From a virus: a stretch of 64,000 nucleotides of DNA. A program made the position numbers and the translations under genes. Below are positions 1 through 64,000 of this stretch, one piece after another. The notes beneath the pieces are model-generated. The model was not told the origin of the DNA. It worked only from the letters and a program-made list of their open reading frames with translations, and searched no databases. The stretch spans positions 10,119 through 74,118 of the IMG/VR virus record IMGVR_UViG_3300045988_107526. One strand, written 5' to 3'. Within the stretch, counting starts at the first letter, position 1; every line of letters begins with the position of its first letter.

Positions 1-1
1 G

Positions 2-3001
2 AAGCCTCTTGACAAGGCCATGGCCGATGTGCTTGATGCTTTCGATGGAAAAAAGGACGATGAGAAGATAAGAAACTTCAATCTCTACATGATTACCAAG
101 CATGGTTTGGAGAGAAACCGTATCTTGTATGTGCGTGATGCCTTGATGTATATGCGCATGAACGAGAAGACCAAGAAACTAGCTGATACTATTGAGTTCG
201 ATTGGAACAACGAGAAAGCTACCCTTGACGAGAAATTGGAGCGTGGAGACATCGACTTGAAGACTTATTATGAGCGCATGGACGATTTCATCCGTACCTA
301 CGTGGATAGTGACAATAAGTTTGATGCTGGCGAACATGACTATTCGGGTATTCACGCTATACAGGAAGTGGCTAAGTCTTCTGATCCTTACGATGATGCT
401 GAGGCTATCGCTAGCGTGATGGATTCAGAAGCAAAGATGGAGAGTATCAAGAAGGGGTCTGTTAAGGACTATTGGGATAAGGTGAAGGCTGCTACCCAGT
501 ATTCTATTGATAGTGACTATAAGAATGGTCTTATCAGCAGAGAGCTTTACGGTCATGTATCTGATATGTTCAACTGGTATGTGCCTTTGAGAAAGTATGA
601 TGAGGCTACTGCAGAAGATACCTACGGCTACATTACTGAGCAGGGCGACCCGAAGAGTTACATCGGAAGCACGATTATGAGAGCGAGAGGACACAAGTAC
701 CTGAGCGAAACAAACGTACTGGCGCAGATTGGTGCGATGGGTAACAGAGCTATCAAGAATGGCGGTATGAACGCTATCCGTCAGGCATTTGCAAGATTCG
801 TAAGAAACAACTCGAACAATAATCTTGTGACGGAGACTAGGGTTTGGTACGCCGATGACCCTATCACTCACACCACCGTGGAGCGTTACCCAGACATTCC
901 CGAGGACGCTACGGCTGATGAAATAAATCAGATAGTAGCAGACTTCAATATGGAAATGAAGGATTTGGAATCAAAGGGGTTGGCGACAAAGGTGTATCGA
1001 AGAGGAAGAATCGGCTATAAGTTCCAAAGAGCAGAGAACAAATCGCAGCATATCGTAGATGTGAAGATTGCCGGAAGGACCCATACCTTTATTATCAACG
1101 GAAATCCTAGAGCGGCGCAGGCTCTGAATGGATTGCTGGAGAACTCTGGCGCAAAGGGAATCATGAAACCATTGAGTTCTATATCAAGAATGATGGCGCA
1201 GTTGTGTACATCTTATAACCCTGAGTTCGTGATGCGAAACATCATGCGTGATGCGGAGTTTGCATCGAGCAACGTTACTTCTAAGGAGGGTGCAAGATAT
1301 GGTGCGCTCTGGGCGAAGTACTATGCGCAGTTGGGCTTGTATAAGGGTGCTTCAAATATCAGCTTCAAAGATTTTAGCGGAACTACTGGCTTGGGCTTGT
1401 TTGCCAAGTATCGTAACGGAACACTTGATACTTCTGACAAGGTACAGCGATATTTCAAGGAGTTTATGGAGAACGGCGGCGAAACCGGTTGGGTTCAGAT
1501 CAAGAACATGAAGGACTGGACCAAGGAGTATAAGAAAGATGTGAAGAGCGAAAGAAGCAAGATTGACAAGGGCGGTGCTGCCCTTCGTGACTTCTTCTTC
1601 GGAAATCTGGCGAACATCAACGAGGTGGCTGAGAATATCGCCCGATTTGCTACCTATTGTGCGAGCCGAGACAGTAACCGCTCTATCATCCGTTCTGTCT
1701 ATGATGCGAAGGAGGTATCTACCAACTTCAACCGCCATGGTAGTGGTGATGCCATCAAGAGTTTCAAGAACGGAGAAATGAGCTGGGCAGAGGAGAAGAG
1801 AAGATGGGCTTATGGTTTTTCTGCTAGCTATCTCAGACATTGTTCTATGTTCTTCAATGCCGGTATTCAGAGTACAAATCTTCTTGTGAAGAACTTGAAG
1901 AATCATCCTGTAGGTACTTCTATCAATATGCTTGCCATTCCTTTTGCCCTAGGTGCTCTGGCTGCACTTGGAAACAATGTGCTGATTGCGAGTGAGGATG
2001 AGAAGGATAGAAAGGGCGTGAAGGATCCATACGGAGAGTTGCCTGACTACGTGAGAAGAAACAATCTCTGTATCTACAAGGGAGGTGGCGAGTTCGTAAC
2101 TATTCCGCTTGCCATCGAATTGAGAGCCTTCTATGGATTGGGAGACTTGGCGGCTGGATTGACTTTCTCGCCTAACGTTAGCGGACAGAAGAATCCTGCC
2201 TTGGATGCCGTGGGATGTATGTCGCAGCTTGTGCCGGTGATGGACTATCTCGGCAACTCTTCGGCTGGCAAGGAGCCATTGAACGAGACGATCAAGGCTT
2301 TCTCTCCTTCTGCCCTATCTCCTTTCGTGGAATGGGAGTTAAATACCGACTGGAAGGGTGCGCCGATTGAAAGACGTGGTGACTGGAATGAAAATTCCCC
2401 TGCTTGGCAAAGAGCCTACAAGGGTGTGCCTGACGGATATATGGCTGTGAATAAGTTTGTGAATGCGCAGACGAATGATGTAGCCAAGGGTAATGAGGAT
2501 ATGCTTGGTAATAGTTTCCTGGATATGGTAACGAACCCTAGTATGCTAAATCATTACATCGGTGGTCTTGGCGGTGGTGCTGCTACCTTTACAGAGCGAG
2601 CTATTGGTGTTATTAAACACGGAGGCGACACAGAAACCAAGGATATTCCTTTCCTTCGCTCCCTACTCTATACGCCAAGTGAGCAGAGCAGCTTGCAGCG
2701 AACAAAGAGCAAGTGGTATAACTACAAGGACGAAATGGAAAAGACCATGGCAAACGTGGACCGACTGAAATCGAAGAACGTTCCGATTGATAAGAGAATC
2801 ACGAATATCGGTGAGTATTTCCATTTTCAAAACTCCAAGGAGGCTGCCAAGGTGAGAGTAATCGAGCTGGCAGAGAAACAGATGAATCGATGGAAGAAAA
2901 TGAGGGACAAGGCTAGCGATACCGAATCTATTAACTTCGCCAACCAGAATATTGACAGGATCATGATGGATGCGGTGGATGAACTAGATAGATTGGAATA
3001 A
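2..3001 (+). CDS. C-terminal ~1000 aa of a very large virion-associated protein (5' end outside window)
   Basis: The frame is open from the window edge, with no stop upstream of the ATG at 20. It has a Gly/Ala-rich hydrophobic stretch (MLAIPFALGALAALGNNVL) and is followed by a hairpin terminator. The motif NIARFA is only reminiscent of the PLxRFG domain of polyvalent proteins. Confidence 0.6.
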   Translation, partial: KPLDKAMADVLDAFDGKKDDEKIRNFNLYMITKHGLERNRILYVRDALMYMRMNEKTKKLADTIEFDWNNEKATLDEKLERGDIDLKTYYERMDDFIRTYVDSDNKFDAGEHDYSGIHAIQEVAKSSDPYDDAEAIASVMDSEAKMESIKKGSVKDYWDKVKAATQYSIDSDYKNGLISRELYGHVSDMFNWYVPLRKYDEATAEDTYGYITEQGDPKSYIGSTIMRARGHKYLSETNVLAQIGAMGNRAIKNGGMNAIRQAFARFVRNNSNNNLVTETRVWYADDPITHTTVERYPDIPEDATADEINQIVADFNMEMKDLESKGLATKVYRRGRIGYKFQRAENKSQHIVDVKIAGRTHTFIINGNPRAAQALNGLLENSGAKGIMKPLSSISRMMAQLCTSYNPEFVMRNIMRDAEFASSNVTSKEGARYGALWAKYYAQLGLYKGASNISFKDFSGTTGLGLFAKYRNGTLDTSDKVQRYFKEFMENGGETGWVQIKNMKDWTKEYKKDVKSERSKIDKGGAALRDFFFGNLANINEVAENIARFATYCASRDSNRSIIRSVYDAKEVSTNFNRHGSGDAIKSFKNGEMSWAEEKRRWAYGFSASYLRHCSMFFNAGIQSTNLLVKNLKNHPVGTSINMLAIPFALGALAALGNNVLIASEDEKDRKGVKDPYGELPDYVRRNNLCIYKGGGEFVTIPLAIELRAFYGLGDLAAGLTFSPNVSGQKNPALDAVGCMSQLVPVMDYLGNSSAGKEPLNETIKAFSPSALSPFVEWELNTDWKGAPIERRGDWNENSPAWQRAYKGVPDGYMAVNKFVNAQTNDVAKGNEDMLGNSFLDMVTNPSMLNHYIGGLGGGAATFTERAIGVIKHGGDTETKDIPFLRSLLYTPSEQSSLQRTKSKWYNYKDEMEKTMANVDRLKSKNVPIDKRITNIGEYFHFQNSKEAAKVRVIELAEKQMNRWKKMRDKASDTESINFANQNIDRIMMDAVDELDRLE

Positions 3002-3011
3002 TATGAAATGA

Positions 3012-3041
3012 GGAGTGGGCGATGTGCTCACTCCCCTTTTT
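3012..3041 (+). terminator. Hairpin terminator between convergent genes
   Basis: 9-bp stem GGAGTGGGC/GCTCACTCC (one G-T pair), loop GATGT, then CCTTTTT. It overlaps the stop of the minus-strand gene. Confidence 0.6.
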
Positions 3042-4416
3042 AGCTAAATTTGAGATAACCTTCTTTTATATCTCTGTCACCTTTTACCACCTCTAGAACA
3101 AAACCATTATAAACCATTTCATCAAGGCTCTTATTGATAGCTTTTGCTATGCCTTTATCAATAATCACTTTATCGAATGGTTTTTGTATTTTTAATTTAT
3201 CTTTGATTACATTCATTCTTTTTAGATGCAATATTCTTTTCGTTATTAACTGTCCAGTATTCTTTTCTATTAAATTCACCAATATCGTGTCTTCGTTAGA
3301 GTTTGCCCAGCTTTCAAGATTCAAATGTATATCTTTGATACTCAAAGGAACTGCAAATCGCAACTTGGAAAATTCAAAAACCAAGAAGTATGCAAAGTCA
3401 TAATGATACATATATAATATGACGCTATCTTTCCCGAAAGCCTCCCTTTCTTCATACGTAATATCGTCAAAATAAGCCATCACGTAAAAGCTCCCTTTTG
3501 TATAAAATACGTTTGCGGTATCTACTGTATTGCTAATAATATTGGTTTTGAATGTTGCGTATTTTCTGCTATCTTTAGAATTTACAAAGTGTAAATGTTT
3601 TTTGCTATCAACAAAATCAAACCATTCCTGTAAGTCTCCAACTCTATCAATAGCAAATCGTATAGACGCTTTAGTTTCTAGGCTATTTAAACCGAATTTT
3701 TCAACTGCATTAAGAATCATATTATAGAATTCCGTAAACCTCCTATAGTCTAAATAAGAAATGTTCAGTAAATCAGCTTGCTTTGCATCATCGCTTTTCC
3801 CTCCATACTTATGAATACGATGCCTTTCAAAACGTATCTTTTCTTTTAGGAATTTAATTCTTTCTTCTGCAAATAAAGTTTCCCATTCGCTTAGGGTGCG
3901 AGTTACACCTTTATCTATGTAATCCATATCAGGAATAGCCTTTAATAGTAAACTAACATTGCTAGAAGATTGCTCATTCAAATTAAAGTCTGAGTACCGA
4001 TAATCTTTTATTGCCTCTGATAGGTTCATTCGGCTTAATCGCAAAAATACCTGTCCCGATGATATTCGTATTGACCTAGCCATTAACTTCTTTTGTTTTC
4101 TAGTCATTTTACCGAAACGAAAATGAGATAAAAGATCCTTATCTTCATCTGTCGGCTTCCACTTTATGTACATATCCTTTATTGAAGACATACACATAAT
4201 AATAACAAGAATAGCTACAGAGATTACGAAAGTACACAGTTCTGTATGTTCTTGAAATATATCTAATAATCTCATATCTCCAAAACAGATTGAAATAATA
4301 GTAGTAAGAATAACGAGAATAAACAAAATAAATATATACCAATATAGGAATCCTATAATGGTCATCATGAATCTAAAGAACTTGTTGTCCCATACCCAAT
4401 CGTTGTTGTATCCCAT
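3040..4416 (-). CDS. Hypothetical membrane-anchored protein (moron), 458 aa
   Basis: Long ORF on the opposite strand to flanking late genes and visibly AT-rich. It has two N-terminal hydrophobic helices, then ~350 aa with no recognisable motif. It has its own -7 box and terminator. Confidence 0.65.
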   Translation of the reverse strand: MGYNNDWVWDNKFFRFMMTIIGFLYWYIFILFILVILTTIISICFGDMRLLDIFQEHTELCTFVISVAILVIIMCMSSIKDMYIKWKPTDEDKDLLSHFRFGKMTRKQKKLMARSIRISSGQVFLRLSRMNLSEAIKDYRYSDFNLNEQSSSNVSLLLKAIPDMDYIDKGVTRTLSEWETLFAEERIKFLKEKIRFERHRIHKYGGKSDDAKQADLLNISYLDYRRFTEFYNMILNAVEKFGLNSLETKASIRFAIDRVGDLQEWFDFVDSKKHLHFVNSKDSRKYATFKTNIISNTVDTANVFYTKGSFYVMAYFDDITYEEREAFGKDSVILYMYHYDFAYFLVFEFSKLRFAVPLSIKDIHLNLESWANSNEDTILVNLIEKNTGQLITKRILHLKRMNVIKDKLKIQKPFDKVIIDKGIAKAINKSLDEMVYNGFVLEVVKGDRDIKEGYLKFS

Positions 4417-4439
4417 ATTTGTTAAGCGTTATTTTCTTG

Positions 4440-4447
4440 CAAAAGTA
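4440..4447 (-). promoter_or_regulatory. Bacteroides-type -7 box TACTTTTG for the 3040-4416 moron
   Basis: The minus strand reads TACTTTTG, with 23 nt between the box and the ATG at 4416. Confidence 0.5.
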
Positions 4448-4614
4448 GTGAAAATATTGATAGGTTGTATCGGTTTGATGGCGATTTCTGCACAGTTTAG
4501 ATTTTTGCTAAATAAATGAGTAAAAGTTGACTCAGCATAAAATGCTGAGGAACAGTGGCTTTAGTGGCAAATAATTTATTTTGAGCATAGTTAGGCAGAG
4601 CCTCGTCTTCTTCG

Positions 4615-4622
4615 TAACTTTG
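4615..4622 (+). promoter_or_regulatory. -7 box TAACTTTG upstream of 4665 gene
   Basis: TAnnTTTG match 43 nt upstream of the ATG at 4665. Confidence 0.4.
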
Positions 4623-4664
4623 CACCAAGTTCAATAGTGAACGAAACGAATAAACTAATTTATT

Positions 4665-5615
4665 ATGTCAGAATCTAAGACATACATCTTTGGTGAAAAC
4701 CAAAACGGAGGTTCAAACGGAATGCTTGGACTTCTTGCTCCTCTGCTCCAGAAGCAGGGTGTAGATCCAAATGTGCTTCTCGCTATGAAGGGCAACAATG
4801 GCTTCGGCGGTGAAGGTGGTTGGTTCATGTGGGTTATCTTCCTCTTCTTCCTTATGGGTTGGGGCGGTAATGGCTGGGGTGGCTTCGGCAATAACGGTCG
4901 TGGCGGTCTTGCTAACGAGATTAACAATGACTACGGTCGTGGTCTCTTGATGGATGCCATCGGTGGAAACCGTAATGCGCTCAGCAATTTGGCTACTCAG
5001 CTCAACTGTACCGAAGGTCAGATTCAGAATGCCATTTCTGCCTTGACTTCTCAGGTTCAGAGTGTAGGTAATCAGGTTGGTATGAGTGGCATGCAGACCA
5101 TCAATGCTTTGCAGCAGGGTAACATGCAGATTGCTCAGCAGATTGCAAACTGCTGCTGCGAGAACCGCTTGGCTATCTGCCAGCAGACTGGTACCTTACA
5201 GAATGCCATCAACAACGTGGCTGTAGGTCAGGAGCGTGGCTTCTCTAACGTAGCTTACGAAACCCAGCGCCAGACTTGCGATTTGCATAACGCCATCAAG
5301 GAAAGCACTCAGACCATCGTTGACGGTCAGAAGCAGGCTGAGATGCGCGAAATGCAGAACAAGATTGATTCTCTGCGTGAGGAGAACAGTACCTTCAAGG
5401 CTTCTGCAATGACTTCTCAGATTGTTGGTCAGGCGGTAGCTCCTATCAATGCGGTATTGGCTGGTCTGCAGAACGAGGTAGCTGGCATCAAATGTAAGCT
5501 GCCGGAGACAGTAACTACTCCTTACAGCCCCTTTACAGCGGTTCCTAACTGCGTGGCCTATCAAGCAGGTTTGTATGGTTTGAATGCTGCCAACAATGCA
5601 GGATTCTGGGGTTAA
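4665..5615 (+). CDS. Hypothetical virion/membrane protein, Gly/Trp-rich N-terminus
   Basis: 316-aa ORF with hydrophobic segment WFMWVIFLFFLMGWGGNGWGG and a Q/N-rich helical middle. No family recognised. Confidence 0.6.
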   Translation: MSESKTYIFGENQNGGSNGMLGLLAPLLQKQGVDPNVLLAMKGNNGFGGEGGWFMWVIFLFFLMGWGGNGWGGFGNNGRGGLANEINNDYGRGLLMDAIGGNRNALSNLATQLNCTEGQIQNAISALTSQVQSVGNQVGMSGMQTINALQQGNMQIAQQIANCCCENRLAICQQTGTLQNAINNVAVGQERGFSNVAYETQRQTCDLHNAIKESTQTIVDGQKQAEMREMQNKIDSLREENSTFKASAMTSQIVGQAVAPINAVLAGLQNEVAGIKCKLPETVTTPYSPFTAVPNCVAYQAGLYGLNAANNAGFWG

Positions 5616-5630
5616 AGAAAGGAGGCTGCT

Positions 5631-5975
5631 ATGTTATGGTTAAGACCTTTTACTTGGGTGAATCGTAACGGTTCGGCGGCTATCGCTTCTACTGGCGTGA
5701 AGGTGAATACTGCCGATGTGGTGTTCACCTTTAAAAACCACGCCTTCGTGAATGCCAGCTACAGAGGAACGATTTTCGTAAATCTGCGTCAGGCTATTCC
5801 GACTGGAACGACTGGTACGCTGCCTATCCTTTTCGAGACCAACGGCGTAACCCAAGCCGTAACCAAATTCAATGGTGAAGCATTAACGGTTGCAGACGTG
5901 CCGGGAACTGGAGTTGTTCAGCTCTGGTTTGAGAGAGACACTAACACCCTTCAGCTGATGACGGGTATTGTTTAA
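5631..5975 (+). CDS. Hypothetical protein, 114 aa
   Basis: Starts 15 nt after the previous stop, with AAAGGAGG just upstream. Composition is beta-rich. Confidence 0.55.
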   Translation: MLWLRPFTWVNRNGSAAIASTGVKVNTADVVFTFKNHAFVNASYRGTIFVNLRQAIPTGTTGTLPILFETNGVTQAVTKFNGEALTVADVPGTGVVQLWFERDTNTLQLMTGIV

Positions 5976-6005
5976 CAAACAGAATAGATAATAGGAGATT
6001 ACATT

Positions 6006-6506
6006 ATGTTTCAAGGTTTAAGATCAAATTCTTTATTCTATGTCCTAGATAAGGGCGAAAACCCGAACTTGCAGATTGGTCAGGTTGTTTCGGTAAGCAA
6101 TCCTCAGACGAAATACCCTACCTTCAACAATGGCTTCACGCCTCAGCCTATGGAAACTGTGGTTGATGTGAAGGTGAAGCTGAACGATGAGGAGGTGGAT
6201 TTCAAGCAGTTACCTGCAAACGGGCAGATAGCCAACGACAAGAACCTTGTGGTCAGCGACAACAAGGAAGCCATGAGTGCGGAGGTCGATGCGATGTTGA
6301 GACAATCCAAGGCGATACTGGAGAGCGTAGATTACCATGAGAGAGTCGTTAAATCTTGTGAGGGAATGCTACTGCAGCTCAACCCCCAGATAGCCAAGGA
6401 GAAGGAACAGGCTGAGAAGATTTCCAAGCTGGAAGGTAAGGTTTCTGGCATGGAGGGCAAGCTTGACAGGATGATGGGATTGCTCGAACAGGCGATAAAC
6501 AAGTAA
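6006..6506 (+). CDS. Hypothetical protein with C-terminal coiled coil, 166 aa
   Basis: Same-strand late cluster. Heptad-like tail KEKEQAEKISKLEGKVSGMEGKLDRMMGLLEQ. Confidence 0.55.
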   Translation: MFQGLRSNSLFYVLDKGENPNLQIGQVVSVSNPQTKYPTFNNGFTPQPMETVVDVKVKLNDEEVDFKQLPANGQIANDKNLVVSDNKEAMSAEVDAMLRQSKAILESVDYHERVVKSCEGMLLQLNPQIAKEKEQAEKISKLEGKVSGMEGKLDRMMGLLEQAINK

Positions 6507-6540
6507 TCTCCTATCTATTCACTTTAAAAATCTTAGAATT

Positions 6541-6816
6541 ATGATAATGGTTGAGATTACAGAAGACAAGTTTGATGGCTTGTATGAGAACGTGGAGAAG
6601 GGCTTGCGCTACTTTGGCAAGGCTATGAGCTGCCTTGATGAAATGAAGCGTGAAGGTAGACGTGAACGATACGGCGAGCGCAACCGCATGCCCGATTACA
6701 GAGGTCGTGGAGGCAGAAGTGGTATGCGAGAGCATGAAGAGTATGACGACATGCGCCAACGTGACGACAGAGAACGTGGAGAACGTGATTATCGAAGCTA
6801 CGGCGACGAGTATTAA
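6541..6816 (+). CDS. Hypothetical protein with Arg/Gly and Arg/Asp/Glu low-complexity tail, 91 aa
   Basis: ORF in the late cluster. Tail RGRGGRSGMREHEEYDDMRQRDDRERGERDY. Confidence 0.45.
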   Translation: MIMVEITEDKFDGLYENVEKGLRYFGKAMSCLDEMKREGRRERYGERNRMPDYRGRGGRSGMREHEEYDDMRQRDDRERGERDYRSYGDEY

Positions 6817-6880
6817 CTAACTTGGGGTTTGGTAGTGAAACAGATTTCGTTACCAAACCCTTTTTAATATCAGAAAGATT

Positions 6881-7294
6881 ATGGAAAGAAAATACAGACA
6901 ATCTTTGAACGCCTACGATTATCAGCCGGAAGAAATGAGGGCATACCTGAGATACAATGGCTGGCACTTTAATAAGAAAATGTGTGAGTGGGCAGTAAAG
7001 CAGATGCGGAAGAATGGTAAGCCTATCCGCATGATGAGCAAGGATGATATTGAGGACATTCTGAAGAAGAACGATATTGTGTTAGATAATAATGTAGGCT
7101 ATGATGCAGTTTATATCGCGCACATGTGTCTGGCAGACTTCTACGGCTCGTCTATCACAGAAGAAAAGCAGATGGCCCAGTTCATAAAAGACTACGTAGA
7201 TGATGAGGATCAGCAGGACGGTTTCATCTTCAACCGATTCTATGCAGACACATCTTTCAATGGTGTGGGTATTCCTTGGGAAGAGATATTGTAG
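6881..7294 (+). CDS. Hypothetical protein, 137 aa
   Basis: ATG-initiated ORF in the same-strand cluster. Confidence 0.5.
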   Translation: MERKYRQSLNAYDYQPEEMRAYLRYNGWHFNKKMCEWAVKQMRKNGKPIRMMSKDDIEDILKKNDIVLDNNVGYDAVYIAHMCLADFYGSSITEEKQMAQFIKDYVDDEDQQDGFIFNRFYADTSFNGVGIPWEEIL

Positions 7295-7324
7295 TTTATA
7301 GTTGATAGTTTAAAGTTTATAGTT

Positions 7325-7705
7325 TTGACTGAGCAGGAGATTTACTTAGAAAGGTTTGATTGGACCGTACATGTAATGTACGATGTTCACTCAAAGGATG
7401 CCATGAAGGTAAGAAGGTATCTTCGGGATTTGGGATGCGCCGGCATTCCTCTCGAAGATGCCTGTAATCTCGTGCTCGAAGGTGAAGCCAATAAAGGGAT
7501 AACCTATTCCAATGTTGATATAAGAAAAACGGTGGTAGTAATCGGCTGGACCACTTCTAAAGCAGAATACATGAACAGCCTCAGCCACGAAATGCTGCAT
7601 GTGGTTCAGCATATATCCGAGCAGTTCTTGATAAATATGTATGGAGAGGAGGCTTGCTACTTGCTTGGTGGATTGGTGCAGGCTTGCTGCATAAGAAAAG
7701 GGTGA
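7325..7705 (+). CDS. Small putative zinc metallopeptidase-like protein (HExxH), 126 aa
   Basis: Motif SLSHEMLHVVQH contains HExxH. The track start is TTG and the first in-frame ATG is 17 codons later. Confidence 0.45.
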   Translation: MTEQEIYLERFDWTVHVMYDVHSKDAMKVRRYLRDLGCAGIPLEDACNLVLEGEANKGITYSNVDIRKTVVVIGWTTSKAEYMNSLSHEMLHVVQHISEQFLINMYGEEACYLLGGLVQACCIRKG

Positions 7706-7723
7706 ATCTTTCGACTCACCCTT
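7698..7723. terminator. Bidirectional hairpin between convergent genes
   Basis: Perfect 8-bp stem AAGGGTGA/TCACCCTT with a 10-nt loop. It overlaps the stop codon at 7703-7705 and is followed by CTTCTTCTTT. Confidence 0.55.
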
Positions 7724-7741
7724 CTTCTTTATCTATACGGT

Positions 7742-7939
7742 TTACTCCCCATACTTTGGCTCCTCATACACCAAGTTATGCTCATCTACGTAATCCTTGG
7801 CTTCTGAGTATGTATCAAAATCTACTGCGGTGGTATTTACTGCTGGGAATACCTCAGCATTGTCACCTTCCTCTGTGAGAGGGAACATCATCTTAGTTCC
7901 CTCATGTACTACCTTGAACTTTTTTGTTAACTTATTCAT
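7742..7939 (-). CDS. Hypothetical acidic protein, 65 aa
   Basis: Last ORF of the leftward structural operon. Confidence 0.4.
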   Translation of the reverse strand: MNKLTKKFKVVHEGTKMMFPLTEEGDNAEVFPAVNTTAVDFDTYSEAKDYVDEHNLVYEEPKYGE

Positions 7940-7980
7940 ATCTTGTTTCCTTTCTTTACATTAATATTGAACTTGGTACA

Positions 7981-8865
7981 TTATGCAGGAGTGATTGAGA
8001 CTGTGTAGTCTTTCTGCTGCAATGTTGTTATAGCTGCATCTGATGCTGATGTACGAGTTCCTTTGCATATAATTTTCTTAAACCAACTTTGACTTTGTGT
8101 ATTTGCAACACATGCAGATTGGTCATTTAACATCTTATCAATGTCTGTTCCAAAATCAGCATATTGGATAGCCATAATCTGATGTGTTGTTGGGCGAGTT
8201 TGCTTCCATGTGCATGGAACAAAACTTGCAGAATCAAACCCCAATTGGCATCCATTTATTTGAGAAACTTCACCTTTAACAGTTGCAGGAGGAAAAAATG
8301 AATTAAATTTCGAGAATTTTTTTAATACAGAAATATCTCCATACATAGATGAGTTGCTCAAATCCAGCGTGTCTGAAAGACCATTTACTGAGTTTATACA
8401 AGAAATATCTTGCTTTTTTGTTCTATTCAGTTTTATATATCCAAAAGAACTTTCTTTAGAGAATCTTGCAAAATCAAAATTATCTTCGGAATTAAAACTA
8501 AATCTAGACTTTTCTGGTGAAGCAAATGCAAAACGGTTATAATCTCCTATTCCTTTGATATTTATAAATATTCTTAATTTGTAAATCGGAACTTTCAAAC
8601 CTCCATTATTTACAACCTTAACATAAATACGGTCTCCCCAACTACCACCATTATATGCTGTTAATTCTTTAGTTGTTCCTAAGTTTTGTGCATAATTTTC
8701 ATCTGTAAAGTACGCATCACCGAAGGTTCTAATAGTAGTGCCTTCGGTAAAACCTAGAGATACATCAATTTTTCCTTCTTGAGGAAGAATAACTAATTCT
8801 CCTATTTTTGGCAATGAATCATCATCAATAACTCCTTGCAATTTTGTTACTAAACATTTTTCCAT
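7981..8865 (-). CDS. Hypothetical fibre-associated protein, 294 aa
   Basis: Immediately downstream of the fibre gene and visibly AT-rich. Weak leucine-rich-repeat-like stretch (LSDTLDLSNSSMYGDISVLKKFSKFNSF). Confidence 0.5.
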   Translation of the reverse strand: MEKCLVTKLQGVIDDDSLPKIGELVILPQEGKIDVSLGFTEGTTIRTFGDAYFTDENYAQNLGTTKELTAYNGGSWGDRIYVKVVNNGGLKVPIYKLRIFINIKGIGDYNRFAFASPEKSRFSFNSEDNFDFARFSKESSFGYIKLNRTKKQDISCINSVNGLSDTLDLSNSSMYGDISVLKKFSKFNSFFPPATVKGEVSQINGCQLGFDSASFVPCTWKQTRPTTHQIMAIQYADFGTDIDKMLNDQSACVANTQSQSWFKKIICKGTRTSASDAAITTLQQKDYTVSITPA

Positions 8866-8876
8866 AATTATATATT

Positions 8877-11800
8877 TTAATTGTTATACAATAGTTTCAT
8901 ATTCTTATAATCATATAATAAATTACCAATATGCCTTCCGTGAGAATCTGAATGACAACCAACTCTGTGTAATGAAATATATTTATGTTCTGTATCTACA
9001 GCAAATATATCAAATAAATCATCACTATAAGTATTTTCGATTCTATCAAAATTCCCAGTAAAGTCAAATTGTGGATTGTTAGGATTGCGACTACATCCAG
9101 CTGTATCTATTAAAATCTTTAATTGTTTCGGATAATTGCTAGATAAGCCTATTGCGTCTGAATGATGATGACCACACAACCAACATATAAATTTACCTGC
9201 TCCATACTCATCGTCATGGTCTGCCATGAATGCTTCTACCAAATCAGAATATTCTTTATTATTATTATCACCATAGTAAGAACTACTTGGTCTGTCTAGA
9301 TTTGTAAAAGTACAATCAATAAGAGTGTCTATTTTTTGTGTATGAATCATACATATTACATTAAATCCTTTTTGTCTTGAATCTTCCAATATGTTCTTGA
9401 ACCAATCAGCTTGCTCTCCTTTATCGACTGTATCACCATCAGGGAATGATTCAGAAGTATAGCTTTCCGTGTGTCCATCTGCATATTCTTTCTTGCAATA
9501 TATAACATCTCTCCAATGATATACATCCAATGCTATTATTCTAATCTTTGCACTTTCATAATCTTTGTAGAAGTAGCATTTATTCTCGACAGAGTTTATT
9601 TTTGTTTCTGAAAGATATGGTTTAATAAACTTATCATAGCATTCTTTAGAAGAATATGTTGGGACATTATAAGCTACTATGTATTTTTTCACAATATTGC
9701 TTTGATTGTCTTCTTCCGATAATTCATATTCTCTGCTCCCTCCAAACACCTCGTGATTACCCAAAGCATTCAATATACAACCTGCACCATTTTCTTTCCA
9801 AAATGAGAAATTAGTTGTAAAGAAATTATTAGCATCACCTGTTGAGACAATATCATCAATGTATTCTTTATATTGGTTATAATACTTTATTATGCGCTCC
9901 AAACGTCTAGATACGCTATGAAGGTCAGAGAAATAAAGTAAAGTAAATTTTGGCTTAATGTAAGGACCACTCTCTACTGTATGGTATTTGAAATTAGCCA
10001 AAACTGGTTTTTCAGAGCGGATTGGATATAATGAAAGTATATCACCACATGCTATTTTATCAGACAATTCTTTGCTTCCAACAACTGTAGATATAATATC
10101 TTTATTTGTTGGTATAGAATTGCTTTCAAACTTATTAATAACTCTAGTTCCATCCTTTCTAAGACCTTCAATTACTTTACCATCTTTATCAGTCTTGACA
10201 TATATGAACTCTGGGTTATCTACATATTCACTGGACATGCCTAAAGCCTTGATGTTACCACTAAACTCAGTATATCCATTAAGTACTCTAGTTCCATCCT
10301 TTCTAAGACCTTCAATTACTTTACCATCTGCATCAGTCTTGGCATATATGAACTCTGGGTTATCCTGCAAAGAGAAAACGTCAAGAAGTTCTTTGAGGTT
10401 GGTATCTATTGTACCTACATTTTCCTTCAATGACGCAAGGTCTGATTGAAGCTGAGATATAACTTGCTTCAAGGCATTGACTGCATGGATTTCACCAATA
10501 ATTTGTCCGTCTCTTCTGATACCAAGGAGTATATGATTAGCAGCATCAAGCCAAACAGCGAAGAACTCTTCATTCTGCTCAACGTGATACATTTCATTGA
10601 GAGGATAATATGGCTTGCCAGTTGCTCTGTAGAAACCAAAGAGTACCTTGTCTTCTGAATCTACTATTGCTTTAAGAAACTCCTCATTTTCGATTACTCT
10701 AAAGCATTCCTTTACTTCATTTTCAATTAGAGACTTGCCTTCTTCTTTATCTACCTTTGTATCTTGAAGATTTTTAATATCTTCTCCTAACTTGGTGCTA
10801 ACACTATTGAGATTTGTAAGGATGCTTGTAAGTGTCTGAGTATTATCAATACTAGCAAAGAAGTCCTTCAACTCCTTCAATGTGTCAATAGCACTTGTAG
10901 TATCATCATCACCCAATATAGTGGTAACCTTATCTGACAAAAGAGTTACTTGTGACTGCAATCTGTCCTCTACTGCACTTGTCTTGCCAAATACAGGAGT
11001 ACCATCCCACTGAATACCGAAGAGAAGTTTGTCTTCTACATCTACCTTTGCAAAGATGAACTCTTCATTCTGAATGTAGCGGAAAGGAGTTTCTACTACC
11101 AATCCTTCCTCATCTTTTATAGCTGTCTTTTCAACAATCTCATCTACTGCACTCTGTATGTTAATTGCAGTAAGTTTTGACTTCTCATTATTATAAGTAA
11201 CAGCAGTAGCTTGACTTGCACCACCAGTAGCAGCTATAGACTTAATAGTTTCTTCTATCTGAGTGCTGCGAGTCTGCAATAATGAAATATCTTCATCATT
11301 GGCAGTGATTTGTTGCTGCTTATCGTCAATCTGCGATTGCTTATCATCTAGCTGTTTCTGATGGTCTTTCAGTGTATCATCTACGTTTTGAATGGTTTCT
11401 ACCAAATTCTCAGGAAGACCAGTAGCTGCATTGATAGTCTGACGAAGCTCTGGGTCTAACTTCTCTACACCGATGGTGTTGTCTTTCAACTTGTCTTTGG
11501 TGATGGAGTTCTCTGCTAACTTCTCATTGGTGATACTGTCATCCTGTAGCTTCTCGTTGCTGACAGAACCATCAGCCATTTTTTCTGTAGTAACCGACTT
11601 ATCGTCTAACTTCTCGGTCGTAACATTCAGGTCGGCAATCTTTTCCGTAGTAACACCAGAATCTTGAAGCTTCCCTGTTGTTACATTTTGGTCTGCAATC
11701 TTCTGAGTAGTAACATTCCCGTCCGCAATCTTTGCTGTTGTTACAGAACAATCAGCCAGCTTTCGGGTGGTGATATTACCATCCTTCAACTTTTTTTCGG

Positions 11801-11882
11801 TGACAGACTGGTCATTGTAATCGTCAGTCTTCATCAACGGCACCATCGTACCGAGTTTCGGATCTTGTCTAAATGTAGGCAT
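8877..11882 (-). CDS. Tail fibre/receptor-binding protein with C-terminal calcineurin-like metallophosphoesterase domain, 1001 aa
   Basis: About ten 11-residue repeats (xNVTTEKIADx) near the N-terminus, then a coiled coil, then five degenerate ~48-aa repeats. The C-terminus carries SDLH, TGDANN, GNHE, MIHT and CGHHH phosphoesterase motifs. The ATG at 11882 was chosen (MPTFRQD) because the longer ORF overlaps the upstream gene. Confidence 0.75.
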   Translation of the reverse strand: MPTFRQDPKLGTMVPLMKTDDYNDQSVTEKKLKDGNITTRKLADCSVTTAKIADGNVTTQKIADQNVTTGKLQDSGVTTEKIADLNVTTEKLDDKSVTTEKMADGSVSNEKLQDDSITNEKLAENSITKDKLKDNTIGVEKLDPELRQTINAATGLPENLVETIQNVDDTLKDHQKQLDDKQSQIDDKQQQITANDEDISLLQTRSTQIEETIKSIAATGGASQATAVTYNNEKSKLTAINIQSAVDEIVEKTAIKDEEGLVVETPFRYIQNEEFIFAKVDVEDKLLFGIQWDGTPVFGKTSAVEDRLQSQVTLLSDKVTTILGDDDTTSAIDTLKELKDFFASIDNTQTLTSILTNLNSVSTKLGEDIKNLQDTKVDKEEGKSLIENEVKECFRVIENEEFLKAIVDSEDKVLFGFYRATGKPYYPLNEMYHVEQNEEFFAVWLDAANHILLGIRRDGQIIGEIHAVNALKQVISQLQSDLASLKENVGTIDTNLKELLDVFSLQDNPEFIYAKTDADGKVIEGLRKDGTRVLNGYTEFSGNIKALGMSSEYVDNPEFIYVKTDKDGKVIEGLRKDGTRVINKFESNSIPTNKDIISTVVGSKELSDKIACGDILSLYPIRSEKPVLANFKYHTVESGPYIKPKFTLLYFSDLHSVSRRLERIIKYYNQYKEYIDDIVSTGDANNFFTTNFSFWKENGAGCILNALGNHEVFGGSREYELSEEDNQSNIVKKYIVAYNVPTYSSKECYDKFIKPYLSETKINSVENKCYFYKDYESAKIRIIALDVYHWRDVIYCKKEYADGHTESYTSESFPDGDTVDKGEQADWFKNILEDSRQKGFNVICMIHTQKIDTLIDCTFTNLDRPSSSYYGDNNNKEYSDLVEAFMADHDDEYGAGKFICWLCGHHHSDAIGLSSNYPKQLKILIDTAGCSRNPNNPQFDFTGNFDRIENTYSDDLFDIFAVDTEHKYISLHRVGCHSDSHGRHIGNLLYDYKNMKLLYNN
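10141..10364 (-). repeat. Near-identical in-frame tandem duplication, 144-nt period, inside the fibre gene
   Basis: 80 nt at 10141-10220 and at 10285-10364 differ at 3 positions. They encode DNPEFIY(A/V)KTD(A/K)DGKVIEGLRKDGTRV. Confidence 0.9.
11450..11800 (-). repeat. In-frame 33-nt (11-aa) tandem repeats in fibre N-terminus
   Basis: The protein reads NITTRKLADCSVTTAKIADGNVTTQKIADQNVTTGKLQDSGVTTEKIADLNVTTEKLDDKSVTTEKMADGSVSNEKLQDDSITNEKLAENSITKDKL. Coordinates are approximate. Confidence 0.75.
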
Positions 11883-12147
11883 ATTTAATTTGTTTTGGTT
11901 CTGTAGAAGTGAATATTTGAATTTGGACGGTATCGGGAATAACCGATATACGGAACTCGAAGGACTGGGTGTCCTTGTGGCGACGTATCGGGATGCTAGG
12001 GAAATTTCCCTTATCATCTGACTGACGGATAACCACCTTTCCTTTTTCCCTTAGCGTGATTCTTAGGAAAATATCACGGCGAAGAGTAAGGATTGGAGTT
12101 ACCCACGCAAGTTCATTGGCATCGTATGTGGCTGTTACATTCTCCAT
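11869..12147 (-). CDS. Hypothetical structural protein, 92 aa
   Basis: In the operon, with a 14-nt overlap with the fibre start. Confidence 0.5.
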   Translation of the reverse strand: MENVTATYDANELAWVTPILTLRRDIFLRITLREKGKVVIRQSDDKGNFPSIPIRRHKDTQSFEFRISVIPDTVQIQIFTSTEPKQIKYAYI

Positions 12148-12154
12148 ATCGTCT

Positions 12155-12814
12155 TTATTTTGAGGTTTGATTTACGCCTAGCTGTTGCAGGGCGATGGTG
12201 TACATCTGGCTAGCTTTGGTATCATCGTAGGCTGAGAGGAGCAGAAAGGCGATATAATAGATGAAGGCATTCTTTAGTTTGTCTGGAATGGAAACATCTG
12301 TTGTGGAAACGTCTGTGCTCACAGACTTAGGTACACCTACATAGGTAATGACCGCCGTTGAAGTCTTTGGCTGCATGAGGATCTTGATTGGATTCTCTCG
12401 CATGATTGCAGCCTGTGGGCGATCAATGGTACCCTTGGCGGTATCGTCGTACATCATAAGAGCTTCATCATTGGTGTCCTCTACTGGTGTGACTGCCTTA
12501 TACCAAGAAGCGCCACGAATGCGGTTGATTGTAATAATCTCCATATCGGAAGGCATGGTGATAACACCGATGTTGTGATTAGAATCAAAATCTGACACTT
12601 GAATTGTGTCGGAAGTCGATCCTATGCTCTTGGAATCGGACAGGACAGGCGAAGATGCAGCAGTAATAGCTATCCAATGCAGCGCATCGTTTATCTTCGA
12701 CTTGATGATGTTGTCCATATACAAATCATCCTTCTCATCGGTGATTTCCGATGTGTTGTTGGATTCCTCGTCTATACACCAACGTACTGCCTTTATGATG
12801 TCTTCTACCTTCAT
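12155..12814 (-). CDS. Putative head-tail connector/adaptor-like protein, 219 aa
   Basis: Position between capsid and fibre genes. The N-terminal pattern (EDIIKAVRWCIDEE...DDLYMDNII) resembles gp6-type connectors. This is weak evidence. Confidence 0.4.
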   Translation of the reverse strand: MKVEDIIKAVRWCIDEESNNTSEITDEKDDLYMDNIIKSKINDALHWIAITAASSPVLSDSKSIGSTSDTIQVSDFDSNHNIGVITMPSDMEIITINRIRGASWYKAVTPVEDTNDEALMMYDDTAKGTIDRPQAAIMRENPIKILMQPKTSTAVITYVGVPKSVSTDVSTTDVSIPDKLKNAFIYYIAFLLLSAYDDTKASQMYTIALQQLGVNQTSK

Positions 12815-12830
12815 TTCACCTTATTATATA

Positions 12831-13271
12831 TTATGGCTTGTGATTTGGGAAAACAAAGTTGTGTTTTGTTGCCCATTCCAAAGCACTTGTCAAAGTCTTG
12901 AACTGTCGGGAACCCTCACGCTTGTCTTCCTCGTTGACAAAAGCTATCAAGTCTTCATCAGAAACGACAGAAGCAACCTCAATAGGTCCCTTTTTATTTT
13001 CTTCGGAAGATTTCTCTTCCAGTTCTGCAGCCTTCTTCAATTTATCCTCCAGAGTTTCCTCTGAACGGATGAGCTTAACGAGACCCTGTTTGAAGAGATC
13101 GCTGCTTTCAAGCAAATTCTGAGCGTACTCATTCTTCAAGATGATTTCCGGCTTCTGCTTGGTAATCACATTACCACGCTCGAAGTTGTAGCGAACTGTT
13201 ACGCCATTCTTGCCTTGAAGAATATGGCTTACAGAATTTCTATTTGCATTATATCTATATACTTTAATCAT
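12831..13271 (-). CDS. Hypothetical protein, 146 aa
   Basis: Downstream of the capsid gene in the same operon. Confidence 0.5.
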   Translation of the reverse strand: MIKVYRYNANRNSVSHILQGKNGVTVRYNFERGNVITKQKPEIILKNEYAQNLLESSDLFKQGLVKLIRSEETLEDKLKKAAELEEKSSEENKKGPIEVASVVSDEDLIAFVNEEDKREGSRQFKTLTSALEWATKHNFVFPNHKP

Positions 13272-13300
13272 ATTTGCTAATAATTTATTTAGAACAACAT

Positions 13301-13323
13301 GTGACCGGCACGAAGCCAGTCAC
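13301..13323 (-). terminator. Hairpin after the capsid gene (possible attenuator)
   Basis: Stem GTGACCGGC/GCCAGTCAC with one mismatch and loop ACGAA. There is no strong U-tract. Confidence 0.35.
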
Positions 13324-13343
13324 TTGTTATTCGGTGTATTACA

Positions 13344-14942
13344 CTAGGCTGCAATAAGCTGACCTGAGAAGAGTTCCCATTTGCCGCCCTTGTAGATGTA
13401 AACATTCTCCTTCTCGTACTTGGTTGGACCACTACCCTCGTAATCGGCTGTCAAAGCGACAATCATACCCTCACGAGGAGTCTCAGGCAACTTGCTCATG
13501 GAGATAATGTTGTTGATGACACCCGATGCACCAAGTGTAGAAATCTTATTCTCTGGACCAACAAGAATGCTGTTGTAGCCACGGAGAGCAACACAATCAG
13601 CCTCCCAGTGCATGTAACGCTTCGCCAGACGTGGATCGTAAGCATCCTTTGACAAATCGTTGGTGCGCTCCTTGCTCTTCTCCTTGACGTAGTGACGAGC
13701 ACCCTTGAAGTCAGCACCAATCATGCAGTCTTCCAAATCCATGTAGTCGAGCGTGCTATCCCAAGCGAAGTTGAGAGTACCATAGCTACACTTGAACTGG
13801 TTGAAGGTGATGTCGAACTCCTTAACTGTAGAGAACATGACATCGCGACCCTTAGGAAGTTCAATCTTCATCAGGCGCTCAACAGCGTTCTTACCACAGA
13901 AGAGATACATGGTATCAGACTCAGCGAAGTCAGTGAACATCAGCTTAGCAATAGCGATAAGGTCAGCGAAGGTGTAGGTGTCGCCAATACCGTAAGAGTT
14001 GGTAAGCTGGTTGATGATACCCTCAGCAGAGTAAGCATATTCCTGAGCACCGTCCTTGGTTTCCATGAGGAACTTCAACTTAGTACCATAGAGGTAACTG
14101 CGCTCCTGACGAAGCAAGAACTTGGTGAGAGCATCTTCCTTCATGTCGGCAACGGTATGAGGCGCCTTCTTCTTGATTTTCTCGAACTCCTCGGTGAAGA
14201 TGATAGAGAATGCACGCTTCTGCAAATAAACCTCCTCTGAGCGAGGCTGGTAGTTCTCAGGTGGAACGTTCATCTGACTCTCGGAGAGAATGGTAGAAGC
14301 ACAGAGAATACGGCTGTTAGCTGGGATAGCTGGGCAGCCCATAGAGTCGAGGGTTTCACCAATAGTTCCTTCGGTCTCTGCCGGACCATTAAGCGCCTGC
14401 AAAGTAACCTCATCCTTCGTCTTATCAACAACCAAGAGATTCAATCGACCGCTAACCTTGGTCTTAGAACCACGCTCGTAACCGGCAACAGAAGGAACGA
14501 TAACTGTACTACCCTTGTAGAGAGGAAGCAGAGAACCCGAGAAGTTAGTCTTGGTAAGCTTGATAGTGCCACCAGCTTCGACAGCTTCAATCTGCTTAGT
14601 AACAACACCATCGAGGGTATCACCACCGACACGGGCATGCTTCTTCTCGTAGCCATTACAAGGTACACTCTTTGTAATCTTACGGATAATCTGGAGCAAA
14701 GGAGTTCGGAAAGGGCGATATTTCTCTACCTCACTATCCCAATCCTCCTCGGCAAGACCACCCTTGCGAATCTGGGTTGCAGAAGCCTGCGTACCGGTCA
14801 AGTCCTGACCTTCTACCTTACCGCCTGGAGCCAACCGGTCTGATTTATCAGGATCAACAGGCTCAGTTGCCGCATCAGCCTTGGTTGAAGGTTCGTGACC
14901 CTCATCGCCAATCTGAGTAGTTGGCTCTGCGGTATCAGCCAT
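13344..14942 (-). CDS. Major capsid protein (HK97-fold-like), 532 aa from ATG 14942
   Basis: Follows the scaffold-like gene. The sequence is long, conserved-looking and alpha/beta. The ORF extends to 15050, which would add a signal-peptide-like N-terminus, so the start is uncertain. Confidence 0.6.
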   Translation of the reverse strand: MADTAEPTTQIGDEGHEPSTKADAATEPVDPDKSDRLAPGGKVEGQDLTGTQASATQIRKGGLAEEDWDSEVEKYRPFRTPLLQIIRKITKSVPCNGYEKKHARVGGDTLDGVVTKQIEAVEAGGTIKLTKTNFSGSLLPLYKGSTVIVPSVAGYERGSKTKVSGRLNLLVVDKTKDEVTLQALNGPAETEGTIGETLDSMGCPAIPANSRILCASTILSESQMNVPPENYQPRSEEVYLQKRAFSIIFTEEFEKIKKKAPHTVADMKEDALTKFLLRQERSYLYGTKLKFLMETKDGAQEYAYSAEGIINQLTNSYGIGDTYTFADLIAIAKLMFTDFAESDTMYLFCGKNAVERLMKIELPKGRDVMFSTVKEFDITFNQFKCSYGTLNFAWDSTLDYMDLEDCMIGADFKGARHYVKEKSKERTNDLSKDAYDPRLAKRYMHWEADCVALRGYNSILVGPENKISTLGASGVINNIISMSKLPETPREGMIVALTADYEGSGPTKYEKENVYIYKGGKWELFSGQLIAA

Positions 14943-15067
14943 AGCGAGAACGCCGCCGCCAGTAACCACGGCAAGAAGCATCAGAATCATCTTCATGATG
15001 AACTGACCGCTCATAAAATTCTTAAAACAATCTTTCTTCATTTTATACATATATTTATGGATTAATA

Positions 15068-15859
15068 TTAATAAGTGAGACCTTCGAAGAATCCGCTCTT
15101 CGGCTCATTCTTCTTTTTGGCAGGCTTGTTTCCAGCGCCAGAACTAGAAAGAGAAGGAGGAATACCTTCGGTGCTAGAAGAGCGAACCTTATTCTGAATC
15201 TTCTCGTTTCTGGCTTGCATAGCCGCCTCTTCGCGCGCCGAAGTGATGTCGGAATCGTAGTTGTTGGCATTATGGAGCATCTTCCAAATATCATCTGAAA
15301 TATCGCCACTCTCTACCTTGTCGTGAATCTCGTAAATCTGTGACCACATATCATGTGCTTCATCGGGATATAGATTCATCAGGCGTTCAAGCGACTTGCG
15401 CATGTTGGCAGTAACCTTCTCTGTAGCTTCGTTCTGTTCAGCCACGTCCTCATTGTGCTTGGCGAGAATCTCAGCGAGTTTCTTGCCGCCTTCAGGATCA
15501 TCAAGCAACGTCTTTACATCAATGCCCAAGCGAGCCATCGCATCAAACGGATTGTCGTCCGGATTTTTCTCCATATCCATCGCCAGAGCAGCGAGCCACT
15601 TGTGCTTATCGAATACTTTAGACAACGCCTTACCGCTCTCCTCGTATCGTCCGAGCAAATCAGCATCATCATTCATTGCCGCATAACGAGCTTCCTTGTC
15701 TTCGAAGTCTATGTCGGAGTGACGCTTGGAGAAACGCTTGGAGAAAGCTGTACGATTAGGGCGCTCATCTACAGACGTTTCATCTGTAGCAGCCTCAGCA
15801 GGTGGAGCCTGTTGTGCGCCACCTTCCTCATTCATCTGTGCTAATTCTTCTTTTGTCAT
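15068..15859 (-). CDS. Scaffolding-like protein, 263 aa
   Basis: Acidic and helical, located just upstream of the capsid gene. The ATG at 15859 (MTKEELAQ) lies 29 nt after the late -7-like box. The longer ORF to 16048 would cross the promoter region. Confidence 0.55.
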   Translation of the reverse strand: MTKEELAQMNEEGGAQQAPPAEAATDETSVDERPNRTAFSKRFSKRHSDIDFEDKEARYAAMNDDADLLGRYEESGKALSKVFDKHKWLAALAMDMEKNPDDNPFDAMARLGIDVKTLLDDPEGGKKLAEILAKHNEDVAEQNEATEKVTANMRKSLERLMNLYPDEAHDMWSQIYEIHDKVESGDISDDIWKMLHNANNYDSDITSAREEAAMQARNEKIQNKVRSSSTEGIPPSLSSSGAGNKPAKKKNEPKSGFFEGLTY

Positions 15860-15888
15860 ATCTCTATAATACTGTTTGAAACTTTCTG

Positions 15889-15929
15889 CAAAAATGCAAA
15901 TAATTTGAAGAAGTTTTGCCGTGCTCCAA
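15889..15929 (-). promoter_or_regulatory. Late promoter module (leftward): TTGGAGCACGGCAAA-N18-CATTTTTG
   Basis: The minus-strand 15-mer at 15929-15915 has one mismatch to the family consensus. The -7-like box starts exactly 33 nt downstream of the 15-mer start. Confidence 0.6.
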
Positions 15930-15948
15930 CCTTGCGCTTGGCGGTTGG

Positions 15949-15989
15949 TTGGAACACGGCAAAGAAAGCCATGTTTTTGCCTATTTTTG
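15949..15989 (+). promoter_or_regulatory. Late promoter module (rightward): TTGGAACACGGCAAA-N18-TATTTTTG
   Basis: Exact 15-mer at 15949-15963 and TAnnTTTG at 15982-15989, giving a 33-nt offset. Confidence 0.65.
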
Positions 15990-16016
15990 CGCCTATAATT
16001 AATAATGTATAAGAAA

Positions 16017-18038
16017 ATGGTAAAGGCAAGAATACTGACACTTAGCAAAGTGATGCCTCAACATAACAAGTATGACTCTGTTAAGGCTCGCAAGCGAAGA
16101 CAAGAACACGGCAAGGACGAGGAGTTACTCAGCCGATGCAGAAATGCTTGGAATAACCTGAGCTGTGTGCGAGAAACGAGGGCGAGAACGATGCGCTACT
16201 GCATGGGCGACCAATGGAGCGACACCATCAGAGTATACCATCATGGCTACTGGGAAGAAATGACGGAGCGCACCTATATGGAAAGGCGCAACCAGACACC
16301 TATGAGCAACAACATCATGGTGAGCATTCTTGAATCTATTGCCGGTCTTTATGCCAAGCAGGGAACGGAACCGGTCTGCTTTGCAAGAGACAGCGACTCC
16401 CGACAACTGAGTGACATGATGAGTGCCACGATGCAATGCAACTGGCAGACAACGTACATGCAAGATGTGCTGAACCACGCTATTAAGGACTATCTTATGG
16501 GCGGCCAGATGTTTGTCAGAGAGAGTTGGGAGGCGAAGGAACTTGAAATGCCCGACTCATGGACAGACGCGATGGAACCCGACCACATGTTTTTTGAATG
16601 CGGAAGCGACCCACGACACAATGACGTGAGTCTTATCGGTGTTCTGCATGACGTGAGCCGAGAAGACTTGTATCAGAAGTTTGCCAAAAAGGAATATGGG
16701 CTTACGGAAGATGATCTGAATGCTATATTTGATATTTATCCTTCTGACGATAACAGCTACGGCTATGAGTTTAACGAAGAGAAGGCGTTGGAGAATCTCT
16801 GTTTCGACCATAGCAACAAGGGAAGACATTACTCTAGAGTGATTGAGGTGTGGACCACGGAGACCAAGCCAAGACTGCAATGCTTTGACCCTATTGCGAC
16901 CACAGGAACCGGCGCTTACTTCCGCATAGACTTGGATGATACTGCGATGATACAGAAGCTGCGCAACGATAACATGAAGCGCAAGCAGCAGTATGACGAA
17001 ATGGGTATAGCGGAAGAAGACAGAGCTTATATTACAAGCGAGGAGATTGCCGATAAGTACTGGTACTATACTTATATGGCACCAGACGGAACTATCCTCT
17101 GTCAGGGAGAAACACCATACGACTATAAAAGCCATCCATTTACAATGAAGCTCTATCCGTATATCAACGGAGAGATTCATCCATTCCTTGCCAACATCAT
17201 AGACCAGCAGCGATACATCAACCGACTGATTGTGATGAACGACATGGCTATCAGAAGCAGTTTCAAGGGATTCAAGATGATTCCTACAAATGTGCTTAAT
17301 GGAAGAACGCCAGAGCAGTTTATGGAAGAGGCGGTAGAGTATGACGGATGGATATTCTACAAGCCATCGGTGAAGACGCCGAATGCGAAGCCGGAGATTA
17401 TTACATCGAATGCCGTGAACATCGGTACGAATGAACTGTTGCAGATAGAGCTGAACCTGATTAGAGAGGTTACCAACGTGAGCGGAGCTTTGCAGGGTAA
17501 GACCCCATCGGCAGGAACATCGGCAGCCAGATACGCACAGGAAAGCCAGAATGCAACTACGTCTCTGTATACCATCCTTGCCGACATGGACGTGTTTACG
17601 GAGAAACTGGCAACCAAGAAGTGCATGACTATCCAACAGTACTACGAAGACGGAAGAAAAGTTTACGACCGGAACTTCAACACGGTTTACAAATACGACC
17701 GCCTTTCGGCAAGAGATATTCACTTCAAGATCAGCATCAAGAATGCAGCAGCTACGGCAGCATTCAATACGATGCAAAATGATACGCTTGACAAGCTTCT
17801 TGAAATGGGCGGTATCAACATCATCCAGTATCTGCAGAACCTCAACGCACCATTTGCAGACAAGTTGCTTGCCAGCGTACAGGAGCAGCAGGCTCAGCTC
17901 GAACAGATGTATCAGCAGCAACAGGCAATGGCTATGCAGCAAGGTGGCGGTCAAGTAGAGAACGGAATTGTGCAGGGTGCAGACCAGAATGCGGTAGCAC
18001 AGGCACAGAGTGCATTAGGATATAACAGAGCAGCATAA
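16017..18038 (+). CDS. Portal protein
   Basis: 674-aa ORF at the head of the packaging operon, divergent from scaffold/capsid, with a Q-rich C-terminus. The start at 16017 was chosen because the 27-nt box-to-ATG spacing matches the other late promoters. ATGs at 16005 and 16053 are alternatives. Confidence 0.7.
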   Translation: MVKARILTLSKVMPQHNKYDSVKARKRRQEHGKDEELLSRCRNAWNNLSCVRETRARTMRYCMGDQWSDTIRVYHHGYWEEMTERTYMERRNQTPMSNNIMVSILESIAGLYAKQGTEPVCFARDSDSRQLSDMMSATMQCNWQTTYMQDVLNHAIKDYLMGGQMFVRESWEAKELEMPDSWTDAMEPDHMFFECGSDPRHNDVSLIGVLHDVSREDLYQKFAKKEYGLTEDDLNAIFDIYPSDDNSYGYEFNEEKALENLCFDHSNKGRHYSRVIEVWTTETKPRLQCFDPIATTGTGAYFRIDLDDTAMIQKLRNDNMKRKQQYDEMGIAEEDRAYITSEEIADKYWYYTYMAPDGTILCQGETPYDYKSHPFTMKLYPYINGEIHPFLANIIDQQRYINRLIVMNDMAIRSSFKGFKMIPTNVLNGRTPEQFMEEAVEYDGWIFYKPSVKTPNAKPEIITSNAVNIGTNELLQIELNLIREVTNVSGALQGKTPSAGTSAARYAQESQNATTSLYTILADMDVFTEKLATKKCMTIQQYYEDGRKVYDRNFNTVYKYDRLSARDIHFKISIKNAAATAAFNTMQNDTLDKLLEMGGINIIQYLQNLNAPFADKLLASVQEQQAQLEQMYQQQQAMAMQQGGGQVENGIVQGADQNAVAQAQSALGYNRAA

Positions 18039-18041
18039 GGT

Positions 18042-18563
18042 ATGGCAGAAGAAACAAAATTAGTAACAATCAGCATGGAGTCCATCGAAGGTGATGTGAC
18101 GAAGCAGGTTTCAGTTATTGCAAAGAGGCTGAAAGACAAGGATGGTGTTTCTCTGTTTGGAAGCACAACCCTATCATCTGTAGAGAAAATGGTGATAAGG
18201 CAATACATCGAATCAGCGGTTCGAAGTTTTGCCGGCGAAATGGCACCAGTAGTAAAAACCTATCTGGACTCTTCACTTCCTGCATCAGTAACTTTCAATG
18301 TGACCCGACTGAACGAAGGACATAAGAATGCTTTCGAAAGTTGCTTTATGGGATATGTAAGGGCGTACACAGCCTACATGGTGCTAACTTTGAGCAGTAC
18401 AGAGCAAGCAAAAGTGTACTCAGAAGAAATGAATATGCACTTGAAGGCAGCAATACGGCTTGTATTCGACAAGATGCCACCTCATACATCAGTAAAGACA
18501 TTGAAAGACATGACTGGTTCCATAGAGAACGAGCCACAGTTAGAAACCATTAAACAAGGATAA
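18042..18563 (+). CDS. Hypothetical head-associated protein, 173 aa
   Basis: Tightly packed after the portal gene. Confidence 0.55.
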   Translation: MAEETKLVTISMESIEGDVTKQVSVIAKRLKDKDGVSLFGSTTLSSVEKMVIRQYIESAVRSFAGEMAPVVKTYLDSSLPASVTFNVTRLNEGHKNAFESCFMGYVRAYTAYMVLTLSSTEQAKVYSEEMNMHLKAAIRLVFDKMPPHTSVKTLKDMTGSIENEPQLETIKQG

Positions 18564-18566
18564 GCT

Positions 18567-19358
18567 ATGATCATAAAATTTCAAATTATCAAATCGGTAG
18601 TGATTGAGGCAGTAAAGTCGACAACCTACCTGAAAGCAAAGATAGACAGTTCTACTGACGAAAGAAACATCAAAACTGGTTTTCAAGAGGCAGCAGGTGA
18701 CGATGAGGTACATGAAAGAACGCTAACGCACGACTTTCAGACAGCCTTAGAAATGACAAAGACCATTCTTGCAGAATATATCGTTCCTACTGCACAAACA
18801 GTAGGAGATAACATCATCTACTACAACGACAAAGATGATGATATAGTAGAATTTGTTCTGAACGCCTCACGAAGATGCAACGGAACGCTGACCGATACTC
18901 TGGCACGACTGGTGGCAAAATACGTTGAGGACTACATGATTTATCAGTGGTGGTTGAAGACTACCAATCTGAAACAGGCAGAGCCATATCAGGCTACACT
19001 TGCACTGGACGAGCAGAGCATCAGAAGATGTTTCGTATTGAGTGGTCCGTCAGTTCCTACTGTTCCTTACACACAACATCTGACCGCCAAGGTGGACGGA
19101 AGCGAAGAGGACGGAGAAGTAACCATACGTATTGACGATATGGAAGTTACCCTATCCTACTCTATTGACGAAGGAACCATTGATGATATTGAGGCAAGAA
19201 GCAGCAACCCTAGTATACTGGAAGTACACAGAAGTCAGGAGCCACATGCTTTCTGGCTGAAACCTATCAATACAGGTGTAGCAATCATCACTCTGTTCTC
19301 CAGACACAGCGACAAGCTGAAAGTGGAAGTAGAAGCAACCGTAGCAAAGGAGGTATAA
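18567..19358 (+). CDS. Hypothetical protein with C-terminal Ig-like (Big_2-like) segment, 263 aa
   Basis: The C-terminus SSNPSILEVHRSQEPHAFWLKPINTGVAIITLFSRHSDKLKVEVEATV resembles bacterial Ig-like domains. Confidence 0.5.
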   Translation: MIIKFQIIKSVVIEAVKSTTYLKAKIDSSTDERNIKTGFQEAAGDDEVHERTLTHDFQTALEMTKTILAEYIVPTAQTVGDNIIYYNDKDDDIVEFVLNASRRCNGTLTDTLARLVAKYVEDYMIYQWWLKTTNLKQAEPYQATLALDEQSIRRCFVLSGPSVPTVPYTQHLTAKVDGSEEDGEVTIRIDDMEVTLSYSIDEGTIDDIEARSSNPSILEVHRSQEPHAFWLKPINTGVAIITLFSRHSDKLKVEVEATVAKEV

Positions 19359-19359
19359 G

Positions 19360-19968
19360 ATGGAGTTTAACAAATTACACCCAACACATTTTATCCGAGA
19401 GAGAGGATGGAAGCCCGAGCCAAATCCTTTCTTGCCGAAGCCTCGAAGAGCAGGGCACGGCTATTGGGATAAACACATCTTTATCTATGCCACCCAACTC
19501 TGGTATGATATAGATGCAAACACCAACATGGTAGGACGAGCAAGACGGAACATGAAGGACGCGCAAGGCGAAGATATTCCGACAAGCGAGAACGATCAGG
19601 AACGTCCGCTCTTCTACCGATGGTTTGAAAAGTATATTAATAAGGTGGAAGCGAATCTGTCTGCCTATGTAATGAAACCAGAAGGAAGGGTAAGAGATAA
19701 TGCCCTGAGAGAATGGGATGAGAAGGAGATATGGCTGAAATTTCCCGACTACTGGGATGATACCAAATATGATGCACTCGTCAAGCTGATACACGACTAT
19801 ATCGTGACCGGTGCGCTATACGAATACTTTATGCGCACTTTAACGAGCAAGGACCCTCTGACAATAGACCAGTTGAACCAACTGGACGAACTGGAGATAG
19901 ACATCATAGACTGCGCCAACTCAACCAAGCCGGGCAGCATGATTCACACGTTGAAACCCTTCGGATAA
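19360..19968 (+). CDS. Hypothetical protein, 202 aa
   Basis: Starts 1 nt after the previous stop, in the same operon. Confidence 0.55.
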   Translation: MEFNKLHPTHFIRERGWKPEPNPFLPKPRRAGHGYWDKHIFIYATQLWYDIDANTNMVGRARRNMKDAQGEDIPTSENDQERPLFYRWFEKYINKVEANLSAYVMKPEGRVRDNALREWDEKEIWLKFPDYWDDTKYDALVKLIHDYIVTGALYEYFMRTLTSKDPLTIDQLNQLDELEIDIIDCANSTKPGSMIHTLKPFG

Positions 19969-19983
19969 TAAAACAGCGAGCGT

Positions 19984-20397
19984 ATGGAAGATTTTGAAAT
20001 GGATGGATTTAAGTCTGTAAGGGAGATACAGAAAGAGAAGAAGGAGAAGGTAAAGAAACTTCTCCCTGCAAGAAAGAGTGCCCAAAAGGAATATATACGT
20101 GACTGGCTGGCAAGGAGCCAAGAGCAGTTTGAGGATTGTATGAACCAACTGGCAGAGTATGATCCTAAGACGTACGTCACCATCTACAAAGACCTTACCA
20201 AGCACATGATACCAAAGCAGACAGAAGTAAGCGTTACCCACGGAATAGATGCAGACTTCAAGCAGCTTATGGCACTCGGTATGACAACCGTAGAGGACGA
20301 AGACGAGGCAGACGTACTGGATATAAGCAAAGCACCCGAGATACAGGATGCAGATTTTGAGGAACTAAACGATTCAACGGATGGCTCTAGTAACTGA
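19984..20397 (+). CDS. Putative terminase small subunit, 137 aa
   Basis: Called from position only. It lies immediately upstream of TerL and overlaps it, with a basic N-terminus and an acidic C-terminus. Confidence 0.35.
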   Translation: MEDFEMDGFKSVREIQKEKKEKVKKLLPARKSAQKEYIRDWLARSQEQFEDCMNQLAEYDPKTYVTIYKDLTKHMIPKQTEVSVTHGIDADFKQLMALGMTTVEDEDEADVLDISKAPEIQDADFEELNDSTDGSSN

Positions 20398-22498
20398 ACA
20401 GGAAATAGATAATCTCGTAGCGGAAAATCAGGAGCGATACGATGAGATTTATGGCACCTACGACCCTATGACAGGAGAAGGTTGCTATAACTTTGAACAT
20501 CGTGTGCTGATAGAACTATCCGATTTCTTCATTCCTAAGATGTGGGTTCCGAAGAAGACCGCCAAATCTGTTCTGTTCAGAGGTCTGAGAAAGATGGGCA
20601 GCCTAAAAGACTACATCAACTATGTGGCGCACCAGAAGGATGATGCCCAGCATTTCCAAATGCTTACCTTTGCCATCTGTAGGGTGAGGTTCATGGAAGA
20701 CCCAGAGTTTGCCCTATTCGTGACCGATAAGATTGAGGATAAGAAGACCGGTAAGATGATTCCTTTCAAGCTGAACTATCCTCAAAGAAAGCTACTGAAG
20801 ATTATGGAGGACCTGCGGAATGCCCACAAACCGGTGTTCGTGGTTATTCTGAAAGCACGTCAGTGGGGCGGCTCTACCCTATCACAGCTTTACATCAAAT
20901 GGATTCAGGACTATAGGCGCGATGGTTGGAATGCTATTGTGCTTGCCCAACAGAAGAATACTGCCAAGAAGATTAAGGCGATGTACCGAAAAGCTTTGGA
21001 GCGTCAGCCGGGGTGGACCGTGGGGCATCCGGGCGCAAAACTCCAGTTCTCGCCATACGAAAATTCTCCTGACGATTTCCAAGTAACGGATGGTGTGAAG
21101 GCAATCAGACGAAGTACGCTGACGGTAGCATCCTTCGAGAACTTCGATTCTGTGCGTGGTAGCAACTTCCACTGTGCTCACTATTCGGAGGTAGCCTATT
21201 GGAAGAAGACACCAGAGCATGATCCTGAGGGTGTGATTTCTTCTATATCCGGTGGTATCGACCCATTGGAAGACAACGTGGAGATATTCGAGAGTACCGG
21301 TAGAGGTAACTCTGGTTTCTTCTACGACAAGTGCCAGTTGGCAATGGACCCAAAGAATAATGATGCTTATTCGTTCCTCTTTATTCCTTGTTTCTTCATC
21401 GAAAAGGATATGACTCCTGTAGAGAACAGAAGGGCATTTGCTAAGTGGCTTTTGCAGAACAGAGACCGAAGCACCTGTCCGAAGGGCTATCGTGAGACAG
21501 GAAAGTTCTTCTGGCGAATGTGGCAGAAGGGTGCTTGTTTTGAGGCGATAGAATGGTACAGAAACTACAGAAACAAGTTTACCACACATGCGGCATGTGC
21601 TACCGAGGCTCCTATTGATGAGGAAGATGCGTTCAGAAACTCAGGTAGACTGGTATTCAATCCTTATTCTATAGACGACATGCAGGCTATGTATAAGCAA
21701 GACCCTAAGTTTACTGCCGACATCGTGGTGAACATCAGCGTGAAGGATGATAACACCATTCCGAACTCGAAGGTGAAACTGAGAGACGATGGCGATGGAG
21801 ACTTGAAGATTTGGGCTGTTCCAAACTGCCTGCAAGTGGAGAACAGATATTTGGTGAGCGTGGACATTGGAGGTAAGAGTACTACATCTGACTATACCGT
21901 TATGACCGTGATAGACCGATTCGGTATGATTCCTACGGTGAAGGGTAAACCAAAGGTGGTAGCGAGATACAGGGGACATGTTAGACATGATAAGCTGGCA
22001 TGGATGGCTGCTGCCCTAGCCCATTATTATGATGATGCGCTGCTGGTAATAGAGAGTAATACGGCAGACCGAGAGAAGAACAATAACACGGAGGGTGATC
22101 ACTTTCTGACTATTCTGCAGGAGATAGCCGACTACTACGATAATCTGTATCAGAGAACGAGCAGTTCGGAGAATGTGGAAGACAACGTACTGGCGAAATA
22201 TGGTTTCCAAACCAACAAGCTGACGAAGCAACAGGTGATTGATAACTTGGAAGAGTTTATTGATGATAACCTGTATGAGGAGCCAGACAAGGAAATGTAT
22301 CATGAGTTGCGCATCTATGAGCGACATGATGATGGAAGCTTGGGTAATATCGTGGGTAACGGAAACCATGATGATGTGGTAATGAGTACCGGCATCGGTC
22401 TCTTTGTGAGTCTTACGGACATGGATAAGCCTAGCTGGAAGAAAGCGGAAAGAAGAAGCCGTGGTGGTGATGGTGTTCATACGGCGGCGAAAATTTAG
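20381..22498 (+). CDS. terL: Terminase large subunit
   Basis: Walker-A-like ILKARQWGGSTLSQ. RNaseH-like nuclease motifs VSVDIGGKS, LLVIESN and GNHDDVVMS. 705 aa. Confidence 0.8.
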   Translation: MALVTEQEIDNLVAENQERYDEIYGTYDPMTGEGCYNFEHRVLIELSDFFIPKMWVPKKTAKSVLFRGLRKMGSLKDYINYVAHQKDDAQHFQMLTFAICRVRFMEDPEFALFVTDKIEDKKTGKMIPFKLNYPQRKLLKIMEDLRNAHKPVFVVILKARQWGGSTLSQLYIKWIQDYRRDGWNAIVLAQQKNTAKKIKAMYRKALERQPGWTVGHPGAKLQFSPYENSPDDFQVTDGVKAIRRSTLTVASFENFDSVRGSNFHCAHYSEVAYWKKTPEHDPEGVISSISGGIDPLEDNVEIFESTGRGNSGFFYDKCQLAMDPKNNDAYSFLFIPCFFIEKDMTPVENRRAFAKWLLQNRDRSTCPKGYRETGKFFWRMWQKGACFEAIEWYRNYRNKFTTHAACATEAPIDEEDAFRNSGRLVFNPYSIDDMQAMYKQDPKFTADIVVNISVKDDNTIPNSKVKLRDDGDGDLKIWAVPNCLQVENRYLVSVDIGGKSTTSDYTVMTVIDRFGMIPTVKGKPKVVARYRGHVRHDKLAWMAAALAHYYDDALLVIESNTADREKNNNTEGDHFLTILQEIADYYDNLYQRTSSSENVEDNVLAKYGFQTNKLTKQQVIDNLEEFIDDNLYEEPDKEMYHELRIYERHDDGSLGNIVGNGNHDDVVMSTGIGLFVSLTDMDKPSWKKAERRSRGGDGVHTAAKI

Positions 22499-22536
22499 GG
22501 GAGTGTTGAATGTTGAATGTTAAATGTTGAATTATT

Positions 22537-25284
22537 ATGGAAAGAAACTTAGAAAGACAAACTTTGAGCTTTAGCAAGGGCATGACGAATGTTCCTAGCG
22601 ACTTGCTTTCAGATGATTCTGAACTGCTAGAGAGTGACGGATTTATCTTTAAGGATGGAGAAATGAAGGCGGTGCAGAATCCTGTAAAGATTGGTGAGAT
22701 TGCGGGGCAGAATATCATGTACGTTCACAAGATGGCAGACTATGAGAATATCATTGCTTATGATGGTACGGAAAACATATACTGGTATACCAAAAATGAT
22801 AGTGGAAATATCGTAAGCCCACCCGATGGAGTAACGAAAAGTTTCAATGTAGGAACCGTTTATGATGTAAAAAGTATAGGTAATACTTTGGTTTGCGCCA
22901 CCAGCGAAGGTCTTCACTATTTGCTTTTCAAAGGAAACAAATACAAGAATCTGGGTAAAGATTTGCCTCGTTTAGATTACGATTTTACTTTTGAACGACC
23001 AACAGGTAACTACAGACAGGAAGAAAGCGGAAGAACTTTATGTAATGCCGAGAATGCTGTTGAGACAAAAAAAGGAGAGAGCTATTTCAACCCCTTAAAC
23101 CATAAGTTTATTCAGGCTGGCGGCGTAAAACCAGATGGTAGTGAAACCGATTCATATACAATGTTCAGCGTAAAGATATCAACAGACTCAAAATATGAGA
23201 ATGAGTTTCAAGAAACCATCCAGGGGCATGTAGCGCAAGCCATAAACTGGGTTAAGAGCAAGAACATGTTTGCCTTCCCATTTTTTCTAAGATGCGCTTT
23301 CCGTATGTTTGATGGCTCATACTGCAGAATAACCACGCCTATAATCTGCTATCCTACAGTGAATAAAAACTGCATGTTCAGTGCTGCTTTTTTTGACGAT
23401 ATATTCAAAACATATTATGATCTCCATGGGATGGATAGTGCACAAAGTATGTTCTACTTTATTGAATACAGAGAGCTACTGTTTCGGTTTGAGTCAATAT
23501 CAAGTGACTGGAGTGATATAATCAAGGAGATTGTGGTTTTTGCGTCAGACCAAGTTGTGCCATTCTATATAGATAAAGGTTGGCATTTTGAAAGCCCGAA
23601 TGGTATACATAATAAGTATGCTTATGCCAATTTCGGTTATAAAACTTACGATGAAAAGCTCTTTAATTACGACGTGGATGGCTTTACGGGTACATACAAC
23701 TCATATACCAGATCGGTACATGACGAGCTTCTTCCGAAATACAAGAGTGATAATCAGATTATATCCGAATTACTCTCAAAAACAGTTTTTTACAAATTAT
23801 TCACAGTTCCAATAAGTGGCGGTTATATTGGTGGTAGCAATTATCATTACACCGTTACCGGCAAGGGTGGAGAACCGGCATTTATCAGTGATGGGACATT
23901 GGAGAACCTTCTGGAGCAGGAGCAACTGAATGTGGATGATTACTACGGATGGGCATCTTTGAGTGCAGAATCTATATACAATTATAATGGCAGACTGAAT
24001 CTTATTGGAACAACACGAACTCCTTTTGCAGGTTTCGCCAAATTTGTAGGAAAAGACAGGTTTGAGGATGACGCATTTCTTATGTTTACGCACATCGTTT
24101 CAGATAAATGTGATACATGGGTTGAAAGAAGTGTTACTGCAGATAAAGATTTTCTGCAAGGATGGCTGTTTTACCCAGACCCGAATGCTACGGAGGTTAT
24201 TTTTCACCATGCAGGGAAATATATCAGAATTAATCTAAATGCACATCCTAGATTAAATGGCGCTTATACGTTTCCTGTACTTCCACCAAATAAGCCGCAG
24301 AAGTTTACAGAAATCAGTGAAAGCGAATTGCTAAAGATTGTAACAAGCGTAAATGATAAAGAAGATTTGAATTCTCAGATTTTCACTTCTGTAGTCAACA
24401 ACCCATTTGTATTTGAGGCATCTGGAGATAATACGGTTGGAACAGGAAAGATACTCGGAATTATTGCCAACACAGAGGCGGTAAGTCAAGGTCAGTTTGG
24501 TCAATATCCATTGATGGTATTTACGGACGAAGGTATCTACGGCTTGTCGGTTAACTCAGAAGGTCTCTATAGCAGAGCCTATCCAATATCAAGAGAGGTA
24601 TGTAATGAGGATTCTCCACTGGTGCCGACGGACAGGCTTGTGTTCTTTGCTTCAAAGAAAGGACTGATGGCGGCAATCGGTGGAAGCGTAGCCTGTATGA
24701 GCGAGCAGATGAGAGGAAGAGTACCGAGGAACTTTGCGACCTTCGGTGAAGGCAAATTCATGGATTTTCTGAAAGGATGCCTTATCGCCTACGATTACAG
24801 AGACTCCATATTGAGAATATTCAGCAAGGGGAAATCATACCAATACATATATAATATGGTGGATAAGACCTTCTCAATGGTGAATAGCGGCATAGAGGCA
24901 CAGGCTGTAGTGAATGATTATCCGGATAATCTGATACAAGATACTAACGGAAACGTCTATTCACTTACGTCAAAGCCGGACATCAACGAAGATACAGAAA
25001 GCTATAGCGGCTCATTTACTACCAGACCTTTAAAGCTTGGCGGCAGCATGACGTTGAAATCGCTGAGAGCGGTGAAGCATCTGTTTGATTCGGACGAAGG
25101 TACGGTAGGACTGGAGATATACGGAAGCAACGACTGCAAGCACTGGTGCAAGCTGCCAAGCTTGGCTGGTAAGCCTTGGAAGTACTTTACTTTTAAGTAT
25201 ACGCTGCAGAACTTCAAGGCTGCTGATGCCTTTGCTGGGAGTATAGTGGAGGTACAAAGCAGACGAGAAGACAAAATGAGATAA
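22537..25284 (+). CDS. Large hypothetical structural protein, 915 aa
   Basis: Long uninterrupted ORF after TerL. No motif recognised. Confidence 0.6.
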   Translation: MERNLERQTLSFSKGMTNVPSDLLSDDSELLESDGFIFKDGEMKAVQNPVKIGEIAGQNIMYVHKMADYENIIAYDGTENIYWYTKNDSGNIVSPPDGVTKSFNVGTVYDVKSIGNTLVCATSEGLHYLLFKGNKYKNLGKDLPRLDYDFTFERPTGNYRQEESGRTLCNAENAVETKKGESYFNPLNHKFIQAGGVKPDGSETDSYTMFSVKISTDSKYENEFQETIQGHVAQAINWVKSKNMFAFPFFLRCAFRMFDGSYCRITTPIICYPTVNKNCMFSAAFFDDIFKTYYDLHGMDSAQSMFYFIEYRELLFRFESISSDWSDIIKEIVVFASDQVVPFYIDKGWHFESPNGIHNKYAYANFGYKTYDEKLFNYDVDGFTGTYNSYTRSVHDELLPKYKSDNQIISELLSKTVFYKLFTVPISGGYIGGSNYHYTVTGKGGEPAFISDGTLENLLEQEQLNVDDYYGWASLSAESIYNYNGRLNLIGTTRTPFAGFAKFVGKDRFEDDAFLMFTHIVSDKCDTWVERSVTADKDFLQGWLFYPDPNATEVIFHHAGKYIRINLNAHPRLNGAYTFPVLPPNKPQKFTEISESELLKIVTSVNDKEDLNSQIFTSVVNNPFVFEASGDNTVGTGKILGIIANTEAVSQGQFGQYPLMVFTDEGIYGLSVNSEGLYSRAYPISREVCNEDSPLVPTDRLVFFASKKGLMAAIGGSVACMSEQMRGRVPRNFATFGEGKFMDFLKGCLIAYDYRDSILRIFSKGKSYQYIYNMVDKTFSMVNSGIEAQAVVNDYPDNLIQDTNGNVYSLTSKPDINEDTESYSGSFTTRPLKLGGSMTLKSLRAVKHLFDSDEGTVGLEIYGSNDCKHWCKLPSLAGKPWKYFTFKYTLQNFKAADAFAGSIVEVQSRREDKMR

Positions 25285-25318
25285 TTCTTTCATACGCGCT
25301 AATTTATGATAACATGAA

Positions 25319-25351
25319 AAAGGCGGCTGCTCATCACGAGTGGTCGCCTTT
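25319..25351. terminator. Bidirectional hairpin terminator
   Basis: AAAGGCG...CGCCTTT stem with an A-run upstream and a T/A-run downstream, between convergent genes. Confidence 0.55.
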
Positions 25352-25402
25352 AAAATGAGTTACGAAAAACATTTCGAAAACATGATTCTCTTTATATGTG
25401 TA

Positions 25403-25885
25403 TTATCTGTTTTTGATATTATTTATGAAATACGATACGATGTAGCCTAATACGAAGCAGTAAAAATGCAGGAGTCCGTTGACATTCGGCACGGCCATGG
25501 TGCAAATAATGAACGGCATCGCTTTCTTTAATGCCTCTTTCCATCGTCCTGTCCTACCCCACATTGAACCAAAGGATGCAAATAAGAAACCGGAAAGCCC
25601 CATTGTAGGCTGACTAACATACATGGGCAGCAGACTAGCGACAGAGGCAACAGCCAGAGAAGTGACTGGTTTCATATCGTTCTTTATCTGCCAAAGCACC
25701 AGAAGGTTTACGGCAAGATGAAATCCGTTGACATGGAAGAAGCTATACAGGATATGGTTCTGCCAAGGACAACCAGGATAGAAACCGACGTGGCAAGTAC
25801 ACAGAACGAGGCAGATGATGCTAAGCACCAGCTTTGTTCGAAAGTTTCTTCTTACGAATGTCCATTTCTCTGTAATTTTTTCCAT
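25403..25885 (-). CDS. Rhomboid-family intramembrane serine protease, 160 aa
   Basis: FFHVNGFHLAVNLLVLW matches the rhomboid HxxxxHxxxN motif. GLSGFLFA matches the GxSG catalytic serine motif. NGLLHFYCFVLG supplies the TM6 histidine. Six hydrophobic helices. The start at ATG 25885 overlaps the upstream gene by 65 nt. Confidence 0.75.
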   Translation of the reverse strand: MEKITEKWTFVRRNFRTKLVLSIICLVLCTCHVGFYPGCPWQNHILYSFFHVNGFHLAVNLLVLWQIKNDMKPVTSLAVASVASLLPMYVSQPTMGLSGFLFASFGSMWGRTGRWKEALKKAMPFIICTMAVPNVNGLLHFYCFVLGYIVSYFINNIKNR

Positions 25886-26276
25886 ACTTCTTATAGTAAG
25901 CGAAAATAAACTTGAGATTACTCGGCTGGATAAAGAACTCTGGTGCAGGCTCAGAAACAAGGAACTGGCAGATAAACCATAAAGATTTTCCCACAAACTC
26001 CTTTCGCTGCGTCATTTCGTTCATCCTGTTGAACAGCGTATAGTACAACTTCTGCCGAATCGGCTTCATGCTATCCACCTTTGAGAAATCGCCGACTGCC
26101 ATTCTGCGGAGTATATCCCAAGCTCTTTTGGGAGAAACGTAGTATCTAGGAGCAGGAGAATGGACTACCTTTTCCCAAGCCTCCTGTTGGGAATGGCAAT
26201 TAGGAGCTATCTCCCGATACGCCTTCATCAGATCATCCCTCTGTCTGTCAATCAATTCGTAATTTGCTCTTGCCAT
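25821..26276 (-). CDS. Hypothetical soluble protein co-transcribed with rhomboid, 151 aa
   Basis: First gene of a two-gene minus-strand unit, with its own -7 box 23 nt upstream. Confidence 0.55.
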   Translation of the reverse strand: MARANYELIDRQRDDLMKAYREIAPNCHSQQEAWEKVVHSPAPRYYVSPKRAWDILRRMAVGDFSKVDSMKPIRQKLYYTLFNRMNEMTQRKEFVGKSLWFICQFLVSEPAPEFFIQPSNLKFIFAYYKKYGKNYREMDIRKKKLSNKAGA

Positions 26277-26299
26277 ATAAATGCTGCATTAAGATGTTG

Positions 26300-26307
26300 C
26301 AAATATA
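26300..26307 (-). promoter_or_regulatory. -7 box TATATTTG for rhomboid unit
   Basis: Minus-strand TAnnTTTG with 23 nt to the ATG at 26276. Confidence 0.5.
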
Positions 26308-26399
26308 CATATTATTTAGAATATAACCAAATAAGCGCATAAAGATTTAAATAAGTTTAATATTAGACTGGTTTTCATGGTGTTACGAAAGAAAAAGTT

Positions 26400-26407
26400 T
26401 AATTTTG
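26400..26407 (+). promoter_or_regulatory. -7 box TAATTTTG for rightward genes
   Basis: TAnnTTTG about 70 nt upstream of the ATG at 26478. Confidence 0.4.
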
Positions 26408-26477
26408 CAACGAAATAATATATATATACTAATAACTGTTAGTAAAAGGTGAAATCAAACTTAAATTCGTAACAAAA

Positions 26478-26648
26478 ATGAGAACAAAACAGGAATCGCC
26501 TCTCTCGGAAGAGGAGGAAGCATTAGTTATGGAAGGATTATTGAGTAGGAAGATTTGGAGGTTCTATGAACTTCTATCGAAGTGGGCACCCATCCCATTG
26601 ATGCTAGGCCACTGGTACGGCGTATGGGACTATGGGCATTATCCCTAG
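26478..26648 (+). CDS. Hypothetical small protein, 56 aa
   Basis: ATG ORF below the track cutoff, translated by hand (MRTKQESPLSEEEEALVMEGLL...). First ORF after the promoter box. Confidence 0.35.
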   Translation: MRTKQESPLSEEEEALVMEGLLSRKIWRFYELLSKWAPIPLMLGHWYGVWDYGHYP

Positions 26649-26964
26649 ACCAACAGTACTAGATACCGATTTCAACGGGAACTGCATCATCTGGATTTAT
26701 GTACTGGCATACATTTATATGCCACTGACCATGATACCGGTAAGTTTCTTCTTCAGATACTGCTGGATTTTCCGCATTCCGTTCTTCTATTTTTTCGGTA
26801 TCAACGCTATCAGATTGTATTATCAGCACTGGCTCATCACTCCCGAGCAGTTGGAGATGCACCATGTGTTTATCATATTCACTTTAATGCTTTACGCTTA
26901 TGGATTTATCAAAATCGCTCTATCGAATAGCAGAATCTGCCTTCGGGATGCTAAGAAACGATGA
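26632..26964 (+). CDS. Possible multi-pass membrane protein, 110 aa
   Basis: Fills the same-strand gap and is very hydrophobic. It competes with an antisense 68-aa ORF at 26659-26865, and I cannot decide between them. Confidence 0.3.
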   Translation: MGIIPRPTVLDTDFNGNCIIWIYVLAYIYMPLTMIPVSFFFRYCWIFRIPFFYFFGINAIRLYYQHWLITPEQLEMHHVFIIFTLMLYAYGFIKIALSNSRICLRDAKKR

Positions 26965-27361
26965 GTGCGGGTTTACAGAGGAAGAAGAGAGGATTGTGCA
27001 GAGAAATCTGCTTTACTGGATGGAAAGGAAGCATCACTTTGACGAGCAACTGGGCAGAGCCTGCATCGCCAACATCTATTATTTTGATGATGATGTTCAC
27101 AAGAAGTATGCTCCTTACTTCGGGTTTGATGAGTTGAAGGAGGATTATGACCGGCTATCTTGGAACATACCGGACTACAACTTCTGGGATTTTGCGGTAA
27201 CGATGAACAAGATGTATGCTGACCATATAGACGTGGTGGGCAAATGGTCGAAGAATAAAGATACTACCAGAAAAAGGATTTCGGAACTGGCTATCAGTTT
27301 CCTCTGTGACGAATCGACAAACCACCCTACAGATAAAATCTGGTGGTACATGAATAGCTAA
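26900..27361 (+). CDS. Hypothetical protein, 153 aa
   Basis: Same-strand ORF. An alternative start exists at 26948. Confidence 0.5.
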   Translation: MDLSKSLYRIAESAFGMLRNDECGFTEEEERIVQRNLLYWMERKHHFDEQLGRACIANIYYFDDDVHKKYAPYFGFDELKEDYDRLSWNIPDYNFWDFAVTMNKMYADHIDVVGKWSKNKDTTRKRISELAISFLCDESTNHPTDKIWWYMNS

Positions 27362-27362
27362 G

Positions 27363-27403
27363 TTGGAACACGGCAAAAGCTATTGAAAAGCCTTTTATCT
27401 TTG
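27363..27403 (+). promoter_or_regulatory. Late promoter module for lysis cassette: TTGGAACACGGCAAA-N18-TATCTTTG
   Basis: Exact 15-mer at 27363-27377 and -7 box at 27396-27403, giving a 33-nt offset. 26 nt to the ATG at 27430. Confidence 0.65.
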
Positions 27404-27429
27404 TAGCCATTAATCAAAAATAATGGTAT

Positions 27430-27873
27430 ATGGCAGAGATAGTACATACATTTTTACAAGAGCACCTGTACAGATCGGCATTGGTTATTGCCATCTGCAT
27501 GGGTGCTCTTATCATTTCTATGGGCGTGGACCTGTTCTTCGGAATCAAGAAAGCGAAAGAGAACGGACTGGCTACGACAAGTACAGGATTCAAGAAGACT
27601 TGCGACAAGGCGAGGAAATACTTCTCTCCCTTCATGGTGACGGTCTGCATAGACCTGATAGCCTGTACGGTTCTCCCCTTCCCTGTCTTCTCTATGATTT
27701 GGGCAGGCTATTGCGTGTTCTGTGAATTTGTAAGCGTAAGGGAAAAGAGCTGGCAGAAGGCCGAGATACGGAAGCAGGAGAAGACTGTAAGTATTCTTCT
27801 GGAGAACAAAGAAGACTTGGCTAGGGCTTTTGTTGAGATTATGAAGGAACAGGGAAAGGAGGAGAAGAAATGA
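27430..27873 (+). CDS. Putative holin (three hydrophobic helices, charged C-tail)
   Basis: 147 aa with three TM-like segments and a K/E-rich tail. ATGA overlap with the amidase gene. Confidence 0.6.
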   Translation: MAEIVHTFLQEHLYRSALVIAICMGALIISMGVDLFFGIKKAKENGLATTSTGFKKTCDKARKYFSPFMVTVCIDLIACTVLPFPVFSMIWAGYCVFCEFVSVREKSWQKAEIRKQEKTVSILLENKEDLARAFVEIMKEQGKEEKK

Positions 27874-28313
27874 GACTGATTAAGAGAATTTTTGTTCATT
27901 GTTCTGCCTCTTCTCAGAAATGGGGCGTGAAGGAACTTTGGGATGAGTTTAAGCGCAAAGGCTGGAATAACCCCGGCTACCATTATGTAATTACTGCTGA
28001 TGGTGGGATTCACCAGATGCTTCCGGTAGAAATGGTTAGCAACGGCGTGAAGGGATATAATGCTACGGCTATCAATGTGGCTTATGTTGGCGGCATCAAC
28101 AAGAAGGGAAAGGCGGTAGACAACAGAACAGAGGAACAGAAGAAATCGCTTATCACTCTGCTCACTCAGCTAAAGAAGAAATATCCGAATGCTGAAATCT
28201 TAGGGCACAGAGATATTTCTCCAGACAAGAACCATAACGGCGTAGTGGATCCTTGGGAGAGAATCAAGGAGTGCCCTTGTTTTGACGCTAAAGTTGAATA
28301 CAAAGAGATATAG
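27870..28313 (+). CDS. N-acetylmuramoyl-L-alanine amidase endolysin (Amidase_2/PGRP type)
   Basis: Motifs FVHCSAS, GYHYVI, GHRDISPDK and CPCFD are typical of T7-lysozyme-like zinc amidases. Confidence 0.8.
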   Translation: MRLIKRIFVHCSASSQKWGVKELWDEFKRKGWNNPGYHYVITADGGIHQMLPVEMVSNGVKGYNATAINVAYVGGINKKGKAVDNRTEEQKKSLITLLTQLKKKYPNAEILGHRDISPDKNHNGVVDPWERIKECPCFDAKVEYKEI

Positions 28314-28316
28314 CTT

Positions 28317-28757
28317 ATGAAATGGTACGACATAAGGTTTTGGAAATGGGCTTGCATCGGCTTGGTGGTTGGAATTATCCTATTAGCGTTTACTGGATGC
28401 AAGACGAAGGAGTATATCAAAGTTCCTTCTGTTAGAACTGAATACGTATGCAGGACAGATACTTTTGCTAAGTTTGATAGTATCTACATGAAGGATTCGG
28501 TGTATGTTTTTCAGAAGGGTGATACGGTTTTCCATAACAAGGTGGTTTATCGGGACCGGTATCATAATATATATAATGTGAAGACGGACACAATCATCAA
28601 GACGGATTCAGTAACCGTGCCTTATCCTATAGAGCGGCAACTGACGAAGAACGAGCAAAGGCTGATGTCGCTGGGCAGATGCTATATCGCATTTCTGTTC
28701 ATACTGGCGGCTTGCGCGATAGGGTTTACTCTCTGGTACAGAAACAAAAAGTGCTAG
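28317..28757 (+). CDS. Unimolecular-spanin-like protein (N-terminal lipoprotein signal plus C-terminal TM)
   Basis: Signal with lipobox-like LAFTGC at the N-terminus and helix CYIAFLFILAACAIGFTLWY at the C-terminus. It directly follows the endolysin. Confidence 0.5.
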   Translation: MKWYDIRFWKWACIGLVVGIILLAFTGCKTKEYIKVPSVRTEYVCRTDTFAKFDSIYMKDSVYVFQKGDTVFHNKVVYRDRYHNIYNVKTDTIIKTDSVTVPYPIERQLTKNEQRLMSLGRCYIAFLFILAACAIGFTLWYRNKKC

Positions 28758-28760
28758 CTT

Positions 28761-29072
28761 ATGGCGAAGATTAGCGAAGAACTGCAGATGATTGATTCGC
28801 TCCTGATGGAATTTCATGAGCGGATTCAGAGCGGAAGATGTCTGACGAGTAGTCTTCAAAACAAAATGATGTTGAAGTTCTTGCACGAAATCGCCAATAA
28901 GGACGAGCCTATCAGCAAGGCTGAGGCATGTGGCTATGTTCATGTTTCGAGGGCTACCTTTGACCGGCTTGTGAAAGAAGGCAGGCTGCCAAAGGGTAAA
29001 AAACGGAAAGGATGGACCGAGCTAGTTTGGTACGAAAAAGATTTAGATGAATATATAGATAGATTGGTATAG
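28761..29072 (+). CDS. Excisionase/MerR-like HTH DNA-binding protein, 103 aa
   Basis: ISKAEACGYVHVSRATFDRLVKEGRLPKGKK...WYEKDL resembles HTH_17/Xis-type domains. Confidence 0.5.
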   Translation: MAKISEELQMIDSLLMEFHERIQSGRCLTSSLQNKMMLKFLHEIANKDEPISKAEACGYVHVSRATFDRLVKEGRLPKGKKRKGWTELVWYEKDLDEYIDRLV

Positions 29073-29139
29073 ATTTTACTTTTTTTTCATTTTTGTTAGT
29101 TGTGTTAATTAGGTAGTAGATTGTTTCATTGCAAAAAGA

Positions 29140-29174
29140 AATCCCCACTCGGCTGTGATAGCTGGGTGGGGATT
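29140..29174. terminator. Bidirectional hairpin terminator
   Basis: Perfect 9-bp stem AATCCCCAC/GTGGGGATT flanked by an A-run and T-rich sequence, between convergent genes. Confidence 0.6.
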
Positions 29175-29183
29175 GTGGGTTAT

Positions 29184-29651
29184 TTATTTCATAAACGCCA
29201 TCCAAATTGTTTGGTTCTTGATGGTGGTACGATGTCCGAATATCGGTTTGTAATCGGTGATTGCCTTTAGCACATCACTAACCTTTATCTGTTGCTCGTT
29301 CCACTTAAAAATGAGCGTTCCGTTTGTTTTCAGCACCCTCATGCCCTCATGGATAGAATCATTGATGAATGCTTGCCAATTTTCGGGCAGCTTACCATAT
29401 TTCTTGCATAACCAAGAGTTCTTTCCTACTTTTAGCAGGTGAGGAGGGTCGAAAACAACCATATTAAATGTTTCATCTTCGAATGGCAAATTAGTGCAAT
29501 CGGCTATCATATCTGGTTGAACGTCTAATTTGCGTCCATCACATAATGTGTCGTGATATTCTCTTATGTCGGTAAAAAGTACCTGTGGGTCCTGCTTGTC
29601 GAAATAAAACATACGAGATCCGCAACACATATCTAATATTCTTTGCTTCAT
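29184..29651 (-). CDS. Minimal SAM-dependent methyltransferase (DPPH motif), 155 aa
   Basis: ILDMCCGS resembles motif I and VVFDPPHL resembles the amino-methyltransferase motif IV. There is no obvious target-recognition domain. Confidence 0.6.
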   Translation of the reverse strand: MKQRILDMCCGSRMFYFDKQDPQVLFTDIREYHDTLCDGRKLDVQPDMIADCTNLPFEDETFNMVVFDPPHLLKVGKNSWLCKKYGKLPENWQAFINDSIHEGMRVLKTNGTLIFKWNEQQIKVSDVLKAITDYKPIFGHRTTIKNQTIWMAFMK

Positions 29652-29830
29652 ACGCTACTTTTTTTAACTAAACTTATCGCCTTTGTGATGCGGTGGTCTA
29701 TACTTTTATGTGTAAGCATCAAATTGTGTTTCATCTTCCAATAAGGAAGATTTATTACATGAAACCAATGACTGTTCTTTTTCATCAGTAGCCTTGCTTT
29801 CATTATCTTCTTTGCCAATCTAATCTTCAT
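29648..29830 (-). CDS. Small basic protein, 60 aa
   Basis: ATGA-type overlap with the MTase gene. Paralogous pattern to the 47480-47638 product (RxAKKI...HRIxKAI). Confidence 0.45.
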   Translation of the reverse strand: MKIRLAKKIMKARLLMKKNSHWFHVINLPYWKMKHNLMLTHKSIDHRITKAISLVKKSSV

Positions 29831-29964
29831 ACGCTATTTATTTTTCAGTTCAACCTATTCGATAAGAATGTTACAATCATCCAATTCTATACAATCATGC
29901 ATCCAATCTTGGATAAATGCGTGATGCGAACTATCTCTTTTTCTTTACTCATTGCTTATCCTAC

Positions 29965-30213
29965 TTAGTAATTGATAATCTTCTGTGTCTTGCGAACCTT
30001 GGCAAAGAAATCGGTGATTTCTTGTGAAGTTGCTTCTCTACAGCAGTCTCCTTTCATCCAATTACCAATACCATTGGATTTCCGAATCATTCCATCAGAA
30101 TCCTCACCAATTATCACACCATATCCATCAGCGTTAACAAAACCATCATGGATAAACACTTTGCCATCACCATCAACTAAGATAGCACCTGCTTTAAATT
30201 CACTTAATCTCAT
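29965..30213 (-). CDS. Hypothetical protein, 82 aa
   Basis: ORF in the leftward operon. Confidence 0.45.
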   Translation of the reverse strand: MRLSEFKAGAILVDGDGKVFIHDGFVNADGYGVIIGEDSDGMIRKSNGIGNWMKGDCCREATSQEITDFFAKVRKTQKIINY

Positions 30214-30325
30214 ATTCTATTCTTTTTTTACCCTCTCCCTTTTGCAGGAGAGGGTGGTTAGTTATTAAAAGCTCATCAAGCTATTTTTTTGAATACTTCT
30301 TTATTCATAACATATCTGTTTAAGG

Positions 30326-30469
30326 TTAAAGGTAAACTAAATCAAACATTCCGGCTTGATCTCCAACTTTAAATATGATTTTGTTTGAATGGTTTATACT
30401 TCTGATAAACTCAACTTCAGCATCATCTGGCTGATTTCCAATTATTTCCTTTAAATGTTTTATTTTCAT
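30326..30469 (-). CDS. Hypothetical small protein, 47 aa
   Basis: Hand-translated ATG ORF (MKIKHLKEIIGNQPDDAEVEF...) in an operon gap. Confidence 0.3.
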   Translation of the reverse strand: MKIKHLKEIIGNQPDDAEVEFIRSINHSNKIIFKVGDQAGMFDLVYL

Positions 30470-30502
30470 ACTCTATCTATTTATGCCCGAAGGCGTTAAA
30501 CA

Positions 30503-30628
30503 TCAAATCTTTCTGTCTTGATGAGTTATTATCTCACACTCATTTCCTCTACGATTCCAATAACCGCATTGGTAACATTTTCTTCCGTAGAAAGGACAAT
30601 GATAATTTACTTGTGTTGCTACACTCAT
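30503..30628 (-). CDS. Small Cys-rich (zinc-ribbon-like) protein, 41 aa
   Basis: Hand-translated: MSVATQVNYHCPFYGRKCYQCGYWNRRGNEC... Starts 2 nt after the upstream stop. Confidence 0.35.
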   Translation of the reverse strand: MSVATQVNYHCPFYGRKCYQCGYWNRRGNECEIITHQDRKI

Positions 30629-30630
30629 AC

Positions 30631-31068
30631 CTACACATCCATTTCTGAGTTAAGTCCTAGACCGAAGAGAAGGTGCTGCAACTGATGAACATACTTAATG
30701 TATGCAATTGGTTTACATACATTATTGTCAGTAAACGGATATACATCAAACTCATCACCGATACCTTTTTCTATGTAGATAGGAAAATATCCATATTCTT
30801 CAATATCGGGTTTTGTATATACTAGATGACTATTCTTTACTCCTCTGCTCATCAATTCTTCCTTCCATCCATTCTTCTCTAGAATCTCAAGAGTGAGATT
30901 AATAGGTAATATATCTCTGTCTGCAACAAAAGCAGTTTTTGTACTATTAGTTGAAATCAAAGCATAACATATCTTGTTATGAAGAAAGTTTTCTTCAAAA
31001 TTAACAATAGTATAAGTATTGGTTGCAAACTTTACCAAATCTCCTGGAATGTATTCTAATTTATCCAT
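30631..31068 (-). CDS. Hypothetical protein, 145 aa
   Basis: ORF in the leftward operon. Confidence 0.5.
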   Translation of the reverse strand: MDKLEYIPGDLVKFATNTYTIVNFEENFLHNKICYALISTNSTKTAFVADRDILPINLTLEILEKNGWKEELMSRGVKNSHLVYTKPDIEEYGYFPIYIEKGIGDEFDVYPFTDNNVCKPIAYIKYVHQLQHLLFGLGLNSEMDV

Positions 31069-31080
31069 ACGCTTTACTTT

Positions 31081-31245
31081 TTAATTACTATCTAGTTCTG
31101 ACATAAAAGTTACTATAAAACCACAAATAGTAATGAATGCAAATATGCCAATAACATCTTCCTTAAACAGAAAGTAACTGTACACTTCTAACACTCCTAT
31201 CAATAAATAAGTGATACTTACAAGAAGCAGTTTAAATACTTTCAT
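31081..31245 (-). CDS. Small membrane protein, 54 aa
   Basis: Hand-translated: MKVFKLLLVSITYLLIGVLEVYSYFLF... Two hydrophobic segments. Confidence 0.35.
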   Translation of the reverse strand: MKVFKLLLVSITYLLIGVLEVYSYFLFKEDVIGIFAFITICGFIVTFMSELDSN

Positions 31246-31257
31246 ATTATTATTCAA

Positions 31258-31419
31258 TTAAAACGCAATTCTATAGTACTTTCCTTTCAGAGAAGGTTTC
31301 TTACTGATAATGAACTTCTCTAAATCTTCAAAATCTATTGGGAAGAGCGCACAATATTTATACTTTAATGTGCAGATGAATCTTCCGTCGAGCATAACAT
31401 CAAAAATAAAAGTCTTCAT
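31258..31419 (-). CDS. Hypothetical small protein, 53 aa
   Basis: Hand-translated ATG ORF (MKTFIFDVMLDGRFICTLKYKY...). Confidence 0.3.
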   Translation of the reverse strand: MKTFIFDVMLDGRFICTLKYKYCALFPIDFEDLEKFIISKKPSLKGKYYRIAF

Positions 31420-31434
31420 ATCTATCCCTCCTCA

Positions 31435-31881
31435 TTATTTTTTAAAGATTTCATCAAGAATACTTCTGAAATTTGGATTATCAATCACAGCTTGTGCATC
31501 TGCTTCTCTTCGAAAATAGACGCAGCCATAATTTGATTCTAATCTAGAATCCACAAACAAACGTTCAGGTCTGTCAGACTTTATGATAAAGTATTTATTT
31601 TCTCCTATATTACCCCAGTCTGGCTTCCAATCACCGTTATAATAACTAGCGATGTTCATGAGCTTGTTTATTGCATCTAGCTTATTCTGATTCTTTTTCA
31701 CTTCTGAATAATCAACTTTCGCAATTATAGAAGACCTTACATCATTAAAATTGATGAATTTCTTCTTGAACATTATAACACCAGTCTTCAAATCGCTGTT
31801 CTCAACATCTATCTCCATTCCTCTAGGAATATTAATAGTTAACTTATTACCTATGATTTCTACGATTTCCATACTTATCAC
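31435..31881 (-). CDS. Hypothetical protein, 148 aa
   Basis: ORF with a 4-nt overlap with the upstream gene. Confidence 0.5.
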   Translation of the reverse strand: MISMEIVEIIGNKLTINIPRGMEIDVENSDLKTGVIMFKKKFINFNDVRSSIIAKVDYSEVKKNQNKLDAINKLMNIASYYNGDWKPDWGNIGENKYFIIKSDRPERLFVDSRLESNYGCVYFRREADAQAVIDNPNFRSILDEIFKK

Positions 31882-32264
31882 TCCTCTTTAGTTTCATACT
31901 CCTGTTGCAGATTCTTGACCTCGCTAACGAACTTACTGACATCAATATCACAATCAATTACCTCTTGATGGTTTTTGATAGCGTCTTCTATCAGATGGGT
32001 GCATTCTTCGGTAAAACCACAGATACGATCACCTTCGATGGTGTAGAGATACTTGTGTGTGTTATAGTAAGCACACTGGCAGAGAGATAATCCCTCTGAG
32101 TTGAGGCGGTCCCGTACATCGGGATTGTTGATGCGAAGGACCACCATCTTACATCTACTAGAATAGTACTTGCGGTATTTGATGCGGTCTGCAACAATGA
32201 TTGCTATAGCTACCAACCACAGGATAGATAGCACAATGATAACATCTATTTGAATTGTATTCAT
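31878..32264 (-). CDS. Hypothetical N-terminally membrane-anchored protein, 128 aa
   Basis: N-terminal helix VIIVLSILWLVAIAIIVA. Confidence 0.5.
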   Translation of the reverse strand: MNTIQIDVIIVLSILWLVAIAIIVADRIKYRKYYSSRCKMVVLRINNPDVRDRLNSEGLSLCQCAYYNTHKYLYTIEGDRICGFTEECTHLIEDAIKNHQEVIDCDIDVSKFVSEVKNLQQEYETKEE

Positions 32265-32287
32265 AACTTTAATTTTTTATTGTTTGT

Positions 32288-32929
32288 TTATCTTAAGTCG
32301 GTCATTCTTCCAGGATTTTGAATGTTCAGTTCCTTGTTGACATCATGTAGGCTGACGGATGGTAATGTATGCTTATCTGGGTCTAAACCATTCGACTTGC
32401 AGTAGTTTCTCCATGCCTCTATGCCATGAGGTTTCTTCGCATCCTCTATCGCTTTCAGTCGCTCTTCTTCTTCTCTGCGCTCGTCCTCTACCCTTCCACG
32501 CTCCTTCAGAAGGTCTGCCTCGTAAGCTATCAATCCTCTCATAATATCTTGAGGATTGATGGTTTTACCGTTGTTGATGAGCTTGTTGTATTCACCATTG
32601 GTGAAGGCTACGAAGAAGTAATCAAGTTCGGCAGGTGTAATGTAGAAATACTTTGTACAGATACGATGAGCAAGCAAGTGAATCTGATAATCTGTCGCAT
32701 TATCGTAGGCGCCCAGATAATATAGAAGGTCTATCAGTCGTCCTGTTACCCATCCTATGAGGTCTCTGAGTCCACCACGTTTCTGAATATCCAACATGGT
32801 TTCCTTATTCTTCTTTATAGCCTCAGTTAAGGTTGCAGGACGCTGATAGTTTGCCTTATCCCTGATGATAGGCACTCGCGATGAGTCGGGCAGCGCGCTC
32901 TGAACGTTGGATATTCCGTTGTTGCTCAT
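32288..32929 (-). CDS. Hypothetical protein (possible replication-associated), 213 aa
   Basis: ATG at 32929 chosen. The longer ORF to 32971 increases the overlap with the upstream gene. Confidence 0.45.
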   Translation of the reverse strand: MSNNGISNVQSALPDSSRVPIIRDKANYQRPATLTEAIKKNKETMLDIQKRGGLRDLIGWVTGRLIDLLYYLGAYDNATDYQIHLLAHRICTKYFYITPAELDYFFVAFTNGEYNKLINNGKTINPQDIMRGLIAYEADLLKERGRVEDERREEEERLKAIEDAKKPHGIEAWRNYCKSNGLDPDKHTLPSVSLHDVNKELNIQNPGRMTDLR

Positions 32930-33347
32930 AATCTTGCTTTTGAATAATTTCGTCATTCCAGCACTCGCCATTAAGATAAGTGAGTGGGTCTTTTCTGTAT
33001 ACAGGGTCGGGCGTGGATGCTACATAGAGAGGAGTTGCTTTCATACAAGCTACCTTATCATTTAAGCTTAACTTCTTCCACTTAGCCTCTGCCTTCTTGC
33101 GGCCTCGTTTTTTATTGTATGCATTCCACCATTCCTCAAAAGGAGGCTCGAAGACCAACATCTGTTTTTGCTCTTCTTCAACCTCAAAGTCTACCGTCTC
33201 CACTTCTGCATGATTGTTGAACAACTCAGAAGGCTTGTAATACTTACCAGTAAGCGCCCATCTTGCACCGGCTACAAAAGCATCTTGAAGAGGTTCGCTT
33301 TCCGAATATTTATTTGCCTCCGAATGGATTTCCTTTAACGTTTTCAT
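32856..33347 (-). CDS. Hypothetical protein with basic W-rich motif, 163 aa
   Basis: The motif EEWWNAYNKKRGRKKAEAKWKKL...LNGECWNDE looks like one I recall from other phages near replication genes. Function is unproven. Confidence 0.45.
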   Translation of the reverse strand: MKTLKEIHSEANKYSESEPLQDAFVAGARWALTGKYYKPSELFNNHAEVETVDFEVEEEQKQMLVFEPPFEEWWNAYNKKRGRKKAEAKWKKLSLNDKVACMKATPLYVASTPDPVYRKDPLTYLNGECWNDEIIQKQDYEQQRNIQRSERAARLIASAYHQG

Positions 33348-33368
33348 AAGCTATATGATTTTGATGAT

Positions 33369-33800
33369 TTATACCCAACCGGCACCCGAGTTCTCGAGTT
33401 CTCGCTTGCAATATTGCAAACCAACTTGGTCGTCGGGTTCCGGAATCATGATGCTGCGGATATTTGCATAATCTATCACGTTTCGGATAACGCTGCTAGC
33501 CTCTGCTGTATTGAGGGAAGTGAGAGGCTTGTATTTGCGGTTGCCAGTCTTGTCTACCTCATCGGTATAGAAGATGTAGCTGCAAACGTTGCGCTGAATA
33601 TCACGAAGCGTTTCGTAGAAGGTCTGCCCTAGTTTTAGGGCGAGATAGCTAATCATGAAGTGAAGATAGCTTGACTGCTTGTCGGTCTGAATGGGGTGGA
33701 ACTTCTTTAGTTCGATTTTATACCCACATTCTTTAGCTTTTTGGACTTCCTTCACGATTCTCAGATAGTCGCGAGGTTCATTAGGATTATATACACTCAT
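33369..33800 (-). CDS. Hypothetical protein, 143 aa
   Basis: ORF in the recombination module. Confidence 0.5.
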   Translation of the reverse strand: MSVYNPNEPRDYLRIVKEVQKAKECGYKIELKKFHPIQTDKQSSYLHFMISYLALKLGQTFYETLRDIQRNVCSYIFYTDEVDKTGNRKYKPLTSLNTAEASSVIRNVIDYANIRSIMIPEPDDQVGLQYCKRELENSGAGWV

Positions 33801-33810
33801 ATTATTATAA

Positions 33811-34535
33811 TTACATTAGATTGATTACTAAACCCTTGCAAGCATAGTCGGTTGGAACACCGAGGACCTGCTGGAATTTGTTTACGGCAACATCGGGGTT
33901 AAGATGGCGTGCTGAACCATGAATGAGGACGATGCGCTTGGCGGTATTGGCTGCCTTGCATTCGTTGAGATACTCGATAGAGTGAGCCAGACTCATGTGG
34001 GAAAGACGGATGCGGTCGGCTTGGCTGACTATCGTCTTGCCTTCGTTTACGGCTTTCTCTAGGAGAGAATCATCATAGTTGCATTCTGCCAAGAAGTACC
34101 GGCACCCTTGAACTACATTTTCCATATTGTAGCAATCGGTAAAGAACATCATGGTTCCCATTTCCGGATGATGAATGAGGAAAGAGAAACAAGGCACATC
34201 GTGTTCTACCTTCATCGGGGTGATACTGAAAGCACCAAGATGATAGGTCTGTTCTTTAATCATGCCTTTTACTCCCTTGCATTTCTCGGATAGCTCTTCG
34301 GTAGAGTAAGCATCGATTCCTGCTTTGAGAAAGTCTTTGGCATTTTTTGCATGATCGCCTTTCAGCCGTGGGAGTGACTTATAATCACTCCCACGCATTT
34401 TGATGTTTTGAGGTTTGCAACTTTCTTTACTTCCTGTAACGGACGACCTGCCTCTATACAGAGCTGCTGACCATTACTAGCCTCCAGTACGTAGGCATTG
34501 CCAAGACTATTGCTATTTACGACTATTAACTTCAT
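33811..34535 (-). pseudogene. MBL-fold hydrolase/nuclease split inside its HxHxDH motif
   Basis: The N-terminal 57-codon ORF (34362-34535) ends ...VGVIISHSHG then TGA. The downstream ORF in the -1 frame reads ...LKGDHAKNAKDFLKAGIDAY and carries the later H, D and H motifs. Removing 8 nt (GGCTGAAA) would give HSHGDH. Confidence 0.6.
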
Positions 34536-34536
34536 A

Positions 34537-35457
34537 TTAACTCAAACTAAACTTTTGAGCCTGTTGTGGCTGCTCATCATGTACTTCTTCGGCATTCACG
34601 ACTTCTCCTGTATCAGCATTGACCGTAATAACGTTCTTTACCTCGGCAAACTCTTCATCACGCTGAACGATGGCAGAAGGGTGCTCGTCAGCATCGAATA
34701 TTTTTCCATCATCAACAGAAAATTCGCCCCACTTGTCGAGTAACTGGCGAAGAACCGTCTTTTCTGCCATATCTTTGAAACCGGTAAACCATCCATAGCC
34801 TCCAATTTCTCCATTTACAGATTGCTTAACCGCCATTTCTTTCAACTCTTGCCATGTTACCTTGCTGTACTTAACAGTTGGAGCGTACGATTTGGCAAAT
34901 TTACATACAGCATCAATTGTCATATAGTAAATCTTCTCGAATCCTGACTTCATCTTGAAATATGCAAAATATCCAATAGGAACATCGGATTTCTTTTCGC
35001 CACTGATGTCGAGTGCTCCGGTAACCTTGTCAAGACCTCTAAATTCACCTTCATATACCGTACCCTTATTGATGTTTTCGTACTTATTTGTACGAAGAGC
35101 GAGTTCTACATAGCCTTTTACGCCAATAATAAGAGTAGGAGTCGAAATTGTTTGACCTGTTGTCTTATCTTTGTTTTTAAAGACAGTTATGTATGCCCGT
35201 TTCAACTGCTTGTTGATAGGAAGGCGCAAACCTGCAGCCTTAACCGCCTCACACATAAGTGCATTTGGGTCACACTGGAGCAACTGTGGGTCGGAAGTAA
35301 ATAACTCCATCAAACTGGTTGTGAATGCTCCCTTACTCTCTTTTAATGTGTCCTCCAAAAGGGTCTGGTAATAACTATTGTTCATTACCGCCTGAAAATT
35401 CTTAACTGCTACTGCCTTCTGAGAAGGCTGTGCTTTTGCTACTGCTGTATCTGCCAT
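34537..35457 (-). CDS. recT: RecT-family single-strand annealing protein
   Basis: 306 aa with typical RecT core features (LRLPINKQL, IIGVKGYVELA, GYFAYFKMKSG, EKTVLRQLL). Confidence 0.75.
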   Translation of the reverse strand: MADTAVAKAQPSQKAVAVKNFQAVMNNSYYQTLLEDTLKESKGAFTTSLMELFTSDPQLLQCDPNALMCEAVKAAGLRLPINKQLKRAYITVFKNKDKTTGQTISTPTLIIGVKGYVELALRTNKYENINKGTVYEGEFRGLDKVTGALDISGEKKSDVPIGYFAYFKMKSGFEKIYYMTIDAVCKFAKSYAPTVKYSKVTWQELKEMAVKQSVNGEIGGYGWFTGFKDMAEKTVLRQLLDKWGEFSVDDGKIFDADEHPSAIVQRDEEFAEVKNVITVNADTGEVVNAEEVHDEQPQQAQKFSLS

Positions 35458-35459
35458 GA

Positions 35460-35711
35460 TTACTTCTCCTCTTCTTTATGATTGATTAATACCTTAGTGA
35501 TACCAGCCAAGGCTATTGTTCCCAAAGCAAGATTGATTTCACCACTTTCCGGAAAAAGTTCTTTCGGATCAACCTCTACTCGATCGTGGTTATCTAACCA
35601 CTTCTTTATCCGGCTCGAATCCGTTCCGTCCTTCATGCCTCCTCCTAACGCTAGAGTACCTTTGATAAGGTCTTTGTCAACCAACATTTCTAATTTTAAA
35701 GTTTCTGCCAT
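35460..35711 (-). CDS. Hypothetical protein, 83 aa
   Basis: Tightly packed in the operon. Confidence 0.45.
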   Translation of the reverse strand: MAETLKLEMLVDKDLIKGTLALGGGMKDGTDSSRIKKWLDNHDRVEVDPKELFPESGEINLALGTIALAGITKVLINHKEEEK

Positions 35712-35716
35712 GATTT

Positions 35717-35938
35717 TTATTTACTTATATGTTTGATTAATTCTTCTTTTGTCTTAAATACTTCGCTTTCTTTCCTTGTTGGGAAAACTGCGAACTTATA
35801 CTGAATAGAGCAAGGTGCCTCACCTATCTGCTGAAAGAATACACCAACGATGTTTGCATGTCGGATTTTGTACCCATCGAGCAGATAGACTGCATCACCT
35901 ATATCGAACTTCGTCTTGATTTGCATGATGCGTTTCAA
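35717..35938 (-). CDS. Hypothetical protein, 73 aa (domain shared with C-terminus of 49695-50189 product)
   Basis: KFDIGDAVYLLDGYKI...VFKTKEELIKHI parallels NFYVGQQVFLLRDNKI...VFSTKEELVESL. Confidence 0.5.
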   Translation of the reverse strand: MKRIMQIKTKFDIGDAVYLLDGYKIRHANIVGVFFQQIGEAPCSIQYKFAVFPTRKESEVFKTKEELIKHISK

Positions 35939-37935
35939 TCCATTGTTGCCAGAGCGAAATACTCAACCTTCAGTTTATCATCCTTTGATACTACAAGACG
36001 TATTTGCTGACCGCCTGTGCTGAGCGGATGGTTAACACTTTCGCATTCGTCGAGCACGATAGGAACAGATACATCATAGAACTGACCGATAGTGCGAGCG
36101 ATGTCGATTCCGGCATTCACCTTGGCAGCACCATTGAGGCGGCTGTAAGGCACACCAGAATGATAACATTCGCAATAAGGTTTCTTCTCACCATCGAGTT
36201 TTGGAAGGAACAGACTCCATTTTACGAAACGGAAGTGCTGATTGACCTTGTCTTCGAGAGCCTTGCAAGACAACTGATAGAACTCGTTTGTGATGTTGAG
36301 TTTATCATCAATATCATCAAGCTGCTCCTGAAAGATGGCTTTATCCTTCTGCGCTGCTTCGATATGAGTCATTATTTTGTCGTAAGATGCTTTTGAGGCG
36401 AGGAGTTCGAGGACTTCATCGTATCTTTCATCGAGCGGCTTTCGCTCTTCATCGAGTTCTTGAAGCAACTTGTCGTTATCCTCGTTGCTCTCAGATGGAT
36501 TGTCGAGTTCTGCCTGCAACTCACAAATCTCTTTCACTACCTGCTGATATTCTTCCTTCTCGGCTAGAATCTGCTCGTAGGTGCGTGGAGCATCGGAATC
36601 AACTTCTGCCTTATGCTTTTCGGCATCTTTGAGCGCCTGATGAGCCTTGACGAGTTGGTTTGTGGTAGTCTGACGATCATCATTCAGTTTATCTAACTCT
36701 TTGTTTAGCTCTGTGTATGCGCTTTGGAGTTTGGCAAACTCATTGTTGAGTTCTTTCATATCCTCTGCCTTTTGAGAGTTAAATCGGTTCTGAGATTCCT
36801 GTTTGAGGAGCTGAACATCACCGATAGGGAGAGCCTGACCGCAATGAGGACAGAAACCTTCTTTATCATCCCATTCCCAAGTGCGATTGGCAATCTCATC
36901 GCTTCGCTTGTTCAAGTCGCTAACCTTCTTCTTGCAATCTTCAATCTGAGCGTTTATCTGAACCTCTGTAGTAGGATAGCCACTCATGACTGCTTTAAGG
37001 TTTTCAACCGTAGATTCTGCCTTATTGAAGGCTGCGTTGGCGTTGAGAACATCGCTTTGGTGCTTGGTCATGTTATTGGTAGACTCCTTGTCTGCGCCCT
37101 GCTCCATCATTCGCTTGCGTTTTTCAGCAAATTCAATTTTCTTGCGGATTCCGTCAAGTCGAACTCTGTCTGCTCCACCGGTTCGAATCTGCTGAATCTT
37201 GTTGCCTATCTCTGCCAACTTTTCTTGTAGCTCATCCCCTTCTTTACTCAATGCCTTCCAATCCTGCTTTGGTGGAAGGGTCTTGTCGAGTTCGGCAAGT
37301 CTGATAGGGACCGCATCGAGTTCCTTCTGAACTTCTGTACGCTTGTGCTTGAGGTGGTGAAGGATGGCATCAATATCTTTCTGTTTGAGGAGTTCAACAA
37401 GATAATCATACTTCTCTTCGCCCTTCGTGATGTCTTCGACTGAAATGTCACCTGCTAACGACTGGAGGAATGCACGCTGATTCTGCCATGTCATACCAAG
37501 GAACAGATTAGGACAGATGCACCACGAAAATGGGTCTTCTTGAAAGATGTCGTTAACTACTTTTCCGAAATCTCCGGCGGTAGTCAATTCTCCATCAACA
37601 TAGTACTTGAAGGTGTTGGTGCATTTATCGCCTTTCCACTTGTCGGTCAAAACTCGCTTTAACGAGATTTCATCACCATCTACCAACATAACCAACTCGG
37701 ATGAATGCTCTATCTCCTTGATAATATTGTGATTCTCATCGAAGGTTTTGATGTCGAGCTGCATGCCGTTGGTATCAGTACCGAATAATGTGTACATGAT
37801 GGCATTGCCGATAGTGCTCTTACCTCTTCCGTTGTCTCCCGAGATAACGGTTAGGTCTTCTCCGAAATCGAAGACTCCGGAACGGATGCCACAGAAATTT
37901 TGCAGTTTAAGTGTTTTGAATAGGATTTTCTTCAT
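35935..37935 (-). CDS. SbcC/Rad50-like SMC-type ATPase with CxxC hook
   Basis: Walker A GDNGRGKST, a long coiled coil with central FCPHCGQ, and C-terminal Walker B IVLDECE. Confidence 0.7.
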   Translation of the reverse strand: MKKILFKTLKLQNFCGIRSGVFDFGEDLTVISGDNGRGKSTIGNAIMYTLFGTDTNGMQLDIKTFDENHNIIKEIEHSSELVMLVDGDEISLKRVLTDKWKGDKCTNTFKYYVDGELTTAGDFGKVVNDIFQEDPFSWCICPNLFLGMTWQNQRAFLQSLAGDISVEDITKGEEKYDYLVELLKQKDIDAILHHLKHKRTEVQKELDAVPIRLAELDKTLPPKQDWKALSKEGDELQEKLAEIGNKIQQIRTGGADRVRLDGIRKKIEFAEKRKRMMEQGADKESTNNMTKHQSDVLNANAAFNKAESTVENLKAVMSGYPTTEVQINAQIEDCKKKVSDLNKRSDEIANRTWEWDDKEGFCPHCGQALPIGDVQLLKQESQNRFNSQKAEDMKELNNEFAKLQSAYTELNKELDKLNDDRQTTTNQLVKAHQALKDAEKHKAEVDSDAPRTYEQILAEKEEYQQVVKEICELQAELDNPSESNEDNDKLLQELDEERKPLDERYDEVLELLASKASYDKIMTHIEAAQKDKAIFQEQLDDIDDKLNITNEFYQLSCKALEDKVNQHFRFVKWSLFLPKLDGEKKPYCECYHSGVPYSRLNGAAKVNAGIDIARTIGQFYDVSVPIVLDECESVNHPLSTGGQQIRLVVSKDDKLKVEYFALATMD

Positions 37936-38221
37936 TTTTATCTTTGTTTAAAGTTTCTTCTTTTTCTCTCAGTTCCTTATCGTATTCCTCGAATGCCTTT
38001 GCTGTAGCGTAGGTGAACTGGTCGCTATTGCGCATGGCGTTCAAGATAAGATTTTTGAGGTCTTCGGGCGATGCGTGCATGAATGCGTATGCCTTCGGAA
38101 TGGTTCTGTCACCCATGAGTACGATGCAGCGAAAATGCTTTGCCTCATCCCCCATCTTGTCAACTATATCAAGTACATTCTTGATATGATTGAAGAAATT
38201 CTGTCTGATATTCTTTTTCAT
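37907..38221 (-). CDS. Hypothetical protein, 104 aa
   Basis: ORF following the repeated hairpin element. Confidence 0.5.
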   Translation of the reverse strand: MKKNIRQNFFNHIKNVLDIVDKMGDEAKHFRCIVLMGDRTIPKAYAFMHASPEDLKNLILNAMRNSDQFTYATAKAFEEYDKELREKEETLNKDKNEENPIQNT

Positions 38222-38239
38222 GATTTCGTTTTTTTAAAA

Positions 38240-38265
38240 CCTGCCTATCCTCACGGACGAGCAGG
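38240..38265 (-). promoter_or_regulatory. Repeated RNA hairpin element, copy 1 (GNRA loop)
   Basis: The minus strand reads CCTGCTCGTCC-GTGA-GGATAGGCAGG followed by TTTTA. A second copy lies at 39588-39613. Confidence 0.5.
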
Positions 38266-38304
38266 GAAAAACCAATTCAAATTTATGAAAAATAACGCTA
38301 AAAA

Positions 38305-38826
38305 CTAATTCTTATCTGTTGATCCTAAACCGCTACGAGTGCCGGTTACCTTGCCTAGTTCCAAGTTAGTGTCTGGAACGTAAGTGAAAGCACCCTGACA
38401 GATGCGTTGGGTATAAGGAATAACGAACTTGAAACCGAGCAGACGCATGATGCGATGCTTTAACCTCCATCTGCCCGACTTGACGATGGCGTGAACTTCT
38501 TTACCATATCCGCAATCAATCAAACCGAGAATTACATCAAGATTTGCTCTAACAGTTCCTAGATAGTCGCCATGTAGCCAAGAAGGGAAATAAACATCCA
38601 ACAACATACCTTTTCCAGACATACCACTACGTGGCTGAATCAGCATCTTCATATTTGAAGGAAGTTGTATCTTGAACCCGAGCGGAACGTAAAAGCGTTT
38701 GTTTGGAGATACCTCCGTGTCCTTACTGCAATGAAGGTCGTAAGCGGCATCCGTCTCATACGACTTCGTAGGGAAACACCCATGTGTTACCAATTCTACA
38801 TTGATTTTTGTACCTGATTTACTCAT
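38305..38826 (-). CDS. dut: dUTP diphosphatase
   Basis: Motifs AAYDL, PRSGMSGKG, GLIDCGYGKEV and C-terminal RSGLGST. Confidence 0.7.
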   Translation of the reverse strand: MSKSGTKINVELVTHGCFPTKSYETDAAYDLHCSKDTEVSPNKRFYVPLGFKIQLPSNMKMLIQPRSGMSGKGMLLDVYFPSWLHGDYLGTVRANLDVILGLIDCGYGKEVHAIVKSGRWRLKHRIMRLLGFKFVIPYTQRICQGAFTYVPDTNLELGKVTGTRSGLGSTDKN

Positions 38827-38837
38827 ATAATCTATTC

Positions 38838-39341
38838 TTATAAATGTTTCTGTTCTAAAAGTCTGTCTACTTCCTTCTGATAAAAGGCTATCAACTGATT
38901 ATACTCGAAGAGTGACCAGTTCTTGTTTTCTGTTCTTGCCCTAGCCTCTATCAAATCAACCCTCTGTTCGCCAATCTGCTTTATAAGTGCACGGCGATAC
39001 ATCTGAATATTTCCTTGATTGAAAATATTGCAAGCTACGCATTGTGGTCGGCAGTTATCTTCGCTGAATCGGGTTGACATGTAACGTCTCGACATGTAAT
39101 GACCGTTCTGAATTTCCTTCCAAGGGAAAACCTTGCCGCAACTGATACATCGGCAATAGCCTTTATCATCAGAATATTTCAGTCGAATGTATTTGGAGAA
39201 GACCGCATCTAGCTTATCTCTCAGCTTACTTTTGCTAAGTCCGGCCTTCGCCTTCTTCTTCTCCTGTTCCTTCTTGGCTTTATCCCAAGGAGTCTTCTTT
39301 ATAGGTGTCCTCTTGATAGGAGTTTTTCTTTTTAAACCCAT
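38838..39341 (-). CDS. ninG: NinG/Rap-like recombination endonuclease
   Basis: CRCISCGKVFPWKEIQNGHYMSRRYMSTRFSEDNCRPQCVACN matches the lambda NinG Cys/His pattern. ATG at 39341 (MGLKRKTPIKR) chosen. Confidence 0.65.
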   Translation of the reverse strand: MGLKRKTPIKRTPIKKTPWDKAKKEQEKKKAKAGLSKSKLRDKLDAVFSKYIRLKYSDDKGYCRCISCGKVFPWKEIQNGHYMSRRYMSTRFSEDNCRPQCVACNIFNQGNIQMYRRALIKQIGEQRVDLIEARARTENKNWSLFEYNQLIAFYQKEVDRLLEQKHL

Positions 39342-39558
39342 ATTGCATGTAATTATCATTTGTAAAGTTTGAATACTCGCCCTCTGGCTTTCCGATGTCT
39401 GAGGACACATTTTTAATTTTAGAGTTGAGGATATTAATTTTCCTCAGCTTTGACTCGAAGATTCCCAAGGGTGCCCAAGGGTTTCTTTCGAGTTCTCTGT
39501 ATATTTCGAGAACCTTTCTCCGGTACTTGTGGAGAGTAGGTTCGGATAAATCTATCAT
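39280..39558 (-). CDS. Hypothetical protein, 92 aa
   Basis: The track ORF runs to 39672, but that extension covers hairpin copy 2. The ATG at 39558 places the hairpin upstream, as in copy 1. Confidence 0.4.
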   Translation of the reverse strand: MIDLSEPTLHKYRRKVLEIYRELERNPWAPLGIFESKLRKINILNSKIKNVSSDIGKPEGEYSNFTNDNYMQYGFKKKNSYQEDTYKEDSLG

Positions 39559-39587
39559 AAGCCATTGATTTTGAAGTTTAAGTAAAA

Positions 39588-39613
39588 CCTGCATATCCTC
39601 ACGGACGAGCAGG
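39588..39613 (-). promoter_or_regulatory. Repeated RNA hairpin element, copy 2
   Basis: 31 nt TAAAACCTGC(C/A)TATCCTCACGGACGAGCAGG are shared with copy 1, with one mismatch. Confidence 0.5.
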
Positions 39614-39672
39614 TAAGAGTCAAATTTTTTTTCGAACAATGACCGATGCCGCTGCATCGAATAATCATACAC

Positions 39673-40421
39673 AACAAACTAATACATAATAGTCCACCTT
39701 AAGGATTCGGACCCAACTTCCCGATTTGATAAGAATGTATTAAGGATTTACACAAAACAGTTTCGGGCGTGCTACCAGTTACACCATCGGTGGATGTCGG
39801 CATCATGCGCTAACATGAATTTAAGAGCCATGCTCACCGCTTTAGCTATCAGTCATAAAGACTGATGCTCGGTGATCACCTTATAATGACTTAACACTAT
39901 TCGACTTTACACTTTTCCAATATGTCAAAGAACTTATGCCCACAAACGGACAATGGGATTGTTCCAGAAATCGCTATATATAATAATGTATAAAACGAAA
40001 GGTGCCGGTAGAATGCTCGACCACAACATTTCCTTATGGTTCGTGGCGCATGAATTCAACGCAAACAACTTATATTGCCACTGGGTCTATACCGCCACAC
40101 ACCTAACAATTTCAAGAAAGTATAATAACAATATTCCAAAACTATTTTGGGGATTCGAGGCGAGTTGAACGCCTTTGCTCGGGTTGTTTCCCCGCTCACT
40201 CCGAGTGAGCTAGCTCGATTCCCATGTATCACTCCTATGCTCGCGCACAAGAGTGAATTGTAACTAGTAACCAACTCTATCTATTGAAGATAGGTTTTAC
40301 AAATAAGAAAAAGAACCTTTCTTAAGCAATCGTTTAACTCTATGCTCACGCATATTCAGTTTAAAACGCATTTTGTCTGAATAACTAATCTAAAAGTTCA
40401 ACAGCCAAATATTTCACACAT
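39673..40421 (-). ncRNA. ORF-free, hairpin-dense 750-nt stretch within early leftward transcript (candidate structured RNA or origin)
   Basis: All six frames are broken by all three stop types. Many perfect 5-9-bp stems are present. Family is unknown. Confidence 0.35.
40149..40223 (-). ncRNA. tRNA-like cloverleaf element (non-canonical)
   Basis: On the minus strand: acceptor GGAATCG/CGAATCC with one A-A mismatch, a T-arm AGGCG-TTCAACT-CGCCT at canonical positions 49-65, and a 5-nt variable loop. However, the D-arm is a 7-bp/3-nt hairpin and the anticodon stem is 4 bp with no U33. Confidence 0.35.
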
Positions 40422-40628
40422 TTACACACTCATAAATTGCGGCAATTTATGCTTCTCTGCTCCATAGCGATTCAGGGCAAAAGAACGAATGTCCTGAGCC
40501 TGTTGGCTATTACTTCGGTAAGCTAGAGCATTGTAGACAGTAGCCTTGCCACAACCAAAAATTTCCATGATTTTAGGAATTTTATCTTTATCAATCAAAA
40601 TTTTTTCTATTTTTACTACCTTTTTCAT
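40422..40628 (-). CDS. Cro-like small HTH protein, 68 aa
   Basis: HTH IMEIFGCGKATVYNALAY. First gene of the leftward early operon, divergent from the CI-like gene. Confidence 0.6.
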   Translation of the reverse strand: MKKVVKIEKILIDKDKIPKIMEIFGCGKATVYNALAYRSNSQQAQDIRSFALNRYGAEKHKLPQFMSV

Positions 40629-40638
40629 ATTATTTTTT

Positions 40639-40701
40639 GTATCTTTGCAACATAAATCCGTTTAGAACGAGTTTTATTCTCGTTTACGGATGCAAAGATA
40701 C
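40639..40701. promoter_or_regulatory. Switch region: imperfect 63-bp palindrome carrying two face-to-face TATCTTTG -7 boxes
   Basis: GTATCTTTGCA at 40639-40649 and TGCAAAGATAC at 40691-40701. Central hairpin AACGAG-TTTTATT-CTCGTT. Confidence 0.6.
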
Positions 40702-40783
40702 ATGTTTATGGACAAATATCCAAGAACATAGACATTTATTTATAGTTAATTTACGTATTTACACATTTATAAACACTAGCAGT

Positions 40784-41146
40784 ATGGAAGGATTAAGAGA
40801 TAGAATCAACGAGGTAAGAGACCATTACAGGCTGACTAACAGAGGGTTTGCTGATGCTATCGGGGCAAAACCTGCTGCTACGAACAATTATTTGAACGGA
40901 ACAAAGGAGCCTTCAATGGAGTTTATAGAAAGAATACTGACTACATACGTAGACATATCAGCAGATTGGCTACTTTGTGGCAGAGGCAGTATGTTTTACG
41001 ATGCAGACAAGCAGACGGACGAAAAACTACTGAAAGAACTAGCAGAAACAAAAGTAAAGTTGCTAGTACAGGAAGGAGTGGTTAAGGAGTTAAAGCAAAT
41101 CATCAGCGAGAAGATTGCTGAAAGAGACAAAAGCCTTGTTGGATGA
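40784..41146 (+). CDS. CI-like XRE-family repressor, 120 aa
   Basis: HTH LTNRGFADAIGAKPAATNNYLNG, the motif DWLLCGRGSMF, and a C-terminal coiled coil. ATG at 40784. Confidence 0.65.
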   Translation: MEGLRDRINEVRDHYRLTNRGFADAIGAKPAATNNYLNGTKEPSMEFIERILTTYVDISADWLLCGRGSMFYDADKQTDEKLLKELAETKVKLLVQEGVVKELKQIISEKIAERDKSLVG

Positions 41147-41152
41147 TACGAT

Positions 41153-41185
41153 AAAGGGGAGTATTCGCAAAGAAGGCTCCCCTTT
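41153..41185. terminator. Bidirectional hairpin terminator between repressor and integrase
   Basis: Perfect 9-bp stem AAAGGGGAG/CTCCCCTTT. Confidence 0.6.
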
Positions 41186-41191
41186 GTTATG

Positions 41192-42325
41192 TTACATCTT
41201 GCCTTCGAGGGCATCGAAAGCAGATTGTACGTCCTTATTTAATGTACGTGCGTATCTAGTAGTCTGACGCAAGGTAGTGTGACCAAGCACCCTTGCCACG
41301 ATGTTGATAGGCATTCCCTTAGACAGGAATAAGGTTGCAGCAGTCGCTCTACCCATGTGGGTATGCAATCTGTCAACTCCGACCATCTGCCCGATCGCCT
41401 TCAGATAATCATTATACTTCTGATTAGTCATTCTAGGCAGCTTGAAATCATACTTCTGTAGTATCTCCAGGGCAGGTTTTAGAAGTTGGAATACGAAATC
41501 CGTATCTGTCTTCGTTCTCTTAGCGTGATAGAACATCTTGCCGCCAACCTCCTCGCAGTTAGTATAATCGAAGGATGCAAGGTCAGAGTATGCAAGTCCG
41601 GTGTAGCATTGGAAGAGGAACAAATCTCTTGCATGGATAATATGAGGTGTTGAGAGTTTCAGTTTCTTGATGGCAGCAAACTGCTCTTCTGTGACACAAT
41701 CAACATACTGCTTTTCTCCCTTGCCAATATGGAATGGAAGAAACTTATAAGGATTCTGCTCAATAAGTCCGTCTATCATCGCATCATTGATGAACAACTT
41801 GAGATACTTGTGGTAGTCGTAGATTGTACATTGAGCCTTATTCTGTCTGTGGAGATACTCATCCATCGCACGCACCTTCGACACATTGCAGTCTTTGAAC
41901 GACTTTATCTTCCCCCATTTTTTGAGAAATTTGATAAAGACATCATAGCGTTTCTTGGTATGCTCGCACACCTTGCGCTCATTTCGTCTTCTCTCGCAGT
42001 ACTCGATAAAAGAAGTTCCTTCGTCTTCTCCGTTCATTAAGGAAATAACGGCATTCAAATCATAGTTTCCTTCTTTCACCAACTTCTCAATAACCTCATG
42101 CGCTCTAGAAGTGTATGCAGTCAATAAGTTGTTGAGTTCATCTGCATCCTTGCGCTTGATTATCTTCTTTGTGGTATCAGACCATTGATTTGTTGTCACC
42201 TTGATACCGGTAGAATAATACTTGCGCGTACCCTTTGTACTAAAGCACAATTCGATAGAAACTTCCTTTTGAGAGGTTCCACGTTTCTGTCGATTGTGAA
42301 AAATACTTAAATTAATTTTTGCCAT
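41192..42325 (-). CDS. int: Tyrosine recombinase/integrase (Bacteroides arm-binding type)
   Basis: C-terminal HMGRATAATLF...LGHTTLRQTTRYA supplies the R, HxxR and Y residues. ATG at 42325 (MAKINLS) chosen. The ORF extends to 42373. Confidence 0.8.
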   Translation of the reverse strand: MAKINLSIFHNRQKRGTSQKEVSIELCFSTKGTRKYYSTGIKVTTNQWSDTTKKIIKRKDADELNNLLTAYTSRAHEVIEKLVKEGNYDLNAVISLMNGEDEGTSFIEYCERRRNERKVCEHTKKRYDVFIKFLKKWGKIKSFKDCNVSKVRAMDEYLHRQNKAQCTIYDYHKYLKLFINDAMIDGLIEQNPYKFLPFHIGKGEKQYVDCVTEEQFAAIKKLKLSTPHIIHARDLFLFQCYTGLAYSDLASFDYTNCEEVGGKMFYHAKRTKTDTDFVFQLLKPALEILQKYDFKLPRMTNQKYNDYLKAIGQMVGVDRLHTHMGRATAATLFLSKGMPINIVARVLGHTTLRQTTRYARTLNKDVQSAFDALEGKM

Positions 42326-42656
42326 TTTGGTAACATAAATTTTGAAGGTTGGTATCATTTTTGTAACACTCACCTTCGTTCAACAATTTTTGTGAATGAT
42401 ACAAACCATTGTTTTTTAGATAGTTATCCCCAAAATGCGTTTAAACTAGTTTTAAACTGGTTTAAGAAATCATCTTTTGTTACATATCTCTTTAAAAAAC
42501 AAAAGACAACCTATATAAGTATCTGTTATTCAATACGTTATATAGACTGCTTATTTGATTTTTTCTTGACTAAACGTTGCGTTTTTACGCCTAAAAAGTG
42601 ATTCCGTTGGGGTCACAACCAATTTTTCACAAATCTGTCTATATCAGCCACTTATC

Positions 42657-42673
42657 TTTCGAGTGCAAAGATA
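42657..42673 (-). promoter_or_regulatory. Leftward sigma-A-type promoter TATCTTTGCACTCGAAA with TTTG 20 nt upstream
   Basis: Minus-strand -7 box at 42673-42666 and -33 TTTG at 42697-42694. It faces the integrase gene. Confidence 0.5.
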
Positions 42674-42737
42674 GTGATAACATTTTTATAACACAAATTT
42701 TTCATTACTTTTTAACTATATTTTGCAAAAGTTGAAA

Positions 42738-42769
42738 TTTGGCGGTTTCAAATACTTTTCTTACTTTTG
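42738..42769 (+). promoter_or_regulatory. Rightward promoter TTTG-N20-TACTTTTG
   Basis: -33 at 42738-42741 and -7 at 42762-42769, followed by CACTCG. It heads the 42915-46954 cluster. Confidence 0.5.
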
Positions 42770-42914
42770 CACTCGTCAATACAGATTTTCGCCCTCTATC
42801 TTGTTGATACAACATTTGTGAAACTTCAATACTTTCAATAGGTATTACAATATAGGGGATTGATTAAGCCGTTAGAAGAGGGTCGGTTTTTTCTTTCCCC
42901 AATTTTTGTTTGCT

Positions 42915-43718
42915 ATGCAGTATATAAACGTCACCATAGAACTTCTTAAGACATACTCTTCGAGCAAGAGCATGAAGGAACTTCTTGCGCTGGCAATATG
43001 GTTCAAAATGCAGCATAGCAATTCCGTGATTTGGAACGTAACAGAATACAAATTGCGCAAAGGATTACGTATTGGAAGACCAAAAGCTCAAAGACTTATT
43101 CAAGACATGAAAGATAGCGACCTGTTTACCATAGATGGCAACAAGGTTGTTGTCTCCTCTTTCCGTGACCATACAACAAAGTGGACTCGGAAGAACAAAG
43201 AGTATCATGGAGCAATGGTCTGTAAGTTTGAAGTGAAGGAGTACACGATGAAGGAACTCTACAATCTCATAAACGAGAAACTTTTTGTCTATCCGATTTG
43301 TGCTGCCGAGCACAAGGACTGTTGCATGAAAGCATCTGATGATGGAAAAGTCGGTGCCAAAGGTAAGGCTATCACGATAGGGCAGTTTAAAAAGGCGATC
43401 AATATGAGTAATGGTTCTGTTTCCAACGTGAAGAAGAGACTGATAAGAGAAGGAAAAATAAGTTCCACTCTTGCAGAAAAGCACTCCTTTGATGTTAGAA
43501 ACGAAGAAGAAACGAAAAGGACATTAAAGAGGACTGGCAAGAAGAAAGCAGACTTTGTTGTTGGTACGCTCGGTTTCATAGTCCTTGCATGTTCTTACTC
43601 AATTACCGATAGAATTGTTTCTGATGGGTTCAGACATCTTATCTACGGCAAGCAAAATGAAAAGGTGATACAGAAGGACATGAGTTTTGGAGGTATTCCT
43701 GATGGATTCTTCTGTTAA
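42915..43718 (+). CDS. Hypothetical protein with two HTH-like segments, 267 aa
   Basis: LRKGLRIGRPKAQRLIQDMKD and ITIGQFKKAINMSNGSVSNVKKRLIREGK look like winged-helix segments. Function is unknown. Confidence 0.5.
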   Translation: MQYINVTIELLKTYSSSKSMKELLALAIWFKMQHSNSVIWNVTEYKLRKGLRIGRPKAQRLIQDMKDSDLFTIDGNKVVVSSFRDHTTKWTRKNKEYHGAMVCKFEVKEYTMKELYNLINEKLFVYPICAAEHKDCCMKASDDGKVGAKGKAITIGQFKKAINMSNGSVSNVKKRLIREGKISSTLAEKHSFDVRNEEETKRTLKRTGKKKADFVVGTLGFIVLACSYSITDRIVSDGFRHLIYGKQNEKVIQKDMSFGGIPDGFFC

Positions 43719-43780
43719 ACTCTTCTGTGTTCATTTGTGGAACATACATTGAAAGAAAGAAAATTATAATATTGAAAGTT

Positions 43781-44086
43781 ATGAAGAATGAAACAAAATT
43801 AAACAGAGTAAAGGAGTTTCTTGATGGAAACAACATCAAGTACGTTACTCCTAAGAACGCCGGAAAGAAAGGTCATAGTGACTTATTCCTGCCTTCATTC
43901 AGAATCTACATCAAACTTCAAGGTGAAGATGATGAGTTGTTCTATAAAACCCACCACATAGGTGTGCATCCTATCTTCATCCGTGATGGTGAAACTCCTA
44001 AGTTTATTCTTGAGAAGGTGCAAAACACCATCATCAAGATAATGCAGAAGAAACAGGCAGTATTTGAGAAACGTAAAAAGAAGTAG
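43781..44086 (+). CDS. Hypothetical protein, 101 aa
   Basis: ATG at 43781. Only a weak resemblance to PD-(D/E)xK/DUF559 (SDLFLPSFRIYIKLQG), so no function is called. Confidence 0.45.
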   Translation: MKNETKLNRVKEFLDGNNIKYVTPKNAGKKGHSDLFLPSFRIYIKLQGEDDELFYKTHHIGVHPIFIRDGETPKFILEKVQNTIIKIMQKKQAVFEKRKKK

Positions 44087-44168
44087 AGTTATGTTCAAGG
44101 TATTCATTATAATCGCCTTTTTCGTAATCGTATTGGAACTGGACGAGATAAAAGATAAATTATAGCGT

Positions 44169-44417
44169 ATGAAAGAAGAAGATTTAAAGAAAGCTATTGA
44201 GTTAAAGAAGAAACTCGATAGTGAAAGAGAACTTTTGAAGCTTGCAAATAGCCATTATGTGGATTTAAAAGTTAACCTTGAAGAAAGTTGGAACAACGAG
44301 ATTCGCAATGTAGATTACCTTCTAGATAGGGATGTTACCAAAGGACTGAGAGCGATGGTTATCGCCAGCTTAGAGAAGAATATTAATGACTTACAGGAAG
44401 AATTAGAAAAGTTGTAG
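44169..44417 (+). CDS. Hypothetical coiled-coil protein, 82 aa
   Basis: ORF in the cluster. Confidence 0.45.
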   Translation: MKEEDLKKAIELKKKLDSERELLKLANSHYVDLKVNLEESWNNEIRNVDYLLDRDVTKGLRAMVIASLEKNINDLQEELEKL

Positions 44418-44421
44418 GCTT

Positions 44422-44688
44422 ATGGAAGTTGAAAGATATTATTATGCAGTAGCATCCTTCATGCGTAAGGATGACAAGATTAGCGTTACTTCTGTTACGT
44501 GTAGCGTTAAAGGGGAAGAAAAGGATATTAAGTTCTATCCGCTCATGAACATTATCACTAGTACGGAAGAGAAGTTCAAGGATGATATGGTTAGTGGAAC
44601 AGTTATCGTACAGAGTGTTATTGAGATAAGTAAACAAGACTATGATGCTTACAAAGAACGCATCGCTAAATTACACAAGATAGTATGA
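44422..44688 (+). CDS. Hypothetical protein, 88 aa
   Basis: Starts 4 nt after the previous stop. Confidence 0.45.
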   Translation: MEVERYYYAVASFMRKDDKISVTSVTCSVKGEEKDIKFYPLMNIITSTEEKFKDDMVSGTVIVQSVIEISKQDYDAYKERIAKLHKIV

Positions 44689-45176
44689 AATATACAGAAG
44701 ATTATCCTCATAGACCTATCCTAGGTAAGGCTGGCGAGTTCGTTGATATTCTCAGCAGAGTTCCTGCTGATACGGAAATAGTACTTGATGTAGACAACTG
44801 TTTTTCGAGAAATATCGGTCCTAGTGCTTTGAAAATTTCGTTAAGTAACTATAATCCGCTTGAACATATCATTCACTTCAAAGATGACGGAACGATAGAG
44901 AATACGTTGAAAGTAAATGTTTGTGCAGAGTGGAATAGAGATAAGAACATTGCAGAATGTGAGATTTTTACTGCGCTATTCAGTTCACTAAAATGCATCT
45001 TGTTTAAATACGGACAATATGATGCACGTAAGTTGACTAAGGATGCGTCTATCGCAAAAACCGCTGCTAATAATCCGTGTGCGTTCCTTGATGTACTCAA
45101 CGAATTTCAGAAGAAATACAAAGGTAAGAAAGAAAATCATAAAGAAGATGGAAAGGTTGACAAAGGTAATGGATAA
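44685..45176 (+). CDS. Hypothetical protein, 163 aa
   Basis: 4-nt overlap with the previous gene. Confidence 0.5.
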   Translation: MKYTEDYPHRPILGKAGEFVDILSRVPADTEIVLDVDNCFSRNIGPSALKISLSNYNPLEHIIHFKDDGTIENTLKVNVCAEWNRDKNIAECEIFTALFSSLKCILFKYGQYDARKLTKDASIAKTAANNPCAFLDVLNEFQKKYKGKKENHKEDGKVDKGNG

Positions 45177-45555
45177 GTATTTGAAGGAAGCTGTCGCTGA
45201 TTTGGATAAGAAGAAAGTTCTTACCCTCACCATCAGAAAACAATGGTTCGATAAAATCGTATCAGCCGAAAAGACTGAGGAGTATCGTGAAATCAAGAAG
45301 TATTGGGTGTCCCGACTAGTAAATCAGCAAGCCGAAAGCGGTGAGGTGCTTTTCGATGAGTTTGGCGGTTATTGTCGCGTGATAGGAAAGCTTGAATACA
45401 AACCCTACACCCACGTCCTCTTCGTCAACGGATACCGCAAGGATAGTCCACGAATTGAGAAGAAGATTGAGAGTATCACCATCGGAAAGCCTAACAAAGG
45501 CTTATGTCCCGACAAATGGCTTGATACTGAGTTTTTTATCATTAAATTTAAGTAG
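45169..45555 (+). CDS. ASCH-domain-like protein, 128 aa
   Basis: LTIRKQWFDKIVSAEKTEEYREIKKYW resembles the ASCH N-terminal motif. ATGGATAA overlap with the upstream stop. Confidence 0.5.
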   Translation: MDKYLKEAVADLDKKKVLTLTIRKQWFDKIVSAEKTEEYREIKKYWVSRLVNQQAESGEVLFDEFGGYCRVIGKLEYKPYTHVLFVNGYRKDSPRIEKKIESITIGKPNKGLCPDKWLDTEFFIIKFK

Positions 45556-45558
45556 CGT

Positions 45559-45792
45559 ATGACAAACAAGGATTTTTATAATGCTCATCTAGGTAAGCGA
45601 GTTCTTTATAAGTGCAAGGATATTGGCGCATATGTAGCAGGGTATATTGAAGATAAGTATATCATCTTAGGTTTTAATGATTATTCTGGCTGCATTCTAT
45701 ACTTTACATCTAAAGTGTATAAAACGCTTGGCGAAACATATAACTCATACCGATTCGCAAAATTGAAGTATTTGAAAGTAATAGAACAATAG
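45559..45792 (+). CDS. Hypothetical protein, 77 aa
   Basis: ORF in the cluster. Confidence 0.45.
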   Translation: MTNKDFYNAHLGKRVLYKCKDIGAYVAGYIEDKYIILGFNDYSGCILYFTSKVYKTLGETYNSYRFAKLKYLKVIEQ

Positions 45793-45794
45793 TT

Positions 45795-46487
45795 ATGAAA
45801 AAGGAAGATAGAATCAAGGTTTGGGAGAAGTACGGCCATCATTGCGCATACTGCGGAAAAGAAATAAAGTTCGAAGATATGCAAGTAGACCATTTCGTTC
45901 CTAAGAATCGTGGCGGTTACCCTCGTTGGAGTGATAAGGAAGGTAAGTATGTCGTTTCTCATGGTGAGGATAGTATGGAGAATTACATGCCTTCTTGCCG
46001 AGCCTGTAACTTTAGAAAGCGGGATATGAATATCGAACAATTCCGTGAATCTATAAGAGAACAGGCTGAAGGTTTGCTTAAAGGTGCTGCAAAGTTCCAA
46101 GTAAGTATGAGTATCGCTTATGGTCTGCTTACTCCTTCTTTCGATAAGCCTATCGTATTCTATTTTGAGAAATGTATGAATTACAAAGATAGACTTACGA
46201 AATATACTCAAGGAAGGCTGTCAGAATTATCAAATGTTGACGATTATGAACCAAACAAATTAGCGTTAACTAACCTGTTGTGGTTTCTTGACAAGGTAAT
46301 CAGTAATGAAGTGATTGTCGCAAAGCTTAAAATCATGTCTGATGCAGACAGGAAACGAATGAAATACCTTTCTAGGTATGATGGTAACGAATCGTTATAC
46401 GATGATGAATATTCCAAGGCAGAAAGTACTATAGCCAAGGAGTGCTTGAAGTATTTACAGAACAAAAAAGAAGTAGTGTATGACTAG
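45795..46487 (+). CDS. HNH endonuclease, 230 aa
   Basis: HHCAYCGKEI...QVDHFVPKNRGG...NYMPSCRACNFRK matches the HNH pattern. Confidence 0.75.
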   Translation: MKKEDRIKVWEKYGHHCAYCGKEIKFEDMQVDHFVPKNRGGYPRWSDKEGKYVVSHGEDSMENYMPSCRACNFRKRDMNIEQFRESIREQAEGLLKGAAKFQVSMSIAYGLLTPSFDKPIVFYFEKCMNYKDRLTKYTQGRLSELSNVDDYEPNKLALTNLLWFLDKVISNEVIVAKLKIMSDADRKRMKYLSRYDGNESLYDDEYSKAESTIAKECLKYLQNKKEVVYD

Positions 46488-46725
46488 TATTAGAAAAGCT
46501 AAAAAGAAAATGAAGAAGGCTCGTCCGTATTGGGAAAGTCAAGGTTACAGGTTTAGGCGCAAGGCTAAGATAATCAGGTATTCGTTGAAGTCTTTGCTTG
46601 GTGATTTTAGCACTAAATGGATGTGCTACTGCTTTGTTAATATGGATGGGCGATTACAAAATCACTTTCCTATACGGACAAAGTCAAGAAGAAAGCGAGG
46701 TAAGCATGAAAAGAAGATTCTTTAA
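46480..46725 (+). CDS. Small basic protein, 81 aa
   Basis: ORF overlapping the HNH gene end by 8 nt. Confidence 0.35.
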   Translation: MTSIRKAKKKMKKARPYWESQGYRFRRKAKIIRYSLKSLLGDFSTKWMCYCFVNMDGRLQNHFPIRTKSRRKRGKHEKKIL

Positions 46726-46954
46726 ATTTGGATGTCGCATCCCTCGTAAGTTAAAGAAGGCTGCTAGGTATGGTATTGAAAGGCGTATATACCCAACGAC
46801 ACAAGAGACGGAAACCGCCTATGGTCATGTGTACTTCCATGATGAAAGGATTGAGTTTGCAATAATAGGGAGGCAAACCAAGTGGAAAGTAAAGGCACGT
46901 TTGGCTCGTATAAAAGAATTAAAGAGACAACTTGCCTATAATTGGTATGTATAA
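46706..46954 (+). CDS. Small basic protein, 82 aa
   Basis: ATG at 46706. Last gene before the convergent terminator. Confidence 0.4.
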   Translation: MKRRFFKFGCRIPRKLKKAARYGIERRIYPTTQETETAYGHVYFHDERIEFAIIGRQTKWKVKARLARIKELKRQLAYNWYV

Positions 46955-46981
46955 AGTAACAGAACGATAACATGGTAACAG

Positions 46982-47010
46982 AAAAAGCAGAGCCTAGTGC
47001 CCTGCTTTTT
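46982..47010. terminator. Bidirectional hairpin AAAAAGCAG/CTGCTTTTT
   Basis: 9-bp stem. The 3' arm lies within the last codons of the minus-strand gene. Confidence 0.5.
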
Positions 47011-47410
47011 CCTTGTCTTCACGTTCTCGTTTCTCAGCTATAGCCTGTCTGATCCATTCTGCTTTATTTCGTCCTAGGGATTCGAAAAACTCAAACGTTT
47101 TTTCGTTTACATGCGTCACAACCCTGTAGATGAGGGCAGCTGCGCCCTTGCTAGGTGCTCCGGCTCGCTCTCTGCGACCACCCCACCCCGGATGCTGACT
47201 GACCTTGCATTGCTGAACCTTGCCCTTGCTATTGATGCGGAACTTCATTTTCAGCCGGTCCTTTACCCACACTTCAGCGATTACCGCATCGGGCGTCTGC
47301 TGAAGGGTAGATTTGGCGATGCCGATAAGATAGGCTTTATCCTTGAAGAAGGTCTCTGTCTCATCGAGTATCGCCCAATCATCGTATATTATGATTCTTG
47401 CCCTTTCCAT
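46994..47410 (-). CDS. Hypothetical protein with C-terminal ribbon-helix-helix-like segment, 138 aa
   Basis: YRVVTHVNEKTFEFFESLGRNKAEWIRQAIAEK resembles the CopG/RHH fold pattern. Confidence 0.45.
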   Translation of the reverse strand: MERARIIIYDDWAILDETETFFKDKAYLIGIAKSTLQQTPDAVIAEVWVKDRLKMKFRINSKGKVQQCKVSQHPGWGGRRERAGAPSKGAAALIYRVVTHVNEKTFEFFESLGRNKAEWIRQAIAEKREREDKEKAGH

Positions 47411-47414
47411 ATCC

Positions 47415-47483
47415 TCAACCTAATATTGCCATCAGTATCGTGAATAAGAAGATAAATAGTACAAACCATTCCTGTTTACTCAT
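47415..47483 (-). CDS. Tiny hydrophobic peptide, 22 aa
   Basis: Hand-translated: MSKQEWFVLFIFLFTILMAILG. ATGA coupling with the upstream ORF. Confidence 0.25.
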   Translation of the reverse strand: MSKQEWFVLFIFLFTILMAILG

Positions 47484-47638
47484 AGCTTACCTCCTTTCTT
47501 CTGATAGGCTCGAACCCTACGGATAGCCTTTCCGATTCTATGGTCTTCGCACAAGCCATAAGCGTAAAGCATGATTCGTGGTCTCCAAAAATAGTTTATC
47601 TTTCTGCAAAGTATCTTCTTCGCCTGTCGTAATCTCAT
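47480..47638 (-). CDS. Small basic protein, 52 aa (paralog pattern of 29648-29830)
   Basis: Hand-translated: MRLRQAKKILCRK...HRIGKAIRRV. ATGA coupling on both sides. Confidence 0.4.
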   Translation of the reverse strand: MRLRQAKKILCRKINYFWRPRIMLYAYGLCEDHRIGKAIRRVRAYQKKGGKL

Positions 47639-48012
47639 TTCTCACCTCCTTTCTTGTCGAATTTATTGCCGATAACTTTTAGTTGCCTATTACGCAACAT
47701 TCTCCCTAAAGTATTTGGGTAGAGAACAGGGTGTTCTGTATAGACCAAACTAAAACTAGTGTTGCCTTGATTCCAAACTACTTCAAAGATGCTACCTGTC
47801 TTTTCACATCTGAGCAAATCATGCTCATAGATAGGAAATCCGTTACAATCACATGCGCCTGTAAATTGGCAGATGGTGTTGATATCAATCAAATATGAGT
47901 TTACTACGCCAAGTACTTTATGGTTAAAAACTTCGCTATTTCTGATAGTAGGGGAACAATCAACCCACGTACCTGTTCTTACTCGTATTGCCTTGAAATT
48001 GATTTCGCTCAT
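47635..48012 (-). CDS. YopX-like protein, 125 aa
   Basis: FKAIRVRTGTW..., IYEHDLL..., VVWNQ... and KVIGNKFD follow the YopX pattern. Confidence 0.55.
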   Translation of the reverse strand: MSEINFKAIRVRTGTWVDCSPTIRNSEVFNHKVLGVVNSYLIDINTICQFTGACDCNGFPIYEHDLLRCEKTGSIFEVVWNQGNTSFSLVYTEHPVLYPNTLGRMLRNRQLKVIGNKFDKKGGEK

Positions 48013-48296
48013 TTCTCCCCTCCTTCCTCGATTACTCCTATCGGTTTGATGTCGTTCACACTTTCATCCTCGGTGAAGAAGGAAACCTTCATCATGTCGC
48101 TCACGTAGGCCATTGCCACAACATCTTCATGTGCGTTCTTGATGATACAGATGTCTCCTCTTACCTCGTTCTGCATTTTCAGATACTTTACGGCTGCATC
48201 CTTCACCGCCAAAGGATTCATTTTCTTTGTTATCGTCTCCCCCGACTGAGGGAATACGAAGATAAATTCTTGCTTGTTCATATTCTTAAAACTCAA
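48009..48296 (-). CDS. Hypothetical protein, 95 aa
   Basis: 4-nt overlap chain in early operon 2. Confidence 0.5.
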   Translation of the reverse strand: MSFKNMNKQEFIFVFPQSGETITKKMNPLAVKDAAVKYLKMQNEVRGDICIIKNAHEDVVAMAYVSDMMKVSFFTEDESVNDIKPIGVIEEGGEK

Positions 48297-48660
48297 ATAA
48301 TTCTAGTTGTACATATCTCTTCTTCGGGAGTAACTTTTCTATCTCCTTCATTATCTTAGCTGCGCTCTTACAAACAGAACTATTCCGGTTGCGCTCTTGC
48401 TCTATCTGTACGTTAAGCCAATGCTTTGCCCAATTCAAAGCATGCTCAATGGCATCTTCCTGTGTCTTGAACCAATTCGTGTTGCTGAGGTTAGTTCCAA
48501 ACGCCCCTCCTCTATCTGCTAGCATGTATGTCACACCATACGTCCACTTTCCTCTAACATAAGCTGTGGATATTTCGATATGTGGGATTCCGCTGCCGAT
48601 TTCTGTCTTATCAGGATTCGTGCATACACCGAACTCGTTGAATATAAATTTCTTTATCAT
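48286..48660 (-). CDS. Hypothetical protein, 124 aa
   Basis: Overlap chain in early operon 2. Confidence 0.5.
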   Translation of the reverse strand: MIKKFIFNEFGVCTNPDKTEIGSGIPHIEISTAYVRGKWTYGVTYMLADRGGAFGTNLSNTNWFKTQEDAIEHALNWAKHWLNVQIEQERNRNSSVCKSAAKIMKEIEKLLPKKRYVQLELFEF

Positions 48661-48929
48661 GATTCCATTTCACTTTCTGTTATCAACAACTCATCAAACA
48701 TAATACTATCCTTGCATGAGCAGCTCCATGATGATTCGCCCTTGTCTTCAGACTCTTCATAGTTATCGGGATATTCCTCCTTGTAGAAGTCTAGGATATT
48801 ATCCTCCTCTTCTGCCATCCGCTCCTTTGCTGCGGTCTTGGTTGAGTAAACTCCGATAACATTAACGGACGAATAGTCTTGGTTGTCTGCTCCGTGCTTA
48901 ATCAACACAAATACTTTCTGTTTCTTCAT
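48657..48929 (-). CDS. Hypothetical acidic protein, 90 aa
   Basis: Overlap chain in early operon 2. Confidence 0.5.
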   Translation of the reverse strand: MKKQKVFVLIKHGADNQDYSSVNVIGVYSTKTAAKERMAEEEDNILDFYKEEYPDNYEESEDKGESSWSCSCKDSIMFDELLITESEMES

Positions 48930-48930
48930 C

Positions 48931-49101
48931 TTACACCTCCTTCTCTTCTACATCAAACGAAACACTATCCAAATCGCCATTCTCCAAACAACCCAAATCG
49001 TACAAACGTCTTGCGGCATTCTCTGCGTCTTCGGATGATGCTGCGTCTAGAGATACCTTGTAGGTGATTCTCTCCACGATTTCAACTTCATACCTTTTCA
49101 T
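48931..49101 (-). CDS. Hypothetical acidic protein, 56 aa
   Basis: ATG at 49101 (MKRYEVEIVE...). The longer track ORF would run through a structured intergenic element. Confidence 0.4.
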   Translation of the reverse strand: MKRYEVEIVERITYKVSLDAASSEDAENAARRLYDLGCLENGDLDSVSFDVEEKEV

Positions 49102-49206
49102 AATCAAATCCTTTCTTTTAAAAATTAATACTAGTGGGCGGATGGTACGTTGCAACCATCTGTAGCGGCTTGAATACCGCATTCGCCCTATATATAACAA
49201 CAACAA

Positions 49207-49389
49207 CTATTTTCTCTTCTCGTTTATCTTCTCAATACAAGTGCTCTTGTCTACTTGCATTCCGTTCGGCAGAAAGAACCTCTCAGTAAATAAGTTCTGC
49301 TTGATGATGAACGTTGTACGTGCCCTGTATCTTCGTCCGAACTTGTCAACGTAGATGGCTCCCTTGAAACATTTGATGATTATCGTCAT
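49207..49389 (-). CDS. Hypothetical protein, 60 aa
   Basis: ORF in early operon 2. Confidence 0.4.
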   Translation of the reverse strand: MTIIIKCFKGAIYVDKFGRRYRARTTFIIKQNLFTERFFLPNGMQVDKSTCIEKINEKRK

Positions 49390-49394
49390 ATTTC

Positions 49395-49649
49395 TTACAT
49401 ATCCTCTACAATATCTTCAAAACTCTTCTTTTTAATCTCCATGGAAATCAGACTGCTTATGTCTAGAACTTTCGTTACCTCGTACTCTCTGGACGTATCG
49501 TCATGGATATATATATGGATATATATACAGAAACTATCTATCTCGTATCTGTCGCTATTGAACAGAGTATAGCTTGATGTAGGAAAGCGGAAAATGATTC
49601 TGCTCCAATCCTTTTTATCCAACAGATTTTTAACAACTGAATTAGTCAT
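49395..49649 (-). CDS. Hypothetical protein, 84 aa
   Basis: ORF in early operon 2. Confidence 0.45.
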   Translation of the reverse strand: MTNSVVKNLLDKKDWSRIIFRFPTSSYTLFNSDRYEIDSFCIYIHIYIHDDTSREYEVTKVLDISSLISMEIKKKSFEDIVEDM

Positions 49650-49694
49650 ACTCGAAATGGTTTGTGAGGGAGATTTCTCTCCCTCGGGTTAAAC

Positions 49695-50189
49695 TTACTC
49701 CTTCAACAGACTTTCTACAAGTTCTTCCTTGGTGGAGAAGACGTCTGTTCCCTTGGTGTATGCACTATCACAACCTAACAAAAGCTTGCAGACTTCCTTA
49801 TCTTCATTCTTCTCAAGGATGATGCGATGAATCTTCATTTCAGCTATCTTGTTATCACGCAATAGGAAAACCTGTTGACCAACATAGAAGTTGGTTTTAA
49901 GATTTGTCTTTGCTCGTTCCTGTACTTCCCAATCAGGCGATAATTCCATACATGCGTACACTTCCTTGCCTTCTGAGAGGTCTTTGGTGATGTGCTCGAA
50001 GATTTCCTGTTCTGTAGGCTCTCGCACTTCTCCGGTCTCTTCATCTTCGATGGTGAAAATACTATATTCCCAACCTTCCTTGTCTACAAGTTTGAGTCCG
50101 GCTGCCTGTGCCTTTACTACGTCTTGTATGGTGTTAATCTCAACTCCTACAAAATTGTCACTCAATCTAACTGCCTTAGTTGTCTTCAT
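49695..50189 (-). CDS. Hypothetical protein, 164 aa
   Basis: The C-terminal ~65 aa parallel the 35717-35938 product. Confidence 0.5.
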   Translation of the reverse strand: MKTTKAVRLSDNFVGVEINTIQDVVKAQAAGLKLVDKEGWEYSIFTIEDEETGEVREPTEQEIFEHITKDLSEGKEVYACMELSPDWEVQERAKTNLKTNFYVGQQVFLLRDNKIAEMKIHRIILEKNEDKEVCKLLLGCDSAYTKGTDVFSTKEELVESLLKE

Positions 50190-50216
50190 AATTTTATCTC
50201 CTATAATTTAAATTTG

Positions 50217-50402
50217 TTACTTGTTATTGTTCATTTTCTTTATGGTTCCATGCTCTACCGAGTTTTCATAAAACTCTTGTGTGAGAAGATTTATTGAACC
50301 ATAGTACCGAAATATTGTATCTAATGCCTGTTCTGTTGGCATTGCTAGCAATTCACTTTTCAAGTAGTTGTGTATTGCTAGTTTAAACTCCTTATCGTTC
50401 AT
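50217..50402 (-). CDS. Hypothetical protein, 61 aa
   Basis: ORF in early operon 2. Confidence 0.4.
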   Translation of the reverse strand: MNDKEFKLAIHNYLKSELLAMPTEQALDTIFRYYGSINLLTQEFYENSVEHGTIKKMNNNK

Positions 50403-50712
50403 AAGTCATTCTTGCATCATAAGTTCTTCCGATAATCTCGTCTATCTTTGCTTGCTGCTGATAATCTGTGCAGTCGGCAAAATTATCCTGTTCCTCGTAG
50501 AAACGTGCTGCATTCTTCAGTTCATGGAGAGTTGCTTTGGTGTAGTCCTTGTTAGGATCCACTTGCCTAAGGTTCTCACATGTCTTGCAATACTCGATGA
50601 AGTCTACAAGCAAAGATTTCTCCTCGCTCTTGCTCTGCTGCATTCCGGCTCCAATAAGAGGTAGGGCAACTATCGTTGCCACTACCAAAGCTATCTTAAT
50701 TCTCTTTTTCAT
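50392..50712 (-). CDS. Hypothetical secreted or membrane-anchored protein, 106 aa
   Basis: N-terminal signal-like MKKRIKIALVVATIVALPLIGAG. Confidence 0.5.
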   Translation of the reverse strand: MKKRIKIALVVATIVALPLIGAGMQQSKSEEKSLLVDFIEYCKTCENLRQVDPNKDYTKATLHELKNAARFYEEQDNFADCTDYQQQAKIDEIIGRTYDARMTYER

Positions 50713-50716
50713 ATCT

Positions 50717-50896
50717 TTACGGATTTAATTTCTTGTTTATCTCTTTTAATGTCTTATAAGTCTCCGGAAACAACTCCAAATGTGCTTCCATGAAGACTTC
50801 GTAACCAACTGCCTTTGCATAGGCTGATGTTGTTGTTTGATAGAGTAACGCTCTAAGTGCGTCATACTCCTTGTCTGTAAGTTCTAACTTAACCAT
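50717..50896 (-). CDS. Hypothetical protein, 59 aa
   Basis: Hand-translated: MVKLELTDKEYDALRALLYQ... Confidence 0.35.
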   Translation of the reverse strand: MVKLELTDKEYDALRALLYQTTTSAYAKAVGYEVFMEAHLELFPETYKTLKEINKKLNP

Positions 50897-50897
50897 A

Positions 50898-50987
50898 TTA
50901 CTCGTCCTCCATGTCTTTTGCTGCTCTCAGTCTGTAGCCTGTAATACTGCCAACTAAGAAGATTAATACATAAATTGTGATGTCCAT
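50898..50987 (-). CDS. Tiny membrane peptide, 29 aa
   Basis: Hand-translated: MDITIYVLIFLVGSITGYRLRAAKDMEDE. Confidence 0.25.
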   Translation of the reverse strand: MDITIYVLIFLVGSITGYRLRAAKDMEDE

Positions 50988-50990
50988 AAC

Positions 50991-51197
50991 TTAATCCTCC
51001 ATAATCATTTGTTTAACTTCATCGTAAGTTTCCTTTGTGATTATTTTGCGCCCCTCTGTACAACGCTTTGTTGTGTGAATGAGGGTAATCATGCAAGACG
51101 GATTGCCGTTAAAATATTCGGTTGGTTCTACGCTAACTATCTCGTTGGTATTAATCAGCATCTTCGCTCTTGTTGTTACTTCAATAAATTTGCTCAT
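50991..51197 (-). CDS. Hypothetical protein, 68 aa
   Basis: ORF in early operon 2. Confidence 0.45.
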   Translation of the reverse strand: MSKFIEVTTRAKMLINTNEIVSVEPTEYFNGNPSCMITLIHTTKRCTEGRKIITKETYDEVKQMIMED

Positions 51198-51209
51198 AAC
51201 TTAATCGTT

Positions 51210-51440
51210 TTAATATCTTAAAATCTTTTTGATTACTGCGGCTGCGAGAACATCGTTAGCGGTTATAGGTCTCGGCTCTGTTATGCTTTCTGCCCATGCT
51301 GCACCGCCAAAATACCAATGTTCTTTTCTCCACTCCTCACAAAACTTCTCGGCCTCCCAACATGTAGGAAACTCCTTTTCTCTCATTTCCGAGTGCGGTC
51401 TGCTGCCATACTCGTAATGTGCAATGTGATGTACTTTCAT
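51210..51440 (-). CDS. Hypothetical protein, 76 aa
   Basis: ORF in early operon 2. Confidence 0.45.
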   Translation of the reverse strand: MKVHHIAHYEYGSRPHSEMREKEFPTCWEAEKFCEEWRKEHWYFGGAAWAESITEPRPITANDVLAAAVIKKILRY

Positions 51441-51526
51441 TTTCGTTCCTTTCTTTTAATTGTTATACTTGTGCGGTCTCACGGCTTGAACGTGATGTGC
51501 TCCTCTATTCGCTGACCGCTCCATGG

Positions 51527-51772
51527 TTACTTCTTTCCAAAGTTGAAGATTCTGATGAACTTGTAGAAAGTTCTGAGTTCGCAAAGGTGGTAGAGGTCTT
51601 CTAAGATATACTCCTTACACTCCCTGTTGCACTCCCTGTAGGTCTCTTGCATCTGTGCTGCGGTCTCGTTGCCGCATTCGAGCCAATACAGGAAAATGGC
51701 TCCTAAACTCTCATACTCGTTATACTCGTCGTAATACTTCTTCTGCTGCTCGTAAGTTTTGTTCTTTCTCAT
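51527..51772 (-). CDS. Hypothetical protein, 81 aa
   Basis: ORF in early operon 2. Confidence 0.45.
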   Translation of the reverse strand: MRKNKTYEQQKKYYDEYNEYESLGAIFLYWLECGNETAAQMQETYRECNRECKEYILEDLYHLCELRTFYKFIRIFNFGKK

Positions 51773-51789
51773 ATCCGTATCTCCTATAT

Positions 51790-51972
51790 TTAATATTCAA
51801 CACCATTCAGTTTAAGGGCAATTGCCTTTAAGTTCTCGATTCTCTGTTGTGCATTCGGGGTGATTTCAGCACCACAAATGATGACAGCCTGTGAAAGGTT
51901 CATTACTTTGTCGTATAAAGCGTTTGTGATGCTTGAAATCTCATCGCTCGTAAGCGTTATTGTCTTTTCCAT
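51790..51972 (-). CDS. Hypothetical protein, 60 aa (paralog A1)
   Basis: N-terminus MEKTITLTSDEI, near-identical to the next gene. Confidence 0.45.
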   Translation of the reverse strand: MEKTITLTSDEISSITNALYDKVMNLSQAVIICGAEITPNAQQRIENLKAIALKLNGVEY

Positions 51973-51984
51973 TACCTTAATTGT

Positions 51985-52152
51985 TTAATGGTTCAACTTT
52001 TCTTTAATCTCTTTGAACTCCTTCAATCGCTTGTGCGCTATGGGAGTGCCTTCGTTGGTTGAAAGATAATCCTCTAAAAGGATTATTCTATCTTCAATAG
52101 CAGACTTGATGTTTGCTATCTCTTCGCTTGTAAGTGTTATTGTCTTTTCCAT
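51985..52152 (-). CDS. Hypothetical protein, 55 aa (paralog A2)
   Basis: Hand-translated: MEKTITLTSEEIANIKSAIEDRIILLEDYL... Confidence 0.4.
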   Translation of the reverse strand: MEKTITLTSEEIANIKSAIEDRIILLEDYLSTNEGTPIAHKRLKEFKEIKEKLNH

Positions 52153-52158
52153 ATTCGT

Positions 52159-52416
52159 TTATTTTAATCTTGTTATTTGATACTTATAGAATACTTTTTC
52201 CTCGGGAAGGATTTCACTTAGCTTTATATACTTCGTGAAAATGTTGTCGTACATATCCCTGTCACGTCCTTTGTACCTGTAACCTAACTCCTTTATCTGT
52301 TTCTTGAGTTCCTTCACACGATTATCATCGCATATCTTACAGGAAATCGGTTCAACTTTTACTCCTCCTTCATCGGGTATTCTAACTATACTTAGCTCTA
52401 CGATATTATCTGCCAT
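52159..52416 (-). CDS. Hypothetical protein, 85 aa (paralog B1)
   Basis: Length and pattern are similar to the 52571-52837 product. Confidence 0.45.
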   Translation of the reverse strand: MADNIVELSIVRIPDEGGVKVEPISCKICDDNRVKELKKQIKELGYRYKGRDRDMYDNIFTKYIKLSEILPEEKVFYKYQITRLK

Positions 52417-52434
52417 AACTCTTAACTTTAATAA

Positions 52435-52566
52435 TTATTCTTTCCACCAATCGGAAACGTCACTTCTCTTAAGGTGTCTCATTTCCAAAAACTCTTTGAG
52501 GGTGCTGCAATAGGTGTTCATAGAATAGCAATCACCCTTCAATATTACGTGTACTTCCTTAGCCAT
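52435..52566 (-). CDS. Hypothetical protein, 43 aa
   Basis: Hand-translated: MAKEVHVILKGDCYSMNTYCSTLKEFLEM... Confidence 0.3.
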   Translation of the reverse strand: MAKEVHVILKGDCYSMNTYCSTLKEFLEMRHLKRSDVSDWWKE

Positions 52567-52570
52567 AGTC

Positions 52571-52837
52571 TTATTTTAATGTTGTTATTGTAATTCTTGA
52601 AATAACTTCACAATCTTTTGATGACAACCAAAGAGCCTTTAGTTCATAAGTTGTGTAGCAGTTTCCGTGTTCGTCCTTACTGCGTCCTACGCACTTGTAA
52701 CCAAACGATTTTAGGTCACTCTTAAGCCTATCTATCATCTTATCATTATAGCTTTTTGATGTATGTATAGGGCTCATTCTTACTCTTCCGTCTGAAAATC
52801 TTTCGATTTTGCGGAAATTTACGATATACTCTGCCAT
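52571..52837 (-). CDS. Hypothetical protein, 88 aa (paralog B2)
   Basis: ORF in early operon 2. Confidence 0.45.
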   Translation of the reverse strand: MAEYIVNFRKIERFSDGRVRMSPIHTSKSYNDKMIDRLKSDLKSFGYKCVGRSKDEHGNCYTTYELKALWLSSKDCEVISRITITTLK

Positions 52838-52856
52838 AGTCTTTTGTCCGTTAGGC

Positions 52857-52906
52857 GTGGGGAGGGGCGTAAGCCCCGTGGGGGCGCTGCCCCCTTATCT
52901 CCCCAC
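52857..52906. repeat. GC-rich nested-hairpin element, copy 1
   Basis: Outer stem GTGGGGAG/CTCCCCAC encloses GGGC-GTAA-GCCC and GGGGGC-GCT-GCCCCC. 29 nt are identical to copy 2. Confidence 0.7.
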
Positions 52907-52914
52907 ATTGTTAC

Positions 52915-53337
52915 TTACCATTCATTACTCATTTCATACACCCAATATAAACCTTCATGTTGTAGGGAGTACTCTTCTGCCTTTTCTCTTGTGTCGAATT
53001 GTGCAACAACTTCGGGTTTTCTGTCTGGTTCGCATACGTAGTCTTTCACTACTATGTAGTCCTTCATGCACTTGCCTTCATCTTTGAACACTCCAAAGTA
53101 TTGTTCGTAATCTTTGAACACAAGTGCATCAACAAGTTTACCTCTGTACATTACAGGGAACTTCCCTATAAACGGATATTCTCCCCAAAACTCTTTGATG
53201 TACTCATCATTGTCTTCATATCCTTGAGGGTAAACATCGTCTTCGTCTAAAATTACGTAACCTTCTTCTGTATATAGAAGGTCACAAATGTAATAATCTG
53301 CTAACTTTGCCATAGTTGTTGTTAAAATGTTATACAT
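52915..53337 (-). CDS. Hypothetical protein, 140 aa (first gene of early operon 2)
   Basis: ORF after a ~300-nt leader. Confidence 0.5.
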   Translation of the reverse strand: MYNILTTTMAKLADYYICDLLYTEEGYVILDEDDVYPQGYEDNDEYIKEFWGEYPFIGKFPVMYRGKLVDALVFKDYEQYFGVFKDEGKCMKDYIVVKDYVCEPDRKPEVVAQFDTREKAEEYSLQHEGLYWVYEMSNEW

Positions 53338-53641
53338 TAAAGTGCAGGTGTACGTTTGCTCCCAACGTCTGCAAGTCTTATGCAGCCTAACTCCCTTCGT
53401 TTAACGTCCGTGGGTTGACGTGTTTCCTTATTTAGAGTTGATAACACTCAACTGAGTTTGCCTACTTCTCTGTAGTCCTTTTTTAACGACCAAAAAAGGC
53501 TAAACGAAACTGACGTTGTTCGCTACGATGTTTGAAGAGTTCTATCTCTCTGACTTTCCCGACTAATCTGTACTTTTATAGAGGTAGTTAAACGTGAAGT
53601 TCTAAACGTGCCATCGTTCCTCTAAAATCAAACTAACTTGA

Positions 53642-53682
53642 TTTCGAGTGCAAAGATAAGCATTTATGCTATATTCTCCAAA
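53642..53682 (-). promoter_or_regulatory. Leftward early promoter TTTG-N20-TATCTTTGCACTCGAAA
   Basis: Minus-strand -7 box at 53658-53651 and -33 at 53682-53679. The 17-mer is identical to the one at 42673-42657. Confidence 0.55.
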
Positions 53683-53817
53683 TTTAGTTATGTTTATTAA
53701 CGATATTTTACACAAAAGTATAGCATTTAAACATAACTTTGCACTTTTAAATAGCTTTTGCGCTATATTTATGCGTTAAAATAAGTAATAGTTATTGTTA
53801 TATGCTATATTTTTATT

Positions 53818-53825
53818 ATCTTTGC
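53818..53825 (+). promoter_or_regulatory. -7 box TATCTTTG 16 nt before ATG of the XRE gene (near-leaderless)
   Basis: TAnnTTTG at 53818-53825. ATG at 53842. Confidence 0.45.
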
Positions 53826-53841
53826 CACAAAAAATAGAATT

Positions 53842-54141
53842 ATGGTACAATTGAGAATAAAAGAGTGCTTAAAAGCACATGGGATGCAGCAAAAAGATTT
53901 GGCTAAAGGTATGGGTATTGAGCCTATATCACTTAGCCAAATGTTGGCTCGCAAAAAGTTTGGTATTGATAGGCTTGAACAAATGGCAAAGATAATCGGC
54001 TGCAAGGTGTCTGAACTCTTCGAGGAGGATAGCAAAGAAGGCTTTGCTAGCTATATCCGCTACAAGGGCATCCATTATACTGCCGATACATTGGAGGAGT
54101 TCTTCAAGCAAGTTGATGAGTTAAGGATTATAGCGAAATGA
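53842..54141 (+). CDS. XRE-family HTH regulator, 99 aa
   Basis: HTH MQQKDLAKGMGIEPISLSQMLARKK. Divergent from early operon 2. Confidence 0.65.
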   Translation: MVQLRIKECLKAHGMQQKDLAKGMGIEPISLSQMLARKKFGIDRLEQMAKIIGCKVSELFEEDSKEGFASYIRYKGIHYTADTLEEFFKQVDELRIIAK

Positions 54142-54344
54142 TTATAGTCCAAATTATCATGTGGCTCGCCTTCGGTGCAGTCTCACTCGTTTGTATAGCC
54201 TATCTCTTTAATGTATTCGGGAAGGTGGAGGAACATAAGAAACCATTCACGAAGTATGCTGAGTGGCTCTTACAACTGCTCATCGTGGTGTGCTACCTGT
54301 ATTCGGTGTACACCTTCGGCAAGTGGCTGAAAGGCTTGTGGTGA
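54138..54344 (+). CDS. Small two-helix membrane protein, 68 aa
   Basis: ATGA overlap with the XRE gene. Two hydrophobic helices. Confidence 0.5.
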   Translation: MIIVQIIMWLAFGAVSLVCIAYLFNVFGKVEEHKKPFTKYAEWLLQLLIVVCYLYSVYTFGKWLKGLW

Positions 54345-54412
54345 GGGCGCTAGCCCCACAGGGCATGGGGAGGGCGCTTGCGCCCGTGGGGGCGCTGCCC
54401 CCTTATCTCCCC
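54341..54412. repeat. GC-rich nested-hairpin element, copy 2 (with an extra 5' hairpin)
   Basis: GGGC-GCTA-GCCC sits at the stop codon. Then outer stem GGGGAG/CTCCCC encloses GGGCGC-TT-GCGCCC and GGGGGC-GCT-GCCCCC. Confidence 0.7.
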
Positions 54413-54561
54413 CGAGGATTCTTCACTCTCACCCATAAGGTATGAACACACAAGAGAACAGAGAGAGTACAGAGAGAGAAAACAATTTCCCTAACTAGGA
54501 AAAAATATTTATCCAACTAGGAAAATAGAAAAGCACAATTCCCGGTACTTGGTACGGAGGA

Positions 54562-54620
54562 GGTCTTGGCTCATCACATTGGTCTATTTTGGTCTATTTT
54601 GGTCTTAATCCTAGATGAGC
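54562..54620. repeat. Iteron-like direct repeats (TTGGTCT x3 at 10-bp period, plus one GGTCT) bracketed by 7-bp inverted repeat
   Basis: TTGGTCT at 54579, 54589 and 54599, and GGTCT at 54562. GCTCATC at 54569-54575 pairs with GATGAGC at 54614-54620. Confidence 0.8.
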
Positions 54621-55120
54621 GCATTATCCGGCACAAAACCATGAAACCTACGAAAAACCCACAAAATCGGCTATAATCTGCCCAAAAATGGCTCTTAAAC
54701 GGCTCAAAACTCACGAATTTGGGAGAAATCCCGAACAACTGCCCGAAAATCGCAAAAATCGGAAGAAATGAGCGAGTTTAGCGTTGATTGTGGGTGTAAA
54801 CAATTCAAGAAGGCTGAATACGGCTAGTTAAAGTTTGCTAACGAACTCCTTGCGTGCGTGCGTACCTATTAATGCAAAACCACTTTTTTGTTTGCAAAGA
54901 ATCTTCTTTTATGAAATAAGAACTTTCTTTACACTATGGCTTTATCGATCCTATGGGACGATTGAGACTAACTTGCTTATAATTAGCCACTTGTCTTTTC
55001 TTTACAAAAATCACGTTTTATTACAAAATTGGTCTTCTAGATGGCGAAATGAGAGGAGGAAAAGGGTGGATTGCGCCCCGATAAAGAAATTGGTGGGATT
55101 TTGGGCGATTTTGAACGAGG

Positions 55121-55161
55121 TTGGAACACGGCAAAATGGAACTTCAAATATTATATATTTG
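55121..55161 (+). promoter_or_regulatory. Late promoter module: TTGGAACACGGCAAA-N18-TATATTTG
   Basis: Exact 15-mer at 55121-55135 and -7 box at 55154-55161, giving a 33-nt offset. 27 nt to the ATG at 55189. Confidence 0.65.
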
Positions 55162-55188
55162 CCCTCGAAACATCAAATAATTGCAATT

Positions 55189-55956
55189 ATGACGGAAATA
55201 TTATCAAAAATCCCAAAGCATTTGACCTCTTGCCCTGTTCTCACGGACAAGAAAGAATGGGTCTTAGGTGCTGCTTCCTTGGCTCTTGGTGTTGGCTCCT
55301 CTATTTTCGGTGCTAACAAGGCTAAGAGGGCGGCTAGAAGGGCAGCAGCCGAGAATAAGTACAGAACGAACGCTGAGAAGGCTTGGTACGACAAAAACTA
55401 CAATACGGACTACCTTGACACGAAAGCCGGTCAGAACCTCATGAGAAGGGCGAAGGAAGTACAGGACGAGTATGTTCGCAAGGCTGATGGTGCTGCTGCC
55501 GTTGGCGGTGGAACTGCTGCAAGTGTGGCGATGGCGAAGGAGGCTGCTAACAAGGCTATGGGCGACACTATAGCCAATATCGCTGCACAGGACACGTCTC
55601 GAAAGCAGCATGTGGAGGATGTTCACCTTCAGAACACTCAGCAGTTGTCTAGAGAACGTCAGCAAATCGAGCAGCAGAAGGCGCAAGCCACTAGCGATGC
55701 GGCTCAAAATGCGTCAAATGCTATGTTTAATTTCGGTGTGAACCAATTGGGGTCAGAACTAGAAGGTGCTAAAGCGGTGAAAACCAACGCTTTAGGCTCA
55801 AATGGAAGTGGAAGTGGTAACACAAATGTATCACACACCATGAATGAGACCGCTCGTTCTGCTGCAAGCGACCATTTGGCTGAAAGCATGATGTCTCCCG
55901 AGGAGAAGAACCAATACCGCTTGAAGAAGGCAGTTGGCTTGTCGGGGCTTGGGTAG
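55189..55956 (+). CDS. Hypothetical virion/ejection-type protein with one TM helix, 255 aa
   Basis: ATG at 55189 follows the late promoter. The track ORF from 54835 would run through the promoter. Helix WVLGAASLALGVGSSIFGA, then an Ala/Gln-rich helical region. Confidence 0.55.
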   Translation: MTEILSKIPKHLTSCPVLTDKKEWVLGAASLALGVGSSIFGANKAKRAARRAAAENKYRTNAEKAWYDKNYNTDYLDTKAGQNLMRRAKEVQDEYVRKADGAAAVGGGTAASVAMAKEAANKAMGDTIANIAAQDTSRKQHVEDVHLQNTQQLSRERQQIEQQKAQATSDAAQNASNAMFNFGVNQLGSELEGAKAVKTNALGSNGSGSGNTNVSHTMNETARSAASDHLAESMMSPEEKNQYRLKKAVGLSGLG

Positions 55957-56179
55957 CAGCCGGAAGGTGGAGCGGATGAGCGACAGGCAAGGTGGACGAG
56001 GCACAACAGGCGACCCCAAGACCCCCACCCCCTTTGACCACCGTCGCAAATTATAGTAGAATAATACAAATAAAGAAATTCTGCCTCCCCCCCCACCCCC
56101 TTTTTCTGAATTTCGGTTTTCCGATTTTCCCTACCCCTGAATTTTCGGGAAGTGTTAATGAAGTTAAAACATAAAGATT

Positions 56180-56464
56180 ATGAATAGATTTCAGAGTTTT
56201 ATAAAGCGAATTGGCGGTGAAGACAAAGTATTGCACTTTGAGACTTGTTGCCTGATCACGATGGTTGTTGCTCTTTTGAATATGAATGTGCTTGGTCTTG
56301 GTATTTCAGTTTCGGCTGTATTAGCTTGCATGATAGCAATTATTGCCGGCATATTGAAGGAGGCATACGACTATTACACATACGGCTTGTTTGACAACAA
56401 GGATATTGTAGCAGATGTGTTAGGAGCATTTGCTGGTTTATTAATCATTATTTTAATTGGATAG
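56180..56464 (+). CDS. VanZ-like small membrane protein, 94 aa
   Basis: EDKVLHFE..., LKEAYD... and DIVADVLGAFAG follow the VanZ pattern. Confidence 0.45.
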   Translation: MNRFQSFIKRIGGEDKVLHFETCCLITMVVALLNMNVLGLGISVSAVLACMIAIIAGILKEAYDYYTYGLFDNKDIVADVLGAFAGLLIIILIG

Positions 56465-56467
56465 ATT

Positions 56468-57784
56468 ATGACATTAAAAGAAGCAAAAAAGATATTGAAG
56501 AAGGAAGGTTTTTACGTTGAAAAAGCTATTATACCTTATGCTGTTAGCGATTCTTTTACCGAATACGAGGATCCTACAATATGTGAAGCCATTCAGGTTG
56601 TTAATTCTGCCGGTTATGGTGTCAGTATGGAATCGAGCCGCTTTGATGAGCGTAAGGCTCGCCTGAAGAAGGAGCATGAAAATCATGCTAACGCTTCTGA
56701 TAAGATGGGTATGACGCTAAAAGAGGCAAAAGATATATTGAAGAAAGAGTTTGCAGTGATTGGTCTTCACAAGTCAACAGAGCCATTTGAGTTTGACGAG
56801 AGTAGATGGATTGAGCATGAGAAGCCTTCTGTGCTTGAAGCTTTTCGTGTTTTATCCAAGGAAGGTTATTATATAACCATTAGCGCACATGATTACAATA
56901 TGCGTGAGAATCGTTTGAAGAAGGAGTACGAAGAGAATACCAAGGCTCCCGGTCCTGGTGAAGAGCAACCAAAGGAAGGCAACCCTGCCCTTGCAGAAGC
57001 AGCCTCCCAGTTCAACGATGCCTTGTTGGATGAACAGGCAAAGAAGATTAAGCATCTCACTAAAAAGATTGCCCGACTCAACAAGATTATTCACAAGAAG
57101 AACGAGGAACTTCGCCTTACAAAGATTCGTGAGAAGAATCTTGCCGAGTTAGGTCTTAAGTATGTTGGGGAGAATGAGGAGTTAAAGAAGAAGCTTGCCG
57201 ACAAGGTTGTTGACAAGATTGACGCTCAGGCTTTGAAGAGTGCCGAGAGTGCTCTCGCTTACAAAGAGAAGGTGATTGCAGAGAAGGATGAGGTGATTGC
57301 CGACTTGGGTAATGAACTGGCGGCTACCAAGAAGGAGTTGGAGGAGAAGACAAATCTGGTTGAAATGGTTCGCAAAGGTTCTAAGGAGTATCGTGAATAT
57401 GGTATTGCTGCTCTAAGTATGATTCGGAAGATGGCAAAGGTTATTGTCAATGGAGGACCAGTCTCCTCAAAAGACTTCAAAGAATATCGCCGCTTAGCGA
57501 ATGGCTACAGTTTCAATCCTCAGCTTCCTGATTTTAGCGAGGAAGAGGAGAAGAAGCTTTCTCCTGTCAAAGATGATAATTCTCATGGAGACGTTACAAA
57601 CCAGAAAGATTGTTCTCCTGCCAAAGACACTCATCCTACTGAGGATAACCCTGAGGAGGTTGAGTTGGATGAAATTCTGGAGTGTGTTCGTAAGGCTCTA
57701 GAGGAAGGACATACGGTTTCTATTAAATATGATGAAGCAGATGAAGGTAGAGGCCATTATGTAACATGGGAAAGTAATATTTGA
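56468..57784 (+). CDS. Hypothetical protein with duplicated ~80-aa N-terminal module and coiled coil, 438 aa
   Basis: MTLKEAKKILKKEGF...RLKKEHEN is repeated as MTLKEAKDILKKEFA...RLKKEYEEN. Confidence 0.6.
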   Translation: MTLKEAKKILKKEGFYVEKAIIPYAVSDSFTEYEDPTICEAIQVVNSAGYGVSMESSRFDERKARLKKEHENHANASDKMGMTLKEAKDILKKEFAVIGLHKSTEPFEFDESRWIEHEKPSVLEAFRVLSKEGYYITISAHDYNMRENRLKKEYEENTKAPGPGEEQPKEGNPALAEAASQFNDALLDEQAKKIKHLTKKIARLNKIIHKKNEELRLTKIREKNLAELGLKYVGENEELKKKLADKVVDKIDAQALKSAESALAYKEKVIAEKDEVIADLGNELAATKKELEEKTNLVEMVRKGSKEYREYGIAALSMIRKMAKVIVNGGPVSSKDFKEYRRLANGYSFNPQLPDFSEEEEKKLSPVKDDNSHGDVTNQKDCSPAKDTHPTEDNPEEVELDEILECVRKALEEGHTVSIKYDEADEGRGHYVTWESNI

Positions 57785-57808
57785 TTTATTTAAGGAAATC
57801 AAACGCTT

Positions 57809-59227
57809 ATGACAGTAAACAATAATCAGAATACGCAGCAGCCTAGGAAGAAGCCGGTAACTATCGGCGGCTATCCTGATGCTGTGCATGACCTGATGAG
57901 GGCGAAATATCCCGATTATGATCAGGTGATGAATGGAGGAAACGGAGGAGCCGCGGGGGTAAATGGCGGTGCTGGCGTTAACTTCTTCGGGAATGGCGGT
58001 GGTGCTACCGGTAAGTTTGAGGCTCAGCCTGTTCAGACTGGTGCAGCACCTATTACAGACTTCACTAAGATGCCTAAGCAGGAAGAGTTCGTTCCGCAGG
58101 GAAGCGGTAATGCTAACCCTAACTTGGGACCAGTACAGACTCCTTATATGGGCGATGCAGCAGAGAATACTCCTCAGCCTCAGAGCAATTTTGAGGGAAT
58201 GCCGAAGCCTTCTACTGGTTGGAATGCTGACGGAACACCTCGCTATGATACGCTTTCTACTGCTCTGAGCGGATTTCAGATGCCGAAGGAACAGAAGGTT
58301 CCAGAGTTTGAGGCTGACCCTAAACAGAGGGATGGCGGCTTTTTCAGTTGGCTCGGCAAGATTATTCCGAAGAGCAGACCGGGAATGCGTGAGGGCGAGA
58401 CTCCTGACGAATATGACCGCAGAATCACTACCAACAGAGAGCGTATTGCAGCCTTTGCCGATGCTATCCGACACATGGCTAACATCGTGAATACTTCCAA
58501 GGGTGCGCCTCTGCAGCAGTTCAACGACCCTACTGCCATGATGGAACAGGGTTATCAGAACCGCAAGGCTCAGAGACAGAGACAGGCTGCCCTTGATGCG
58601 GATGCTGCCTATAAGCAGGCAAATCTCGACCTAGATAACCGAAAAGCACAGGCTGATCAGGTTTATAAGGAGTATCTTATGGGTCTTCGTGGTGAGGGTA
58701 ATCAGCTTGCCAAGGATAAGTTTGAGTACCGAAAAGGAAAGGATGCTGCAGCTGACCAGTATAAGAAGGATAAGGATAAGCGTGACTTCGAGTATAAGAA
58801 GGAGCGTGACAAGGTGAAGGATGAGCAGGCTAGGCAGCGTCTGGCTATTCAGCAGTACAACGCAACCCATAAGGGGCGTGGCGGCGGTGGACGGTCAGGC
58901 AAGAGCGGTAGCGGCTCGGTAGCCAAGTACTGGTTTGAGGATAAGAACGGCAAGATGCGCTATCAGCCTAACAAGACCATGTGGGAACAGGAGTACTACC
59001 GTGAATACGGCAAGCTTCCGCAGGGCGAGACTTCTACTTCTACCAGTACGAAGACCATCAATCCGAAGACTGGCGCAGAGGTAACGACCACCACAAGAAG
59101 AAAGGGTGCATCTGTTACCAGTCAGGCAGCAGCTTCGCAGAATGCGGCTAGGAATGCGAGAAACAGACCGAAGCCTACCGGCAAGTCGAAGAACGGCTAT
59201 AAGAATACAAAGAAACTTGGATTATAA
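57809..59227 (+). CDS. Hypothetical low-complexity basic protein (possible internal virion protein), 472 aa
   Basis: Gly/Asn-rich N-terminus, K/R/D/Q-rich helical middle and an RGGGGRSGKSGSGS stretch. Confidence 0.55.
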   Translation: MTVNNNQNTQQPRKKPVTIGGYPDAVHDLMRAKYPDYDQVMNGGNGGAAGVNGGAGVNFFGNGGGATGKFEAQPVQTGAAPITDFTKMPKQEEFVPQGSGNANPNLGPVQTPYMGDAAENTPQPQSNFEGMPKPSTGWNADGTPRYDTLSTALSGFQMPKEQKVPEFEADPKQRDGGFFSWLGKIIPKSRPGMREGETPDEYDRRITTNRERIAAFADAIRHMANIVNTSKGAPLQQFNDPTAMMEQGYQNRKAQRQRQAALDADAAYKQANLDLDNRKAQADQVYKEYLMGLRGEGNQLAKDKFEYRKGKDAAADQYKKDKDKRDFEYKKERDKVKDEQARQRLAIQQYNATHKGRGGGGRSGKSGSGSVAKYWFEDKNGKMRYQPNKTMWEQEYYREYGKLPQGETSTSTSTKTINPKTGAEVTTTTRRKGASVTSQAAASQNAARNARNRPKPTGKSKNGYKNTKKLGL

Positions 59228-59244
59228 ACATTAATATATAATAT

Positions 59245-62200
59245 ATGGCTGGAGATAAATTTGACCAACTTTATAACGCCTTGAAAGCAGATGGCGCAGT
59301 ATCGGGAACTAGAGAACATTTCAGACAGTTCGTGTATGCGCCTGGCAAGCAGGGCTATCATAACAGAAAGCAGCTCTATGATGCACTTCACGCAGACGGT
59401 GCTGTTTCCAGTAATTCGTATGAGGAGTTTGCGCAGCGACTCGGACTTCATGCAGTAAATCCGAAGACTCAGCAGCAGAAGCCAGTTCAGCCTGTCAAGA
59501 AACTAACGATGAAGCAGAGAGCGCAGGAAGTGGCAGCTCAGTATCGGAAGCCAAGGCAGCAGAATGCTCAGCAGCCTAGAACGGCTACTGTTTCGGGAAC
59601 AGACTACATGCAGAATTGGAAGCTGGCGCACATGCGCAACGACCAGATGAACCCGATGCAGCAGGCTCAGGCTAGCAATATGCGCGCGCGCATGCAAGGA
59701 GCACAAGAGCAGTCTGCACGTCAGGAGCAGCAGAGAGCAACCCCTATCAGCAGAAGCAGAATAACCCCTACTGCCAAGAACTTCAACGAGACGATGCAGC
59801 AGCTTTCTACTCCTGAAGCTAGACAGGCTAGAGCCAAGCAGCAGAGAGAGGACGATGCTAGAGCATTCGCCCAGTATGAGGTGGAGGGTAACAAGTTCGT
59901 AAGAAATGACGGCCAGTCCGAAGGTATTTTGGGTAATGATCTGCTCGAACTGGTAGATTCTTCCATGAATGAGGCACAGGAATTGACACGTCAGCAGTAT
60001 CAGCAGAACCTTGACAAGATGGGCGGTATCTATGCGCCTCAGTCGGTAAAGGAACAGGCTTTCCGTGATGCTCAGACGCAGGAACAGGTGAACCGCCAGA
60101 ACGTTCTGATGAACAATCTCAGCAGCAAAATCAACGAGATTTACTCGCAGAAGGGAATGCAGCGCCATATTGCCGAGAGCGCAGATAAACTGAACATGAG
60201 TGTGGAGGAATACGTGGACAAATACGTTACTCCAGAGATTATGAACTATGCTCAGAAGGCTCTGACTATGCGTAATCAGGAGGAAATCATGCCTCATGGT
60301 GCGCTTGACTATATTGCCAAAAACCTTAGCAACTCTATTATCGGTATGGTGGTGGCTTCATCTGTGATGTCTAGAGATACCAGACAGAGATTGCAGGAAG
60401 GTATTGCTATTGCTGATGGTGATGCGGAGATTCAGAAGGTTGCCGGTCACAAGGATGAAACCTACCGATCGGGAATCGGTACGAGATTCGCATCTACTGC
60501 TGTAAACATGGCTGCTGATTCCGGTCCACTCGCTGTAATCGGTGCTGGTGCAAGTGCTGCCGTGAATACAGGAACCCGTGTTCTGACTAACGGACTGGTG
60601 AAGGCTGGCGTTATGAAGGCGGCGCAGAAGCTTACAGCCCAACAGATGGCTTTCAAGGTTGCAAACATGACAACCGCACAGAAAATCATGTCTGGCTTGG
60701 GTACTAGAACGGCTACAAGTTCACTGAACCTTGCAGGATATTCGGGTGTGACAGCTGCTTTGAGTCAGGCTTCTACGGGCGATGATACTTCATTGCAGGC
60801 TATCGCTGAGGCTGGTCTGAAAGGTGCTGAGCATGGAGCGGTAACTGGTGCTATGTTCGGTGTATCTGGTGCTGTGATGTCTCCTTGGGTTTCCAAGTTC
60901 GGAATCACCGGAATGGAAAAGAGTACTGGAGATCGGTTGCTTCATGGCGCACAGAAGTTTGGTGCTACGGCTGCCGGTCTGGGCGTTGAGGCTGGAACCA
61001 TGATGGTTGCCGACAACGTGACCGGTGATAAGGATATTTCCTTCGGTACTTGGCTGGAAGATGTTGTGATGGTTGGCGCATTCAAGGCTGGCGAGCCTAG
61101 CAACTTCGTGAAGATGGGCAACATTCTGCATCATCTTACTCATAATAGCGGTGGTAATTTCGTGATTGGCAAGAACGCCAACGGCTCCACTATCGCCGTG
61201 GATATTCGTCTGACTCCTGATGAGAAGAACGAGCTGATTTCTTCTGCATCGGGCAAGAATCTGATGGATGCCTTTACAAAGGTGGACCGTGCATCGAAGA
61301 CAGCTCCAAGAGACCCGAAGTATAAGACCGCATATACGGATTTTATGAACGACCCAGACGTTTCTCAGAGCACCAAAGAGAAGGTGAATGCGGCCATGGG
61401 CTTGTTTAACACTACAAGAGGCAAAAGCTACCGAAGTGTGAACGACGTGAAAAACAAGAAGATTCTGGAATACACCAAGAACGGAACGCTGCTTACACGT
61501 ACCTCTTATAAGAATGCCGATGAGCGAAGAGCTATTCTTTACAAGCAGAAGCTTTATCGTGATAATGACGATATGATGTCTCTGATTGGCTATTCCAAGA
61601 TGAAGGATATGCAGTTGACTGATGAGGACGGAAATGTTACCAGTCTGGCACTTGGCTTCCTCCGTAAAAACGGCTATGACACAAGCAAGGATGTTAAAGA
61701 CCCGATAAACGCCAAGTTGATTAACGACTTGCGCAACCCGAAGAGTGCGCTCTATCTTGATTGGGAGAAGTATGTGGACGTTTACGGTTCGTATGGAGAT
61801 CTCAGATCAGAAAGCATAGGTATTACTAATAACTTCATGGCTTCTATCAAAGAACTTCTTGGTAAAGAAGGAAGCATTTTAATTGATATTGACAAAATCA
61901 TGCGCAAAGACCCTATGAAGCGCACCGACCAGGAGAACAAAATCTTCTATTATGTGAAGAGCGAGCTTGAAAACAGACTTTTTCCTAGCGGAAAGCCACA
62001 CGCAGACCAGTCTGCCAGCCAAGGTAAGACGGTTGCCGAGGAGCATAGTCTGGGTACAGATAACCCGGATAGCGGAGTTGTAATTGATGAGTTGCGTAAC
62101 CTTCGAAATGCAGAACAGGCGGTTGATGCAGCAATGGATAGCAATGATGTATTCAAGCAGACCTTTGAGAAATTGCACCAGCAGGGCTTGACACCTGCAC

Positions 62201-63999
62201 AGATTTACGATGCACTCATTCAGAATGGATTGACCGAAGAAGAGTTGACCCCACTTGCCCAATATATTAATGCGAACGCTAGAGTGCAGGGTATGCAGCA
62301 GGCTACAGCTGATGCTATAGAGGAAAACGTGAAGAGTTTTATTTCTGATTGGAGCTATCACGGAACATTGAACGGTCAGGCGATGAATGGCGATCAGGCT
62401 TTGTATGTGCAGGACAGCAACGGAAGAACACTTCTTGTTGGTTCGGGTTATGTTGCCTTCTACCAGAATACAGGTAGAGCCAAGGAAGGAAGCGGTGATA
62501 TGCTTGTCTGTCTGGACCTTAATACAAAGGAAATGGTTTATGTGAAGGCAGATGATGTTACTATGGTTCAAAATCAACCTATAGACCAGTTTGCTGCAGA
62601 ATATCGTCAGAGATTGCAGATGAAGAACTCTGAGCCTTACAATCAGGCGGATCAGGAACAAGCTATGTTGGATGCTGCAAAGCCTCAGCCAAAGGATCAG
62701 GATGCACCACAAGATAATACCACAAAATCGGAAGATAATACCACAAATAGAGGTGATTTAACAAAAGATAATACCACTTTAACAAAAGTTGATACCACAT
62801 CGGGCAAAGATAATACCACAAATGAGAACTTAGCACCACAAGAGAAGCCTCAGCCTACCCGAAAGTTTTCCGATGGCACAGATGTTCCTATGACTACGGA
62901 CAGTAAGGGAAGACCTACACCTGACTATGCTAGCATGACTCCAGAGCAGAGTGCAGAGATTCTTACCGATGACTTCGGTGAGAATGCCGAGAAGGTGGTG
63001 GACGGACAGATTCAGAAAGCGGAGAAGGCTTTGAAGGATGCCGAGAAGATGAAGGTGGACTATACAGCCGAGCCTAACGACATCATGGAGCAGGAGGCTT
63101 TGAAGAATAAGACCGTTGAAGCTGCCAAGCAGCAGTTGGACCACGCTCAGAATATCAAGAAGGCTATGACTGCCAAGAAGGTTGCTGAGACTGTGGGTAA
63201 GACTGAACAGACTGAGGGAGCACATGAAGCTGGCAGCGTGGCTGCACAGAAGTTTGTGAATGCACCTAGACTTGTAGGCAACAAGCGCACAAGAATGCTG
63301 CCTGACGGAGAGACCAAGATTAAGGGACACTATGAGATCGTGCCGGCTGAAAGTCTTACTCCTTCTCATGATGTGGATAACGACTATAAGAAATCTGATG
63401 GATTCCCTACCGATGCTGAGGGCAGAACCGTGAATGACCGTGACTATGAGCACGACAAGGCGGCTCAGCAGAATACGGACCAGATTGCCCGAAAGTATAA
63501 CGGTATGGCTATCGAGCAGGTGCCAGTGGTATCTGACGAGGGCATCGTGTATGATGGCAATGGTAGAACGATGGCAGGACAGAAGGCTGCAAAGGAAGGC
63601 ACAGATGGCGAATATATCAATGACCTTCTGGAGAATGCCGAGAACTTCGGCTTTACCAGAGAGCAGATTGAGCAGAGCGGTATTGAGCATCCTCGTCTTG
63701 TTATGGTGACGGATGAGAGATTGCCATACGATGCAGCTACATTCGCCAAGTTCAACCGAAACGAGAAGAAGACTCAGAGCAATACCGAACAGGCGGTTGC
63801 CAAGGCTAAGACCTTGACTTCTGACGAAGTAGGAGCGATTGTTGCAGAGATTGAGGGAAATGGTTCTCTTGAAGCATTCTTTAACAATTCCAAGGCAATA
63901 AATGACTTGGTGAAGACGTTAGTAGATAAAGGCATCATCGGTCAGAACGAGGTAGCACAGATGATGGATAGTCCTGAGCGACTTTCTGCACAAGGCAGG
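59245..63999 (+). CDS. N-terminal 1585 codons of a giant polyvalent-type protein with ParB-like domain (3' end outside window)
   Basis: Hand translation from the ATG at 59245 was checked over roughly 59245-60540 and 63241-63999. The stretch in between is inferred open because no plus-strand ORF in the track is terminated there. Gly/Ala-rich hydrophobic segments are present. Positions 63328-63590 encode GHYEIVPAESLTPSHD...DRDYEHD...VVSDEGIVYDGNGRTMAGQ. Confidence 0.7.
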   Translation, partial: MAGDKFDQLYNALKADGAVSGTREHFRQFVYAPGKQGYHNRKQLYDALHADGAVSSNSYEEFAQRLGLHAVNPKTQQQKPVQPVKKLTMKQRAQEVAAQYRKPRQQNAQQPRTATVSGTDYMQNWKLAHMRNDQMNPMQQAQASNMRARMQGAQEQSARQEQQRATPISRSRITPTAKNFNETMQQLSTPEARQARAKQQREDDARAFAQYEVEGNKFVRNDGQSEGILGNDLLELVDSSMNEAQELTRQQYQQNLDKMGGIYAPQSVKEQAFRDAQTQEQVNRQNVLMNNLSSKINEIYSQKGMQRHIAESADKLNMSVEEYVDKYVTPEIMNYAQKALTMRNQEEIMPHGALDYIAKNLSNSIIGMVVASSVMSRDTRQRLQEGIAIADGDAEIQKVAGHKDETYRSGIGTRFASTAVNMAADSGPLAVIGAGASAAVNTGTRVLTNGLVKAGVMKAAQKLTAQQMAFKVANMTTAQKIMSGLGTRTATSSLNLAGYSGVTAALSQASTGDDTSLQAIAEAGLKGAEHGAVTGAMFGVSGAVMSPWVSKFGITGMEKSTGDRLLHGAQKFGATAAGLGVEAGTMMVADNVTGDKDISFGTWLEDVVMVGAFKAGEPSNFVKMGNILHHLTHNSGGNFVIGKNANGSTIAVDIRLTPDEKNELISSASGKNLMDAFTKVDRASKTAPRDPKYKTAYTDFMNDPDVSQSTKEKVNAAMGLFNTTRGKSYRSVNDVKNKKILEYTKNGTLLTRTSYKNADERRAILYKQKLYRDNDDMMSLIGYSKMKDMQLTDEDGNVTSLALGFLRKNGYDTSKDVKDPINAKLINDLRNPKSALYLDWEKYVDVYGSYGDLRSESIGITNNFMASIKELLGKEGSILIDIDKIMRKDPMKRTDQENKIFYYVKSELENRLFPSGKPHADQSASQGKTVAEEHSLGTDNPDSGVVIDELRNLRNAEQAVDAAMDSNDVFKQTFEKLHQQGLTPAQIYDALIQNGLTEEELTPLAQYINANARVQGMQQATADAIEENVKSFISDWSYHGTLNGQAMNGDQALYVQDSNGRTLLVGSGYVAFYQNTGRAKEGSGDMLVCLDLNTKEMVYVKADDVTMVQNQPIDQFAAEYRQRLQMKNSEPYNQADQEQAMLDAAKPQPKDQDAPQDNTTKSEDNTTNRGDLTKDNTTLTKVDTTSGKDNTTNENLAPQEKPQPTRKFSDGTDVPMTTDSKGRPTPDYASMTPEQSAEILTDDFGENAEKVVDGQIQKAEKALKDAEKMKVDYTAEPNDIMEQEALKNKTVEAAKQQLDHAQNIKKAMTAKKVAETVGKTEQTEGAHEAGSVAAQKFVNAPRLVGNKRTRMLPDGETKIKGHYEIVPAESLTPSHDVDNDYKKSDGFPTDAEGRTVNDRDYEHDKAAQQNTDQIARKYNGMAIEQVPVVSDEGIVYDGNGRTMAGQKAAKEGTDGEYINDLLENAENFGFTREQIEQSGIEHPRLVMVTDERLPYDAATFAKFNRNEKKTQSNTEQAVAKAKTLTSDEVGAIVAEIEGNGSLEAFFNNSKAINDLVKTLVDKGIIGQNEVAQMMDSPERLSAQGR
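62711..62823 (+). repeat. In-frame dispersed repeats AAGATAATACCAC (DNTT) x4 plus one variant
   Basis: Encodes QDNTTKSEDNTTNRGDLTKDNTTLTKVDTTSGKDNTTNEN. Confidence 0.8.
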
Positions 64000-64000
64000 G

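Follow-up and report, generated by a model that had tools for sequence, protein, structure and literature searches.

The window analysed here, a 64,000-nucleotide stretch comprising most of a temperate podovirus-like phage genome, carries four late-type promoters in which a 15-bp box stands where the host promoter would have its -33 element, exactly 18 nt upstream of a host-type -7 element. In related phages this geometry (15-bp box, 18 nt, -7 box) was invariant in more than 200 loci while the box itself differed by lineage. The comparison shows the box of the window to be one of a large number of interchangeable specificities, all set in one fixed promoter architecture, in an abundant family of Segatella and Bacteroides phages. 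We consider it probable, for the model as a whole, that the promoters are activator-dependent late promoters read by a phage-encoded, lineage-specific protein. The candidate that we would put forward as that reader, with close to an even chance of being correct, is a small all-helical protein of 151 residues encoded at 25821-26276.

Four promoters with a common box in the window

The original prediction described an inverted pair of boxes with further copies at 27363 and 55121, and at all four coordinates we found exact copies (0 mismatches) of the 15-mer TTGGA[A/G]CACGGCAAA; for a given 15-mer, ~1e-4 exact copies are expected in 128 kb. When up to three mismatches were allowed there were 9 matches against 2.9 expected, a number that was reached in 0 of 100 shuffles, and an alignment of the four sites showed an additional conserved G directly 5' of every box copy. 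The promoter elements are as follows.

15915-15929, minus strand: left box TTGGAGCACGGCAAA of the leftward scaffold/capsid promoter (exact match and alignment)
15889-15896, minus strand: -7 element CATTTTTG of the leftward promoter, 18 nt past the box, with the ATG at 15859
15949-15963, plus strand: right box TTGGAACACGGCAAA of the rightward portal promoter (exact match, alignment and relatives)
15982-15989, plus strand: -7 element TATTTTTG of the portal promoter
27363-27403, plus strand: lysis-operon promoter, with its box at 27363-27377, TATCTTTG at 27396-27403 and the ATG at 27430
55121-55161, plus strand: fourth late promoter, that of the giant-protein operon, with its box at 55121-55135, TATATTTG at 55154-55161 and the ATG at 55189

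The alignment also bore out the remainder of the predicted layout. The spacer between box and -7 element is exactly 18 nt, and unconserved, at all four sites, and it is followed by a Bacteroides-type -7 box with the consensus [T/C]AnnTTTG; three of these boxes (TATTTTTG, TATCTTTG and TATATTTG) have the form TAnnTTTG and that of the scaffold promoter (CATTTTTG) starts with C. Between the -7 box and the first ATG, where 26-29 nt were predicted, we measured 29 nt for the scaffold, 28 nt for the portal, 26 nt for the lysis and 27 nt for the giant-protein operon, the portal value being taken to the ATG at 16018 (MVKA...) rather than to 16005 because the former is conserved in relatives. The claim that the normal -33 element is missing was likewise correct, as none of the four late promoters has a TTTG 19-21 nt 5' of its -7 box, the sequence there being GCAAA instead. 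A search of the window for further copies (up to five mismatches, spacer of 17-19 nt) identified no intergenic one and a single poor match within a gene. The inverted pair at 15915-15963 is simply two late promoters back to back.

Genes behind the late promoters

All four boxes precede late-type operons, i.e., those for scaffold and capsid, portal, lysis and a giant polyvalent protein. Matches to phrog_22323, PF17236 and phrog_156 support the earlier statement that the box pair separates a leftward scaffold/capsid operon from a rightward portal operon.

15068-15859, minus strand: scaffold-like gene (phrog_22323), first of the leftward late operon
13344-15050, minus strand: SU10-type major capsid protein gene (PF17236) in the leftward late operon
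16018-18038, plus strand: portal gene, first of the rightward late operon (phrog_156, 2.8e-53; PF16510 on homologues)
Behind the promoter at 27363: lysis cassette with phrog_20732 and the amidase phrog_822
55189 to 59227, plus strand: operon behind the fourth promoter, four genes followed by a giant ORF

The 705-aa protein of the rightward operon (20381-22498) had no Pfam match and no PDB sequence match; we call it terminase-like only because the GenBank records of the cultured phages BS-TP4 and BF1-TP2 carry a structure-based note to that effect on its homologue. The giant ORF (59242-64000) encodes at least 1586 residues before it leaves the end of the window, and a 993-aa C-terminal piece lies at window positions 1-3001. 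In relatives the giant protein is one polyvalent, DarB-like ORF of 5,334-6,174 aa (with ddrB-ParB, AAA_34, Helicase_C_4 and LPD38 domains), and the source genome is probably circular or permuted and cut within the giant-protein gene. Other genes of the window encode an integrase (41192-42358), cI- and Cro-like HTH proteins, RecT, NinG and a dUTPase. Rfam and tRNA scans of the window gave no match, nor did a megablast search of the capsid-portal region against GenBank phages.

The region upstream of the fourth late promoter (54344-55120) is an unusually long non-coding segment (~780 nt) with dense short direct repeats. These comprise TTGGTCTATT in two copies, a 22-nt unit ending in CTAACTAGGA / CCAACTAGGA in two copies, GC-rich 19-mers in three copies and AAAAYCNCANAAWTYGG in three copies; there are also inverted repeats, which reach within 8 nt of the fourth box. 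This region could serve as an origin or packaging site, or it could mark a genome end.

Box types across related phages

Relatives were retrieved through their portal protein (81-100% identity), since the portal is blind to the box and its use avoids selection on the box, and this gave 83 loci. The -7 element TATTTTTG was intact in 82 of these, 26-35 nt before the portal ATG, the exception (L186) having a 1-nt deletion. The 15-mer that lies 18 nt 5' of this element fell into about 11 types, each with an inverted partner at the scaffold promoter. At the portal promoter they read:

Type A: TTGGAACACGGCAAA
Type A': TTGGAACACCGCAAA
Type A'': TTGGAATACGACAAA
Type B: CGGAAACACGGCAAA
Type B': CGGAAACACGGAATA
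Type C: CGTGCAATGGGCAAA
Type C': CGTGGTATCGACAAA
Type C'': CGTGTTATGGGCAAA
Type D: TTAAATAACCGAAAG
Type E: ATATGTACGAGCAAA
Type F: TATAGAACTTACAAA

The 3' end of the box, (G/A)CAAA, is fairly constant and its 5' 9-10 nt are type-specific; the lineage-specific boxes include TTGGAAC..., CGGAAAC..., CGTGnnAT..., TTAAATAAC... and TATAGnAC.... Whenever a genome or lineage had at least two readable late promoters, their box types agreed. For instance, the promoter of the giant-protein operon repeats types A, B and C, as well as type F on the same contig as a type F portal locus, and it shows additional types (GGAAAACACGACAAA, TTGGGGAACGTCAAA, TGTGCTATGAGAAAA, GTTACTATGAGAAAA and CGTGTAATCGGTAAA); at the lysis promoter, too, the box type recurs within a genome or lineage. 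A-like relatives vary at 5 of the 30 box positions, at 16 of the 36 spacer positions and at 17 of the 19 positions that separate the two boxes.

A comparable arrangement is present in cultured Bacteroides phages. In both BKO1-TP3 and BS-TP4 a box AAWAGWTAAMC lies 18 nt 5' of TAnnTTTG ahead of the scaffold, portal and lysis operons, and the box is kept between the two phages while the spacers have diverged; because the consensus was drawn up with the sites already in view, the estimate of its chance occurrence is not an independent one. No repeated box was recognised in Bacteroides phage BF1-TP2. In BKO1-TP3 (L501, 6808-8298) and BS-TP4 (L503, 5818-7308) we also observed a reverse transcriptase gene directly 5' of the box-driven DUF4376/lysis operon and 3' of a gene for a ~2,640-aa protein, which may belong to a diversity-generating retroelement.

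The major capsid allele of the window (13344-15050) shares only 51-53% identity with that of most type A relatives and is 93-94% identical to that of type B genomes and ~90% identical to that of some C' and F genomes, from which we deduce a recent exchange of the capsid gene between lineages, with the promoter box staying type A.

Two scans with other boxes were set aside. The type F box gave single, scattered, chance-like matches in IMG/VR, and a metagenome scan for CTATGAGAAAA-N18-TAnnTTTG gave 120 loci that we treated as chance because none of them carries a homologue of the candidate regulator.

Occurrence of the box, host-type promoters and the host

The original prediction proposed a search for the box in related phage contigs. 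In IMG/VR, exact copies of the box were located at more than 118 loci, and almost all of these were the four orthologous promoter sites of close relatives. The remaining loci were chance matches on unrelated contigs, several of them in repeat-protein coding sequence. We also searched 185,579 species genomes for the exact box plus -7 element. The matches were in phage-like Segatella/Prevotella MAG contigs, together with contigs binned to 'Bacilli' and Lachnospiraceae MAGs; the others were chance matches in unrelated organisms, three of them within repeat-protein coding sequence. Apart from chance matches the box is therefore confined to phage-like contigs, which is unlike a host regulon motif.

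Two groups of matches deserve separate mention. Four loci (L046, L119, L124 and L126, from an IMG/VR contig, Lysobacterales, Salinimicrobium and Anaerolineales) have the same 16-mer in coding sequence within a recurring ...GTTGGAACACGGCAAAnGTnACnnATATG... context, which resembles the repeat-protein motif W-N-T-x-x-V-T-x-M (possibly of a BspA-like leucine-rich repeat), i.e., they are chance look-alikes of the box. In a Prevotella sp. MAG contig (L123, 6842-6883) a type A box, an 18-nt spacer and TATTTTTG occur in a context unlike that of the four orthologous sites, possibly as an additional, fifth late promoter of a relative.

The window has seven full host-type promoters (TTTG-N18-21-TAnnTTTG), none of them at the head of a late operon. 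Five precede early or lysogeny genes or the gene of the candidate regulator; the other two fall within coding sequence. Those with assigned positions are:

53682, minus strand: host-type promoter at the start of the leftward early operon
42738, plus strand, and 42697, minus strand: host-type promoters flanking the integrase region
26300-26331, minus strand: host-type promoter TTTG-N20-TATATTTG before the candidate regulator gene

The host of this gut phage is Segatella (Prevotella) copri. This is based on the composite motif being found in S. copri and Prevotella MAG contigs, on portal homologues that carry the names Prevotella or Segatella, and on the exact 25821-26276 protein being encoded in an S. 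copri isolate genome. With 1402 portal relatives found, phages of this family are very abundant in metagenomes of Segatella copri. In one group of metagenome contigs (L334-L336, 12660-20223) a related phage appears to be integrated, as host-like genes (dnaN, an RNase T-like exonuclease, dfp and DUF4835) begin ~2 kb past the gene for the ribbon-helix-helix-like protein (46994-47410 in the window).

A candidate reader that follows the box type

It had been stated in the original prediction that no candidate regulator is identifiable in this DNA. The comparative data improve on this, in that they single out one protein:

25821-26276, minus strand: candidate box-specific regulator, 151 aa, all-helical (phrog_27246), with its own host-type promoter

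The identity of this protein to the window copy drops in the order of box similarity among the portal-anchored loci, from 97-100% in type A to 70% in A', 68-69% in A'', 60% in B', 58-59% in B, 54% in C, 53% in C' and 52-53% in D, and a pairwise matrix resolves into the blocks {A,A',A''}, {B,B'}, {C,C'} and D. In Mantel comparisons of protein and box it scored r=-0.64 (p=0.0006), with ten other genes ranging from -0.44 to +0.42 and the portal at 0.00. In the pairwise comparison, too, the portal was flat and, apart from the DUF7841 gene with its discordant grouping (below), the remaining genes were unrelated to box type; genes beyond the ~20-kb anchored loci were compared over fewer box types. 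Loci anchored on the 25821-26276 gene itself added lysis-promoter boxes and a subtype C'''. Among about 130 loci there was no discordance between box type and allele of this gene. The co-variation covers four major groups with about nine subtypes; for types E, F and G no locus held both a homologue and a late promoter.

The protein contains a helix-PAP[R/E][Y/F][Y/F]-helix repeat twice. Sequences of the helix that follows the second PAP motif sort into exactly the groups set by the 5' half of the box, and the first repeat is the more conserved one, as is the 3' half in the box. Its family, phrog_27246, is of unknown function, with at least 362 representatives at 50% clustering that are annotated as 'hypothetical protein' in all sources, and the exact window sequence occurs on 140 contigs. 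No DNA-binding domain was recognised in the protein, which had no Pfam match and, even with a 90-sequence profile, no PDB sequence match; its single-sequence AlphaFold model was poor (pLDDT 62) and a fold search with it gave no match. The ORF is overlapped by a longer ORF.

The neighbourhood of the candidate gene is conserved. A gene for a rhomboid-like membrane protein always overlaps and follows it (the two span 25403-26276, minus strand, in the window), and the pair is present in the cultured phages (L501, 19956-20869; L503, 19956-20869; L624, 20001-20872). In BKO1-TP3, BS-TP4 and BF1-TP2 the homologue lies just 5' of the rhomboid-like gene, which is followed by a gene for a terminase-like protein with 35% identity to that at 20381-22498 of the window. 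In BF1-TP2 the homologue is first in the row homologue, rhomboid-like, TerL-like, portal, which is the classical position of a small terminase; in the window the gene is on the opposite strand and 3.3 kb from the TerL-like gene. The position in the three cultured phages would fit a RinA-type late activator or, alternatively, a small terminase.

Proposed mechanism and alternatives

We propose that the host sigma-A RNA polymerase would read the Bacteroidota -7 element [T/C]AnnTTTG, and that the asymmetric 15-bp box, at about -45 to -31, would be bound by a phage-encoded, lineage-specific protein that supplies the missing -33 contact in the manner of a class II activator. The capsid, portal, lysis and injected-protein operons would then wait for this protein. 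If it is the 25821-26276 protein, the likeliest reader, it would be made from an ordinary host-type promoter, and its two helix-PAPxFY-helix repeats could touch the box in its variable 5' half and in its conserved 3' half with (G/A)CAAA. The pattern of conservation suggests how the repeats may be divided, the second contacting the 5' half and the first the 3' half. At the late promoters that we compared, related phages would have swapped box and reader jointly. Two features of the comparison lead to this proposal. The box keeps its place and changes its sequence in concert at several promoters, which is hard to explain without a co-evolving phage-encoded trans factor; and the -7 box is unchanged and of host type, so that host sigma-A polymerase plus a phage activator is the simplest mechanism. 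We infer late timing, start sites, activation rather than repression, and DNA binding from the sequences. More tentatively, and as something possible rather than likely, phrog_27246 might constitute a previously unrecognised family of Bacteroidota-phage activators that act as a monomer on an asymmetric 15-bp box and stand in for the contact between sigma-A region 4 and the -33 element, a box-protein pair that sister phages would have diversified into many mutually orthogonal specificities, which would amount to a natural library for Bacteroides and Prevotella.

The original prediction regarded the box as the site for a phage-specific late factor that replaces the -33 element, which the late-operon context and the concerted change of the box in relatives support, and it left open whether this factor is an activator or an alternative sigma factor. 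An activator fits better. A phage sigma-like protein, or appropriation of the host sigma in the manner of MotA/AsiA with the box as the '-35' and possibly the 151-aa protein as the factor, seems unlikely to us, even though the box does occupy the -33 position, types A and B have a GGAAC-like core, and phage sigma factors, too, show promoter elements that are specific to a lineage and vary together with a small phage protein. Downstream of the box lies the host -7 element in unchanged form; GGAAC is 26 nt away from it, too far for the spacing of the sigma-70 family, and this core is missing from types C, D, E and F. In addition, no sigma-70 r2/r4, ECF or MotA/AsiA domain was found among ~60 ORFs searched with Pfam and ~30 searched with PHROGs, a search that was not exhaustive for ORFs below 60 aa. 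The preference for an activator thus rests on the host -7, on the distance of the GGAAC-like part and on the lack of a sigma-like domain. ECF-like -35/-10 elements 16-18 nt apart were not present, nor was any conserved element between the GGAAC core and the -7 box. A sigma-54 reading (TGGCAC-N5-TTGC, GG and GC ~10 nt apart) was rejected, as TGGAAC is followed by ACGGC and then AAA, not TTGC. Among about 90 window ORFs there was no Pfam or PHROG match to known late activators either.

A second protein was considered as the late activator that reads the box:

46994-47410, minus strand: 138-aa protein with a hypervariable strand and a C-terminus like that of ribbon-helix-helix proteins; its gene closes the leftward early operon

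Its gene was in the same position in all ten diverse genomes examined, the family combines a conserved scaffold with a hypervariable putative DNA-reading strand, and its allele splits type A from type B cleanly (93-100% versus ≤69%). Pfam RHH_1 matches were weak (5 of 57 members, best E-value 0.026), and a confident AlphaFold model (pLDDT 87) showed two C-terminal helices after an extended segment. We nevertheless demoted this protein to a quite improbable reader because seven more genomes revealed that an unchanged strand can go with another box, and similar boxes with unrelated strands. For instance, P0222 has the strand NRVVLHV as in type B, yet its box is TGTGCTATGAGAAAA; L342 and L344 have the 3' 11 nt of the box in common, yet their homologues are 39% identical; and L334 and L343 both have a C-type box with homologues that are 41% identical. 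The Mantel r for this protein was only -0.32, a fold search gave no significant match and a PDB-sequence profile search gave none. The target of this protein does not appear to be the late box. As a family it is characterised by a conserved HP[GN]WGGxR arm and dozens of strand variants, and it is always encoded by the last gene of the early operon.

Three other proteins were rejected as readers. Alleles of the XRE-type HTH protein 53842-54141 shuffle independently of the box, with a 93%-identical allele in a type B genome; the HTH_17 protein at the end of the lysis operon (28761-29072) is equally identical in A' and B genomes; and the DUF7841 protein next to the lysis promoter (26900-27361) groups B with A and B' with C.

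The box might instead be a repressor operator that silences the late operons, e.g., in lysogeny, so that the -7 element alone fires once the repressor is removed. A site in this position (-45 to -31) could serve to exclude polymerase just as well as to recruit it, and the phage is temperate (integrase at 41192-42358, cI-like HTH proteins). However, the early and lysogeny promoters have a -33 element and none of the four late promoters does, which marks the latter as promoters needing help, not restraint, and the XRE-type HTH protein 53842-54141 does not follow the box type; we give this reading only a slight chance. That the box is a packaging (pac), replication or recombination site, with the 151-aa protein as the small terminase, would accord with the homologue being just 5' of rhomboid-like and terminase-like genes in BKO1-TP3, BS-TP4 and BF1-TP2, but is extremely improbable given that the four copies per genome are gene-oriented, at a fixed 18 nt from the -7 and 26-29 nt from the ATG across box types, and this is the geometry of promoters, not of pac sites or origins.

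Implications of a probable activator-dependent late promoter

Late-gene timing in temperate phages of the dominant gut Bacteroidota is essentially undescribed, and in the open-access literature we found no description of such promoters, or of phrog_27246 proteins, in Bacteroidota phages. What is new relative to the earlier account is that boxes are swapped between lineages within a fixed architecture and that a regulator candidate can be named. The concerted changes of the box suggest that each related phage probably encodes its own late-gene activator. If the promoter-plus-activator reading is right, a simple sequence rule (box, 18 nt, TAnnTTTG) marks the late operons of these phages, and the 151-aa protein would be a testable candidate for a new DNA-binding fold. 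The phages would also offer natural orthogonal activator/promoter pairs for organisms without genetic tools, and they would provide a clear case of cis and trans elements that are kept together by selection across a recombining mosaic genome.

Comparison with known systems

Functionally, the promoters described here would be of the well-known activator-dependent design of phage late and middle promoters, and they belong by sequence to none of the families with which we compared them. Relative to the canonical Bacteroides sigma-A promoter, they have in common the -7 element and the leader of ~25 nt to the ATG; unlike it, they lack the -33 TTTG, which is replaced by the 3' end of the box, GCAAA.

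The middle promoters of T4 combine a MotA box, centred at -30, with AsiA/MotA sigma appropriation. These MotA-box promoters are the closest in logic, as the host -10 is kept and the -35 is replaced by an asymmetric phage-specific box that a phage protein reads and that is used in one orientation. Unlike in T4, the present box lies at about -45 to -31, there is no MotA/AsiA homologue by Pfam or PHROG, the host is a member of the Bacteroidota with a -33/-7 promoter grammar, and the box is swapped between sister lineages.

The class II sites of the monomeric two-HTH activators MarA/SoxS/Rob are asymmetric, 15-20 bp long, over the -35 and in a fixed orientation, as is the case here. Their likeness extends to the candidate reader, which is small and helical with two similar repeats; this is a functional analogy only, and unlike those proteins the candidate has no AraC-family HTH signature. 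With Mu C/Mor, P2 Ogr/Delta and RinA/ArpU/Alt the present promoters would share the scheme of a phage-encoded activator that is made earlier and serves several late operons (head, tail, lysis) through a shared upstream motif, and RinA-type genes adjoin terminase genes, like the homologues of the candidate in BKO1-TP3 and BF1-TP2. The candidate differs from all of these in having no sequence similarity to any of them; moreover, Mu C and Mor act as dimers on dyad-symmetric sites, in contrast to the asymmetric box described here. The lambdoid Q proteins differ in mechanism, as Q targets an elongation complex that has paused at a single late promoter and the present site is 5' of the -7 at four promoters. 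In their evolution, however, Q and its qut site resemble the box and its putative reader, being regulator/site pairs that are not interchangeable between close phages and that travel together by mosaic recombination.
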